Source of the DNA: Marsupella aquatica
Lineage: Eukaryota > Plantae > Marchantiophyta
Assembly (NCBI GenBank): GCA_973895155.1
Contig: OZ316894.1
Span: 23,372,709 to 23,436,708 of the forward strand
Length of the DNA: 64,000 bases
Direction of reading: 5' to 3'
The notes under the pieces are model-generated. The model was not told where the DNA came from. It searched no databases and was given only the letters and a program-made list of their open reading frames with translations. Made by a program: the position numbers and the translations under genes. Below, one piece after another: positions 1-64,000 of the stretch (positions are counted from its first letter, which is position 1; each line of letters begins with the position of its first letter).

Positions 1-1676
1 CCAAACTGGATAGGTGGATCCATTTTTTCCAACCAACTACAAAACACTCAATATGAATACCAAACTGGATCCATGGATCCACTTTTTTGGACCCACTTTC
101 AACAGAATTGCACCTTGCCTTAGAGTTGACCGTAGTTAGTTAAGTTTAGGGATATCCACAGTCGAGCAATATATTGGAATCACCACACGGGCAATGTAAA
201 GTTTGGACGTTTACACGGGTTTGGGCTTTTTGAGCGTCCAAAATGCTCGTTTGATCCAAAAGTGGATACTCGGATCCACTTTAGTATTCAATTGTTATTT
301 TCTTTGAATTTTTTTTCTATCAAAAGGGTTTTTCCTCAGGAATACCAAATCCGTATCTGACCATTTTTTGCCTTAGAAAGGTTTTTGGCCACTGGAAAAA
401 CGCTTGGTCTGTCAATGTGTTCGACCCCAAAATACACAAAACACTTCTGCCCATTTCCCCAAATTGTTGGCAAAGGAAGGCCATAATGCAAATTACTGGT
501 TCAGAAGTTTCAATTATAGTCAACTAGTCCATGCCTACCCATCGAACTACTAACTAAGGTTTACACCTTGTCTACACCCTACTTACACTGTCTTCCATTA
601 TACTACGTTTACATCAAGATTTAAACACTGTCTTTGGCTTGGAACTCCACTCTTACAGTTTACAGGTCATCCAAATTGCCTCAACCTCGGTTCCAAATCG
701 AGCTTTACACTGACTTACCGCGAGTTTTACAGATCTAGAAGGAGAGATGTAAAACGACCTTCGTGTTCTCTAGCTGTGGAGCTTTACTCGAATGCGTCCT
801 GTTGTCCTTCCCAGCATTTTGATTTGGATCACAGATTTCAGATTCTCGTCAACTGGCTTGGCTGAATCTGCGAGTGTCCTGCGCAATGCTATGGCGCCCC
901 GATCTCCCTAGCCTGCAATTAACTGCATCGCGCTTTCCCGTGTCTTTCCTCCAGGCAGCCGCCGCCATCCACTTCGGTTTTGATCTACAGATTTCGGATA
1001 ATTGTTCATGTCTATTCCTCCAGATTAACTGACGTTAACGTCGTTATGGTCACTTGCCCTCTCGAAATGAACCCAGGCTCTATACTTAGCAGTTATATAT
1101 TTTACAACGCCTCTGAGCTCGGCTGTTTCTTGATTGAACGTGGCTCTTCAATTAGTGCGCTTCGCTATTTAGATTTCCGAGTTCCCCATCAGTGCTATCA
1201 ATGCTGAGACTGTATTTTTCCATTTGACTGGCTTAGCTTGTCAGCCATGTCTGATTGAAGCTACAGCCCATGGTCTGTTGTCCAGTTGTGTCTCTTTTTT
1301 GATCCAGCAGTTGCGTCTGTGCTCACTTTTACGTTCCTCTCTATTGGCTGCTCCAGGCCACTGCCCCCTCCACTGTTTCAATCCACTGATCAGATCGTCA
1401 AAGCTGTTTCAATCATGGGTGATGCTGAGTCGCTCAAATGTGGTCTTGGCTCCAACTTGAACACCACTTTTCATTGGTAAAGTTTTCGTCCTCTTCTGAA
1501 TTGCATCTAAAGCATTAAAATTCTTGGATATATTGGGGTAGAGAGCAGTTCTGTTCAAAGAAGATGATAAGGGATAATTTATAATAGGATAAGAATCTCT
1601 GCAGTTCACGGATTGCTTCTCCATTTTGAATATTGATAGCGTGTCAATATATACGGGATCTGTGCACTATCTTGGA

Positions 1677-1755
1677 TAGATCTGGCTCAAAAAATTAAAA
1701 AATAAAATCAGATCTGGCTCACAAAATTAAAAAATAAAATCAGATCTGGCTCACA
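1677..1755. repeat. Short tandem repeat, ~32-bp unit (agatctggctca-aaaattaaaaaataaaatc), about 2.5 copies
   Basis: Direct repeats visible at ~1677, ~1709 and ~1741. Confidence 0.8.
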
Positions 1756-4700
1756 CTCCTCTTTACTCGCTTGACTTGGGAAAACTTTAGGTATCAATTA
1801 ACAAAACTGGTTCCTTTTCATCAACTCATGGTCGAAATCCTCACCGTCTATCTCTAGAACTGCTGTGCATTCAATTTCAATTCGATATGATTGAAAATTT
1901 TGTAGTCACTTTGAGTAGAAGTAAAATAAAATCTAACGTTACTAGCTGAACGTACCAATTCTGCGCCAGCATTGATCGATCGTTTCCCTCTCAAGTTTTT
2001 TGAATCTATGCCTTAACAAGACAAAGGACTAGCTTCAATTCGTTCAATCGATACTTTTGAGCCAATCGGCACCCTTGAACCTCAAGTTTGTTGCTTAAAT
2101 AGCAGGTTCCTTTTTTTTTGGAAACGGAGAGCAACAGACCAATCTAGCGAATCCATTCCTAGATCAGTGAAGTGTGGATTAGGTGACTGCTGGCCTTGGT
2201 GATCATTCTCTCAACTTACTACAAGCTGTACACCCGGCTGTACACATGGTGGGTTGTACACATGGTACGTGGGTGGTGCCGATAGTGGTAAGGTGAGATG
2301 TATGCAAGTATTGACGGTCGCGTCGCAAGCCGCCCTTTCAGGTAACCAAATTCTGGGCCTCCTTCTGTGCGATATCCACATAATCAATGGAAAGCTGCTC
2401 TCCTAATTACTGAAATGTTCAGCTTCAATTGATGTACGATCTTCTTCTTTGGTGGACCTTACCTCGCTGCTGTAGATTGTCTATCTGGTCCAAACTTACT
2501 GTTGGTCGCTGGTGCTGGCAGAAATTCTCTCCCAATTAGGATAGTTATGATCCATTTCATTTTTAAAGCCACACAGAGATTGAGGGTTTTCCCAAGTCAC
2601 TTGCAATCAAACTTTTTGGTGAAGGCCTCTTGTACATATACACCTTTGGATTTGCCGTTGGCACCTTGTTACGTTATCAGCTGCTTCTGCGAACATCCTG
2701 ACTGAGGTACCGGTGGGCACGATATGTCCAGAGTTGCTGAAGGCCAAAGGGGAAGATCTACTTTAATTTAAGTTCTTGAGGAGCCTGGATTTTCGATCTG
2801 GTAGTGCAGTCCAGAATCTCGCTTTGGACTATAATTCTCAGAAGAGGTACATTGATCAAATGATGATCCTTGTTATGGTTGAGGTAGCCTCACAATTATA
2901 GGGACACCCTGTACAGTAGTTATGATTGCTGGACTCAACGTGTAGAAAGCTGCACTTTGAATACTGTCGACTATATGTGGTGCTGACTTTGTGGATGTGC
3001 TTTTCAATCGCTCTGTAGAACTGTAGCGCCGATCGAGTTGGAAAGCATTAGTTTTGCAGCATTCCTCCTGCTTATCCACTTGATTAATAAAAAGTGGTTT
3101 ATTTGGTCTTGTTCTGGTAACCTCGAAGTGAATTTCAAATATGAATTAAGGATCGAGGTCATGAAGTTAGTGAAGTATCTCACAAAGAAGGGTCATTGTA
3201 GCATGCGAGTAAAATTTTACTCGCATGAGCAAAAAGTTTCCTCACATGACACATGACCCCTAATTTTTCTATATGCAATTGCCTCCCTAAGAGTAAACTG
3301 CTGCTTGATAACATCCATTTTGGGGACTCTTCTTTTTGCTAGCGATCTCGCTAGCCATCTGGAGTCATAGAAAACACAAAAAAAATAGAAAAGGCAGCAA
3401 AAAGCAAAATAAATTTAAAACCACAAGTGTCTCCCTAACAATACTCCCCTTGCTAACAAAACTCCTGTTTGCTTGCATTATAGAATACCTCCACAAAGAA
3501 CATGACGGACTTTGAGTTTTGGTGACCTGCAGAATGACAAAGAATCCAGAATTGCTACTATTATTGCTTTTGGGGGGATTTTTCCCCCAATGCAAGAAAT
3601 GTACGAATGAATTTTATAGTCCGTGGGTTTAGAGTAAGGGGCGAGGGACTGAATATGTGCATGTTAGCAGAGAGGAATATGTATACTTGGGAAAGCCGGA
3701 AAGGGAAAAGTGAAAAGAAGATAGAAACTTATTAATATGGAAAATTCAGTCCATTTCTATAAATTTGTACATTTCTTGCATTGAGGAGGAAAAATAACTC
3801 AAAAGATCAAAAGAGGAGTCACTTCGTCATAGACATAGATTCTTAGTGGCTGGCAAGTGCATTTCCAACCCTAAATTTTAATTAGGGCCTGTGAGTGGAC
3901 AAATCTGTTAATATTGCACAAGTGAAACATCAGAGGCTGTTGCTGATATTGATGCCCAGAGGATACCTAGAGGATAACTTTTGAGCAAGGCACTTTCTTC
4001 AATGTATTCAACAAATTTTGTGACTCCATCATAAATTTATTCTCAGATACACCTGATCTCACCCAATCCATGCATTGTTAGAGCCTCCTGGAAATTCATG
4101 ATTGCGTGGAAGGTGATAAATTTGGCTTCTGGGCTTTTGTGTTCATTGGTGTGTGAACAAATTGACTTATGATGTGTTGTATTTGATCCAAAGTGGTGCA
4201 AAATCCTTAATTTGAACTTTCCTCAGGCTGACATTTTGTGTCATGTGCTTTAAAATACCCGCCAGGTATGGATTTGGTTAACAGAATTCTATATATTTGT
4301 CTATATGTAACTTGCATGTACGTTGTCCCTTAGTCTTTCAACTGGGCGATGAATTTCAATTTGTGCAGTCTAGATGGGGCCCCTCAGGGGAAACAAACCC
4401 CTTCAGACGAGGCCCCTCCACTTGGAAACCACTTGTTGGGCCCCCAGTCCCTGTAGCCCTAGCCCCTCCTTCTGCAGCCCTTTTCTCCTTTTATGAATTT
4501 TCTAATATCACCTTGTGTGAAGTAGAAGACTCTGAAAATAGTCTTTATGCAATTTTCTTAGATTGACTATCTCGTTGGCCACCCAATCATTAATTCTTGA
4601 GTTTTCAGTTTTCAGGCGGAGTGACAAATGTCACCTGGTGAGGAGTATTTCTTATGTGCAAAATTGGCCACCTTTGTAAAAAAACGTACAGGAGCCACTT

Positions 4701-7050
4701 TTGGCCAAAATTATGCTTCAATCCTTTTCTCTACTTTAATTTCCTCCTATCTAGAGACCCCACTACCCAGAAACTAATGGTTTCCCTTAAATCCAGGGAA
4801 ATCTAATACTGAGAAATTGATCTAAAAATTATATAAAGAATAATTGTCTTACTATACAGTTCTACTTCACACCCCGTCGACCCAAACTGTTATATGTCTG
4901 TCAGCTTTTGTCTACAATGAAAAAAATGAAAAATAATAAAATGAAATACTGTGAATATATTAAAAATAGAGGAAATTTTTATCCCATTTTTATTTACCAA
5001 AAAACTTTAAAAATTGAAACCCAAAAAAGAGAAAATTATATTAGAACAAAAATAGTTTTCTTGTTGCACGCAACAATGCTTAGACTTGTGACTGCCATAA
5101 GTCTTCATTGTGATGATTCACTTATACGTACTCTTTAACTTATTCCCACATACTAAACTTGCACACCTGGTAGCACACCCACAAAGACACCGTGGTTGTA
5201 ACAATTTTGCATGGATATGACAATACCATGGTCAAGATGAACATATGGTTGCAACAATTTCTTGACTCGTCTGCATTTATTTGCCTTGCCTTTACATCTT
5301 TTGTGTCTCACCTCAACATCTTCAACAACTGAAGGCAAGGGTGAGTAGTTCAGGGATTGTGGGGTCATGTTTCAAGAAATCTTAGTTTTTTGGGGGGAAC
5401 TAAAACCCGTACAACCCCACGGGAAGGGGAGCCAGAAACAGGCAGTGCAAGGGCCCACAGGCCGAAAAGGAGCCCAACAATTAGGCAAGCCCAAGGGGGA
5501 GCCAATGTTAAGAATTGACTCAAGTTCCCGGCTTTAGTTAGTTTGGCCTTTCTAGGGTTAGTTAACCCTAGATTACATTAGGATAAGATCCACTTAGATT
5601 AGGCCTCCTCATCTCAGCCCCCTTGGGATATAGGTTGGACTGCGAGCATTATTTCTCTCTCATTCTTCACATGTACTCTCATATATTATGGATCCTTCAT
5701 GAGTTTTTCCACTTGTGGTGTCTTGTTGGTGTAGCGTCTAATCGAGTGTCTCTCTCATGTTCCACATTTGCTATCTAGTCTAAGCCGACAGTTCCTTATA
5801 GCCAGAGGGCAGCAAGAAACCTCTACCTTGGTTTGGGCTCACACAAAGTAGTTTGTTGCCTCTTAAGTTGGTACTCAAGCCAGGTCCAGGATCCCTGGGC
5901 CCTCACTCCAAGTAAAATCAATAACCCCCTACGATCATGAACCTATCCATTTTACATTTTTCTATAAAATATTATCTTGTTACCGATAATAATTAATTAT
6001 AATTATTAGTTCAAAAAGAATAAAAACCAGTCTTCAAACGTTTGCAGTACTCTGCGTATTAATTAAGACTGAGGGCCTAGGGCTCAAGGTTGGATGCACA
6101 TAGTTTTACTAAGGAATATACAAACCACTTCCTCTGATCATGTATGTAATTTTACTCAACTCATAATGAGAGCCATAAACACAGTGGTAAACCAAACGAG
6201 AAGTGTGACCACACTACTTGTTTTGCCTGTAGGCAAAAAAGTTCTAAGGCAAAAATAAAGTGGATATGGCTCTCGCATTCACCTGATTCCCGGGGTCCTC
6301 ACTTCTTTTCTTCCTACCCATCACGCGCGAATAAGTATAGGGTTTTTTTATTGGGTTTAGTGAAATACTTTTAAATTTTTGTTGAAGAACATTAGGGTTA
6401 TTTTAATCCAATTTTGAGAATTATAATAATCATAGGGTTTTTTAAAATCAAATATGGGAATATTATTGGAATATTCCATTAAGTTAGGGGTAAAAAAATT
6501 CCTAAAAAAAACTTTATTGACTTAACTTTTAGGGTGTTTATTCTCCCAAAACTTCGAGCGTGATATGGGACACCCCTTGGATTGGGGCCCCCGAGACCTG
6601 ATTAGCAGGTTTTTTTACCTTAAAAAATTGGAAAAAATGGCCTGAATGTGAAAGAGGGATATGGCGTATCCATTTTTGCATTCCTAATGTATTTTGACCT
6701 AGGGCATCTTGGTCAAGCATAACGATGGACAAGTTTAGTTAACTAGAGGGAATATCCTTGTGAGATTCTCCCCAACCATAACTTTTTACTGATTGTGGTA
6801 CGACTATGGTTAGAAAATAACCATAATTAGAACAAAAACTATAAATAGAGGTCATGGCCCACCAAAAAACATTGCTAAAAAAATCAAAAACAATGTTCTC
6901 CATGTGGCGTCACACTTCTCTTTTGGTCTGTCAATATGTTGCAACCAGAACCCGGGAACCAGAAATTATATTTTCAAAGAGCATTGCTTTTGTTACTATA
7001 CAAGGAGTGCTTTGAGTACTTTGCCATTGCGGAGTTTTGGAGATTTCAAA

Positions 7051-7420
7051 TGTGTTGAGCAAAGACAACATTCACAACAGCAAGCCCATGATCATCCAAC
7101 GCACGAGCCAACGCACAAGTAGTTGACACAAAGAAATATGTAATTCACCTCAACTGAGGCTATGTCCGCGGGTCTGGAGCACACAAGCTTTATCACACTC
7201 CCGGACAATCACTGCACTCTAGCCCCATTGACCATACCGAGTCTCCGCTATACAAGTTCTTTTTATCTCTCAACTGGCTCCATAACAATGAACATGAGTT
7301 CCTCATATTCAAGCAAACACCGGTTGGGGATATAGTATGCAGTATAGTTAACCTAACCAAGTTTACAACTAAATTTAACCCTAACTACAATGACGTCATA
7401 ACTCTAGACCAGAGGTAAAT
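7051..7420. mobile_element. Solo-LTR-like copy A, 3'-truncated on the + strand; same family as 7494-7842 and 55907-56238
   Basis: Begins tgttgagcaaagacaacattcacaac, similar to tgttgaactaaaacgtcattcgcaac at 55907. Shares the gtagt-gacaca...gttcacct...ggctatgt core with the other two copies. Confidence 0.55.
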
Positions 7421-7493
7421 GCTTGATGAAATGTACATAAAAATTTGGACTTTGAATCCACTACATCCAAGTTGTCAATGGACTTTTAGGTAC

Positions 7494-7842
7494 GTATTGA
7501 GCATTGATGACATTCACAACGGCATGCCCATAACCATCCAACGATCAAGTAATTGACACAAAGAGATACGTGGTTCACCTCCACATGAGGCTATGTCCAC
7601 GGGAACACACAAGAATTTTACTGCACTCTAGACCGACCGGCCATACCAAGCATCCACAGCACAAGCTCTCCCTATCTCTCAACTGGCTCCGTAACAATGA
7701 GCTTGAGTTCCCACTATTCAAACAAACACCGCTTCCAAGATATAGTGTGTGTGCAGCATGACTAATCTAACCTAGTCTACGACTAAGGTTAGCCCTAACT
7801 GCGGTACAGTTGTAGCTCTAGACCGAAGAGTTAATCCTAACA
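7494..7842. mobile_element. Solo-LTR-like copy B
   Basis: About 350-bp diverged direct repeat of 7051-7420. Ends agaccgaagagttaatcctaaca, like agactaagagcaatccttaaca at 56238. Flanked by ttagg(t) on both sides, a possible TSD. Confidence 0.6.
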
Positions 7843-8344
7843 TTAGGTGCACTCAATCTACTTCTCGTAACAAAAAATGTAGATAAGTTGTATTCAATGA
7901 GTACAGTTACCATCCATATGTAGCCAAATTCTCTCATGACTAGGTATAAAGCCTTTATCTACTTGTCATAGTTCATGGGGATGACTAGAGACAATGTAGC
8001 AAGATAAGGGCTTTAACTTCTATGGCATGTGATTTCTTTATCTCAAAACTTAATATGGATTATGATACAAATAATTTGGTGAGTAGATCATGGCATATGA
8101 TCATTGCTTATATCAAAAAGTTATTGGGGCAGATATGTGATCATTCTTTACTTCAAAAAAGTTATGGCTTATGAAATTTGTAATGATTGAATAGCTTCTC
8201 TTGTGGGTAGCCTTGAACTAGTCATGGATATGAATTTAGTAATCCATAACTTTGCTTGAGAGGCTTATGAAATTTGGTCATCGATAACTTCGCTTGAGCG
8301 CAACCTTAAACTAGTAGTTGAGGTACAAGAAGTTTTGAGGTCAC

Positions 8345-9170
8345 CTTAAACTAGTAGGTTGTGGTACAAGAAGTTATGAGATTTGAGACAGTCCCCTAAC
8401 TAATATATTTCCAAGTCAATCACAAATCGTGCACCGAGGGAGTCTTCTTGTGTAGACTGTACATCTCCATTTGCGGGATAATTCCTCGAAAACTTTGTGT
8501 GGCGTCGCATACCACGTAGAATCCCTGTGAGTCAGGATAGCGCATCGTGCAATCTTCCAGCCCTGGAAATGGCATAGACCTCGGCGAGTTGTCGTTGCCC
8601 AGAGTCAACATAATCCACGACGTCAGACGTGCCCGGCCCACGAGAGACAAAACCCAGACAAAGTTCATTGTTTCTAACGAATGGCTCAATGCCGTAATTT
8701 AGTATTCTCACTACTAGTGGACTTGTGGTTGAATGAGCATGTTTACGATTTCTGATAAAAACTTCTTCCCTCTCGTTATTAGCATTCAATGCAGCCGGGG
8801 ATGATTGAAGTCTTTGCCATCTTGAGTGTGGAAAATATGCCAGAGAGTTGTCTTACATTCTTGATGGGTTTCTTCACTGAAACTTTTTTTGGTTCTAAGA
8901 TCAATGAATTCTGTTTCACCATTCTCTTAAAGCGAACACAGCGATAGGATTGAAGCTTTCTTCACTGACCCTTGGAATAGGACGACTGCTGTACCTGTGG
9001 ACCTGCTCTATTTCTCACAAACCACACCATCCTGTCAATATGCGACGACTCATGTGCGCGATTGAGTATTTTTCTCGGGCGAAAAGCTTGCAGTTCATGC
9101 ACGTTCGAAAGTGAGGATTTCCCGTGGAGTAACGGAGCCTGCTCTTCAAGAGAAAGGCGCAGTCCGAACC
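8345..9170 (+). promoter_or_regulatory. Upstream promoter/5'UTR region of RLK copy 1, co-duplicated with 15785-16697
   Basis: Colinear blocks shared with the upstream region of copy 2 (gagatttgagac-gtcccct, caagtcaatcacaaatcgtgca, ggcatagacctcggcg-gtcgttgcccagagtcaac, ttagcattcaatg). Confidence 0.6.
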
Positions 9171-12114
9171 ATGATGGCGTGCAAAAGAACAAAGCGACCA
9201 CTCCTGCAGTTCCTCGCCTGTCTGGTGGCAATCTGCTGGGCTGCATCTCGTTCATCGGTCTACGCCAAACTTCTGCAATCTAAAGTGACCGTCACTAACG
9301 GAGGATGCGACAATTACAGTGTAGAGAGCAAATGCGTCCTGCCTGTTCTCTCGGATGATCATGTCGATATCAACTATAAGCTTGCATTTGTCAACCTAGA
9401 GGCGACTCTTGACCTCTATACGTTATCCGTGGCCTGGACTGCATATCCCAGCGGCCCACAATATCAGAGAATCGTTTGGAGCGCCAACAGAAACCAGCCT
9501 GTCAGGGTTGGGGCATCGTGTACCTTCTCCCCAAATGGCAGCTTTGTTCTCCATGATAACGATGGCTCCCAGGTGTGGTCTACCTACACAGACAACATGG
9601 GTGTGACTGGCCTCGACTTGAACTCAACCAGTGGGGAATTGAGACTCGTTGGCGCTGGAAATCAGACAGTATGGTCGAGTTTCTCTTACCCCACTGACAC
9701 TCTCGTGGCGGGACAGCAGCTGGTGTGGCTGGGGATGCCGCTAGTCAGTGGAAACTCGAGTATTAACAACTCCGAAGGAGCGTACTCACTTGTAATGCAG
9801 CCGGGAGGACTGGTCCTCTATGCAGGCCTGCCTGATCCTCAGCCTTACTATGTGTGGAATTACTTTGCACAGTCTCAGGAGCCCATGCCAGTTTCATCTC
9901 TTCTGAAGACTTGTCACAACCCTGTGACCCTCGGGCTCTCTTTGAATGGTGAGCTGCGTTTGTCAAATTTGAGCACTCCTAGTACAGGGAACAGCCAGAA
10001 CTACACATCCCAGGCTCTATGCAATCTCCCGTCAAATTACAGTACCATCAAGACGAGCTCGTATCCCAACCAGGCTAACACGACTTTCATGGTTCTAGAA
10101 AGCGATGGTAACCTCAGAGTTTACGTCTACGCTCTCGGAGGAGTGTTGGCGACAGATTATGATTTTTTCACAAACACCCAGTGTGATCTTCCGAGTGTTT
10201 GTGGTGGCTATGGTGTGTGCAAAGCAAATGGGCTGTGCGAGTGCCCGAAGGATCCGATCCCGTGGACGAACTCATCCGATCCCACCATGGGATGTTCCAC
10301 TTCTCAAGGCTCTTTGGGAACGTCATGTGCTGCCAATTCCCAGGTGCAATTCGGTCAGGTCACGGCCGTGGAATACTTTTCGAACAGATTCAGCGCCCCT
10401 ACTGACATCAACATATCAATTACTCACTGCGAAAATCTCTGCGCGAAGAACTGCTCTTGCACGGCTTCGTTCTACAATTCGCAGTCCGGGGCTTGCTACT
10501 CTGTGTTCGAACCACTCTCGTCGATGAGATCCAGTCCGAATTCCAATTTGAGCGCTTTAGTGAAAATCACTACTGTAACACCGAGTGCCGTCGCGCCACG
10601 GAGTGTTGCACGGAAGAAGAAAAAGAGCTCCAGCCATGTAGCTGTGTGGATTGGCGTTGGGGTCTCTTGCTTCGTCGTCGTCTCACTAGTTATGTTGGGA
10701 ATAGTGATTTACGCAAAGTCCAGGCACAAGGCGAGACTGGATCAGCAAGCGAAAGAAAATGGGTTTCTGCAAACCCTTCCAGGTTTACCTCCGAGATTTT
10801 CTAAAAAGGAGGTGGATGCAGCGACCATGGGGTTCACGAAAACACTTGGGTCTGGAGGCTTTGGCACGGTGTACGAGGGCACTCTGAAGGACGGATCCAA
10901 GGTTGCTGTCAAGAAGCTAGAAAACTCTAGGAGTACGAAGGATTTTCGTGCAGAGATGGCCACTCTCGGCAATATCCATCATATCAATCTCGTTCGTTTG
11001 AGAGGCTTCTGTGTGGAGGGTCCGCACAATATGCTCGTGTATGAATTCATGCCCAATGGATCTCTTGACAGGTGGCTTTTCAACCCTGATTCGGAAGCCG
11101 CCAGCTTAGTGTCCGTCGCACTGAACTGGGACACTCGCTTCAAAATTGGTCTCGGCACTGCCCGTGGCCTGGCTTATCTGCATCAAGATTGTTCAGGTTT
11201 CTGTACATCTTCTCTGTCTCTCATCTTAATTCTCAGTGCTTCAGGAGGAGCACAGGCCCGAATGTCTCTCAAAATCAAGCATGTGCTTCCGGATTTCATG
11301 ATTTCCTTGACAAATCCATTTTCCTGGGTTGTGAAGTTTGCGTATTCGTTTGAGATCAGTAGCATCGATATTTGCGAATGTGATTTCATTCAAACATTCG
11401 TAGAGTCTTTGTCACTCTTTCTAGAGTCACGTGTGCCTTTGCTAAAATTTGTTGAGCTTGAAATGTTTCTGTTGAACAGAGCGTATTATCCATCTCGACG
11501 TCAAACCGCAGAATATTTTACTCGACGAAGACTTCAATCCTAAAGTTGCAGACTTCGGTCTCTCGAAGCTGGTGGACAGAGATGACACCGGCGTGGTGAC
11601 AACGATTCGAGGAACTCCTGGGTATTTGGCTCCGGAGTGGCTTCTCCAAGCTGCAATTACAGACAGAACGGACGTATACAGCTACGGCATTGTCTTGCTA
11701 GAGCTGGTTGCAGGAAGAAAGTGTCTGGACCGTTTTACGCAGGATGCCAAGCGAAGATATCTTCCAAAATGGGTACTTCGGTGCGTGCTTCAGGAAGACG
11801 CATTGGAAGTAGTGGACCCGAGGCTTGAGATCATCAAGGACAACGAAGAGCAGGTTAGGAACGTGATCCACATTGCTTTAGAATGCGTTCAGGAAGACAT
11901 GAACCTCAGACCATCTATGGCAAATGTGGTGAAAATGCTGGAAGGCTTTGTGCCCGTCCCGGATCTCAACAGAGACGCACTCTCGTCCAGGTACCGGTTT
12001 CTCAATCTGGTGGACAGCTCTGGTGAACAATCATTGGGTTTAAGAAGTACTAGGATTAGCGGATTGAGTATCTCTTCCGACAGCAGCCGGACAAAATCTT
12101 CGTCGACAACGTAA
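9171..12114 (+). CDS. G-type lectin S-receptor-like Ser/Thr kinase (SD2-like, non-RD), copy 1; exons 9171-11196 and 11480-12114
   Basis: Signal peptide, bulb-lectin motifs (IVWSANRNQPV, WSSFSYPTDTLVAGQ), EGF-like CDLPSVCGGYGVC, PAN CENLCAKNCSC, TM helix, and kinase motifs GSGGFGTVY/VAVKKL. A GT-AG intron at 11197-11479 restores CSERIIHLDVKPQNILL..DFG, followed by GTPGYLAPEW. Confidence 0.95.
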
Positions 12115-12289
12115 CTTTTCAAATTATTCTTTTCTACAAAGACGAGTTTCGGGACCGTGGAGATGTTTTTGGCAGGTGAGTTATTCAAACGGTCATCTCA
12201 AGATATACTGTACATCGTATCATAGATTTTTTGCATTCTAGTCATAAATGTGGATAGTATCTGAGCCCTCTCACCCTCCGTTCATCCAG

Positions 12290-13260
12290 TATTACACCAC
12301 TTCCACCAACCACACCCAGGCCAGCTTCAGTTACTCCTCATAGTCATGGTCTGGGAGATTTGTGCCATTGTCTTGACAAAACCTGGATCCACCATGTGTC
12401 ACCAGTTTAAATAGTATCTTTTTACTTTTGTGGAGCAAAGTCTCACCCTAGAGAAAAAGAATGTGAACAAGGGAGATCTAGTCTTGGACATTTGTCCTTT
12501 GATATGGAGAGTGGTGGTTTAAGACCAAATACCACAGATTCATGTCACAGTTCATGGCTAATAGCCATTATATCATAGTAGATACTAAGTCCTCCCACCC
12601 TGCCTCTCATGAGGCCATTGTCCTGGATAAAGTCGTAGGACAAGCCTGCCAAGGTGGCTTTAAATAGGATTCTTTGAGCCCTACTTACATTTTTCTTATT
12701 AATGTACGTGGAAGGGCTTCAAGATTCTAGGAATCATCCATCTATCAATTAAAGTACCAATGGGCTTTGGTTTGTTAATGGATTTGTTGGAGACCATTTC
12801 CTTTGAAGCTGATATATGCTCCCATGGACCACTGCATTTGACAAGAATGATGCAGCTCTGATTGACCCTTACAACATGTAAGCATCACTTTGAAATTTAT
12901 GAAGCTCAGATGGCACTTTTTGTTTGTGTAATGGTCATTGTTTTGGTGGGCGTTTTGGGTTTCAAAAAATAGTCGCTCCATTGGAATCCCAAGTTCAAAC
13001 ATTATCTTCAGTCTTAGCGTCTTCCAGTTTGATTCATTCCTTGGCGTCAAAAGCTTTTCTTGCATCAATAAGATGCTAGAGAATAGCAAAGGAGGAAACT
13101 AAAATCCACTTAGAACTGGGAATGCTCAAAAAAAGTAGAGGCTGATGAAATGTTGTATCTATGAGAATGTGACTATAGCTACTGTAGCTTATGAGAAATC
13201 TGGTGATGCACTCCCTGGCTTCAAATTCTTCTTATTTGATCTCTCAGCACACTAAGGAAG
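12290..13260 (-). mobile_element. Highly degenerate LINE-like (endonuclease/ORF2) fragment
   Basis: Broken minus-strand frames with weak L1-like sequence (e.g. a HHSPI-like end-of-endonuclease motif). Many stops; assignment uncertain. Confidence 0.25.
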
Positions 13261-14002
13261 CAATGAATTTTGTCCTAATATTCAACCCTACACCCTAAAT
13301 TTAAATTTTCTTGAGATGCTATATGACAACCCCACAAGGCAGAAATGGAATCCCCCTGGCCAGTCGGCAAGCTGGCCTGGGGAGATTTGAATTGGAAAAG
13401 TTGTGAGAGACCACAGTACTTTTGGGGCTTAAGCTCAGTACTTAACTCCTCCCCACTTGTGGCAACTGAATGAGCTCTAAATAATGCCCTTGGGCTAACC
13501 TGGCCTTAATATGGATTACAGCCTGACTGCGTCAGACCAGCAGAGCTGCCTTCCTCACCTGTTCCCTCATCCCAAAACTTGTGGTTGCCCAGGAGTCACA
13601 ATCTAGGGGCATCACTCTGACAATAGGCTCCAGAGTGTAGCTTTCAATACCAAACCACTAGTTAGGATACACCAACATGGGGACTGGTCTGACTAGGTGT
13701 TGATTACCTCTACTCTTAAATACTCATTTATTTCCTTAGGTGGGATTTCCTCCAACATGTGACTAGCTTATGGCCGCGCGACTTGAGCTTGGTGAGTAAG
13801 CTACTGTATATCTTGAATTCACTTAGCAAGTAATTGAGCTATCTTGAATTCCCAGTCATTATTGTTTTACCTTCAGGTAGGCAGTTAGGTCTTATGGTTT
13901 GGTTGTTCCTCAATTTCTAAAAATATAATTTAAGGTAAAGGTAACATTGGGCCAAAGATGAATTCTGCTCTACTGGGCATATCTATAAGTATATAATCGC
14001 AA

Positions 14003-14792
14003 CAGCTTTTACTAACCTGTCCCCCAAACTGAGCTAAATTACTAACCTATCCCAAAATTTATTTTAATTGCTAGGTTGCGCCCCCCCCCCCCCCCCCCCC
14101 TCCCCCACTATTGTAGACATTAATAGTTTTAGTTACCCAGGATGATTTCTCATTGGTGGACTGACACATGGCGAGACACTATTGGCTCCGTCTTACCCTG
14201 CCCAAGTTTACCCTCACCGGGCTAGCTCTTTCTCATATTTTGAATGAGCCTGCATCAAACAGGGCTGGCCCATCCCCCTCTTGAGTTCTAAATCCCGATG
14301 ATCCAGCTCAGGCGGTCTGTAGGCTCAGATGTGGATTTGTTTACACATGGAAAATATGTATATGTATAGTAGCGGGGCCTCTTTCCTTCAGAAAAGTGGG
14401 AGTAGGGTGGATCATCGGGACCCAAGGATCATCAGGCCCCTATGGAGTGTGGGACCCCATTTTTGAAGGGAAATTGCAGCACCCAGCCAGCAAGGTCATC
14501 AGGGTTGGGATTGAAACTTGTGAGGGGGAGGGACCAGCCCTTGTTGGTGCAACGCTTGTTCAAAAAATGGGAAAGAGCTAGCCGGGTGAGGGTAAGCTCA
14601 GCTAGGGTAAGGCGGAGCCAATGGCGCCTCACCATGTGTTAGTCCACCAATGAGAAATCACCCTGGGTTAACTAAAACAGTTAATGTAACCCATATATAC
14701 ATTCAATTTGTGGGGCAACCTAGCAATTAAAATAATTTTGGGGGTAGGTTAGTAATTTAGCTCAATTTGGGGGACAGGATAGTAAAAAGCTC
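14003..14792. mobile_element. Non-autonomous Mutator-type foldback element/MITE with ~290-bp terminal inverted repeats
   Basis: Left arm (c)agcttttactaacctgtcccccaaactgagctaaattactaacct... is the reverse complement of the right arm ...aggttagtaatttagctcaatttgggggacaggatagtaaaaagctc. The match extends through gatttctcattggtggact/agtccaccaatgagaaatc. Degenerate 10-bp TSD ataatcgcaa (13993-14002) / atcattgcaa (14793-14802). Confidence 0.85.
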
Positions 14793-15214
14793 ATCATTGC
14801 AATCAAAGGCTACTCCCTGCGCCAGCCTACTATCTAGAGTGAAGTCTCTAAACCATGACTCTGCTTAACTAAGCCAGGACATAAATGAACTGAGAATGCA
14901 ACCATGACTCTAATTAACTAAACTGGGACGTACATAACTGAAGTGAGAGTGCAGACAAAAAACAGGGATAGTACGTAAGGGGCAGACCATGACTCTAATT
15001 AGGGCATAACTGAATGTGTGGGTGCAGACCAAAAACAAAGATGGGGCGAAGATGAACAGAAATAGTGAGAAATATTTTGTTTCAAAAGGTCTGTTTTCGC
15101 TGTCACCTCTGTTTACATTCACAGAAGGGGTAATCAGGCTAACTGGTATCAATGATCCAAATGATGATGACACAATATTGGGTTGTTGACAATATATTCG
15201 ATAATAGCTACACT

Positions 15215-15620
15215 GTTCACCGTAATTAGTGTGACTAACACTAATTTAAGAGCACTCATTTTCAGGGTCTACTTGTGAATTAGTGTTAGTCACACTAATT
15301 TTGTTCGAACACTATTTTGCGTACATGAATTAGTGTTACTCTGATCTTAAGAGTGGCAAAATAGAGAGGCAAAATAGAGAGAAAAAATATATTTTGAAAA
15401 ATCCACAACAATTACTTAGTGTTACTTTGGACTAAAGATCATCCATTTTTTACAAGCAATTTAAACTAAAGTGAAAAAAATAAGTTTTGAAAATGGACAA
15501 AAATTAATGTTACTTGTACTCAAAATCATGTTTACCAAAATTAGTGTTACACTAACACTAATTTTGTACCAACACTATTTTGTACCAACACTAATTAAGG
15601 TGAATTCATTTAAGTGTGTC
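15215..15620. repeat. Cluster of short direct/inverted repeats (aattagtgt...acactaatt), MITE-like remnant
   Basis: Motif aattagtgt and its complement acactaatt recur several times between 15223 and 15600. Confidence 0.5.
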
Positions 15621-16697
15621 CCAAATTGTTGCCCAAGCTCCCGAGGGTAATCTATAACTATTTTTTGTGCCCAACCTTAAACTAGTTATGGATAGTGGAT
15701 CTGGTGTTCCCGACGGTACTCCATAACCTATTTTGTACGTAACCTTAATCCCGAGTGTACTCCATGAATGTTTTTCTGCCTAACCTTAATTAAACTAGTA
15801 GTTGATGTACATCAACCTTTGAGATTTGAGACGGTCCCCTAAATAATTATGTCTTCCCAAGTCAATCACAAATCGTGCATGCAATGTCTTCCCAAGTCAA
15901 ATCACAAATCGTCCGTCCTAGGAGTGCTTCTATGGTCCTCGCTGCAGTTCTGTGGGATATATCTCCCTCTGCGGGAGTCCTTAAGAACTTGCCGTGGCGC
16001 TGCAATGGTGTCGCATATGACGTAGAATCCTTGTTAGTAAGGATATGGCATCATTCAGTCTCCAGTCCTGGAAACGGCATAGACCTCGGCGCGTCGCCGT
16101 TGCCCAGAGTCAACACAAAAAACTGATTCGGTCGTGCACCGCCCACGGGAGACAAACCCAGTTCATGGTTTCTAATGAATGGCTTAGTGGCGCAACTTAG
16201 GATTCTCAGTGGCTCATTGATGGCGTAACTTATGACTCTTAATACTTGTGGACTTGTGGTGGAGCATGTTTGCGATTTCTGATAGAAAAAATTTCCTACG
16301 GTCTTTCTCTCTCTCGCTTGGTATTAGCATTCAATGTCCGAGCCGGGGATGATTGAAAGTCTTCGTCATTTTGAACGCGAAGAAACATCTCACAGAGTTG
16401 TTTTTTCTTTATGGCTTTCTTCTCTTTCTCTACTTCGGACAAACGATATCGTTCTGTCAATGCGAATTGAGACTCTTCGGCGCCATTGGGATTGTTCTCG
16501 GCCAAAAAGCCAATTGTTCAAGTAAGAAACTGTGTAGTATGATGACCTATGATGGCATCTACAATGAGGCAGCTCGCTGATCGGTCTGATCGAGCAACCA
16601 TGCGTCAGCCATAGCTTTCGATGCCGAAGCGAAGATCTCCCGTGGAGTAGAGGAGCCTGCTCGCTCTTGGAGAGTAAGTGCAGTCTGAACCAATTAG

Positions 16698-19600
16698 ATG
16701 GCGTGCAAAAGCAAGAAGCAGCCACTCCTCCAGTTCCTCGCCTATCTAGTGGCAATCTGTTGGGCCTCTCCTTCATCAATATACGCCGTACGTATACTAT
16801 CTGCTTTGAGAGTCTCTAACCAAGGATGCCACAATTTTAGTGTAGACAGGACATGCGTCCAGACTGCTCTCTCGGATAATCATGTCGAGATCAACTATGC
16901 GCTCGCATTTGTGAACCTAGAGGCGACTCCTGACGCGTATACGTTATCCGTCGTCTGGACTGCATATCCCAGCGGCTCACAACAATATCAGAGAATCATT
17001 TGGAGCGCCAACAGAAACCAGCCCGTCAAGGTTGGGGCATCGTGGACCTTCTCCCCAAATGGCAGCTTGGCTCTCCATGATAGCGATGGCTCCAAGGTGT
17101 GGTCCACCTACACACACAACAGTGGTGTGACTGGCCTCGACATGAACTCAACCAGTGGGGAATTGACTCTCGTGGGAGCTCGAAATCGAACAGTATGGTC
17201 GAGTTTTTCTCAACCCACTGACACTCTCGTGGCGGGTCAGCAGCTCGTGTGGCCTGGGATGCAGCTAGTCAGCGGAAACTCGAGCACTAACAACTCCGAA
17301 GGGCCGTACTCACTGGTAATGGAGCCGGCAGGACTGGTCCTTTATGCAAGCCTGTCTGATCCTCAACCTTACTTTGTGTGGAATTACTTCGCACAGTCGC
17401 AGGAGCCCATGCCAGTGTCATCTCTTCTAAAGACTTGTCACAACCCTGTGACCCTCGGGCTCTCTTTCAATGGTGAGGTGGGGTTTTCAGATAGCTCTCG
17501 AAGCACTCCTAGCCCAGTGAACAGCCAGACTTACACATCCCAGGCTCTGTGCAATCTCCGGTCAAATTACAGTATTATCAAGACGAGCTCATATCCCAAC
17601 AAGGCAAACACGACTTTTATGGTTCTAGAAAGCGATGGAAACCTCAGAGTGTACTCCTACACCCTCAGAGGAATCTTGACGACAGATTATGATTTTTTCA
17701 ATAGCACTCAGTGTGATCTTCCACGGGCTTGTGGTACCTATGGTGTGTGCAAAGCAAATGGGCTGTGCGAGTGCCCAAAGGATTCGATCTTGTCGACGAA
17801 CGCATCCGATCCCACCGTGGGATGTTCCACTTCTCAAGGCTCTTTGGGAACGTCATGTGCTCCCAACTCCCAGGTGCGATTCGGTCAGGTCACGGCGGTA
17901 GATTACTTTTCAAACAGATTCAGTGCTCCTGTGGGCACCAACATATCGATGACCCAGTGCGAAAATGTCTGCGCGAAGAACTGCTCTTGCACGGCTTCGT
18001 TCTACAATTCACAGTCCGGTGCTTGCTACTCTGTGTTCGAACAACTCTCTTCGATTAGATCCAGTCGAAATTTCAATTTGACCGCTTCAGTGAAAATCAG
18101 CACTGTAGCAGCAAGTGTCGCTGCGCCACCGAGTATTGCACCGCAAAAGAAGAAGGTCTCCAGCAATGACACAGCTATATGGATTGGCGCTGGGGTCTCT
18201 TGGTTTGTCATCATCTCACTTGTTATATTCGGATTAGTAATTTACTTCAGGTCCGTGTACCGCAAGGCGCGACTGGATCGGCAATCGAAAGAGAATGTGT
18301 TTCTGCAAACCCTTGCAGGTTTACCTCCGAGATATACTAAAAAGGAGGTGGATGCAGCGACCATGGGGTTCACAAAAAAGCTTGGGTCTGGAGGCTTTGG
18401 CACGGTATACGAGGGCACGCTGAGGGATGGATCCAAGGTTGCTGTCAAGAAGCTTGAAAAGTCTAAGAGTACGAAGGATTTTCGTGCAGAGATGGCCACT
18501 CTCGGGAGCATCCATCATATCAATCTCGTCCGTTTGAGAGGCTTCTGCGTGGAGGGCCCACACAATATGCTCGTGTATGAATTCATGCCCAATGGGTCTC
18601 TTGACAGTTGGCTTTTCAACCATGATTCAGAAGCTGTCAGCCTAATGTCCGACTCATTGAACTGGGACACTCGCTTCAAAATTGCTCTTGGCACTGCTCG
18701 TGGCCTGGCTTATCTGCATCAAGATTGTTCAGGTTTTTGGACATCTCCTGTGTCTCTCGCCTTAATCTTGACTCTCGCCGTAATTCTCAGTGCCGATGGA
18801 GAACAGTCATGTTTGTCATGAGAGAATGAGGCTTTATGAGATCGATCGATGAGCGCTGCTTCAGTACTTGAGTCATCCATTTTCCTGGGTTCTGACATTT
18901 GCGTGTTCATTTGAGATGCCTAGAGGGATCCGTGGCGTCGATAATTTGCTGAAGTGCATGCTTTCTTTCCAACATTCCTAGAGTCTTTGTCACTCTTTCT
19001 AGAGTCACATGCGCCTTCGCTAAAATATGTTGAGCTTGAAATATATGTTTCTGTTGAACAGAGCGTATTATCCATCTCGACGTCAAACCGCAGAATATTT
19101 TACTCGACGAAAACTTCAATCCGAAAGTTGGAGACTTCGGTCTCTCGAAATTGGTGGACAGAGATGAGACCTCCGTGGTGACAACGATGCGAGGAACACC
19201 TGGGTATTTGGCACCGGAGTGGCTTCTCCAAGCTACAATTACAGAGAGAACAGACGTGTACAGCTACGGCATTGTCTTGCTCGAGCTTGTTGTAGGACGA
19301 CGGTGTCTGGACCTTTCTACGCAGGATGGCGAACGAAGATATGTTCCAGGGTGGGTACTTCGGTGCGTGCTTCAGGGAGACATATTGGAAGCAGTGGACC
19401 CGAGGCTTGGGACCATTGACAACGAAGAGCAGGTTATCAATGTGATACACATTGCTTTAGAATGCATTCAGGAAGAGATGCACCTCAGACCGTCCATGGC
19501 AAACATAGTGCAAATGCTGGAAGGCTTCGTGCCCGTCCCGGATTTCAATAGAGACACACTCACACTCTTGTCCAAGTACCGGTTTCTAAATCGTCAAGAT

Positions 19601-20005
19601 ATAGACATTTGGAGTGATCAATCACTGGGTTCTAGAAGTAGCTATGGTGATCAATCACTTTGGTCAAGAAGTAGCTATGGTGATCAATCACTTTGTTCTA
19701 GAAGAAGCTATGGTGATCAATCACTTTGTTCTAGAAGTAGCTATGGTGATCAATCACTGGGTTCCAGAAATACCTGTGAAGATCACTCACTGGGCTCCAG
19801 AAATACCTGTGAAGATCACTCACTGGGCTCTAGAAATATCAGTGGTGATCAATCGCTGAGTTCTAGAAATTACTTTGGTGATCAATCACTTAGTTCTAGA
19901 AGTATCAGTAGTACGAGCAAATTGAGTTTCTCTTCCAGCTGGCCTCCGGGCCCCAACTCATCACCTGCCAAATTTTCAGTTCTATGCCCCCCACCTCATT
20001 ATTAA
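16698..20005 (+). CDS. G-type lectin S-receptor-like Ser/Thr kinase (SD2-like, non-RD), copy 2; exons 16698-18732 and 19062-20005
   Basis: Close paralog of copy 1 with the same domains and the same intron position (GT-AG 18733-19061). HLDVKPQN catalytic loop; C-terminus extended by 11-aa repeats. Confidence 0.95.
19616..19912 (+). repeat. Coding minisatellite: 9 x 33 bp encoding DQSL(G/W/C/S)SR(S/N)xxx in the RLK copy 2 tail
   Basis: Unit gatcaatcactgggttctagaagtagctatggt, read in frame in ORF 19151..20005. Confidence 0.95.
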
Positions 20006-20268
20006 GTTTTTAGAAAAATCTTCCCCCTTTGTTAGTTATGAATTTAGAACATCCAATATGGTACACCCAGAGTTTTGTGAGTAAAAATCTCACAAGAGGA
20101 GCTGGCCAAGATGTCCCTTGACAAGTGAAGTTAACTTTCGAAAATATTATTTTGTAGAAAAAAAAAAACTGGGGACTCTCGAGATGTTTTTGGCAGGTGA
20201 TTTATTTCAAGGAGTCATCTGAACATGCATTGTACAAGCTCTGAAAAGGATTTTGGCATGAAATGTTT

Positions 20269-20348
20269 ATGGCAGTCAGATGCAAACTGATGGCAGTCAG
20301 ATGCAAACTGATGGCAGTCAAGTTTTAGGGCAGTCAGATGCAAAGTGA
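20269..20348. repeat. Short tandem repeat, 21-bp unit atggcagtcagatgcaaactg
   Basis: 3-4 visible copies. Confidence 0.8.
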
Positions 20349-21139
20349 GCCCTTAAACTTGCAGTCGGTCCCCAAACAGCATATATTCAGCTTGCAACCT
20401 CAATACATTGTCGTAATACTGAGCCATACCATGATAACGTGTCACCATAACTCAAGTGTTATGGGAACTCCCATAAAAGCTTTGGGATCCTATCAACGGC
20501 TACCATAAGGAAAGCTTGCAGGCATAGCACTTAACCCATAATATTACAATTTTTTTGTAATTTCAGACGCAAATCCAAAAATCCAGAACCCATAGTATTA
20601 CAACTTTTTTGCAACTTCAGACGCAAATCCAGAAATCCATGTTACTTTGAAGGCATGTGGGCTTTGTGTCTAACATGGTGATGCTTGCCCCAATTGTGAT
20701 ATGGGTTGATCAAGAATGAACAAATCAAAAATGATATATGCTATGAGATTGAGGTGAGGCCAGAACTCTTGCCTTGCAGGGCAGGTCAATGCTATCTCCC
20801 CCATTTTTCAAACTCCTTAACTGGGTCCCATAATCAGAGTTATAGGATGGACCTCAAATCTGTAACTTTCCCTAATGGATAGCATTTTAATAATTGACAT
20901 ATTCTCAATCTAGTTTAAAATACAGGAACCGCAACCTAATTCTCCCAAACCCCAAAATTAGTAGAACAACCCAGCAGGCAATTAATTAAAGAAAGGACAA
21001 GGGGAAGAAAGCCGCAACCAAATGGGCAGGAAACAGTACAGAAGGAGTTGGGTTTCTTGGTTAACATGGTTAGTGTTTATAATGATCTCTTACACTGCAT
21101 ATCATGACACTGTAGGGTTTGGAGAGTATTGTGACACTA

Positions 21140-21715
21140 TAAAGTTCTTGTGTCCATCTGAATTACAGCGTCAAAAGTTCCTGTGTCCGTCCAAATTTTA
21201 GTGTCAAGATTTCCTGTGTCCATCCAATTACAGAGACAAAAGTTCCTCTTCCCCTCCAAATTACAATGTCAGAAGTTCCTTCGTCCATCCAAATTACAGC
21301 GTCAAAAATTCTCCTATCCATCCAGATTACAGTGTCAAAACTTCCTCTGTCTATCCCTTTTTCAGTGTCAAAAGCCCCTGTGTCCAAGGACAGTGGATGG
21401 AGACAGTGTCCAAAGTTCCTCTGTCCATCCAGATTTAAGTGTCAAGATTTCCTGTGTCCATCCAATTACAGAGACAAAAGTTCCTCTTCCCCTCCAAATT
21501 ACAATGTCAGAAGTTCCTTCGTCCATCCAAATTACAGCGTCAAAAATATCTCTTTCCATCCAGATTACAGTGTCAAAACTTCCTCTGTCCATCCCAGTTA
21601 CAGTGTCAAAATCTCCTGTGTCCATCCGACTTACAGTGTCAAAAATGCCGGTGCTCCTGTGTCCATCCGACTTACAGTGTCAAAAATGCCGGTGTCCATC
21701 GGAACTTACAGTTCG
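21140..21715. repeat. Minisatellite array with ~32-bp unit (ttcctgtgtccatcc-aattacagtgtcaaaa) and a higher-order ~240-bp internal duplication
   Basis: Roughly 17 degenerate units. 21195-21350 is repeated at ~21434-21590. The array explains the repetitive ORFs in several frames here. Confidence 0.9.
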
Positions 21716-21997
21716 ACTGTATGAGCAGAAAGAAGCGCGAAGGCAGGAAACAATTGTTCAGTACAGTGCTCGCTCGAGAGGTTCTCCCCTCCCCTTCAGC
21801 AGATTCTTCTCCTTCGCTCGGACAAATCGACAGACACAGACTCGGCCCTCTTCTTTGCTTCCGATTTTCTCTCCTCAGTGCTTCACTTACTCGCTGGGTC
21901 GATTCTTCTGGCGAACAATCGACAGGATTCGGTTCAGAGTTTGTTCAGATTCTCTAGCCGGTGCCTGCTTCTCTGCTGAACTCGGAGCGAAGGAGCG

Positions 21998-24900
21998 ATG
22001 GAGACAATTGCAGGAGGAGGAGCTCGGGTTTCGGCAGTTCCAGGGGCGTCGTTAATTCGCAGCGGCAGATTGCAGGGTCTTGGCGTCTCGCAGCCGGCCT
22101 CGTGCAGTTTGGGCAATGCGTTGGGGTGCCGTGGCCGGATTCGTGCCCGAGGAGGAGGAGCACGACCAGCTGCTGCTGCTGTTACTGCGCTGGTTAGTGG
22201 ACTGAGCGGGAGCGGTCTTCGCGTGTTGAGTACACCACTTCGGCAGCGGAGGGCGCTGAGGAGTGTTCCAATAAGCGCATCGTTGGATGAGAATTCGGTA
22301 TTTCAAGCGGCCTTTCTACGGTCTTTTTTTGGTCGCTTGTTCTGGTCAATGACGAGTGGATGTTTGGCACTTCTGTGTGTTGCTTTGATATAGGCATTCT
22401 TTGATGATGGATCGCTGGACCTCTCGGACTGTCATGTCTGTAAAGAACTCCTCAATTACCTCAATGCACGGTTCTAGACTGAATGAATGGGGTTTTAAGG
22501 TCATGCATCTTAGGGCAGTGCCATTTTCGGGCTTTTGACCTCCAATCCCCAAACTTCAATTTGAGCGTGTCAATCTATGGGCAGCAGATTTTTTCTCAAT
22601 TTTGCAAGGGTTAGGGACACAAGGTGCATTTTGTGTAGGCCCTCTAGCACGAGGTGGGAGATAAAGCGGGACCGTGCACTAGGGACACTTAATCCTACGT
22701 TTCATGATGGGATTTGGCCTCCGGACTGTTTAATCAGTGGAGGTCGGATGTTTTCTTGGTGGCATTCTGGTAATGGATGGACTCCTCGGAAATTGGAATC
22801 TTCAAAACCCTTCTTCCTAGGCTCTTCATTGAGATGAGGGATCTGGAGAAAACTTCATGACTTAGTCGTGGAACGGTCGTGTGCAATGATTGCAGATCTA
22901 ATGTTGCCTCGACTTGGCTTGGCTTTGCACTCGTCAGTTTGGTGGGTAGGATAAGCATTAAGAATGCCCTTCTGTTAGCGGTCTCTTTGAAAGTGGTCAT
23001 TGGTGATGGACTGCTGTGATGAATCAGACTAGTAAAATCCCAGAGAGGGTTGTGATGCAAGTAGTCTCGTCCTTATTCTGAGCAGTTCGGTCAGACTCTT
23101 CTGGGCAGATTTCACTTTCCCCGGTCTCTAAGGCTAGACAGGAATTTCAATTTAAGGACACGGTTGTGCAGGATGTCAAAGTCGAGGAGGCGACAGAAGA
23201 GCTCGAAAAGCAAGCTGAAGAATCGAAAGCGGCTTACAGTGAAGCTGTGGATGCATTGAAGGAGCAAACTATCAAATTACAGGAGTCAGCCAAGGACGCC
23301 TACGAACCTACAGCTGAGAAAGCCATTGAAGTTCTAAGAGATACAACAGAAAAATTGAAGGAAGAAGCAGAAAAGGCTAGGGTGCTATTGACGGCAACGG
23401 CCATCGAAACTGCTGAATTGGGTAAATCAAATCTGAATCTCTTAGCTGAAAGTGGACCAGATCCCTTCAAGGACATTGCGGAAACAGCTGTGAATGCTCA
23501 CATGAAAGAAAATACGAAACAGGGGGCGAAAATCCATGATTTCTGCCTGGGAATCCCTTACGGTAAGGAATTCATCTGTTTTATCATTGTTCTTCCTGTC
23601 ACAAGAGTTTTAATTGAATTTCGAAATTGGATCCTTTTTATGAATCGTTTCATTTTTACAGTGGTAAGCATTCAATTTACCATGTCCTTTACTGTGGACG
23701 GTGAAGCAAACATTGCTGTAGTGATATTCCGCAGACTGGAGATGTATGTTAATCTTGCGTTGTTTACTGTTTTGTTAGGGGCTATCATGGTCGCAGGGGG
23801 ACTTCTTTGGTTCATCATCACCGGAAGCACAGATGCTATTCGCTTTGGTGTTGTTCTAGGGGGCCTTTTGTTATTCTTGAGTGTCAAAAGTTTGAAGGTA
23901 TGGAAGGAGGGCAAGTCATGCATCCCGTACATTCAAGGCCAAGCAGGTAAATAACTTTTTTATTTTCCACCCGCCCGCTATTAATATGGAATGCGTATTT
24001 AATGAATTTTTCAATGTGGCCCAAGCGTCTGTCACTCGAATACAATGAAATGATTATCGTTGCTCAGGAGTCCAGCAGGGAGAAGAGTCCTAAGAGTCTT
24101 AATATGGTACTGTTTTAGTTTTATGTGGTACGTGCTAGCATAGGTCAGGTTGCGGAGATTCCGAGAGTGCTCTTTGGGATGCTTTCTAGGTGGTTGCTCA
24201 ATTCTGATGAATGGACGATGAATATCTGTCTTCGGCAGCTATTGCACTTATCATATTCGCGAAGGATGCACAGGCTTTTTTAAAGGTATCATGATGCTCC
24301 TTCTCTGAAAACGTTTTGTTTTTTCTGCTGAGTCCATGTGATCACAGCATTCTTTTATTCCATATTGTTTTCGACGTTCTATGAGTCTCGAGAATCGGTG
24401 AATTTTAGCTCCTGGGTAACGCTGAACGTTGATCTCCACAACTCGGGACCCACGGGGTCAGCATGACTTTATTGAATTGGGATTAAAAGGTCATGGCTTT
24501 GTTATAACATTACCCTTTGATTGAACGATGTAGACTGGAGCTCTATTCCCACCAGCAGTCTCAGCACTCGCCAGGTAATTCTACTAGTGAAACTTGTTGT
24601 CTCTATTTGACTTGGGCCGAAATATTGTCAAAGCTACCTCGAACGGTGCCTGTTCAGAATTGAGCAAGTAAAGCAATGGGATTATTCATGCTGCAAGTCA
24701 TGCCCAGAAGTCTTGTTTTGGTCATAAGATGCTTGCAGGTCACAGTTTACCTGAGGTCATGGAAGATGAGTTAGTGGAAATTAAAGATGATACCGTGGTT
24801 ATTGCATTGAATCTAGAGTCAGACAGAACCATGTTGCCTACGCACAACAATTCCTTATGGGTCTATAAATACATGAATATTGTTTTGAACATACAATGGA

Positions 24901-25258
24901 GTCAGTTCCGATTGACCTGGATCTGGTCTTTGCTCTTTGGCCTACGAAGAAAGGACATTTTGCAACGAACATAACAGCGTAGCAAAGTTACTTGATACGG
25001 AAATATAGTGATCTCCGCAAAGGAGGTGATAGAAAGTTTTCGAGCTTCCTGAGAAGCTTCTTTAGTGAGGATCTGATTACAAAAGAATGAACTCTTTCAT
25101 GTCTTGGACCCTGCACAAGAAATTTTTGTGTGTTGCTGACAACCTGCTTTCCGTGTCCTTGCAGTGGTGGAATCTTGGCTTTCTATACATATGTGTATTT
25201 GTCAGGTGGTAATCCGCCTAAGAAGGAAAAGATAGCAGAGGCGACTTCAGATGCTTAG
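21998..25258 (+). CDS. FAX: Plastid FATTY ACID EXPORT (FAX, Tmemb_14 family) protein; exons 21998-22297, 23172-23562, 23779-23946, 24239-24285, 24534-24574, 25165-25258
   Basis: Transit-peptide-like N-terminus, then an E/K/A-rich helical region, AKIHDFCLGIPYG, GGLLWFIITGSTDAIRFGVVLGG and C-terminal FYTYVYLSGGNPPKK. All five introns are GT-AG and keep the frame. Confidence 0.92.
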
Positions 25259-28200
25259 AGAACAGGTAACTGTTGATGAGGGAGTGACCACTGCAGCCAG
25301 ACTTGGTTATTCTGGCCTTGATGGGTTTTCTTCACCCTTGGGCATGTACCTCCATAGATAACTACTAAGAGACCATGCCTTGGTAATATGCCTCATTGTG
25401 TTGATTCTCGATATCACCACGTATTTTAGGTGCTGTACTCTCAGCCTGTCCCTGTCTTCTAGCAACAATTGGGCGCTACTCATCTGAAAGCTGTTGTGAA
25501 TTAAAAATGCCGCTTTGAGAGTCATACCAGATGAGGGATTTGGTGCATGCCATATGACAAGGGTGTGATATTACGACAATCTCGCAACATAGCTAACGTA
25601 GTTAATAGTGAGCAACAGTTCAAACCTGTTTTTGGTAGGTCAATTGGTAGGAGCCAGGGATTTACGAGTCTATTAGAAAGGCTAGAGATTTTGGCAGCGT
25701 TATTGGAACGGGAAGGGTCAGTCTCTCAAGGACGCTGGTATTTATTGGAGTTGAGCACTTGGATTTTTAACTCGTAAAACGAAATTTTATCCTGAGAATT
25801 AACTTGATATAAGGAGAATTCTCAGGGAAGGTAAGCCACTTGAAATCCATGGACTATTAGGGCCCGTCACAACACTACACCATGGATGACGACAAACTGT
25901 CATTTTGAAGGAACAGGTTCCTGAAGATATTCTGTAGAACGACACAAGTGTCATTGAAAAGATAAGTTACATACACAAGGAATTGACACATCACAATGAA
26001 CTGAATAAACACTTCCGGGTGCCCACAATTGTGCATTTTCAGTCGACATATTTGGAGTTTGTTTAGGTGAGACATCGTTCCCTTGAAGATTCTATCGCTG
26101 GAATCAAAAGTCTATTGCAGAACCGAGTCAAACAATGGGCCAGGACAGGATTGTATTTGTGAATAATTCTTAGTCGGGGCACCGGTTAACGGTATATTCT
26201 CATGGGTCTCCACTGTACTACTACTTTTGACAGGGATCTTGTGCCTGATGCAAGAGCCGAAGATGAATAAATTTTATTGCCACGTGGGCAGCTCAGGACT
26301 TTCACGTTCTGGCTTTTTACCTGTGACTTCGGAAGAGACTTGATTGAATGACAATGGGTTACCAAGAAGCACTGGAAAAGGTTGAAGTGCTTAGTGGCCT
26401 GCACGGTGTGGTGAATGTCGTGAAGAGGTCGGTGAGTACACGCAATAATCGCACGCCTGGTGATGCACAAGTTATGTTTACCAGTCAGTTCTCATTTGAG
26501 AAGATCGAAAGGCTAAGTCTGGGTTTTCAAGATTACGTTGAGATTATGCTCTTAACCCGAGTAACTTGAACCTTTTTCCTCCTCTTAATGTGTTTTCATA
26601 ACAGAGGTTCTCCGAAATTTTCAGGCTCATCTGAGCCGTGTTTCCGAAGATTGGAATGTTGGAGTACTTTTTCTGCTGCTCTTTACTGCAGAGAAGGATT
26701 AGATGAAATTTCTGGGAAGATCTGGAAATGATCTTCATGCAATTAGTGAGCTTGGGTTATCGTGAGGAAGTAATGCTATGCCTCACTGTGTACTCCTGGA
26801 GTGCTCTTTACTTGTTCACTTTTCATATTTTGTGTATGCTTCAGGTTCCATCTGCACTTTTCATGAGACTTTGCATTCACTGGTCTTTTGTTTCACGACA
26901 CTCGCTTTACTGTGGCGATATAGACATTCGAAATTTGACCAGGAACAACGCGGATGAACTCTTGATGCCCTTGGACGCGTGACAAACCTCCACATTTGGT
27001 TCTCACCGATTGTCAGATCCAGAAATTTCAAATAATTATTTTCAGGTTTTGAAAGACATCTGTTTTATACTGGTGGCATTGAAAAGCTCATCGTGTAGAG
27101 CAAGAATTTTCTAATTGGACGTTGTCTCCTCCAGAGTCGTGGTCTCTGAGCTGGACTAGCCTCAAATTAGCTTAAGCTTGAGGAAGAAGTAGCAAATCTG
27201 TTCCAGGTCTGCACATTTCCCATGGTCCCGTGAACTTCAACCAGAAAATATTTCCACTTTCAGTCTGAAAAGCATGGAACACCTCTCTGCACTGCAAACT
27301 CGAAGATCGATCTTACTTCCATCTGCTTCACGATTCATCGGTTTGTTCTCTCAGCTTGGCTTTCTCTGCACCAACTCGATTCTGAGGGTGCGATGCAAAG
27401 ATTCTGGCCTTCCAAATAAGCTACAGTAAGTAGACGATTGCTTCGATGCTGCCGTAGTTGGGAAAGAACTTTCTTTGCATGTTCTTCTGCAGCAATGACC
27501 ACGAAACTACTGACCCCAGTCACGGGCAAAGCTCACCCTCTTATTTGACGAAGCTGCTAAGGGTGGACGCTCCTTGAAACTTTCCTAGGAAAGGCCATCC
27601 CAATCTCTACAACAGACACCTACCTACCTAGTGATCCACCAACCAGCTTCAATACTCCACGGAATGGCGATGAAAGTAACGCATACTAACATATATTATT
27701 GTCCCATGTGCCCAACAGGATGAATGGATGAGACGGTTACGCGCAGGGTGGAGGAAACTTCCGATTTTAATTGTAATTCGAGAAAGAAGCTCTGTATCGA
27801 CCTTGGGTTGCAAGATTGAGTTCCTTTTTACATAGGGTCTTATTCGGGATATCGTGTCAGTTTGGTTAACGGGAAAACAACAGTCAAGTCTGCTCCTCTT
27901 ATAATTAACTACGGAGTGTACAGTTCCGCACATGCGACTGTTCATGACTTCGTCGTGTGAGAGCGTGGAAACCCAAAAGCTGTGGTACTGTCATGAATGC
28001 AGCTGGATCTAGAACCAGATCGATGGGGACGGCAATTTTCACGGCAATGTTTTGCCGGTGCAAAGCTCGAGCTCCTCGGGTCTCGGAAAGCATCAGAATT
28101 TGATGCAATGTGATGCCATCATGTCAAACTTGAACTGTTGGTGGACAGTAAGTAAGTTGAAGAAAGTACTTCTCTGCCACTGAAATCTGGCAAGCACTGT

Positions 28201-28770
28201 TTCACTACCGTCCTACGAAGCGCTACTTGCTCGGATCCCGGCACTCTCATCGCGACCCTTTCCTCAGTGCACCAAAGTAATCTAGCGCAAGGTGGAGTTA
28301 GAAATTTAGAAAGGAGACCTGCTCACTGGCACGATGGCCCCTGGTTCTGTGCAAGTTCTGTCCTGCCTCACTGGCAACAAGGTCCCCGGACATACGCAAG
28401 TTCAGGTCTATCTCCAAGTGAGCAGTTCGGCTCAAGCGTTCGAACGGTTAGCCCTTAGATTGTTTTGACTCATGGAAGCCGTTCCCAATTATGAAACTCC
28501 AATCCATCAGACTGAGATTGGATAACAAGAAAATGAAGTGAATTAAAGTAGTTTGCTATGCAATTAGTTTTCTCTCTGCAGGTGATAAACATTCCGTGTC
28601 AGTCTTTTAAGTAGTGTAAGGACCATACATTGGTAGACTGGACCCAGGATGTTATCATTGCGGAGCGTGAGTAGTAGTCGAAATGATTCTGAACTGGGTT
28701 TCCTTTATCGAATGACAGACTGCCGTAGTCCTGACCAGGCTTCGCACAGCTAAGAGCGCAATCACACAAA

Positions 28771-28880
28771 AACTCAGTGGGATTACAAATCAATCTCCGT
28801 TACATGGCTCAGTGGGATTACAAATTAATCTCGGTTACATCAGTCAGTGGGATTACAAATCAATCTCGGTTACATCTTCA
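28771..28880. repeat. Tandem repeat, ~36-bp unit (ctcagtgggattacaaatcaatctcggttacat) x3
   Basis: Three visible copies. Confidence 0.85.
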
Positions 28881-30807
28881 GTTCGCTGGAGAGTAATACA
28901 GCTATGTGGGAATTGGCCTCGATAATCGAATCTGTCTACGGTCCCTCGTGATTGCTATCTTTAACTCACAATTGTCGCCAGCTTTACTTTTTTGGCCAAT
29001 TTTCTCCCAAATTTGGCTAGCAACCCAGTACAAAGGAATTCTTCTTTGATTTTAAATCATCAAGAAGAGTTTTGCTGTGTGCGCGTTGATAAGGATTATT
29101 GGCCAATTACTTACGAAAGTGAAAGTTCTATTATCCAGATCTGACGGTAGTCCTTGAAACTAAGAGAATCTGACGGCTGTTGTTGCACTTGTCAGAATCT
29201 TCATACCAGACCAGAAAGTACCTCTTAAAAGGCTGGGCAGGAGTCGCCACCGTACCTCCTAAATCTACAAAAAGAAAGGCTGATCGTCACCGGCACTGTC
29301 AGCTGCTGTTAGCCTAGAAGTAGGCTTGAATGCTGAGGATAAATAACAGTAAACAGTACTTTCGATCATAAGCAAATTGCCCCCCGACATCGCTTGACGA
29401 AGTAGGCCATTGACAAACTCACTCCCTAAATCATAATGTCATCAAATGGAACCAATCAAGACGTCGACGAGATCCTCTGTTGACGACTGGATTGGATCCT
29501 GTTGGGGAGGGGTAGAGAGCTCATCCGTGACATGGCAATCCAGACATATGCCGTGAAAACCTTAACGTCGCTGTTTTTCCGGTTTATGGTTATCCTGGGA
29601 CATCTCCACTGTTCCCCAAGTAAAGTGAGTGGGTCCTCTGGAATTTGGCGAGTCATGTTGACGTTAGAAGCAACATCTCGTTAATTTAATTAAGAAAGAC
29701 AATGTGTACATTTTCGGGAGAGCGAGGAAGCTTGCAAGAAAGAGCACTCTAACCAAATTGTCGAGCTATCGAATGCGAAAACTTGGGGATGATCTATCGA
29801 GCGTTAAAAACATCGAAAGCGATACGCGGTAATGCAAAACAGTAGGCGGGCGGGAATCAAGGCTGTGCTCATACGTAACATAGGTGTCGTCCTTACCTCA
29901 TCATCGCAGTCCTTTAATAGATTCCTGCAGGTGACGAGAGTCGTGTTCCATCCTTGTTTGAAAATTGCTGTTGGAAAGGATGCAGCTGCGAAGTTTCTTC
30001 GTATTAAAACCTTGTAAGAAACCTGCAAGTAGACACTTCAGATACGGTGGTTCAATTTGGCTGCTGAGCAAATCAGTGCCTCCTTTGGATGCCAGTCGCA
30101 CTGTCGACTGGCGATCTCTGTGGAGTGTGGAACACGGACGGCAATAATGAATGGCAGAAACCAACCTGTGGGTATGAATGCCCCATCACTGCCTTGCGTG
30201 GTACTTTGAGGCCCCATGTCTTCGTACTCGTGTTCAAGTTGATATTGATAGCAAAAATATCCCTAAAGCTGTAAAGCATGATCCCTACCCGTGCGCACAA
30301 CCTCTCACATCGCCTATGATGGAAACTGACCCATAACAGTTTTGTCACACGGAATTCGTCATTTCCTCGAAGTTGGCCCTTCTTCGAAGATAATAATTCC
30401 AGCTCCTACTTCCGAGAAACTTCTTCAACGGTTGTGTGAGCTTTCTCTCGTGCAAACTGCATTTTACATTCTTCTACAACGACTGGACTGTTTTCTCGAA
30501 GAGACACTGTCACTGGCGGCGCAGCTTGCTCCATGTTCAAGTTTCCAAATTTTTCCAAAAGACACTAAGAGACCATTTGCCTGGTTGCTTCCGAGCTTTC
30601 GCACTGACTGCCGTTGGAAGCCACATTTTACATTCTTCTACTTTCGCAGTGCTCCCTGAAAAAGCTTGCATACGGCCATGCTTCACATTTCTGGTCTCCA
30701 AAGTTTTTCATGAGATTCTCACAGAGCTCCCAAAAGCTTGCAATCCGCTATGTCCTTCACAGACACGTTGGTTATCATCGCAACATTCCATTAGGGCAGG
30801 ACATAAA

Positions 30808-31100
30808 ATGTTGTTAGGGTCAGGACAAAAATCCCTATAGGCTACCTAATTATGTACCCTATAAGGGTGATACATAAAAATAAATAAAGAGATCATATGC
30901 TTACCAAATTATGTACCCATAAAGGTGATACATCCAGCAAACACAAAAAGTATTTTGACTGCCAAATTATGTACCCTATAAGGGTGATACATAAAAATAA
31001 ATAAAGGCTGTTAAGATCAGGACAAAAATCATGCTTACCAAATTATGTACCCATAAAGGTGATACATCCAACAAACACACAAAGTATTCTGACTTGCCCT
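30808..31100. repeat. Complex tandem repeat (ccaaattatgtaccc(t)ataa(a/g)ggtgatacat) x4
   Basis: Motif at ~30845, 30904, 30962 and 31038, with alternating flanks. Confidence 0.85.
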
Positions 31101-31225
31101 ACTGTGATAATCCCATCTACTATAGATCATTTCCACTTTGTACTAAAACTGGAGACTACAACTCGAGATCCGCGGCTCCTCAATCCCAGATATAAGCTGC
31201 ATTATGGACGAATTACAGTACCCCT

Positions 31226-31390
31226 TGGCATATACCTATAACAAATACCTAGCACATACCAAGCTGTATGTGGGTCCTGCTCAATCTATATCTCATTGAC
31301 AAAAAACACCTCTCGGCATATACCTATAACAAATACCTAGCACATACCAAAGTTGTATGTGGGTCCGGCTCAATATATATCACATTGAAA
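31226..31390. repeat. ~89-bp tandem duplication
   Basis: ggcatatacctataacaaatacctagcacataccaa-g-tgtatgtgggtcc-gctcaat occurs twice. Confidence 0.85.
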
Positions 31391-33279
31391 AAAAACACAA
31401 GGGGACAAACCGGATTACAATATCCAAAAGGCACGAGACCCAAAAAAAAAAAAGGCAACGAGGCCCAATAAAATAAACAAAGGGAAACCTAGGGACAAGT
31501 AAAGATCCAAATAAGGCCGAGAGTCCTCAGTTAAAGTGCATCAGTGTAACAAATAAAAGACAAAATAATCTGGGGAGGGAAAAATCCAGGGAATACCGAA
31601 AAGCCGAATGGACGACTAAAGTCCACCATTTAGAAAATAAAGACAAAATAAACTGAAACCCTGTGAGCAGAAAACTGAAAAGTCAAGGTAAGTCAAGGTT
31701 TAGCCCATAAATCAATAACCACCTGGGAGGAAAAATAAGTGTTGAATGGCTGGCCCCTTCACAGTCACTCCACTCCCCGCACTACACAGACCTTATTACA
31801 TCTTGCTGATTTTGTCTCCCACTCTACAGTAAATAGTTCCCTTCATTGTACTTTGTTTGGTACTTTCATTGCACTTAGTAAATTCTGGTCACCGAAAATT
31901 CACGATAAAGATGGGCAAGAACGGAAAAACAGAAAAACATGAGTAGACCAGGAGCCGACAAGCTTGAGTGTGACGAACATGGACAAAAGAACTAAAGCGC
32001 TACAACCCAAAAGCCTGATAAAGCTGTGGGGTGACATATGAGACCTACCCTATGTGAAAAAGTAAAACGTGTACAATTGATAAGACTACTAAACGCTGGC
32101 AGTTTGTTACTTTGTTGGGGGGCGGGGGTGTCGGTCCTATCTATTTGAGAACGAGCACTTTTTCATCATGATTCTAATAATACTGACAGGTGGAAAGAAA
32201 CAGAATTCTCATCAATTCTCCTGGTGCTGGCAAGTGGAAACAAAGAAAAAGACCATAAGCGTAAAACTATAAGTGACGGTGGGGGAGAGAGAGCCAAGGT
32301 ATAATAATGGAGCACTGCCTTACAGCATACAAACTTGTCTCCTTGTATTATACACAAACCTAGATATTTAGGAAAGATAAGAGCCTTATGCTCGTGCCTT
32401 GCACAGTGCAAGGAGGGCTGGCCCGGAGGGAGTTGGGCTGGGGCATTTATGGGGCTGGTCCATAGAGTGTCAGGCTGGGAAGTTTTGGGGCCAGCCCATA
32501 GGGAGTAAGGCCGGAGCATTTGTGGTGCAGCGGATAGCACATATGTGATAGGGGTGTACATTTCCTCCATCAATGGTTAGGGAAAACAGTCAATCGAATC
32601 CAATGGCTATGAATCTTTCCCGCCCATGAGCTTTTTTATATTGGGACAAAGGACTAAAAAGGCAGGATACCTTGTTATAGTTGTAGACTTAGAGTTAGAA
32701 TACAGGGTTGCCAAAAATAATTTAAGTAGAGTAAGTGAAACCTTAGTTTAATGAAATATAATTTGGTCATTTTTCCTATTTGGAATTATTATGAACCTTA
32801 GTTTTCTGCGTTACTTAGAGATTACGTAAAATAAATTGCACTGAAATAGGCTAGACAGGAAATTTAGAGGTGCTACAGTTAACACTTGGGGACTGATCAG
32901 TTGAACTGGTCCAGGCAGACAGGAAACTTTGGTCATAAAGTTTTGGGTACTCCCAGGGAGGATTTGATATTGGGGTATAGGGGACACTTCATGCAGGGGT
33001 CTCGGCAGGGGTGGGATGAGCATTTTGGGTTGAGATTTTCTAAGATTGGTTGTCTGGCTCAATCTTGGGGGGGCGGGGGGGGCAGACATCAGGTGGTTGA
33101 TTACAGGTTTTTGTAGGGCCTCTCATCAAGCGATCCAATCAAAGGTTTCTAAGATTTCATGATTATAATTTTTATGGATGTTGTGAAGTGGCCCAATGTC
33201 CTTTATATTCAATTCTTGACATGATCAGTTTTCTAGACAAACTTTTAAATCTCTGGACATGCTTGACAGGTGGCTAAGC

Positions 33280-33452
33280 ATTCTTGTAGGGAGATTTTCA
33301 ATGGCGTGTTCTTGAAGCAAAGCTACTTATTAAAGGCATGTATGTTCAGCTTCACCCACTACCTAAGTTATTGTAGGGTGATTTTCAATGGGGCGGTCTT
33401 GAAGCAAAGCTACTCATTAAATGCATGTACATTCATCTTCACCAACCACTGA
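33280..33452. repeat. ~87-bp tandem duplication
   Basis: ttgtaggg-gattttcaatgg...cttgaagcaaagctact-attaaa-gcatgta occurs twice. Confidence 0.85.
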
Positions 33453-36400
33453 GGTACGGTTTGCCTCATTTGTTAGTTATGGCCCCCATGGGAAGCTCCT
33501 TCCCAAATCCCTGGAAGCATGTGTAACCACATCAGTATTATTGGTCACAAACAAGAACTTTTAGTTATGTAAGAAGTACCAAACACTACTATTTCATGTT
33601 TGAGGCAAGGCGAAGAAAAATAGTTAGACCCCGTAACTATAAAAACAATGGAAAACATGTTGAATAAACAAAGAAGGGGGTAAAAGAGGATTAATAAAAG
33701 AGGGGGAAAGTATAAAGTCTGATAGAGTGATATGTTGGTCAACTGAAACCTGATAGCATTGGTCGTCCAGCAGTTACAAGTCCTTTTTCATCACAACATG
33801 TAAGGTTATAATGATGTCGGGACAAATGCAGATGTTCATGCCATGGAGGTTTTGTCAGTGCCTCCGGACATTACTCTCCTATATGGACCTTAAATAAATG
33901 TTTTTGTAAGTGATGAATAGTGTTTTTTGTTGAAATGACGACTGTGCGCCCAATATGTTCCAATGACCATTGTGGCGAAGACCAACATGGCACCTAGAAA
34001 ACCAACCCAAAAGAGCCAAACCACGCGTCAACCAAGCAGTGCAGTGCTAGGAACCCCCAAAATGACCACCAATTAACAACCTCTGGACGGAATTGGATCT
34101 GTGTCAATCACGTAAACACGAACAGAACTAATATTGTAAATGGGGTGAACAATCTCATCCACCTTGATCAAGGGAGTACTAGCTCTAGTGAGTTTAGGAT
34201 GCTAGTACATCTTTGCATTACTGACCATATAGTGATCCCTATCCATAGCATTGTGTGTATTGCACTTCTGGGTCCTACCTTGTTGCCAACAGCCATGCAA
34301 TGCACCACATCCACTTTGTCTAATCTCCTCTTTATGTTGGAGATGACACCAAGCCTATCTAGCTCTGGACTCCGCCATTAGTAATGCTACCATTGTTGCG
34401 GGCATTGTTGAGACTATTTATGAGAAATTGTGTAGCATATATGGTAGTCGTAACCTGTGTGGCAATCATCAATAGCCAAAAGTTAGTTAATTTAGTTTTG
34501 AGCTGGTGTGATCTGATGGCATACTTTAAGCCATAAGCCAACAAGTTTTCTAAGTGTAGAGTATCTTTCTGACTCCCAGCCAAAACATGTATGTGTTCGC
34601 AACAGATGCAAAAAGAAAAACATTTTTCCAGAGCATTTTGCCTCAATAATGGTTTCAAGCTGTCGTCACTTCACTACCCTGGGCGCCAACTGATATTTAA
34701 TTAATTATTTGCATAACCTAGTTACTACCACAGTACCTTAGCACAATATCCTGCTTAGAGAAACAAGAAACATTGTTGACTCCAATGCACCTACAAAGAA
34801 AAATTGCAGTAGAGCCATGAATTATACATGCAAGCACTTATGGGACATCAGGATTTCTAACAATGCACTTATGGGCTAAATAGGGCATGTCAAAGTCCTC
34901 TGGTAAGAAAGTGTTATGGGCTAAAACTTTTTGGACATAAGATTCTTATGGGGTTTGTATTTGGGTAGCCCTCACCTCCTGGCCTTGACTGTATCTCATT
35001 TATGGTGTTGTTTTGACACACCCTGGTAGGGTTCATGAACCCCAAATAAAAGCAATTGAGATGACTATTGAGAATGAGCTGACACATTGCCGAATGACAA
35101 CCCTGATGAACTCCAAATGTTAAATCATCACACCAAGTAAAACACTATCATTCGATGCCGCCCTTTGAGGAAAAACACCCCTGCCACTCACAAAACCTCA
35201 AATTGATCATGCCTGCCACACACAGATCAAAGCATGCCCACAGCACAAATCCCCTCCACTCTCAAACACTCACAAAAACCCTAGAAAAGTGGCAATCCAC
35301 AACAGTCTGGATAGGTCATGGGTTCATCAAGAAACACTTTGCATTTTAGGGTTCCATCAAGTAATTCTCTCAATCACAGCAGCTCGAAGATACATTCTGT
35401 TAATTTTCTGGGGCGAACTAGCACCTGACTTTGTCATTGGTTGGCAGAGACCTTTCTTGAGAGTTTCCAGGCAAATGCTCCGACGGCAATTTCCAGGGTT
35501 TAGGGTTTAGCATTAAAGTCCTTCTCAATTCCCAGAAGGCATCATTCTGCCTCAACTTTCTCGCCCAAGTACTAAACAGAGAGCACTCAACGCCCAATGC
35601 TTCAGGAACTCAAGTGCATCTACTGTACATCTCAGTACAGTGACTCAGTTGGAGTACAAACCGCCGAGGACTCGATGTTGTCAATAATCTACTTCTTCAT
35701 CTAGGATTCTAAGCTGTTGATTCGTGGCTGCGCATCGTTTCTTATAACTAGTGATTTCTAATTGGTCGTCTTGGCCTGAGCTGGCTGGCAGACTTGAAAA
35801 CTGGAGATGGATAATTCTGCCCAACTTTCTAAGTGGATTGTTTCAAATTGACAAATTGCTCTTTCTTCGTCACCGGGCCCAACTCCTTGAAATTGCAACC
35901 GAAAGTTAAAGCAAAAGAATTTCAGGTCGGCAGAAAGCTGACCTAACGTACCTATGATGCAACCATTCGAGTGAGAGGGACGGTGGATTAGAATGTATCT
36001 CCATCGCCAGTCAGACATCTGTGCTTGGTGGGACGCTGCCTTCTGGTGGGTGTAAACAGGGACCCCATAACCTGCAAAAAAGTTGAAGAGCTATCCGAAA
36101 AAGGTTTGAGCACCTGATCTATGCTTACTAGATGTGAGTTTGCAAAAAGACGGGCACCCATATTATGATTATTAGGTGTTTGCAATAATTCATACTCTAC
36201 GTACTGTACGTCTAAATCCAAACTAAGCAATGTCGATTTCTGGCTTCTACGCAACGCACATTATGTTCCTGCACACAATTAACGGTTGACTTAAACTTTG
36301 CATTGAGAATTCGAACTCAAAACATTCGGACTCCATTTCCAGTGGTGTTCGATTGCAAGACAGTCGGCCACTCGATCGATTTTTGTTTCTAAAATTGGGA

Positions 36401-39400
36401 AGTCAAATATAACAGAGCCCACAAATGCTGAGCAGATACTGCAGGAAACGCAACAGAATTTCAATCATTTCCATGATCCAAAACCTGCACCACGTCTCCC
36501 ACGAATTTATCTACTGTAGTGAAGTCTGAAGGATCAGAAGTTTTGTTTCCCTCGTTTCAAGTTTTGAGACAGCTTAATTGGACTCTTACAGTAGTTGCTG
36601 TCTTAGCCCTCTGCTAATCTCAGGAGTTCATACTGTCTTCAAGGGCATGGTGGTGCTGCAAATGACAGCTTTCATGGATTTGGGAGCTGGATGTTTCTGA
36701 AGGGTGTTTAAATTTCTTGTTCCCGAATGGATCTGTGAAATTCAAGATATTTTGAGATCCACTAAATGTGGCTTACTATTTACAAGAAGTGCCGGCACTT
36801 GTGACTTTTTTAATCTTAAAGCAAATTGGAGGGTCACTTCTTTTTGGGGGTTTGCATTTGCCTCTTCCATAGTGTTGGGTGTTTGTTAAATTTGGATCTC
36901 ATTTGTTTTCCCTTCATTGTACTTTGTTTGGCCCTTTTTGTAAATAAGTAACACTTTCAACACTTGTTGAAAGTTAAACTCCAAGCCAAAAACCTTTTGC
37001 AATGAACTTCCATACAAAATCCTTTCTAATACAGGAGCCAAATTTTTGAAATGTTTGGACCACTGTTACCACGTAGTATCAATAGACACGATACCTTAAT
37101 GGGCCCTGAGGTCTTGTAAAGTCAACTATAGTCATTTCCATTAATTATAGGTATGGTCTAGACCCTAGATTCTGTCTAGTAAACTCAGCTAGAGCCATTT
37201 CACTCATTATAGTCTTTGAGCGAATAAAAAGGAGCAATGGGCCCCAGGGTTTGTAAGACCACCGAGCCTAATGGAGAGTACCCTTGACCAAGAATTTAAA
37301 AAGTGAATAAGGCTAGCAACTGTTGGTAGTGGATGTGAGTGGATGACGAGTCATAACGAACCTTAATAAACACTAAGGGGATTTTGGATTGGTTTTTAAT
37401 TAAGACCACCTCAAGAGCTCTTAGGGGAGTTTACAAGATCGAGATGACCTAATGTAGGCTCCCGCGGAGACATATGCTTCAGGGACCCCCTCTGTGCACA
37501 CAATGTCCCCCAATGTTTCATTTGTTACAGTGTGGACCATCATCCCAAGTGCTATACGTCGAGTTCTTGAGTGGTGCCTTACTATGAAGTTCATCATTTC
37601 AGCCTCACCAGATCTCACAAGGCAATATTGCGCTTCATATGCAGTGCCGAGCCTACCATGGGTTTCAGGTGGACTGAAACACTTGTGAAGGCATCATAAA
37701 TTATGTCTTCAGTTCATTTTGAATTTTAGGGCTCGGCAAGTTACAGGTACCAGGATTGAATTACTTCTGCACATTGGGACAAGTTATTTTATCATGGGTT
37801 TAGGCAGAGGCAAATGTGCCACCTAGTTCAGGAGCTTACTCAGGTTACTTTGTTTTCTTGAAATTTTTTAGATGTACTTTTGTTTGTTTATTTTAGACAA
37901 GGTATATCCTTTGTAATTTTGGATTTTGGAATTATTTTCAACCCCCTCTTAATTTTTTATTTGTTTCTTGTTTGAGAACCCCCTTTAGGTCTATATTTAT
38001 TTGTCAATCATGTCCATCCTTTGTTAGAATATGTTGTTTTATCTTTATATTCAAGTTATCTTAAATTGATTCTTCATACCCAAGATTCAAAGTCATCTCC
38101 ACCATGACACACCATATATCACAACACAAATCAAGGACGCCATTGAAAGTCACCTAGGATAGATAACCTCAAAATTACGTTAAGCTAGTGCTATTATGTA
38201 CAGCCAACTTTTCCCAAAACTATCCAACAGTAAATGGTAGAGCAATATAGAATGGCCCGTTTACAATGATTTACTTTTGGGGATTAACGTAACATGTAGG
38301 CAAAGCTCATATATCTATCCGTAAAATTCAAGTTGGATGGAACAATATACAAACCTCCGCATCTATCTTAGTCAAGTTTAGAGATATCTCTAACCTAAGG
38401 TAACTCAACACCCTACCCTGTTTAGTGTGGGACAAACTAGGGTAAGGTGGACAATTACTTACAGCAGTGGAAATTGCTCCAGAGAAAGAGTTGTCTACCA
38501 TCATGTACATATAATCTACACCATTAGATCTTCCTATAGTTAAGGAACTGTTGGACTGCACTCTAGCTGCAAGGTAATGAAGGCGGCACTATCAGTACCA
38601 CAATCTGATTGTGTAGGGTAGCCAACGGAAATCTCAAATAAAAATTGCAAAATCTAGTCAATAACGTAAGCCCTGGTGTAGTACCAAGGACGTTGTTGAC
38701 AAAGAGGTGGGTGATTTCAGCCAATAATATGACACGATTCTTTGGGATATGTGCTTGTGTTGCAAGCAATCTGCTCAGGGCTATAATTCACTGTTTTGTG
38801 CTTTTGAATTTGACACCGATTACTCATTATGGATCTGTGTTGCTTCCACTTTTTCAAAGTGACAGGGTGTTCATGCATGTCCTCGATGTGTATCTTCCTG
38901 GAAACAGCCTCTAGTGTACCAAAATCCCAAAGGTGATATGCGTAGCTGGTCATTTGACAAATAGGATTGTAAAATGCAATTGGCTGAGTGCTCTCCAAAC
39001 TCATTCGGTTGGTGCTCACTAATAATGCACACTAGCTTGATTACCAGTTACTGAAAGTAAATAGAGATGAGGAGGGAAAAAAACCTGTAGGAAAAAGAAT
39101 GCCAAGCTATTCATGTTCATCTTTGCCATTGCCCTTGTTTTTTGTGTCCACCCTCACTTCAGTTATCTTCTGAGTTAGAGTCATGGCCAAGAGGTTTCAC
39201 TCTAGACATTTAGGCCCGAGAGTAGCTTTTGATTGAAACTCTTGTTAGATGGTCCTGTTTGCTGTAATGAGATTTTTCTTAGTTACTTTTTGGACCCCTT
39301 ATTTTATAATGCTTTGACATCATATTTAGCATCCTTTCACCCCACCTAGAGCTACACACATCTAGCCCTGTCCCCCTTCTAACCATAGTGTGTGTTCTCC

Positions 39401-42119
39401 ACTTTAAATAGCCCAGTAAGCGTTGAGAAGTCATCATCAACAGTCGACAGCCCTGGATTTGTGAACTGCCACCCTCACACCTTCCCACCCCACCCCACTC
39501 ACCTTGTCGGTGTATTCTTCACCATCTAAATAGTCCCGTTTTGAGTATTTCCCACCATTTCGTTACTTTAGGGCCAATCAATACAAAATATGTCAATGAT
39601 ACGAATCTAAATGCTGTGATTTGACCTAGTTTGACTGTGTTAAAAATGTATATCCAGCTCAGGAAATGTCTTTAATGGGCCCTGTGGACCCGAGCCTGTG
39701 TACAAACAGCCTTGCACCAGCCTTGCACCGGGACCACCAAATTTAAAGGGACTTGCTGAGTTGCTGCTCCAAGACTGTATCATCCATTAATGCTATTCTA
39801 GGTTCAATGAGAGTGAAGGTTAAATGTGTAAATTTTTAAAGAGCAATTTCTAGGAGCCAAGTGTGGTTGTCTTGAGTCTGCACTTCCACACTTGAAGGAC
39901 TGAAGTGCTCATTAAAGAGGATGAAATGGGGAGAAGGGAGTCAACTTTCACCAGATTAATCATTTTATAGATAATGCTGGTTGGACTTGGTTTTCATAAC
40001 TAGATTACCAAGAGTTACCTTCTCAAACCAGGACCTAATAGTAACTTTGAAACTTGAAGAAGTGACTCTACTAGCAGGCTTTAAGATTTGATGATCAGTA
40101 GGGCTTTACTTTTGTTGTTGTTGTCTGTGGTCCTGGATCTTTCCCGTTGCCTTGTTTCTACCCTTTGCTGGGTCTCTTGCGTTCAGATCAGGTCTCCCAG
40201 TTTGGCATTCTTTGACCTTTGGCAGTCAGACATATAGCTAGATCATTCTAATGCATTCCTATTTTAGCTTGTGCAAAAAGTTATGCAAGGTGTGTTATCA
40301 TATCACACTAGCCCCATGCCTATGCGTTGCACACAAGATGTCAAGGTGAAGTCTAAAGATCTTGAAGTGAAAAAAGATGTAGAGGTGAGGAAAAGAAGTC
40401 GAGGTGAATAAAGATATTAAGGCAAGGAAAAGATGTTAAGGCAAGGAAAAGATGTCAAGAAGAGAAAAAGATGTCAAGGTGAGAAAAAAGATGGCAAGAT
40501 GAGATAAACGAAGTCAAGGTCTCGCTGAAAACGTCACAGGTGATGCGGGATGCATCCATATAGTGAGACCCCCGAGAGCAGTGGGACAGGGCAATGAGGG
40601 AGAATGAGGAAGAGGAGCAAAGGTCATGGATAGTGCTGAGAATGGTGCGTGCCTCTCGGAAGCCACAAGGCAACGACAGGAGGCGTCTAGGAAACTGAGC
40701 GACATGGATGACAGAGTGGAATCATGCGACATTAAAAACCTTGCAGCGAGTCTTGCGCATGGAAAAACCCGAATTGCATGCAAGGAATCCCCAATGTAAT
40801 GCAATAAAGTAGTCGTGAGAGGTGAGGTGTAAACTTCACTAATTATATTAGTAGTCGGCAGGACAAAGCGACGGTAGGCAAGACGACTTGAGTCATTTTT
40901 TTCTTGAAATTGGTCAGGTTAACTACTTGTCACCGTGGATTTAGTGGACTCCCATAGTCCCACAGATTCCGTACTCTTGCCACTAAAGATGATTGAATAC
41001 TGTCATTATTTTATATGTATTTACAAATATATCATGGTTTTCATATATAGTTCCCCTGGTTACCTTGGTGAACTTGTCATCCATATACAAAACCGTTACT
41101 TTTTTGTAAATATAAAAAAGATAGTATTGTCAATTAGAACATCTCTAGTGGCAAACCACTTAGAAACTGATTATATAAAATGGACTATGAATTTATCCTA
41201 AAGTATCACACAGCAAAGAAGGGTGAGAATCAGTCTTGTACGTGAGTGACAATCATGATGTTATCCCTTCACTGGGATCTGCAATGACCACAACCAAAGG
41301 GCGCAAACACCTACCCTAGAAAAGATCAGATAAGCTTTTTGTCTGTCCAATAACAAGCAAAATATGCCTTCTCTTTCAAGCCCAGTAAGTGGGACAGAGT
41401 CATGATGTTATTACCGCCATTGGGATTCTCCCCAATGTACACACCCCCAAGGGCACAAATACCTGCCCTAGAGGAGACCAGATAAGCTTGTGGCCTGTCC
41501 ACAACGCATTTGGGGTGGAAACACATGAAGTTGCTCCATAGTAACATTGTAACCCAAGTCCCGGGCAAAGGTTGGCACCATATAAGGATGTCATGATTTG
41601 TCTCAGTCCACTCACTCCCTTACCACAACTAAAATTGTGGACTCTTTCCCGGGCCAGAGATGGGTTGGCCTAGGAGGCATGGGTGTGGTAGATCAAGCCA
41701 AAGGCACAATGAGCTGATGGAAATGAAGGAACTGATATGGGAAGGGGCCCACAAGGGACTAGTCAAGAGCCATGCACTTGAACCAGCACCACAACATGAT
41801 ACAACATGGGCCCTTACCATGTAGGAGAGGATGTTAATCAGGGTGTAATAGTGCATGCAATCAAATATCACCTGGTGTAAACATAGAGCCTATCTAACCA
41901 CCTCCTCATAGAAGACTTTCATATAGCACACTCACCATCTACTTATGGATAAAACTGGTCACTGCACTGTTTGGACTTGCTTTAGAAGGCAGAGGTTCGT
42001 GAGTCTAGGATTGGCTCACCAGCCACGCCAGAACAATCTTCCCATTTGAAGTAGTGAGTGCGACTCTTTACAAGACTTAGGGCCCCTTGCTTCTTTGTTT
42101 CCCAAATGAGATTCCTTGA

Positions 42120-42620
42120 AAGGGGGTTTTTATAAAATAAAATAAGCCGCAAAAACCCCACGGCGGGGGGGGGGGGAGCAAACAGGGAATGTTCCATCAC
42201 AGACAGAATATTATATACACATCCCGGCAGGGGTGGTTGTCAAAATCTATGGTCCCAGAGAACCACCTCATCAATCCAATAAACAGTGCCATTCCAAGCA
42301 TAAGGAGCAATCTCCCTGATGCTCAATCACCCTTGTGCTATTACCAGCATAATCTTCTGAACTTTGTTCTAAACCTGGTCCCTATGTCTCTGAGAGTGAA
42401 CAATCCTAAAGTCATTTCTATAGTTTAATCTCAGCCGTTCTGCGTTCAGCCAATCCCTTGCTCTTTGCAGTCTGTCATACTTCCTACTCTGCGGGAAACG
42501 TCTGCTGACAGCAAACAGGTTGGAACGCCTCGGGGGCCAAGTTGAATCTGCTGTGACGGGGTTCCCATCACCGAAAATCCTCAATAATTGTTTACTGGGT
42601 TGTGCCATGTGTATAACCAT
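42120..42620 (-). mobile_element. Probable degenerate LINE 3' end
   Basis: Broken minus-strand coding-like sequence followed by a C-rich/T-rich 3' tail (cccccccccgccgtggggtttttgcggcttattttattttataaaaa). No diagnostic motif. Confidence 0.3.
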
Positions 42621-42722
42621 TGTAAATAAGCCGTTTTTTAAATTTTCGAGTTAATTCCGTCCTTTCAAGTTGGTGCTGCCAGGAGGACTTTACTTTATTT
42701 CCTTCTCAGAATTGTTCTAAAC

Positions 42723-44345
42723 GGTCACGACAACCTAGAGGGGGGGGGGGAATAGGTGGCCTGGCCATTTCGCTTGAACCATTGTCAAGTTCCCCCTATA
42801 AGTCCAAGAGGTTAACTTTTCTTTTTGGGGTTAAATGGGTATAACCACAACAAGGGCCAAAAGAAGAGAATGAGTTCTTTTGAGAGGTTAAAAGTTGTTG
42901 GAGTAAAGGGGTCCATAAGGGGCAGCCCCTGTGGATGCCACCTGGCATCTCCATAAGGATGCCGGGGCGCGGAGTTCAGCCGGGGCGAAGCGTGAAGAGA
43001 AGGAGGTGGGACGGGATTAAACCCCTCTTAAGGAGCCCTCTTAAAAGGGCCCCGCGAGTGAACGGGGGAGGGGGGAATTTAATTCCCCATACCATGCGGG
43101 GCGCTACGGAGGGCCGGGGAGCGGAGGAGGCTGCACGGGGGGTTAAATGCCCCAGTACGAGGTGGTTAGGCACGGCAAGCCCTGCATAGGACCGTGGGCC
43201 ACCGGCAGCATCCAAATGCGAGCGAGATGTGAGGAGCAGGAGAGGTGGCAGCCGCGTGTCAGCATGCACGCACCCTGCATAGGGCCGTGAGTCGGGGCGC
43301 ATGGCGTGAGTGCAGTCGTGAGAGAAAAAAAGGCTCAGGTCAACACGGGGACCCCGGGGATGCCACCCCGATCTGTCACCCCTGGGACTCCCATGGCCAC
43401 CGGACAGGTTTTACCATTGGAGTTGCAGTCCGGTGAAGAGGCGGCCTTATGGAAGGACACAATTGGTGAGGGGTACATCAAGGCATGGCAGGCTTTGGCC
43501 AATTTGAGGAAGCAGGGGAGCACTAGCACAAGGAGTACCCCGGTGAAGAAGAAGAGGAGTGAAGTGGCACTCACTCCATTGGAGAGTGAAGAGGAGGCCC
43601 ACTCACGGGGCTCAAGCTAGGGCACCGTGAGTGAAGAGGAGGAGGATTAGAGTGGTTGTACGGCCCCTTGACTTTCCAAATTTTTGTGAGGGGTCACTCA
43701 CGGGCTTGTTGGAAAGAGCTCGCGGAGCTGATTCCAACAAGAGGCAGTGCTCCTCAAACGGAGCCAGGATGAGCAAGTTAGGGCCCGACGAAGTTGGGTT
43801 TACGGGATACTGAAATGACCGTAACTTGGTCGTCCGATGTCCGTTTCACGAGCGGTTGAGTGATTCATGATCAGGAGGAGGAGGGGTAACCAAGGGTTAA
43901 CTCAGAAGTGCAAGTGGAGGGGCACCTAGTTTCGGCCATTGTGAGGTTCCTTGCAATTTCACGATTCATGGAGTAATGTTGGGGCGCCGTCGAAGGCACC
44001 GTCGGTCCCATTGTTAGTTTAGGGTTTAGGGTTTTGGAAGCATGTGTGCCGCATGCTTTTAGTTTAGAGGTTTCTTAGTGAAGGGTTTAGCGGCGCCGCT
44101 AGGGTAAGTCGCCATCGTTGAGGCCCGTGAGGGGTGCCTTGGGGTGTTTTTTTTGGTATTTAGGGGAGAGCCCCGTAGTGGTTTAGGGGGGGACTCAGTC
44201 TAGTGTTGGTTTGAGGGAAGTTAGCTCATAGCCAGAAGAGGGAATCAAGCCAGAGTAATGAGGTAGAGGTGTAGCACTTGCCCCAATGAGGTAGGAGTTG
44301 GGTAGACGGGAGGAGGCCGGGTTGTCCTTGCAATGTGTTATGACG
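42723..44345. mobile_element. Candidate long solo LTR (~1.6 kb), GC-rich
   Basis: Starts (g)gtcacgacaacctagagggggggggggaataggt, resembling the AGAGGGGGGG(T)GAATAG terminal motif of plant copia LTRs. Ends tgttatgac, an imperfect inverted match to gtcacgaca. No TSD found. Confidence 0.4.
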
Positions 44346-44699
44346 TTTTGCCAAAAGATATGGATTTGGTTTGATTCATCAAGTTTTGGTGTGGCATTAC
44401 CTTTTCTGGTTCACACGATTGTGTTCTTTCCCAAGAAGTGTCTAAGGAATCCTTGCACGGCTTGGTCAACCATGTGAGTAGGAGGGGTGGTGACAACACT
44501 CCACCAACGACCAGTAGGAGTGTGTGTGTGGCGTAGTCCATAGGACTTGATCAAAAGCAGAGCGGCTAGTCGGTAGACTTGATCAAAATTTACATTTTCG
44601 GGAGCGGAAATAAACATACTCATCCTACATGCAATAGAATCTTAATAGCATCCCTCCACGTTCTCGTCATACGATAACAAACGATTTTAGTAGGAGTAA

Positions 44700-46275
44700 A
44701 TATGTATTTGTCGTGTAAATTGTTTGATAAGCAAGTGATATCTGCACAAATTGAATATCGTCCCATTGGCTCTGAAGGAAATACCAGCCTGGCTTGTGGA
44801 AACAGGATGTAAGATAAGTAGAGACGGAGAAGTACTCAAATACCTCGGTGCCCCTTTTGGTATTGGGCTGCAGATGGAGCATATCCATAGCTTTTGTTTA
44901 GATAAAATTGCCTCTCAACTAGCTTCATGGTCGAGCAAGATGCTTTCATTTACTGGTAGAACACTGCTCATCAAACATGTGTTGCTTGCAATCCCTATAT
45001 ACCATGTGATGTTTATGAAAGCCTCCAATGAACTAGAGAGGAAGATGATTGCTCTGTGTAGGGATTTCTTGTGGGGTATCAACCTCATGTGCACTGAGCA
45101 GAAGAATAAGCTCCCCCTGGTGGCGTGGGCCAACATGGCGCGACCCAAGGTGGAAGGGGGACTTGGATTTCATGACTCTGATGCCATTCAGAGGCGCTAT
45201 TAACCCAGTGGACCACGAAAGCTCTTGACTCCTCGGCCTCGGAATGGGCTTGTCTCTTTTTGGCGAATCTAAATTTGGTGGGCTGACAGAATTTTTGAAC
45301 AATTAGAAGAAATGGTTACACAATCAAAGACAAGTTACTTTTGTGGCGGAGGGATGCCATACTCGGGTGGCCTATGGAAGGCCTGGTCTCTCTGCGGGCG
45401 CATCTATGTTTTGTCCTTGGGGCTGCTGGATTTCCCGGTCGTTGGAGCATAGGGGATGCTCTCCGCTGTACAGTGGGTTTCCAATCCTGGTCGCAAGACC
45501 ATTTGGAAATTACTACGGAGCTACTTGGGAAGCTCGGAATTAAGGCTATTATGGACCTGTGGGATGAGGCAACCCACTCCTGGAGACCGTTAACAGAAAG
45601 GTGGCACAGACTACGTGGGTTTGACCTGGCTTACCGGGACCGCAGCAGGCTCTTTCTTCAAAAGATACGGGAACAAGCAAACTGTGACTAAGGATACGAA
45701 CCAGGTGCGAGAATGTGGCGTTGGGCTGATGATCAGAGGTCTTCAACGTATTTTAAAATACCCAATCATCGCATTTACCAGATGCTGAGGCCAAAAGGGG
45801 CTGATTATCAGAGATGGAACAGGATATGGGGCTCAGAGTACACGGAGACACAATGGATGAAATGCTGGGCAAATCTATGGCGATCTGATCTTTCTACAAG
45901 GGCTAAAACCTTCATCTGGAGAATTATTGTTGGAGGTCTCTTCACAGGCTCCCGAGCTCTTACCATCGAGGCGGACCCGGGGATCTGCTCCTTTTGCTTG
46001 GAACACCTGGAGACGATCCCCCACCTTTTCTTTCAAGAACATAGTAGCTGATACGTTAGAAATAGTCTAGCAGTGTGGGTATGTGCTCGTCCGACGGAAG
46101 CCTCCAGTAGATCCAGCATACCATGTCCATAACTGAACAAAAAGCCCTGTCCCACTTCAAGCCCAAAACTCCAGCATGTGGACGCAAATGGACAGTATGG
46201 CTAGCACGGAATGAACAGGTTTTCAAAAAACTGAATAAACATGCTTTTGATTTTAAACTTGTGTTTCCCAAATGA
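44700..46275 (+). mobile_element. L1-clade LINE ORF2 3' portion (RT C-terminus and zf-RVT), pseudogenised
   Basis: KYLGAPFG, LSFTGRTLLIKHVLLAIPIY, CRDFLWG, PKVEGGLG, WRSDLSTRAKTFIWRI, CSFC..LETIPHLFF. Several frameshifts. Confidence 0.9.
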
Positions 46276-46786
46276 GATTATATCTAGATCTATGATTGGA
46301 AATAATTCCTTTACAAGAATGGAGGGCCCATACAAGTTGGCTTTACAAGAACTCCCCTCTCCTGCATTTTTCTGTGGTAAAATTTGGCAAATCCACTTTG
46401 CTGGAAAGTGTTGGTCACTTTAATCAACATTTTCCTCTGTTTTTTTCACCGTGTCACCTACTGTCCCTCAATACCCAGAATATCCGGGAGTTATCCGTAA
46501 ACCTAGGGGAAACTAACTTTAGTGGTCAAAATTCAATCTAGGAAAGTCAAGAGGAAGCTAAGGGCTGTCTTGCATGTGCAAGAGTCCTGAGCAAAGCGAC
46601 CCTTACGGCCCACAGATGTCAGGGAAAAGTGGGAGTGTGGATCTAAACACAATCTTTGGAAGTTTACGTGTGACGTGCTCACTCCGTCGCATCTACTTCT
46701 TTGTCGTTCACACCGCAAATTCTACAGGGCAGGATGCAGGAGCTTCTACACTAAAACTTGCCCCTGCAAAGTCGATGCCTGCATAT

Positions 46787-46906
46787 TTCCGCATTACATG
46801 CGGCAATGCGAAGCAAAGTTCCGCATTACATGTGGCAATGGGTAGCAAAGTTCCGCATTACATGCGGCAATGGGAAGCAAAGTTCCGCATTACATGCGGC
46901 AATGCA
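46787..46906. repeat. Four ~32-bp tandem units, each containing the palindrome CCGCAT-TAC-ATGCGG
   Basis: ttccgcattacatg(c/t)ggcaatg...agcaaag repeated four times. Confidence 0.9.
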
Positions 46907-47084
46907 AAAACAACATAACGTGAAAGTGCCTTGCGCAACCTCACTCATTTCTGCTTGCTTCCTACTGTTTGGTCACTGCCGTTGCTCCTTGCCTCTGCAA
47001 AGTTCCATTGCGCTGCTGCCTTGAATCACAACATGCGCTCATGCCTTGATAGCTGCCTCAATACTTCACCCGGAATTGTTGATG

Positions 47085-47222
47085 TTTGCTCACTGCCGCT
47101 ACTTCGTTCCTTTGCTTTGCTCACTGCCGTTGCTTCGTTCGTTTGCTTTGCTCACTGCCGCGCGCTACTTTGTTCCTTTGCTTTGCTCACTGCCGCGCGC
47201 TACTTCATTCCTTTGCGCTGCT
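47085..47222. repeat. Tandem repeat tttgctcactgccg(cgcg)ctactt-gttcctttgc x4
   Basis: Four visible units. Confidence 0.85.
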
Positions 47223-47911
47223 GCTCAGTTGTACATGGGCTGAGAAACCTGAATTGGACTTGCACTCATGCTCACAGAGCACTGCTCGATACCGGACTGT
47301 TGCCTTCAATGGAAATCGTCAAGAACTCACTAGGATTGCTCCTTGTTGACTTCGTGTCCTTCGTCTTTCCTTAACGGTTGGTGCCAACATTTGATTCCAG
47401 GCACAAAATTTCTGGGAGGAGACTACTAGCCGTTCACACCTGATCTAAGCAAAGCTAATGTCAATGTTGCGACCTCTGTGAAGCAGCAAGTACTGTAAAG
47501 CAAGGACTTACAAAGAATTCCTCACAATCCTTGCTTATAGTGTTTCGAGTGTCACCTAACAATTCCTAACAGAATCTATGTGTACACTTGTCAAGTACTA
47601 TTTTTCTTTTGAACCCGTATATAGTAGAGTGTAGGTATTTTACAGACATACAAAGGATGAGTATATGTCCTAAGCTTTCCTTACTTTGATATGTACTTTA
47701 CAGAAATTCAGTGGTTACTTTGTATGCATGCACATCAATGCTCACAAAAATTAACTTCACTCTTTGCTACTACTTGGTTCACTTGTGTATGTCTAATTAA
47801 TTGGTTCACTCATTTATTACCCTCAATTTCTCTCTTGACTTTTGACATGTTCTTTCCATTAAATCACTATTGTGCAGGGCTTTTGAGTTCGGACTGTTTT
47901 GAATGCTCTCA

Positions 47912-49240
47912 AATGAGGAATGAGAAATAATATTGTCTATCATTGTTGCTCGCCAGCAACTGCTCTTGCTGCAACTGCAATTGGTCACTCTGGTTGCCAC
48001 CAATTCTTTACCACATAGACTGGTGATGACAACGGTACACAATTTGCAAATTTACTTCGACTCTTTCAAACTATTCAACATGCATTTTACTGAGATTATC
48101 ATCATATCTCTGGGAATTACATTGATCCTAGGTCAAGAGAGTGGAGCAGCTGGTATTTGATGCATGTCATCGAGCATGATTCTGTTCGTTTCAAATATTT
48201 GTTTTGAGTGTCACCGACAACATTCATGTACATTTGTGACCTGGTTAGAGAAGACATGACAACGAATCCAGCAATTTGACGAACAGGATATTGTCCGTTG
48301 AGCGTCAGGTTGTCATAGCCCTACGACAGTTTTCCAGTGGGTGTTTGCTACTGACACTTTCAGAGATGTTTGGCGTTTCCGTCCCATGCATATCAGATGT
48401 TGTTTGGCGATTTGTTAGGGCTTTAATTGTGCGAGGCAGAGGGCAACATTTGAGTTGGCCACAAGGAGAGGCCATGGCAAGGGTAAAAGAAGAATTTCGC
48501 CAATTGCAAGGATTTCCAAATTGTTGTGGTGCCATTGATGCCACTCATTTTCAAGTGGAGTTACCTCCTGGAACAAATTCTGCTGATTATCGTGATTACA
48601 AACATGGTCAGAGCATTTCCATGCAAGCTGTCTGTGATAGTCATCTTCAATTTTTGGATGTTTTTTCAGGATGGCCTGGCAGCATTCAAGACTCTCGCCT
48701 TCTACGGGTGTCTGGTTTTTTTAGTGATGTTATGGAATATCACACAAAACTCTCCGGTCCAGTATTTACTTCTCCAACCGGATTCAGTACAAGGGAGTAC
48801 ATTATTGGAGATTCTGGTTACCCTGCTTATCCCTGGTTGCTTAACCCTTTTCCTGCTACAACAGAGCATAGTCGCAAAAGACACTTTAATTATATGTTGA
48901 GCTCAACTAGGATGTGTGTGGAACGAGCTTTTGGGAATTGAAGAATAGTTGGAGATTTATTTCACGCAAGATGTATAGGCCATCTCCTTATCGACTAGCG
49001 CACTATATTACTTGTGCATGTATTCTTCATAATATTCGTATTGACCGTGGAGATGTGTACGATCTAGCTTGGGGGATAGATCCAAACCCTCCTTATGAAC
49101 CCGAAGGGCCCCCTGCTGCACATCATAATTACGATAATGGGCGTAGATATCGCATTGCAATGATGGATCATTTGTTGCCAGAGATAGAGTGGGAGGAACA
49201 ACAAAGGCGTAATGCTGCCCCTAGGGATCATAGATTGTGA
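47912..49240 (+). pseudogene. PIF/Harbinger transposase (DDE_Tnp_4, HARBI1-like), disrupted
   Basis: LF*VSPTTF, LSVERQVVIAL, GFPNCCGAIDATH, QAVCD, GWPGSIQDSR, YIIGDSGYP, FNYMLSSTRMCVERAFG, CACILHN. Stop at 48205 and frameshifts near 48275 and 48935. Start approximate. Confidence 0.92.
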
Positions 49241-49385
49241 TCACTTATGTTTTCACACATGTTTACGGAAAATTTGAAATAAAATTTGTGATTGAAATGT
49301 GCATCAAAGTGTCATCAAAGATTGTACATAGTTTCATGTCACTCTCAATTCAAGCACTGTCTACACAAACCAAACAAATGCTACT

Positions 49386-50498
49386 TTATTGTGAAGGCCG
49401 TGAAGAACTTGCAAGCTTCTCCGTTAGGACCTCAGTCAAACGTGTTATCTGCTCGGTTGTTGTCGTCATTGCTGTAGCCAAAGTCCTCTCTTGTCGCTCT
49501 TGGACCTGACACTCACGTTCTCGGATTTCACACTCACGTTCTCGGATGTGAGAATCATGTTCACAAATTTCACAATCGCGCTTGGCCGAGAAAGCCATGT
49601 CAACACAACTATTGGCCATGGTTTTGAATTGCGCTTGCCTATCTCATCCAAACTTGAATGCCTTTCGCTTCACACCTCTCTTGCTTGGGCCAGAAAAGTC
49701 CTGAGGGGATGATGGTTGTCTCACTCCATCAGTATTGTTGGTGTTCCCTTGTGCACTTTGTTGCATTGGCCTTGCACAATCAGCCTGACTAGCAGGTACA
49801 GACCTATCTTCATCAACGTCATCTTCATGATCACTTGCAAAACACAAAACTTGCTGCATTCAATAAAAGAAGACGGTAGTAAAGAAATTTAACTCATAAA
49901 CTAAAGATAGATACATTGTCTTGGGTAGCAAAGCACTTGTAGAGGTGAGAGTAAAAACTATCTTACTTTCTGACGACAAAATTAATGGATCCTCCTGGGG
50001 GTTTCGGTCCATCGAAGAAATGTCAGATAAGAATTGTTTAGGTGGAGTGATGCGCGGAATATCTGCATACCACTCCATCATTATCTCATACAAATCAATA
50101 GAGAAATTAGTGGGAAATCTCTTTTCGCGTCGCAACTTGTCATCCATGTTGAAGTAGGAAATCTGCCCAGTTTTCTGCAAATTCTCATAGTCATAAATCA
50201 TTTTGAACTTGCTGTCAATGAGCTGCCACTTCTTCTTACAACTGTTGTGATCTCGAATAGGATTAGTGAACCCCTCATCCTCCATAAATTTTGCCATTGC
50301 TTTCCATTTCAACTTAGTGCTGGTCATCTTCTGCTGAGTGGAGCCTCCCAGTACAACAGTATGGTACTCATTTTTTTTTGCTGCAATAAGAGCCTTCATC
50401 TTTGTGTGAGTCCAATCTGGCAACTTACTCTTTCCTTGAGGTTGTGATGCACCTTGCCATGAAGTTGTGCCTTGACCACTCTAGTTTTGGCTTGTCAT
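49386..50498 (-). pseudogene. Harbinger-associated Myb/SANT (trihelix-like) DNA-binding protein with C-terminal coiled coil, disrupted
   Basis: DWTHTKMKALIAAK...KWKAMAKFM...RDHNSCKKKW...SYFNM...FPTNFSIDLYEIM. ATG at 50498 follows an acceptor and has an in-frame TAG at 50481-50483. Intron donor at ~49966; IRERECE repeats at the C-terminus. Confidence 0.85.
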
Positions 50499-50600
50499 CT
50501 GAAAGCCAAAAAACAATATGCAAATTACTTTGTCAAAAAGTTACAAAACTAATGGACAAAAAAGGGTATAACCACCGTGCTAGCAAATAGTAAATAGATA

Positions 50601-50775
50601 TTCTCATACGAGCCAATTTTGCCTCGTACAAGCAAAATTTTGTCTCGTACAAGTAAACAAGTTCCTCGTATGAGCATATCTATTTACTCGTACGAGTTTC
50701 TGTTTTCTTGTATGAGTTTCTATTTTCTTGTATGAGTTTCTATTTTCTTGTATGAGTATTTTTTTTCTTGTATGC
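50601..50775. repeat. Array of CTCGTACGAG-like palindromes decaying into (ttcttgtatgagtttctatt)n
   Basis: ctcatacgag, ctcgtacaag x2, ctcgtatgag and ctcgtacgag, then cttgtatgag repeats at ~20-bp spacing. Confidence 0.8.
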
Positions 50776-50940
50776 ATTTTAGTTTCTTCTCTTCACGGTA
50801 TGTAGCGTCCATATATGCAATAATTGTGCGGACAATATTATGGTGGGTCCCACCATTGTACAACATCAGAGGAAATTTCTTGACGATTTCACACAAGGAC
50901 TCCAATATATTGCCACAAAATATGAAGTCGAAACAAAGTC

Positions 50941-50973
50941 ATACAATACTAGCGCCTGGCGCTAGTATTGTAT
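50941..50973. repeat. Perfect 33-bp palindrome ATACAATACTAGCGCC-T-GGCGCTAGTATTGTAT
   Basis: The 16-bp arms are exact reverse complements. This is the first copy of the dispersed palindrome family. Confidence 0.95.
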
Positions 50974-51064
50974 TATACAAAAAAACAACACTTTAAGAAC
51001 TCACACTTCTGCCCGTTAGAAAAGACAAACTACAATTGTAGCTGTTCAACGATAAAGCAACAGT

Positions 51065-54000
51065 CTACATTCTCGTTCCCAACTGCCTATCAAGTATGTA
51101 ACGGACTTCTCCCAACGTTAGAATTGGCTGGCTACATAATGTCGAATTGAGCACATCCAGTTCGAACACATTCTTGAACACCCAATACACATGTTTGCAA
51201 GGCATGTAAGGCTTCCGATAAGTATGCCGACGGTAGAAATCCTCGCAAGAGCAACATGGGAAACAACATATCTGAACCCAATAAGAGGTGACTGATCTCT
51301 CATGTTCATGGGTCCGGATACAAAACTGTTTCCCCGACGCATTTCCACTCGTGATCTCTCTCTCTCCAATGACGCTCATCACTTCTTTTTCAGAGGCTTC
51401 AATTCTCTTCAAATGTGTTTGGGTAAGATGCACTCTTTGCAAGCATTTCTTCCCGTTCCTTGAAGCGCACCTCACAGATGGGTCAGTAAGGTTGATCCTC
51501 TCCGGGAAAAGATTGACATCAATCCGTAATGCAGAAGGCAACGGTGCTTCGATTTCATCTCCACGGCCTTCGGAGAGAATAAGTCCTTGTTCTTTCAAAA
51601 ATTGAATCTCTGCTCCAGAAAGATTGGTCCCTCTGGCAATTGGGAGATGTGAAGGAACATTGGGAATGTTCGAGACTCCTCTCCTTGTTGTGCTTCGGTG
51701 ACAGTGGTTGTTGGGGAAAAACCATATCTGATCGTTATAAGGTTGCCCCCTGAACATTCTGCATCCTCTCACGGAAATTGCAACAACACCATCTGGATTC
51801 GGAAGGCCAACCTTCTTTACTCGATTTCAACATTCATCACGACTACCTCCCCATCCAAGGGTTCCGTTACACACTGGACCCGCACCCCGTTTTGAGGTCC
51901 AACGCAACTGCCAGGCACCGGGAGGTACTTCACTTTCCATTGGGGAAATTGAATGACAATATGCAGTCTCGACAGGTCTTGCAGGCGTCACTGGTGGGAC
52001 AGAGGATCTTGTTGCTCAATGCGTAGGTGTGTCAATGACCACAACTTCCTCAGAAGCATCGCTTTCTGACAAATTATGGACCGCATCAATTCCACCGGCT
52101 GAAGGCGTAGAAGGCATTTTCTCAAAATCAGTGGAATGCAGGTTTCTCCTTTTCAAACCTTTTGTATTTGGTGAAGTAACAAGGATGGTATCATGCCTGT
52201 GCGAGTCTTCTGCTGAGACGTTCCCAGTTGCATGTCCTTTTCGTTTCACCGATCAAGTTACAACATCACCATTCAATGGAACGCTTCTTTCCAAATCAAA
52301 CTCAGCAGCGTTTGACAGGAGGAGATTGGTGGCTTCCTCAAAGAGATGCGATGACCCCGCTAGGTCCACCGATCTGAAGGCAAGCTCAAAAATAGTTGGG
52401 CCAGTTCCTCTGCTCAATCCCCTTTTGTATGCAGTATAAGCAGCAATTTGAGCAACCACTCTATTTTGGTCCGTTTTGCATCCTTCAAACAGACCAACCA
52501 TTTTTTCTGTTGCCATGCTTTCATTCCAGTATGCCTAGATTCCGAACCAGTACAATTAGGAATCATCCCAGCCTCTTCGGCACTCTTGCTCTGAAACATT
52601 GCACGCAAGGGTTTAGTACATGTAAGAAATTGCACACAAAAGTGGCAACACAATGGAAATAACAATAGTGCCAGACGCTAATAAACTGATGATGATATTT
52701 CCATGTAAAGAACCGTTTAACATAGAATAAAGGTAGTCCTTACATCACTCATAGTCCAAACGGATTATTAGCGCTCGGCGCTACTATTGCGGATAAGGAA
52801 CTCTTCTATCTCACACATGCTTCACTAGTGCGAGCGCTATTAATGGGAACATGCATCCTAGAGCAGTGTATAACTCACCAGTCTTATGAAGTTCCCCCAT
52901 TGTCTCCATCGGACAACCCACCAAGAGAGCCACCCTTGCAGCATCCGAAGTTTGCCTGAGTGACAATTGCCAGACCTCCACCAGTCATCGATTTCCCTCG
53001 AGATTCGATATGCTTTCAAGAAAGTTGGCGCATTCCGAAGATGATCCCACATCTCCTTGTGCTCTCCGTGCTTTCCATCTTTTACACCTTCTCGGGAATG
53101 ACAATGAAAAGATTGGAAAAAATGAAAGGCATCTGATCTTTCTCGCTCTGGGTCGGGTACACCGTCAAAGAACATGTTTCAAACAACATTCCAACCAGCC
53201 TGAGCATTGTCCACCATGAATCCCCGAATTGCAACATCCTGTAAACCATTTTCATAGGCAACCTCTAACATCAAACGCCAGGCTCTCTCCAGAGATTTTG
53301 CATCTTCGGCCTTTAGCTCACAAGTGAATATGGTGCAAAGTGCCCGGTAATGATGATCATATACATGGGCACTGAAAGTAAGCCAATCTGCCGTGCTTCG
53401 ATGCATCACGTGAAAACTTACCCATGAACCCTCTAACGACCCACCAGGTTTCATTCTTTGGAGCAAGTCCAGACCACTCCCGTCACCTTTTACGGTCATT
53501 TTAAAGATATGAGCACTCTCGTCCCGACAGCCTTGACCAGGGAGCAAGAACCTATGAAGAAAAGGCAGTCGGATACACTTTTGCATCCTCACAAGAAATT
53601 CCAATTCCCCTTTCCCCTTCTGATCTTGACGGACACTCCTTAACACGGATGCAAACTTCTGAGGAGATGCGACAACCATCAGGGACTCCCAGATTTCCTT
53701 CTCTTCTTCAAGAGAGATTTCTTCAACATAGGTCTCGCAAAATGTATTCGTCAGTGTCTCAGTCGTAGAGTTTTTAATCCCTGCTGGGGATGCCATGGGG
53801 TTTGCAGTGAATCCCTTCTCCAGATGAGACCTTGCAACCTTTTATGCCTCCCTCGGAAAGACCCATCGACTAGGATGATTGTGAAATCCCATATGAACAG
53901 CTAGTCGCGACATGTGGGCCAAAGACTTAACATCAACTTTTGCAGATGGATACATGTAGAACATTAGAGCAGGGCAGGCCTCAACGCACATCGGAGGTTC

Positions 54001-54879
54001 GGAGCAATGGTGAAAAACAACTCCACCTTCGGAGATCAATTCCCCAACTCGGAATGGGCCCGAAAGTTTTGGGGTTCTTGCCCACATCTCATTATTTCGA
54101 AACTTGTTGTCTTTCCACCACGGACAAGCATTATTTCGACACTGCAGCGATCCCGTACACTGGACTTTCCCGAAATCCCACATTTTCTTTGGAAGAACAT
54201 TTGAAGACGTTTTCACAATCCGAGTCCAATAATAACAATCCTTACCACGATCCATATCTTTCAAACGTTCACCTTTTGCGTTCACACAGTCTACCGGGGG
54301 TAACTCAAAAACCACATTCCCATTGTAAGATGTGGGAAGAGTAGGCACTACGTGATGAACAAAATCACTCCCCCTTATAAACCAAGACAATTCACTATGA
54401 CCTTTGGATTTCAAGATTGTATCCATTGCACTCTGCCGGTACACAGTCAAAGGCACAATCATTTCTTGATCCGCATTAGACTCCTTTTTAACCTCAGATG
54501 GGTAAACTGGAATCTTCTCTCCGAGAGTAGTTGTCGCTTGCTTATCATCTCCAGAACTTTCCGAGAGTTCGATGACATCGAGTTCAGCCGTTGTGGGAGG
54601 ACGAGTATAGGAGGCCCCAGAATCTCTCAAAACAAAAACCTCATATTCTTTCTGAGCCTCCAGAGTCCAATATCTTTGACCATGAACAACATCGTAGAAA
54701 ACTGGACTCTCCCCCAAACAAACCGACACTAATGAGATCGCTAAAATAGACTCCTTGGCGACATCAAATCTCACTCCCAGATATTCCTCTAAAACACGCT
54801 TTGATTCAGATGATTCGAGGACGAGAATTGTGATTACATCCCGAGTGTCCTTCCTCGTGACAACGATATTTTGAGCCAT
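51065..54879 (-). pseudogene. Mutator(MULE)-like transposase with N-terminal WRKY/GCM-like Cys-His region and C-terminal SWIM zinc finger; one intron 52591-52878
   Basis: ORFs 53842-54879, 53179-53796 and 52858-53175 are one frame broken by single stops. Motifs: CTGSLQC..C...CPA...VHMGFHNHP; GFMVDNAQAGWNVV*NMF...AFHF (MULE-like D..A..A..VF..FH); SWIM CSCEDF...PCKHVYWVF. Frameshift in the A-run near 52505 and further lesions downstream. Confidence 0.75.
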
Positions 54880-55054
54880 GGCTTCAAAAGAGGGATATGC
54901 ATTTGCCCCACGCGAAATGAAATATGTTTATCATGAGATTCGAGTACAAGAAGTAAACGTTCCATTCTCATTATAGAGTCGTTATAGATTTGGACGCACT
55001 CCATCAATGACGTTTTGTCATCTTACCAACGGCAGGATTCGGGTTCATAGTTAC

Positions 55055-55200
55055 TAGCGCCTGGTGCTACCTCTAAGTGTAAAACACTCTTGGGTGAGGA
55101 CTACGAATGCCAATAATAATAGTGCCTGGCGCTACCTCTAGGTGCAAACATTCTTGGGTGAGGAGTACGAAGGCAATAAATAATAGCGCCTGGCGCTACC
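55055..55200. repeat. ~65-bp tandem repeat with three TAGCGCCTGGCGCTA-type palindromes in the divergent promoter region
   Basis: Palindromes at 55055, 55120 and 55184, separated by near-identical spacers (cctcta-gtg-aaac-tcttgggtgagga-tacgaa-gc-aataa). Confidence 0.9.
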
Positions 55201-55659
55201 TATTTCAATGGACTTGAAAACATTCAATGGAAGGATAAGTACGATAACGCGATACAGTACGAGTCATTAAGTTGGCACGCTTGAAGATCTCCACTGGATC
55301 TTCGCGAATCCGATCCGCTCGGGTCCAAATGTGTCAGAGAGGAAGCGTCCATGAAAGTTATATCAGAGGGTCCTCTTCGAAGTGGGTACCCAAGACCAAG
55401 TGCGAACTCTCCTTATATCTAGTCGTTCTCCTCTGATGTCCTCATTGTCAAGCCATTATTCACTGAGTCGCAGTTGTGGCTCATCTTTCGGGCGCCTGGT
55501 TCCCGTTCTCGCTTTCGAGCCCAGTTGTTCTTTTTTGCTTTCGTGCGCGTTCTTGTTCTCCTTCTCGTCCTTGTTTCTCATTCTCGTCCTAGTTCACGCT
55601 GTTGCCCTCCTTCACGTTCTTGTTCGTGCTTCTTGTTCTCGTCCTCATCCTCACTTTCA

Positions 55660-56425
55660 ATGGCACCTCCACGAGGGAAGGCAAAGGAGGAGGCACTTGT
55701 CCCGAGCGACATCAACCAGGAGACCCCCGCATCAAATAGCTTACCGCCTCGGCCGAATGCCGAGAGGATGACGGTTCCAATCTCGAAGAAGGGGAAACTC
55801 ATCTCAAAGATGAAGAATGCCCCAACTGTGGGCCGCAGCGAAGGATCCAGTCAGCCAAATGCGAGCGGCCCGACTTCTGTTCCCGCTAGGAATATCGCCC
55901 CTGCTTTGTTGAACTAAAACGTCATTCGCAACGACCATACAACCATGACTCATTCCATGCACACGTAGTCGACACAATCTCTACGTGGTTCACCTCTTCT
56001 CCAAGGTTATGTTCACACGAATACTCAAGCTTTACTTCAAGAGTAGACGAACACACATGCTCTCTCTCTTCCTCAAGTTGCTCCGTTACAATGAGTAAGC
56101 ACCACACACTAGCGGCTTACACTAGTCTTGGTATATACAAGGTCATACACGACTAACCTAACCTCAGCTAAGACACTAACTGTGGTTAGCCTAAGTGCCG
56201 TAACCTTTGAGTCACAAGACTAAGAGCAATCCTTAACATGCTTCAGTCGGCCGTCCAAGAGCCGACACCATCTGCACGGGAGTCTCCGTATCTTCTTCAT
56301 CCACTGAGAGTGATCGTTCTTCGAGCGGGGACTCATCACCGAGCAGGCGAGGATTTGCGTGGTATGGATCGAGCGACTCGAATGACGACTTCGATGCGTA
56401 CAAGCCAAGTTGGTGGGAAGACTGA
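55660..56425 (+). pseudogene. Small low-complexity (Ser/Pro/Lys-rich) ORF of unknown function, split by a solo LTR
   Basis: MAPPRGKAKEE... follows a CT-rich leader. Removing 55907-56238 and one TSD copy rejoins the frame (..NIAPA|SVGRPRADT..AYKPSWWED*). Confidence 0.5.
55907..56238. mobile_element. Solo LTR (332 bp) with 5-bp TSD TGCTT
   Basis: TGTT...AACA termini; tgctt at 55902-55906 and 56239-56243. Related to the copies at 7051 and 7494. Confidence 0.9.
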
Positions 56426-57574
56426 TTTCCCATTGTCAGAGCGTATCGTTTGAGTGCTGGAGAGACTTGGAGGATCCATCGAGGTTGATAGGATCTATTT
56501 CCACTCGTTTTTTTCTGATAGAAAACCCATACCGTTCCTTCCTCGTATGCCGGATTTCTAGTGTACTGTAATATTTTGTATATGAACGGCACAGCCGTTC
56601 GTTTTTACCTTGGTGTCAATGCTTTTGAATTCAAAAGACCAAGCTTTAATTTTGGGTTCTACTCCCGTGTTTGCATTGTATTTCTGAATGTGAACCTGAT
56701 CTATTTCTTTGAAATGGCCGTAAAAACTCGTTTGCTGTCAATGTTTTTACTAGCGTTCGGCGCTATTATGAGAAACAAAGTGTCCGTAACACTATCGTGA
56801 CATGTCTTATCTCTAAAGTGTTTTTGATAGCGTTGGGCGCTATTAATGAAAGGAATCACAAGTCAAACCCGTTCGGAGTTATTTTTACTTTTATTTCAAC
56901 AAATTCTGTTCAATTGATGTGCATTTTAATAGCGCCAGGCGCTATTGTAATTCATTGGAATATTCGTTGAATGAATGGGTTCATGTGGTCATGTTTGTTG
57001 TCATTGGACTCCGATTTCATCATTTATTTGAATACTAGCGCCGAGCGCTACTAAAGTTGGCTTGTCGACACCTGTACAAAATTGGAAAATTTATAGACAA
57101 TTGTGTTGATAGTACTGCCCGTAGCTACATTAAGATGGTTTTTCAGATACATTTGAAAGTATGTTGTATAATAGCGCCTGGCGCTATCCACAACTACCGA
57201 CACTGATGTGGTTCCAACGGTCACTTTCCAACGGTAATATTATAGTAGATTGAGGTTCACAGAACCCTTTTTGCTTTTGTCTGGGATGAAAGTCCAATCG
57301 GAGAATGCCATCTGTACTTGGGACCGTTGTAATCGAATGGCTGGTTCTATTGTATCGGTGTCTTAATACGAGGTGGAGATCGCTCGTTTGGGATAATTTA
57401 GTCCGTCTACGCGCTCAGACCTCGGACTGTACGAGTTTGTCAAGTGCGTATGTGCGTCCTTTATTGGTCCCATACATTTTGAGACGTGATCGTCACAAGA
57501 ACTGCACGGCGCGTATGACAATGCCGGGTGGTCGAGTTGCTCTCCACGGCAACTTTTGGCTGGGTGATACAAGA

Positions 57575-60500
57575 ATGGGGGAGGCTGATGGTGGTCATTC
57601 TGATTCCTCTCAGTCTTTGTTCGCTGGTTTAGTATACACCCGTCGCGTCACTCCATCAATTGCGTCCCTATCAACTTCCGAAGCTGAATCTACACAGCCC
57701 TTCCCGAGGTCGAGGAGAGGGAGAATGGACCCTAAGGACGTCTCCATGGGTGAAGTCAGTGACATAGGCTTATCGATGGATGAGGTAATATCAAAGCACG
57801 CATTGTCGTTTGGGAAGGATTTTTGAGGATTCAATAAGGAGCCACCTCGAATTCCTCTTTGTAGATTGCTCCCCATGGAGGTTGTTCGAACCTTACAAAA
57901 AGAAAGTGCATCGATCAAGAAGTTGAAAGAATCATTCTGTGTCACCGGGTACAACTCGCGCATTGGGATGCCTTTCTACGTTCAGCCTGCGAATGCCGAT
58001 GGGGTTTCTCAGATATGCGCCAGCGAGATCCGGGACTCTTGGGATCCAATCTGGGTCGCAGAGAACGACAAGTTTGAGGAAGAGTGTGATGCGGACCCAG
58101 CGTTCCATATTCTAAAAGATAAAATGTTTTGTGTGTTTGACGGAAATCATCGATTGTACTCGTGGTCAATCGTCACGAGGGAGAATCCGGACAACTTGAA
58201 GTATCATCCTCGTGTGATTTGCGTCATTTTCAATGGTGACAGAGGTTTGCTAGTTGAGTTCGAGGCGGCAATGCACACCGTGAACCAGTAAGTTCTATTC
58301 GTTAACTATTGTTACCCCTGTCATTCATTTTGGACCAAACATGCTTTGCGAAAGTGTTCATTCCCCAATTTTTGCTAGCGCCCGGCGCTACTAATTCCTT
58401 TTCATTGCATCTAGGCTTGGACAAGCAGTCGTCGAGCCTTCCTGGATTCTTGACGTGGACAGAATTTCCCAAATTCTGTCGCGTGATCTTGATCACTATA
58501 AGCCACTCATCGATAGCGCGAACATGGCAAAGTTTGAGGTGATCCAAAAGAAGACGAGAAAGGGGTCTTGGTTTACACATAAAATGCCACAGGATGCTCT
58601 CATCTACATTCTGTGTGTGGACAAAATCAAGTCTTACTCAAATCAATTTAAGTCTGATATGGCTTTAGCCAAAGCTCAAGGGGCTTCTTGGTCAGAAGAG
58701 GAGACCACAAAGAGGCATGAGGCAATGATGAAGGAGGCGACCAAAGATTGGTCGATCAAAGTGACGAAGATCACCCCTTTACTTCATCCGGATTTTGGAG
58801 ATTATTTGGGAACCTGTGCTGAGATGTATCCCGTAACTGAGAAGAACAAACGGGAGAAGAAGCCAAACACAGTTGTATGCACAATGGATCGAGCCAGGTT
58901 GTTTACTGCTGTTTCATACCTGGATCCAAAATTGAGGTGCACCCTTCTAGTAGCCCACTGCACTCCCGAGATTCGGAAACAGTTTTTCCATCCTGCAAGT
59001 GTCAACGACAAGCCTGTGAAGCAGTGGTGCCATACATGGCATACTTGGAATTATGTGGAGGGAATTGCAACTGGAATGCTTCACACTTCCTTCAAACAGA
59101 TTTCTGACCGGATGCCGGCTGACCGTCTCACAAAGTCTGGGTGTGAGTCAATGGAGGCCATGCTTAAGATCATTCTCGATGAATTCAGAAACTTTGGGGA
59201 TCTTGTCAAGGCAAAATTCTTCAACAACTTGTGGCCTTCCAAATATGCGGACAAGGAAGATTACACAGAGCGGAACCGGAAGAGAGCCAAACGATATCTA
59301 TACCAGTTTTACATGTGGATGGACCTTAGATCTCCTGACACTCTGTGGGCATACCCGGCTGCATTTCAGAAATGGGTGTCTATCGAAGAGGGAGACGCTC
59401 TTGCCGACCTTTATTCGATGTACCCAACGGAGGGAAAGTTTCCACCATGTTCATTGTCGGAGTGGGAGAGACTTCACTGTCCGTGGTACCTTGACACAGA
59501 CAAATGGGATTTACCGTTCGACGAAGCTGAGAAGGATGCCTTCATGAAGTTGCAGAAGTCCCAGATCCCTGCCAACTATGTGTCTGCAATGAAGCAAGGT
59601 CTCCAGTCTGATGTTGACGAATCTGCATCTGAGTTACAGAAGAATTGTGAGTCTCTTGTCATGCACGTTGACCGAAGCCGTAAGCCAAGAGCAAAGGCGA
59701 AGAATGAGTCAGCTGCACCAAGTGACTCCACAAGGTCCTTCAAGAAAAGTGAGTAGTCTAAGCGCTTTTTGGTTACTTGTTGGCGCTACTTATGCAGGAG
59801 TTTCATTAGGAAATTCCTTTGATTAATAGCGCCTGGCGCTAGTCTGAAAGGTTGGACTCATTCAAGTTTCTGTGCCTAACAGGAGGTCGGAAGTCCGACA
59901 CAAAGGTCCCGGCTGCCGAAGGGAAGAATGATGCAACTCCTCAGGCATCAGAGGCAAACACTGGAGCTCAAGAAACCCCAGATCAAGGGACCCCGGATGG
60001 TGCTGGTAAATCCATTGTCCCTCTTGACGCAACTAGCACGAAGAAAAAGAAAAAGAGAGGCGCCGGTGAGGACAGAGCAGCATCATCTACTCGAGACGTT
60101 ATTTCCTGTGGACTCCAGAGAGATGTCGGGAATTTTAAGCGAAGGTGTTCTAGACACTGTTTTGTGGAGTCCAATTTAAACGAATTTTATGATTCGGTAT
60201 TTAACAAGGGGATGAAGCCCATGTGGGTTACTAAAGTTGAGGCCTGGGGAAAGGAATTGGTAAAGTCAGGAGACAGAGAGAAGGGAGTAATACGTGGCGG
60301 AAAAGAGAGGGGCTTTGGTGTGGATGCTGGTTTCATCTACATTCCCACTGGATTAAAACCAACACTTCTTGATCGGAAGGTTCCCAAGTGGAACCTTCAG
60401 GATTACACTATTCCCAGCTCTTTCTTCCGAGCCATGGAGCCGTTCCTTGCAGACGATGGCCTACTTGCAATTTTACACAGAGGAGACTATGATCAGGTAT

Positions 60501-61336
60501 CTGAAGTGATTGCGGCTTGCCAGGATTCTAAGTGTTTCCAGTGTATTTCAGCCCACCATGTGGTCATGACTACACCAATGTATAGGCCCCGATCTGATAC
60601 TCAGGTAACAATTCCTCTTGCACATACGAGCGCCCGGCGCTACTATCAGCATTCGCAATATCTACAATTCACTTATCTTTTGTAAGGATGAATGGTTGAC
60701 TAGCGCAAAGCGCTAATATATGTGTTTGTTTTCTTATATTGCCTTCATTGGGAAACTGTGTTGCAGATATTCACACTTACTCTTAATATATTTTGCCGCA
60801 TTTCGACAAAGGGAAGGGTCCCGAAAGACCCCAAGTTCCGGCCACTATCGAATGAAGAAGACCCTTCCGTCACTAACATTATTGGGTTTTCGTTGCCGCG
60901 ACATGACCCGACTCCTGAGCTCCAATTTGCAGGAAATTCATGATTGCCTGTGGGTTTCATGCAAACTATTTTGGAATTGGTGACTCTTCCTGGAGATATC
61001 GTTATGGACTGGACAGTAGGTTCCGGTAGTACGTTTGTGGCTGGAGATTATTCTGGTCGCTTTGTTGTTGGGCTGGAAAATCGGCCAGAGTTTGTTGATA
61101 CTTCCGGTAAGGTCTTCCTCGATCTTTTACAGAACAAAGAAGTGGTTGCACCAACTCCTCCTAAGAAGATTCTTGGAAGTAAGAAGCTGGACAGGCTCCG
61201 TGCTATTCTAAATTTTGATTCGGAAGACGAGGATGAGGGTGGCAATGCTTCTCAGCAATCTAAAGATGATGAGGTGTCGAAGAATGTGGTGGACCTTGGA
61301 TCTGGAGATGAGGACAGTGAAGAGTCAGAAGAGTAA
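57575..61336 (+). pseudogene. ParB/Srx-like domain + beta-class N6A/N4C DNA methyltransferase-like fusion; exons 57575-58287, 58415-59748, 59883-60604, 60767-61336 (~1110 codons, two in-frame stops)
   Basis: Three GT-AG introns keep the frame. ParB-like VFDGNHRL at ~58133-58156. MTase-like VDAGFIYIPTG...FLADDGLLAIL, then FMQTILELVTLPGDIVMDWTVGSGSTFVAG...GRFVVGLE (SAM-binding motif I after the motif-IV position, i.e. beta order). Stops at 57824 and 60941. An in-frame upstream ATG exists at 57305. Confidence 0.8.
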
Positions 61337-62378
61337 TTTTCTTTAGCTTTCTTTCTCTCATTGTATACTTTTTTCCAAAGAACTCCTCTACTCCCTTTTG
61401 TCTAGAAAATTCGCCCGATTTCCCGACTTTGACTAAATAACTCCAGTTCAAATTCTCAGGTCAGAGTGGAATCTTCAGAGGCGTTTTCAACTTTGAAGGA
61501 ACGTCTCTAGGAACATTGTACAGACCCCGGAGAAGCCATTTGTTCTCCCCTCTTATGCTGAAAAGGCGGCACGACGGGCAGATTCAGTCAGGACGCTTAC
61601 TTGGGAGAGTAAGGGTCTTAGACTCAGGAGAGGCTCAGATAGAAAGTTTGTGCAGAATCACTTCGTAGATGATATTGCAAAATCAAAGTATGTGGACGAC
61701 GAAGCAGAGTCCACTGATAGATCAGAAAGTAGCGGTTCTGAATCGGGCTCAGAGTCGAGTGGTGGTTGTGGATCTGGTCTTTAGTTTTCCTTGTTTTATT
61801 TACCCGTTTATGGAGAACGACGACACTCAATAAGACGCCGTGACATGTCGGATTAGAGTAGCGCCCGACGCTATTACTGTAGCCGGTAGTTCAAAGAGGT
61901 TTTTATTTGGTTGTTTTCCTTATAGCGCCCGGCGCTAGTATAAATGTACTCAATGGCCACTTCACGTCCAATATATGTGACAATATTTTCATACCCTTCG
62001 GTGTCTTTTTTTGGGTGCACATTTGCTGGTATGAGTTTTGCTGTTTGCTGTTTACTGTTTGCTGTTTGCTGTCACGGAGAGATCCCCCGACAAAAAAAAA
62101 ACAAATTGAGTCTCTGAAACATATGTAGAAGCAAACATACAAATTCCCAAACCACAAGAGTGCTTGAAAAAAAATCATTGCAAATTAAAACCATGGACTT
62201 TACTACTCATTCAAATTTTGCCAAAAGTTGTCGAAGCAAAGTTATCCCCGAAGTTACAATTATCAAAATAATCCAAAATGGTACATAGAAAGAACATTGT
62301 AAATACTAGGTCTTATGAGTATAACCCTCTATGTATCTAACTTTGAGGTTTCTTTTTAGCAAGGTAGTGCTTCTCCAA

Positions 62379-62941
62379 TCAAGGCCCAAGGTCTAGAGAA
62401 TCATTATCCAAGCAAACTTTTTTTCTACATCTCACAGGAATAGCATCTCGGTCATGAGTTGATGGTCCTGTACTATTTGACACGTATGATGTATCTATTG
62501 CATTAAATGGAATTTTTCCATCCAACACATGTGTCTGTCCTGAATCTATCCTCCGGTAAATAAACCTTGAAAGGTTAGGAGAAATAGGAACTAAAGGTTC
62601 TCGTGCTACTTTCACAACTTTTCTCTCTCGTACATTCTCAAAAAAGTCTGGTTTGTGCTTCTGTCCTCTCCTCTGTAGGATCTGAATGGCCTCAAATTGC
62701 AAGCCTTCCAAGGTCTTGTTGTCTCTATGAACCTGCTCATTTTCCGCTTTCAACCTCTCAATCTCATGCTTCAGTTGTTGGGTCTCTCTACCAGGGTTTT
62801 GGAGTTTGACACCTCCTTCAACAAGGCAGGCCATAGCTCCTCACAAAACATGGACTCCATGTGAGTGAAGTATTCTTTCGTCTCTTTACACTTTTCCAAA
62901 TACATCTTAGCAAGATCCTTCAAGTTATCTCTGCTAGCCAT
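62379..62941 (-). pseudogene. Small coiled-coil protein of unknown function, with a probable 1-bp frameshift near 62785 and a spliced 5'UTR
   Basis: MASRDNLKDLAKMYLEK... continues as ETQQLKHEIERLKAENEQ in the adjacent frame. Acceptor ttttcctttcag at ~62958; CT-rich leader at ~63220-63480. Confidence 0.5.
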
Positions 62942-63379
62942 TGTGTCCAACCTGACCCTGAAAGGAAAAACCAAATTTGACACTAAAGTTTGCATGAATA
63001 GTTTAATATATAGCCTGCTCGGTATGTACAAGGTTGGTGCATACAAGTACTCATAATTCGTGCACAAGTCTGTCTACCTACCACAAAGGCAAAGAGTAGT
63101 CACAAACTACAATTGTGCACTCGCTCTTCATGGCCTCCTTGTCAGTTTCGAACTAAATTTTTTGCCTTCTAGTACATGGCCAATTTTACAAGTACTGTTA
63201 CAGTTTGGATTATTTACTCTCTCCTAGTGAAACTTGTCTATGAACGCGAGTAGAGAGTATAGTCGGGGTTCTGGTCTCTGCAGTACTAATCGGGGCCCAA
63301 AGCAGTTCACGGAATGAAAGGCACTGAAGTCTATGACTTCATAGACTCTCCACATAAATGATCGAGTTCCAGTCGAAAG

Positions 63380-63475
63380 CAAGGAAGTGAGATGAAGTGA
63401 AGTGAGATGAAGTGAAGTGAGGACAGGAAGCGAACGGAAAGGAAAGGAAAGGGAAGGAAGAAAGGAAGGAAGGAA
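63380..63475. repeat. Purine-rich microsatellites (gtgaa/gatgaa)n and (ggaa)n
   Basis: Directly visible. Confidence 0.85.
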
Positions 63476-64000
63476 CACCAACGACGCAGCGCAGCTGGGT
63501 CTGCTGCTGCTGCTGCCTCAGGGCTTTACTGAGAGAGCTGAATTTTTTCAACCATATGTGCGATGCAAGAGCCTAACAATTCTACAGCGCTATCAAACAG
63601 AAATCAGGATCGAATTGAATGTCGCTGCAAACATTCAATGTGATGGCGAAATTCAATACTTCACATGCGGAGCTTCGTATATGACAGAAACACAGGGATC
63701 TCCAAACCTTGGTTCTTAGATCGAGTCCACAGCAAATCGTTGGCTCCTGGATGATTGACAATGTTCTCCACAGACTATCCTGCACCGGTGCTAGAATGAC
63801 GTACAACGCTCTTCTTGCCAATCGTGAATTGTTGATGCAATAATGCTGACAGCCTTCCCGAGATTCAATTTGCATGAGAACTCAATTCGCAGCCTTCAAT
63901 CGTTTGCATTTTTCACCTTCAATTTGCAGCCTGTCTGTGTATTTCTACGTCCGTGAAGGTGAGCGATCATGTCTTGACAACCATATGCAGGGGCTCCTGG

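Follow-up and report, generated by a model that had tools for sequence, protein, structure and literature searches.

Introduction

Fusions of a ParB-like domain with a DNA methyltransferase have been described in algal transposons. In Ectocarpus, as far as the published outline goes, the Sola1-1_Ec32 element carries a gene for a 1104-aa ParB-like/N4C/N6A methyltransferase protein opposite to its transposase gene, and binding and modification of its own element was the proposed role (PMC12477816). The locus analyzed here shares this architecture, with a protein of 1132 aa. The portions consulted name no target motif for Sola1-1_Ec32 (PMC12477816), and the hosts and elements differ: a 21.5-kb Sola-1 transposon with a 4-bp duplication in a brown alga versus an 11.5-kb Mutator-like element with a 9-bp duplication in a land plant. 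Plavaka elements of Bostrychia, with PAG2/PAG3 (which have homologues in Chondrus Mutator elements), likewise encode a ParB-like protein beside inverted repeats with proposed self-binding, and accessory genes are described there as moving between transposon superfamilies, Mutator included (bioRxiv 10.1101/2025.02.11.637652). In Bostrychia, as outlined, the fusion partner of ParB is a 2OG oxygenase, a separate gene joins the methylase to SET, and the repeats lie next to PAG3 as tandem arrays, whereas here one protein holds both folds and palindromes occur across every modelled intron and every intergenic part. The source cited for green-algal cases is reportedly Iyer et al. 2011. A preliminary description of the present locus knew of no account of the architecture, without excluding one; the two algal accounts describe it and propose the same function (PMC12477816; bioRxiv 2025.02.11.637652). 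Our literature search found no land-plant description, and Table 6 of the Bostrychia preprint may list plant cases.

VANDAL elements are Mutator-like. They combine an accessory gene with short family-specific motifs, partly in tandem, in introns, intergenic and terminal non-coding parts (PMC5735166, in the portion consulted). The VANC-like placement anticipated earlier was confirmed here, with palindromes in introns and other non-coding parts. VANC motifs are 8-9 bp and non-palindromic, whereas those here are 15-bp palindromes; set apart by description, VANC binding and demethylation are proven and their counterparts here are inferred only (PMC5735166).

Phage fusions of ParB_N and N6_N4_Mtase (L033, L035, L036) have the same two folds in the same order and also occur in mobile elements (PMC12704722, as excerpted). 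They are 409-510 aa long with DPPY or SPPY. The gene here contains introns, and its protein includes a helical insert of 430 aa and departs from the canonical motif IV; against theirs, its ParB domain can hardly be detected (hhalign probability 7%). Eukaryotic permuted amino-methyltransferases of bacterial type include MpDN4MT1a/b of Marchantia, a liverwort, and bdelloid N4CMT. Their genes belong to the host and are not carried by transposons; SPPY is intact, 4mC activity is proven, and the parts of those accounts considered report no fusion with a ParB fold.

Results and Discussion

Limits and copies of the element

The window, a 64-kb stretch of Marsupella aquatica DNA, contains one decayed copy of a Mutator-like DNA transposon, which is multi-copy and has an accessory ParB-fold/methyltransferase-fold gene (Table 1). 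Unlike flanks before 50563/50564 appeared as loose ends in all four public runs. At 50564, 5 to 10 contigs per run carried unlike flanks, with an agreement of 0.40-0.47 (four of four runs, two studies); copies of the element are dispersed at different sites, as in MULEs. Contigs from runs X1 and X2 represent the empty site, reading from 50563 into sequence matching 62100-62129 with two A fewer than a strict reading of the right duplication. MULEs make a target-site duplication of about 9 bp. The 9-bp GACAAAAAA on both sides, together with the empty site, is such a duplication. The right end at 62088 was deduced from the duplication and the empty site, the reads not being aligned there at fine scale. 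Terminal inverted repeats, which can be short or degenerate in MULEs, are present as well (GGG..CCC) and agree at 22 of 34 bases (left versus the reverse complement of the right). All eight matches to the CTCGTACGAG type in the whole 64-kb window are at the element's left end, and the number of these units differs among copies in the public runs.

Summed depth over the element relative to the right flank was 8x (X1), 10x (X2) and 30x (X4), a sign of repetition and not a copy number, and it was similar across both genes. The proposal of a DNA transposon carrying both genes is thus borne out by many copies with shared ends and target duplication in public runs, and the alternative of a host gene present once and not linked to the transposase was rejected. 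The element had been described as one unit, which holds, but delimited by palindromes, which does not: the outer palindromes were rejected as ends, since 50564 and 62088 lie 386 and 151 bases farther out. The unit is therefore larger than first given, and a short ORF and a downstream ORF had been missed. Ends at 50797/61995 were also rejected; they show a short GGTATG/CATACC match, without duplication, and depth goes on leftwards. The host site is inside a Harbinger element. No Rfam family was found in the element search.

Table 1. Position of the element and its parts in the window.
Feature	Position	Strand	Remarks
Left target-site duplication	50555..50563	+	GACAAAAAA, 9 bp
Whole Mutator-like element	50564..62088	.	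11,525 bp; from loose ends, empty-site contigs, ends and duplication
Left degenerate terminal inverted repeat	50564..50597	+	starts GGG
Subterminal 10-bp repeats	50603..50756	.	eight, type CTCGTACGAG; second palindromic motif
1 palindrome	50950..50964	.	downstream of transposase gene
Transposase exon 2	51065..52590	-	C-terminal SWIM-like Cys/His motif
3 palindromes	52666..52839	.	52666, 52769, 52826; transposase intron
Transposase exon 1	52879..54879	-	667 codons; Cys/His-rich N-terminal part, MULE-like catalytic core
3 palindromes	55055..55198	.	upstream of transposase start; 64-65-bp tandem units
ORF3, putative	55660..56425	+	142 codons, low-complexity (LTR left out)
Solo LTR	55907..56238	.	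332 bp, TGTT..AACA, 5-bp duplication TGCTT; in ORF3
5 palindromes	56751..57186	.	upstream of accessory gene
Accessory exon 1	57515..58287	+	low-complexity N-terminus, then ParB/sulfiredoxin-fold domain
4 palindromes	58376..60715	.	58376; 59827; 60628 and 60701; three accessory-gene introns
Accessory exon 2	58415..59748	+	conserved, mostly helical domain
Accessory exon 3	59883..60604	+	basic linker, N-terminal half of methyltransferase domain
Accessory exon 4	60767..61336	+	C-terminal half of methyltransferase domain, acidic tail
ORF4	61497..61784	+	conserved short ORF without ATG
2 palindromes	61859..61937	.	downstream of ORF4
Right degenerate terminal inverted repeat	62055..62088	-	ends CCC
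Right target-site duplication	62089..62097	+	GACAAAAAA, 9 bp

Transposase and minor reading frames

The minus-strand transposase gene is broken in the studied copy by five stops and one frameshift: exon 1 has stops at 53842-53844 and 53179-53181, and exon 2 a frameshift near 52500 and three internal stops. The best ESM Atlas matches of the core were MULE/ZSWIM RNaseH-like (0.92 and 0.90); all 10 named matches fell in one clan, with 145 and 158 shared features, under the guide of 170. A Pfam search of the transposase gave no MULE and no SWIM match, and a plasmid search with the core gave no match. Candidates for what we take to be the second Asp and the Glu of the catalytic triad were placed; the first Asp was not. 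The SWIM-like CxC..C.H pattern was found by eye, and its CKH part is also present in a metagenome locus, L027, to which exon 2 is 42% identical over 45 aa.

ORF3 had no relative among 31 metagenome loci with paired palindromes. Joints skipping 337 bases at its solo LTR were found in X1 and X4, with a depth peak in the same bin. ORF4 is 34% identical to L027 over 90 aa and aligns with the C-terminus of the Riccia protein P0033; it is possibly a fifth exon of the accessory gene.

Accessory gene

The plus-strand accessory gene is divergent from the transposase gene and has four exons, as first described, with modelled GT-AG introns over 1132 codons. Both genes are present but broken in this copy, two internal TGA stops interrupting the accessory gene (57824-57826 and 60941-60943). 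The copy makes neither protein and could be acted on only in trans.

The region 57827-58287, which contains the motif DGNHR, was modelled with a pLDDT of 94.7 and has the ParB/sulfiredoxin fold. In VIA, the top 10 of 19 matches were superfamily members, with Z scores of 7.5 for KorB (rmsd 3.0, 95 aligned), 7.0 for PadC, 6.8 for sulfiredoxin and 6.3 for SerK, and 2.6 for the best unrelated structure. All 34 Foldseek rows listed were superfamily members, none reaching E 0.001. The domain was not significant in Pfam, NCBIfam, PHROGs or PDB sequence searches (best E 0.06 for phrog_1033 and 0.15 for DGQHR). A HMMER search with this region gave 226 library matches at E up to 0.001; at least three among the 150 matches listed (P0036, P0066, P0078) are unrelated repeat proteins. 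The Arg of DGNHR, present in 61 of 75 aligned sequences, would be equivalent to the Box II arginine of ParB. According to the excerpted review, the nucleotide-binding module is shared with sulfiredoxin and SerK, and bacterial ParB reads parS by a separate helix-turn-helix (PMC12704722). The canonical ParB clamp also has a C-terminal dimerisation domain, and it binds CTP, loads at a palindrome and slides. In the protein here the ParB fold is followed by a helical region, but neither such a helix-turn-helix nor another known DNA-binding fold was found in the exon 2 model (pLDDT 58.6), which had a best Z of 6.8 and no clear fold match. Five relatives of exon 2 are 33-47% identical.

The C-terminal domain has, by its sequence, the beta-class N4/N6 methyltransferase fold with motif order IV..X-I-II. 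Exon 4 contains the SAM-binding motif DWTVGSG and matched PF01555 (E 9.6e-9, over the Pfam cut-off) and DpnA, CcrM, MboIIA and PvuII in the PDB (E 6e-4 to 0.011). Against eight phage enzymes, chosen with the C-terminal half, the domain gave an hhalign probability of 98%; the N-terminal half alone aligned in register (p 0.008). Both folds proposed earlier are therefore supported, by Foldseek/VIA structure matches and by PF01555. For the proposed DNA-modification module, the fold and motif order stand but the canonical motif IV does not: instead of (D/N/S)PP(Y/F/W), exon 3 has YIPTG, and six relatives have DLPT, DLPT, DMPS, DMPT, DVPF and DFPI. Given this deviation of motif IV throughout the family, it is doubtful that the accessory protein modifies DNA, and the family-wide loss suggests that these proteins may bind DNA instead of writing marks on it.

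That the accessory protein is an active amino-methyltransferase, marking its own element with 4mC or 6mA at the palindromes or around them, as the preliminary description and the algal papers suggest, seems rather improbable to us. The complete beta-class order IV to X-I-II fits it, as do the glycine-rich SAM-binding motif (DFAGGWG in Riccia P0163/P0164), the Asp and Pro of motif IV in all six relatives, one of which ends in Phe, the phage enzymes with DLPY (L032, L034) and the proven eukaryotic 4mC enzymes of bacterial origin in bdelloids and, as far as described, Marchantia. However, the motif IV aromatic is replaced by Thr, Ser or Ile in five of six relatives and by Thr here, where Asp is also changed to Tyr; an HPTQKP-type motif X is not kept; and the proven eukaryotic enzymes carry SPPY, change of which abolishes activity (PMC8885841, in the part consulted).

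In Riccia and Adiantum, relatives appear in the annotation solely as unnamed genes; a near full-length one, R1sor_027256, is in a named liverwort genome. The long relatives were obtained through the HMMER search alone. When longer relatives of exon 2 and of the methyltransferase N-half were sought separately, none appeared, and a profile search of metagenome, genome and viral contigs with the exon-2 alignment confirmed no relative. The proteins P0005/P0009, which form one cluster and are 34% identical to exon 2, read on beyond the end of the exon into LAPGAS, which is what the palindrome encodes; the expected number of such matches in the full set of 168 proteins is 0.7. At the peptide level, the palindrome is therefore probably in the same intron there.

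Palindromes

The element contains 18 copies of a 15-bp palindrome, TAGCGC-N3-GCGCTA, in agreement with the earlier count of about 18. The 64-kb window has 16 matches to TAGCGCNNNGCGCTA at up to one mismatch, every one of them between 50950 and 61937, against a mean of 0.02 and a maximum of 1 in 100 shuffles. The 17th (52666) has two mismatches and the 18th (52826) a 2-base spacer, which an extra C at 52830 extends to three bases in X1, X2 and X4. The label "parS-like" fits them by shape only. All 18 lie outside the modelled coding parts, as VANC-type motifs do, and all four modelled introns contain the palindrome. Coding parts make up 69% of the element, giving a naive p of 6e-10, which is overstated because the motif itself holds a stop codon in one frame. 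The other 52 kb of the window had three matches at two mismatches and none at up to one, so a general host factor is unlikely.

Other copies lack the deviations at 52669 and 52830, having C at 52669 and one more C at 52830. At 50950, the spacer varied in four of four runs, with no arm variant among 40 of 42 rows. Seven of the eight arm deviations in the studied copy are C>T or G>A, and the transposase stop at 52016-52018 is CGA in other copies; by these sequences the studied copy was apparently once methylated. The central 2.2-kb region has a CpG observed/expected ratio of 1.07 (palindromes and LTR masked), versus a maximum of 0.89 and a mean of 0.56 elsewhere (96 overlapping windows). CpG within 100-300 bases of palindromes was no higher than farther away (0.76-0.79 vs 0.74-0.76); 500 bases was the sole distance with a difference (0.80 vs 0.66). 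Since CpG content did not rise around the palindromes out to 300 bases, an ordinary promoter may account for the CpG-rich centre.

The paired-palindrome pattern was found at 31 loci in metagenomes and at none in viral contigs. L027 alone matches the element proteins. The other 30 do not; most of those scanned hold ordinary genes of prokaryote type, with one locus of plastid type and several left unclassified. Within 1.3 kb, L027 has the transposase tail, ORF4 and three exact palindromes, without ParB and methyltransferase parts. It is a distant relative, the sole one with DNA context, and its sequence can be read as an internally deleted copy.

The palindromes could be hairpins in nucleic acid (splicing, RNA stability, cruciforms) or host-factor sites, with the accessory gene as unrelated cargo, but we consider this quite improbable. 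Folding was better than in shuffles for accessory intron 2 (z -3.5) and for most of intron 3 (-2.05), but not for the other two of the four intron stretches folded (0.09 and -0.71). The same palindrome is repeated in unrelated bacterial-type and plastid-type contigs. Against this, 11 of the 18 are outside introns, and the arms keep their exact sequence and the spacer its three bases, although a hairpin would require neither.

It is also unlikely that the palindromes are transposase sites for synapsis or activation, with the accessory gene acting at other places or with no specificity for sequence. The N-terminal part of the transposase is rich in Cys/His, the deleted L027 keeps palindromes at the transposase end, and AtMu1 transposase, in the available account, binds a motif and activates cognate copies; however, it binds terminal repeats (bioRxiv 2026.08.24.746577), whereas the ends here carry other repeats and the palindromes begin 386 and 151 bases inside. 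Moreover, 11 of 18 lie within the accessory gene or to either side of it (56751-61937), and red-algal inverted-repeat arrays, as described, adjoin the ParB-fold gene (bioRxiv 2025.02.11.637652).

Proposed function

The reading we favor, tentatively and just short of calling it probable, is that the accessory protein binds the element's own 15-bp palindromes and keeps family promoters and introns free of host cytosine-methylation silencing, probably without methyl transfer. The transposase would mobilize the unit by a cut-and-paste mechanism. The accessory protein, as a dimer, would read the two-fold symmetric palindrome; the ParB/sulfiredoxin fold would bind nucleotide and may gate loading or spreading, and the methyltransferase fold would grip the CG-containing GCGC arms and block host 5mC enzymes. 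A motif kept in the family, its presence in all introns and in non-coding parts, and the CpG-rich centre count for this self-binding and anti-silencing role, and authors of the algal equivalents propose self-binding as well, as far as those accounts go (PMC12477816; bioRxiv 2025.02.11.637652). Against it count the lack of a helix-turn-helix, a ParB fold equally near sulfiredoxin, SerK and KorB, flat CpG near the palindromes, the apparent past methylation of the copy, and L027 as sole relative with DNA context. A Mutator transposase can also itself bind its own element and lift silencing, according to the excerpted report (bioRxiv 2026.08.24.746577).

More speculatively, and with little confidence, land-plant Mutator elements might employ a clamp that loads and spreads in bacterial fashion: a nucleotide-gated ParB-fold protein would load on the palindromes of all introns and promoters and carry the methyltransferase fold along the element. 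This fold would then cap CG sites, or write a mark through its unusual DxPT site, and so protect the family from host silencing.

Conclusions

The element extends the algal ParB-methyltransferase class of transposon accessory genes to land plants, and gives a defined 15-bp candidate site and exact element ends. With these and the near full-length liverwort relative, the proposed self-binding is directly testable by binding and methylome assays. If confirmed, it would offer a compact tool with which DNA methylation could be controlled locally and in a sequence-specific way. If loading and spreading from the palindromes were true, plants, from liverworts to ferns, would have a second, independently built anti-silencing system whose target sequence is known.

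Limits and copies of the element

The existence of the element is confirmed, and its limits are well defined. In four of four public sequencing runs, from two studies, 5 to 10 contigs per run lose their match before 50564 and continue into unlike flanks, and fine-scale depth across 50550-50570 climbs about 7- to 37-fold. The empty site was found in one contig of run X1 and two of run X2, which join 50563 directly to sequence matching 62100-62129. These loose left ends and the empty site, together with the flanking duplication and the GGG..CCC ends (22 of 34 bases match), set the limits of the element.

Coordinates of the element, its transposase gene and the genes of the split Harbinger element
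Feature	Position	Strand	Remark
Whole element	50564-62088		loose ends, target duplication, empty site
Target duplication GACAAAAAA	50555-50563 and 62089-62097		read from the window
Transposase gene	start 54879	minus	one modelled intron, 52591-52878
DDE_Tnp_4 (Harbinger)	48249-48938		E 8e-22
Myb/SANT (Harbinger)	49863-50480		E 9e-7

The window stretch is present, whole or in part, in 6 public runs, and depth was compared over 46000-64000, omitting X6, which holds only a small share of the stretch. Summed contig depth of the element relative to the right flank was 8x (X1), 10x (X2) and 30x (X4), a ratio that is not a copy number. Depth was similarly raised over both genes, which, with the many unlike flanks at 50564, bears out the transposon carrying both genes proposed in the preliminary description, as a multi-copy one. 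A palindromic 10-mer of the CTCGTACGAG type recurs 8 times, roughly every 20 bp, at 50603-50756 and is confined to the left end; this array is a candidate for transposase binding.

The insertion split a Harbinger-type element (47800-50563 and 62098-63100), whose two genes face each other and contain stops. Its sequence resumes right of 62098, as seen from the empty site and one X4 joint; the minus-strand ORFs of this right part (62379-62840, 62771-63073) gave no significant family match. Inside the inserted element, the low-complexity ORF3 contains a 332-bp solo LTR (55907-56238) of a very abundant retrotransposon family, with CHG strongly depleted (0.33). Elsewhere, inspection by eye showed decayed non-LTR retrotransposon-like coding fragments at 44700-46100 and, with the ORF list, two receptor-kinase-like genes in tandem whose ectodomains are lectin-type (9066-12114, 16698-20005), the second with a tandem peptide repeat at its C-terminus. 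Such receptor-kinase-like ORFs mark the host of the window as a plant, presumably a bryophyte. A tandem repeat at 21143-22055 is open in several frames, with units such as QITASK and SSCVHPNYSVK.

Transposase

In the present copy the transposase gene is interrupted by five internal stops and, near 52500, by a frameshift. Since the stop at 52016-52018 is CGA in nearly all the depth of four of four runs, and an extra base is found at 52500 in part of the copies (X1, X4), these two breaks, at least, are absent from part of the family. Neither a MULE nor a SWIM domain was matched in the transposase by Pfam. Its core adjoins MULE clusters in the ESM Atlas (0.92 and 0.90), and these neighbours and the 9-bp duplication make a Mutator-like assignment likely.

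Palindromes

The roughly 18 palindromes described earlier were counted again as 18: 16 matches to TAGCGC-N3-GCGCTA with at most one mismatch, all within 50950-61937 (shuffle mean 0.02), a 17th with two mismatches, and an 18th (52826) lacking one spacer base that is present in other element copies in the public runs. With strands pooled, a C or G adjoins the arm on its inner side in 28 of 34 cases; the middle base varies freely, and the flanking sequence is AT-rich. Seven of the eight arm deviations in the present copy are C>T or G>A, signs of its past methylation. Relative to the modelled coding sequence, all 18 are non-coding (7 intronic, 8 in the stretch that separates the start codons, 3 downstream of the genes), and each of the four modelled introns holds at least one. 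Two of four intron stretches folded better than shuffles, as would suit palindromes working as hairpins or via a host factor, a reading we regard as decidedly unlikely.

Accessory gene

The gene model has four exons with GT-AG introns (splicing predicted) and 1132 codons, with TGA at codons 104 and 1002. The ParB-fold domain (57827-58287) is barely detectable by sequence profiles; it gave 226 protein-library matches (E up to 0.001), and 75 sequences yielded a structure model with pLDDT 94.7. Its top 10 VIA matches all belong to the ParB/sulfiredoxin superfamily (Z 7.5 for KorB, 7.0 for PadC, 6.8 for sulfiredoxin and 6.3 for SerK), the first unrelated match reaching 2.6. The same superfamily accounts for all 34 among the Foldseek matches listed, none at E 0.001 or better. 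The middle part (430 aa) is conserved, and its structure model gave no clear fold. In bacterial ParB, parS is read by a helix-turn-helix (PMC12704722); none was detectable in the accessory protein. By modelled fold, the domain falls in the ParB/sulfiredoxin superfamily, and the protein need not be a canonical ParB.

The C-terminal part matches PF01555 above the cut-off, and both claimed folds, ParB and methyltransferase, were recovered. This part aligns full-length with 8 phage beta-class enzymes, which had been selected using its C-terminal half; the N-terminal half alone aligned weakly but in register (p 0.008). Catalytic motif IV reads YIPT in the present copy and DLPT, DLPT, DMPS, DMPT, DVPF and DFPI in the six relatives compared, and the Tyr in place of Asp could be peculiar to this copy. 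The motif is non-canonical for an amino-methyltransferase, and because its aromatic residue is generally missing, methyl transfer is doubtful. Active marking of the element with 4mC or 6mA is accordingly improbable.

Relatives

Twenty ParB-domain matches were looked up; the 13 with a named organism come from Riccia sorocarpa (8) and Adiantum (5) and are known here as genes alone. R1sor_027256 (P0163, 1207 aa) has all parts of the accessory protein, with 25.6% identity over 1137 columns. Proteins P0005 and P0009 continue beyond the exon-2 end into LAPGAS, the peptide encoded by the palindrome, which suggests, as judged from peptides only, that their corresponding intron carries this palindrome too. 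In one Adiantum capillus-veneris gene model (P0132, GOP47_0020039), the ParB-type domain occurs together with the remnant of a methyltransferase and with an FCP1/NIF phosphatase domain, which could reflect either a true fusion or an artefact of joined annotation.

Scanning metagenomes for paired palindromes returned 31 loci. One, L027, carries the tail of the transposase (42% over 45 aa) in head-to-head orientation to ORF4, the short conserved ORF downstream of the accessory gene (34% over 90 aa), together with three exact palindromes. It joins both element ends and the motif without ParB or methyltransferase parts, and is read as an internally deleted distant relative. The palindrome core also lies in intergenic repeats of a plastid-type contig (L017:1-1921; judged by eye to hold small genes of photosystem and ATP-synthase-like type) and, at further loci, inside REP-like bacterial repeats, probably unrelated. 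L006, L010, L021 and L022 carry 4 to 8 palindromes each at 27-31-bp spacing and could be repeat arrays that belong to other elements; the ORFs scanned in the last three had no Pfam match.

Proposed function and novelty

The transposase would move the whole unit, to judge from ends and duplication, while the accessory protein would read symmetric (two-fold), element-specific sites across introns and promoters. We tentatively take the latter as the best candidate reader, with protection from host 5mC silencing as its likeliest purpose. This is favoured by the conserved arms, by a placement like that reported for VANC of Arabidopsis VANDAL elements (PMC5735166) and by the CpG-rich element centre (1.07 vs at most 0.89 elsewhere). 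It is weakened by the lack of a detectable helix-turn-helix, by CpG content that is flat near the palindromes, and by the methylation signs in the present copy. Binding of the palindromes by the transposase itself, which has a precedent in AtMu1 (bioRxiv 2026.08.24.746577), seems unlikely.

The architecture had been thought undescribed, a claim that fails because comparable cases are published. Ectocarpus Sola1-1_Ec32 has a 1104-aa gene (ParB-like plus N4C/N6A methyltransferase) opposite the transposase, and such proteins were proposed to bind to the element carrying them and to modify it (PMC12477816). In Bostrychia, a ParB-like accessory gene of Plavaka elements adjoins tandem inverted repeats, and Chondrus Mutator elements carry its homologues (bioRxiv 10.1101/2025.02.11.637652). 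Also listed are Dam-type enzymes with a ParB-HTH fusion from chlorophytes and chytrids, and DIRS1 elements that carry inactive methyltransferases (Iyer et al. 2016, PMC4738411). The present element has the architecture of the algal ParB-type accessory systems and would work like them. No land-plant case was found in the largely open-access literature searched. What is new is the land-plant Mutator-like carrier, a 15-bp site that is defined and recurs in each modelled intron, and an active site that is non-canonical across the family.

Follow-up and report, generated by a model that had tools for sequence, protein, structure and literature searches.

Locus and Carrier Element

The window, the whole stretch of 64,000 nucleotides of Marsupella aquatica analysed here, contains a Mutator-like DNA transposon with a broken transposase-like gene on the minus strand and a four-exon cargo gene on the plus strand. 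The features that define the carrier are:

50555..50563, plus strand: left 9-bp target-site duplication GACAAAAAA
50564..62088, no strand: Mutator-like DNA transposon of 11,525 bp, delimited by the target-site duplication and depth steps, its terminal inverted repeats, which begin with GGG, being imperfect and weak
51065..54927, minus strand: broken transposase-like gene with several stops and one intron at about 52538-52878
55907..56238, no strand: solo-LTR-like later insertion (TG..CA, 5-bp duplication TGCTT) that splits a small element ORF
61497..61784, plus strand: small downstream element ORF, with weak similarity to the C-terminus of a gene model from Riccia (pairwise E 0.001)
62089..62097, plus strand: right 9-bp target-site duplication GACAAAAAA

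The 9-mer GACAAAAAA is A-rich and occurs four times in the window, counting both strands, and its flanking pair coincides with the depth steps. In run X1 the summed contig depth is 346-867 inside the element versus 52-97 in the flanks, and similar or larger steps appear at the element edges in runs X2-X4 (public, kept as contigs); across the four runs the element exceeds its flanks about 5- to 10-fold or more, a ratio of depth that is not a copy number. One X3 contig (n = 1) joins position 50504 to 62121. The terminal inverted repeat scores 41, with a mean of 24 (sd 4.3) and a best score of 42 in 300 shuffles. The element is multi-copy, and the duplications, the depth steps and the X3 contig bear out the proposal of the preliminary description that the gene is carried by a transposon.

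Pfam and PDB searches gave no match for the transposase-like gene. It shows patterns that we take to be a Cys/His (GCM-like) N-terminal motif, a DDE-like core and a SWIM-like end, and the Mutator label rests on these assumed patterns together with the 9-bp length of the duplication. Target-site duplications of 8-11 bp are described for MULEs (PMC6446971). In Riccia, gene model P0055 fuses cargo exon 2 to a stretch that resembles the transposase of this element (33%, E 4e-15), so the pairing of transposase and cargo probably recurs there. We regard the cargo gene as an accessory gene of a Mutator-like plant transposon.

The Mutator-like element lies nested within a Harbinger-type element. The window is taken to be land-plant DNA because two of its genes read as what are presumably S-domain receptor kinases.

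Structure and State of the Cargo Gene

The exons of the cargo gene are:

57575..58287, plus strand: exon 1, with a low-complexity N-terminus, a TGA at 57824, a putative ParB-like domain and DGNHR at 58139
58415..59748, plus strand: exon 2, the all-helical conserved middle of about 444 aa, with no family match
59883..60604, plus strand: exon 3, a Lys-rich linker and the first half of the beta-class methylase, with YIPTG in the motif IV position at 60338
60767..61336, plus strand: exon 4, the second half of the methylase, with a TGA at 60941, the SAM motif DWTVGSGST plus GLE, and an acidic tail

The three introns (127, 134 and 162 nt) run from GT to AG, and the spliced product reads in frame over 1112 codons plus a stop. 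The intron-containing gene claimed in the preliminary description is present with all of the motifs named there: DGNHR at codon 189 (58139), YIPTG at codon 835 (60338), PGDIVMDWTVGSGST at codon 998 (60989) and GRFVVGLE at codon 1020 (61055). Two in-frame TGA stops interrupt the window copy, at codon 84 (57824) and codon 982 (60941); since the latter lies upstream of the SAM-binding motif, this copy is unable to encode the full protein, and the gene is broken here. Neither stop appears among the 40 of 42 differences that are listed between the window copy and the majority of the other copies, and both lie no more than 25 bases from an end of the compared stretch. Of these 40, introns hold 12, and the coding ones divide into 19 non-synonymous and 9 synonymous changes; the CpG-loss type makes up 12 of the 40, and the window copy of the element is decaying. 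One of the main X1 contigs breaks off at 60940, where a single letter is left unaligned; this hints weakly at a different base at the second stop.

Among 116 proteins with a match, Riccia sorocarpa KAL3677308.1 (P0113, 1207 aa) is alone in covering the whole gene: it aligns with the spliced product over 1136 columns, with the four exons in order, at 26% identity (E 5e-82). This ordered alignment to a single annotated protein shows that exons 1-4 form one gene, as the spliced fusion proposed earlier requires, and alignment of the homologues did not split the exons into separate genes. The other homologues are single-exon ORFs or partial models, 20 of the 116 bridging at least two exons in order and 3 of the 116 at least three. 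The splice junctions are likewise backed by protein alignment, and the homologous ORFs P0001 (47% identity) and P0003 (59%) start or stop at the same exon boundaries.

Exon 2 as query retrieved 108 relatives at E <=0.001. A cluster look-up covered 30 proteins (29 exon-2 relatives and P0003), 14 of which carry an organism name, and these are liverworts throughout (11 Riccia sorocarpa and 3 Calypogeia fissa). In Riccia the cargo family comprises at least 11 models, which are divergent and often partial. With exon 3, a word-index search gave one relative among proteins of near length and no match among longer ones. No locus came up when viral contigs were scanned with exon 3 or when metagenome contigs were scanned with either the exon-2 alignment or P0118.

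The Probable ParB-like Domain and the Methylase-like Domain

The N-terminal DGNHR (box II GxxR, with its conserved Arg) is retained in 11 of the 13 homologues having that motif, and it aligns on the GHxR of phage ParB. The ESM Atlas placed exon 1, at 0.92-0.96, with clusters among whose members are ParB_N (11%), DUF3723 and DUF6551. The PHROG ParB-like match has an E of 0.063 and hhalign against phage ParB domains an E of 0.021, with 0.069 for the reversed control; Pfam and PDB-profile searches gave no ParB match. On this sequence evidence the N-terminal domain is probably ParB-like.

For the C-terminal domain, exon 4 matches Pfam N6_N4_Mtase (E 5.4e-8, 33.5 bits, cut-off 26.7), all eight of its matches to PDB sequences at E up to 1 are DNA amino-methyltransferases (best E 0.002), and tblastn returned 927 phage records at E 0.1. 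Exon 3 alone scored 0.80-0.84 in the ESM Atlas, with methyltransferase families throughout, and its profile matches to phage enzymes were weak (E 0.003-0.08). When a profile of 10 natural family sequences was compared with 140 beta-class enzymes of phages, the alignment extended over 190 columns (E 9.5e-7 at a probability of 91%; reversed-sequence control, E 0.21) and placed the DLPTG of the family on the phage DLPYG/DPPYG. The motif order is that of the PF01555 beta class (IV ... X-I-II). Searches of PDB sequences gave no relevant match with family profiles and one methylase (E 2.2) with P0114 alone. Judged from these comparisons, the C-terminal domain has a beta-class amino-methyltransferase fold, and of the two prokaryote- or phage-type domains proposed in the preliminary description the methylase is upheld by sequence and the ParB domain is probable. 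The DLPY-type phage subfamily, considered as a specific donor, was no better supported than other beta-class enzymes.

The divergence of motif IV noted earlier was checked in relatives. The 10 family sequences that reach this motif read YIPT (the window), YLPT, DLPT (three sequences), DMPT, DMPS (two), DMPI and SVGT, and none has the enzyme-type (D/N/S)-P-P-(Y/F/W). Stacking on the flipped base is the role of the aromatic residue, and this residue is replaced by T, S or I in all ten, so the diverged motif is a family trait and not decay of the window copy. Phage sequences have Y or F in 140 of 140, a set picked by that motif and for this reason no independent count. The Asp is retained in 7 of the 10, the Riccia proteins among them, and a downstream Trp is conserved in 10/10; in the window subfamily (59% identity) the Asp is also replaced, by Tyr. 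The first Pro is often lost in phage enzymes, with D[LI]P[YF] in 41 of 72 sequences of one related set, which leaves the Riccia DLPT one residue short of an enzyme-type motif. The glycine-rich SAM motif I and the acidic motif II read DWTVGSGST..GLE in the window and DFAGGWGAT..VAE in Riccia; the sequences that reach the SAM-binding half are limited to the window gene and three Riccia proteins that are nearly identical to one another. As far as these motifs indicate, a pseudoenzyme is likelier than an active enzyme.

The Helical Middle

Exon 2 has no Pfam match, and a single-sequence fold of exon 3 reached a pLDDT of 34.5. The alignment-based fold covered P0113 residues 156-1175 with 63 rows, window exon 3 and P0003 being misplaced in the alignment. 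In this model the middle region is mostly above pLDDT 90, the ParB part lies at 34-80 and the methylase region is mostly below 60. With the whole model, Foldseek against the PDB gave no match at E 0.001, a viral structure library gave one meaningless tape-measure match only, and the best VIA-align hit (Z 6.4) involved helical hairpins only. The confidently modelled helical core comprises 370 residues.

Palindromes within the Element

A 15-bp palindrome is dispersed over the element:

50950..61937, no strand: 17 copies of TAGCGCCNGGCGCTA, all non-coding
Starts: 50950, 52666, 52769, 55055, 55120, 55184, 56751, 56828, 56930, 57036, 57172, 58376, 59827, 60628, 60701, 61859 and 61923

Allowing at most one mismatch to TAGCGCNNNGCGCTA, 16 copies of TAGCGCCNGGCGCTA were observed versus 0.02 expected; at up to three mismatches the window holds 18, 17 of them within the element. 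All 17 lie outside coding DNA, although coding sequence fills about 60% of the element, and every intron holds at least one, the transposase intron as well as the three of the cargo gene. On the cargo side four palindromes are in the introns and five just upstream, and on the transposase side three are just upstream of the gene and two in its intron. The site at 60628 is a perfect palindrome in most other copies. Beyond this family, conservation of the palindrome is seen in one five-residue read-through: in P0002 (34% identical) the residues LAPGA just beyond the end of exon 2 are the translation of the same palindrome. The element boundaries and the palindromes, absent from the preliminary description, carry most of the mechanistic information.

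Function of the Cargo Protein

The reading that we tentatively favour, at somewhat under an even chance, is that the protein of intact copies is a self-recognition factor for the element's own 15-bp palindromes, which are its candidate sites, and that its methylase fold is predicted to be non-catalytic. The ParB-like domain would bind a nucleotide triphosphate, and a dimer would load onto the palindromes in the manner of ParB at parS. Reading of the palindrome sequence would fall to the helical middle, and the methylase fold would keep SAM or DNA binding without methyl transfer. The complex might then mark the element or shield it, for example from silencing by the host, a protection that VANC gives to VANDAL, or help to join its ends.

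That the palindromes could instead be transposase sites counts against self-recognition. In that case the cargo protein would do another job, such as binding to chromatin or RNA or luring away the host's methylation readers as a decoy. The three palindromes directly upstream of the transposase gene and the two within its intron fit a transposase role for the sites, as does the sequence-specific activation of its own copies that a 2026 preprint reports for a Mutator transposase (10.64898/2026.08.24.746577). We consider this rather unlikely, in view of the four palindromes in cargo introns and the five just 5' of the cargo gene, of the dyad symmetry of the 15-mer, which suits a ParB-type dimer, and of red algae, where ParB cargo genes adjoin inverted repeats on a different transposon superfamily (10.1101/2025.02.11.637652). 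Another alternative, also unlikely, takes the protein for a working DNA amino-methyltransferase whose active site has been rebuilt and which deposits 4mC or 6mA on the element that encodes it; the same has been proposed for the Ectocarpus protein. The beta-class domain as a whole runs collinear with its phage counterparts across the 190 columns, the SAM-binding residues, the Asp in seven of ten sequences and the Trp in all ten are retained, and activity has already been proposed for the algal homologues (PMC12477816), but the residue that is Y or F throughout the motif-selected phage sequences is T, S or I in all ten family sequences, and the window subfamily has Tyr for Asp as well.

Two further explanations are much less probable. 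One is that the host's own gene, encoding a plant enzyme of the DN4MT1 kind, was captured or domesticated; the spliceosomal introns would fit, and bacterial-type N4C methylases do exist in liverworts (10.1101/2021.02.12.428880). It is very improbable, since DN4MT1 has TSPPY (10.1101/2021.02.12.428880) where the window has YIPT, the cargo gene sits in a multi-copy element and is broken in the window copy, and the Riccia models are many, divergent and often partial; the link to DN4MT1, a sperm-expressed host gene, that had been drawn earlier is not supported. That the exons are separate genes or nested repeats is hardly credible: just one of the 116 homologues covers all four and most are single-exon ORFs or partial models, yet the GT-AG splicing stays in frame and 20 homologues link at least two exons in their proper order, with 3 of the 20 linking at least three.

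Self-recognition could be carried further, in a speculative and somewhat unlikely form, to liverwort-type Mutator elements as a group. These would encode a nuclear, nucleotide-switched ParB/parS-like clamp that loads at the palindromes of every intron and gap and spreads over the 11-kb element, the dead methylase fold flipping or covering cytosines against host silencing and the 370-residue helical core perhaps adding an undescribed fold. The case bears on how a transposon protein recognizes a 10-kb element sequence-specifically and protects it, a question that concerns VANC too. With a candidate protein, a candidate site and an intact annotated relative (Riccia KAL3677308.1) at hand, one can test directly whether a ParB-type clamp operates on eukaryotic chromatin. 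Published work guesses that transposon proteins of this kind methylate the DNA of their own element, a view that the degenerate motif IV calls into question, and the value of the window copy lies in a complete element that links the cargo gene, the degenerate active site and the candidate binding site.

Relation to Known Systems

The preliminary description implied that a gene of this kind is a surprise, but ParB-plus-methylase accessory genes are published for algal transposons (PMC12477816). Like the window gene, the accessory gene of Sola1-1_Ec32 from Ectocarpus encodes about 1100 aa with ParB-like and N4C/N6A methylase domains; it lies in a large DNA transposon, where its transcription and that of the transposase run in opposite directions, and its protein is proposed to bind and modify its own element (PMC12477816). 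The window differs in its land-plant origin, Mutator-like carrier, degenerate motif IV and dispersed palindromes, the two being likened by description only. In the literature we found no report of land-plant members of ParB-methylase transposon genes or of the degenerate motif; supplements may list plant members. Eukaryotic N6A methylases that descend from ParB-terminase loci of phages are listed, together with DIRS1 elements whose methylase domains are inactive, in a source whose available text mentions no land-plant ParB fusion (PMC4738411). According to a survey of the ParB fold, ParB-N6N4 fusions are mainly from phages, and 'plant' and 'transpos' are absent from its available text (10.1101/2025.10.10.680097).

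Phage fusions of ParB_N and N6_N4_Mtase (PF02195 + PF01555) share with the window the order of ParB before a beta-class methylase and, together with stand-alone beta-class methylases, that of motif IV before motif I. They have 404-510 aa and DPPY or SPPY, whereas in the window protein some 550 further residues separate the two domains, its gene has introns, and its motif IV is not of the enzyme type. In Marchantia, MpDN4MT1a/b also have a prokaryote-type amino-methyltransferase fold in a liverwort, but they are active, sperm-expressed host genes with an intact TSPPY, and ParB is unmentioned in the available text (10.1101/2021.02.12.428880); they are set apart here by description.

VANC21 of Arabidopsis VANDAL21 is, like the window gene, an accessory gene of a Mutator-like element, with a short motif concentrated in intron, intergenic and terminal non-coding DNA (PMC5735166), and this VANC-type enrichment in the non-coding parts is found for all 17 palindromes of the window. 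The VANC motifs are asymmetric 9-mers in tandem repeats, unlike the 15-bp palindromes, and a ParB or methylase domain is not described for VANC21 in the available text (PMC5735166). Anti-silencing has been shown for VANC (PMC5735166) and would apply to the window protein by analogy.

In Bostrychia, the Plavaka genes PAG2/PAG3 are ParB-domain accessory genes that, as in the window, adjoin inverted repeats and are proposed to bind their own element, and a PF01555 methylase gene lies on the same element (10.1101/2025.02.11.637652). Homologues of PAG2/PAG3 are reported on Mutator elements of Chondrus (10.1101/2025.02.11.637652). The fusion partner of ParB in Bostrychia is a 2OG oxygenase and that of the methylase is SET, whereas in the window the ParB-like and methylase domains are joined to each other, and the Bostrychia repeats form tandem arrays (10.1101/2025.02.11.637652) where those of the window are dispersed in introns and gaps.

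Genomic context and internal features of the Mutator-like element

The Mutator-like DNA transposon is flanked by the two parts of a Harbinger-type element, and its insertion site appears to be an intron of the Myb gene of that element.

Features in the window
9066-12114 and 16698-20005: two tandem host genes
47900-50500 and 62100-63070: Harbinger-type element, in two parts
48249-48941: DDE_Tnp_4 of the Harbinger-type element
49860-50480, minus strand: Myb/SANT gene of the Harbinger-type element
50580-50780: subterminal 20-bp tandem repeats and 24-bp inverted repeat, immediately inside the left end of the Mutator-like element
55907-56238: solo-LTR-like insertion, ends TG..CA, 5-bp duplication TGCTT
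61497-61784, plus strand: small ORF 3' of the methylase-like gene

A word related to the left-end repeats is present near the right end of the Mutator-like element, and these subterminal repeats are candidate transposase sites, separate from the 15-bp palindrome. The solo-LTR-like insertion, whose depth is very high in the four public sequencing runs, interrupts a small low-complexity ORF (approximately 55660-56425), possibly a third gene of the Mutator-like element. The small ORF downstream of the methylase-like gene displays a weak pairwise likeness to the C-terminal end of the Riccia gene model P0026 (33% over 51 aa, E 0.001); it may be one more cargo ORF that is conserved, or else serve as an alternative exon.

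Middle region of the methylase-like protein, and motif IV of phage enzymes

In the predicted structure of the Riccia sorocarpa homolog P0113, residues ~335-715, corresponding to exon 2 of the window gene, are all-helical with pLDDT mostly above 90; a PDB search using the whole-protein model gave no clear match for this region. At the catalytic motif IV, the following phage enzymes carry DLPY or DIPY, and D[LI]P[YF] is found in 41 of 72 phage beta-class methylases of the extended set.

Phage beta-class methylases, by locus
L004: 764-1528
L005: 737-1501
L009: 734-1543

Host genes

The tandem host genes are S-domain (lectin) receptor-kinase-like; a short peptide repeated in tandem closes the second one.
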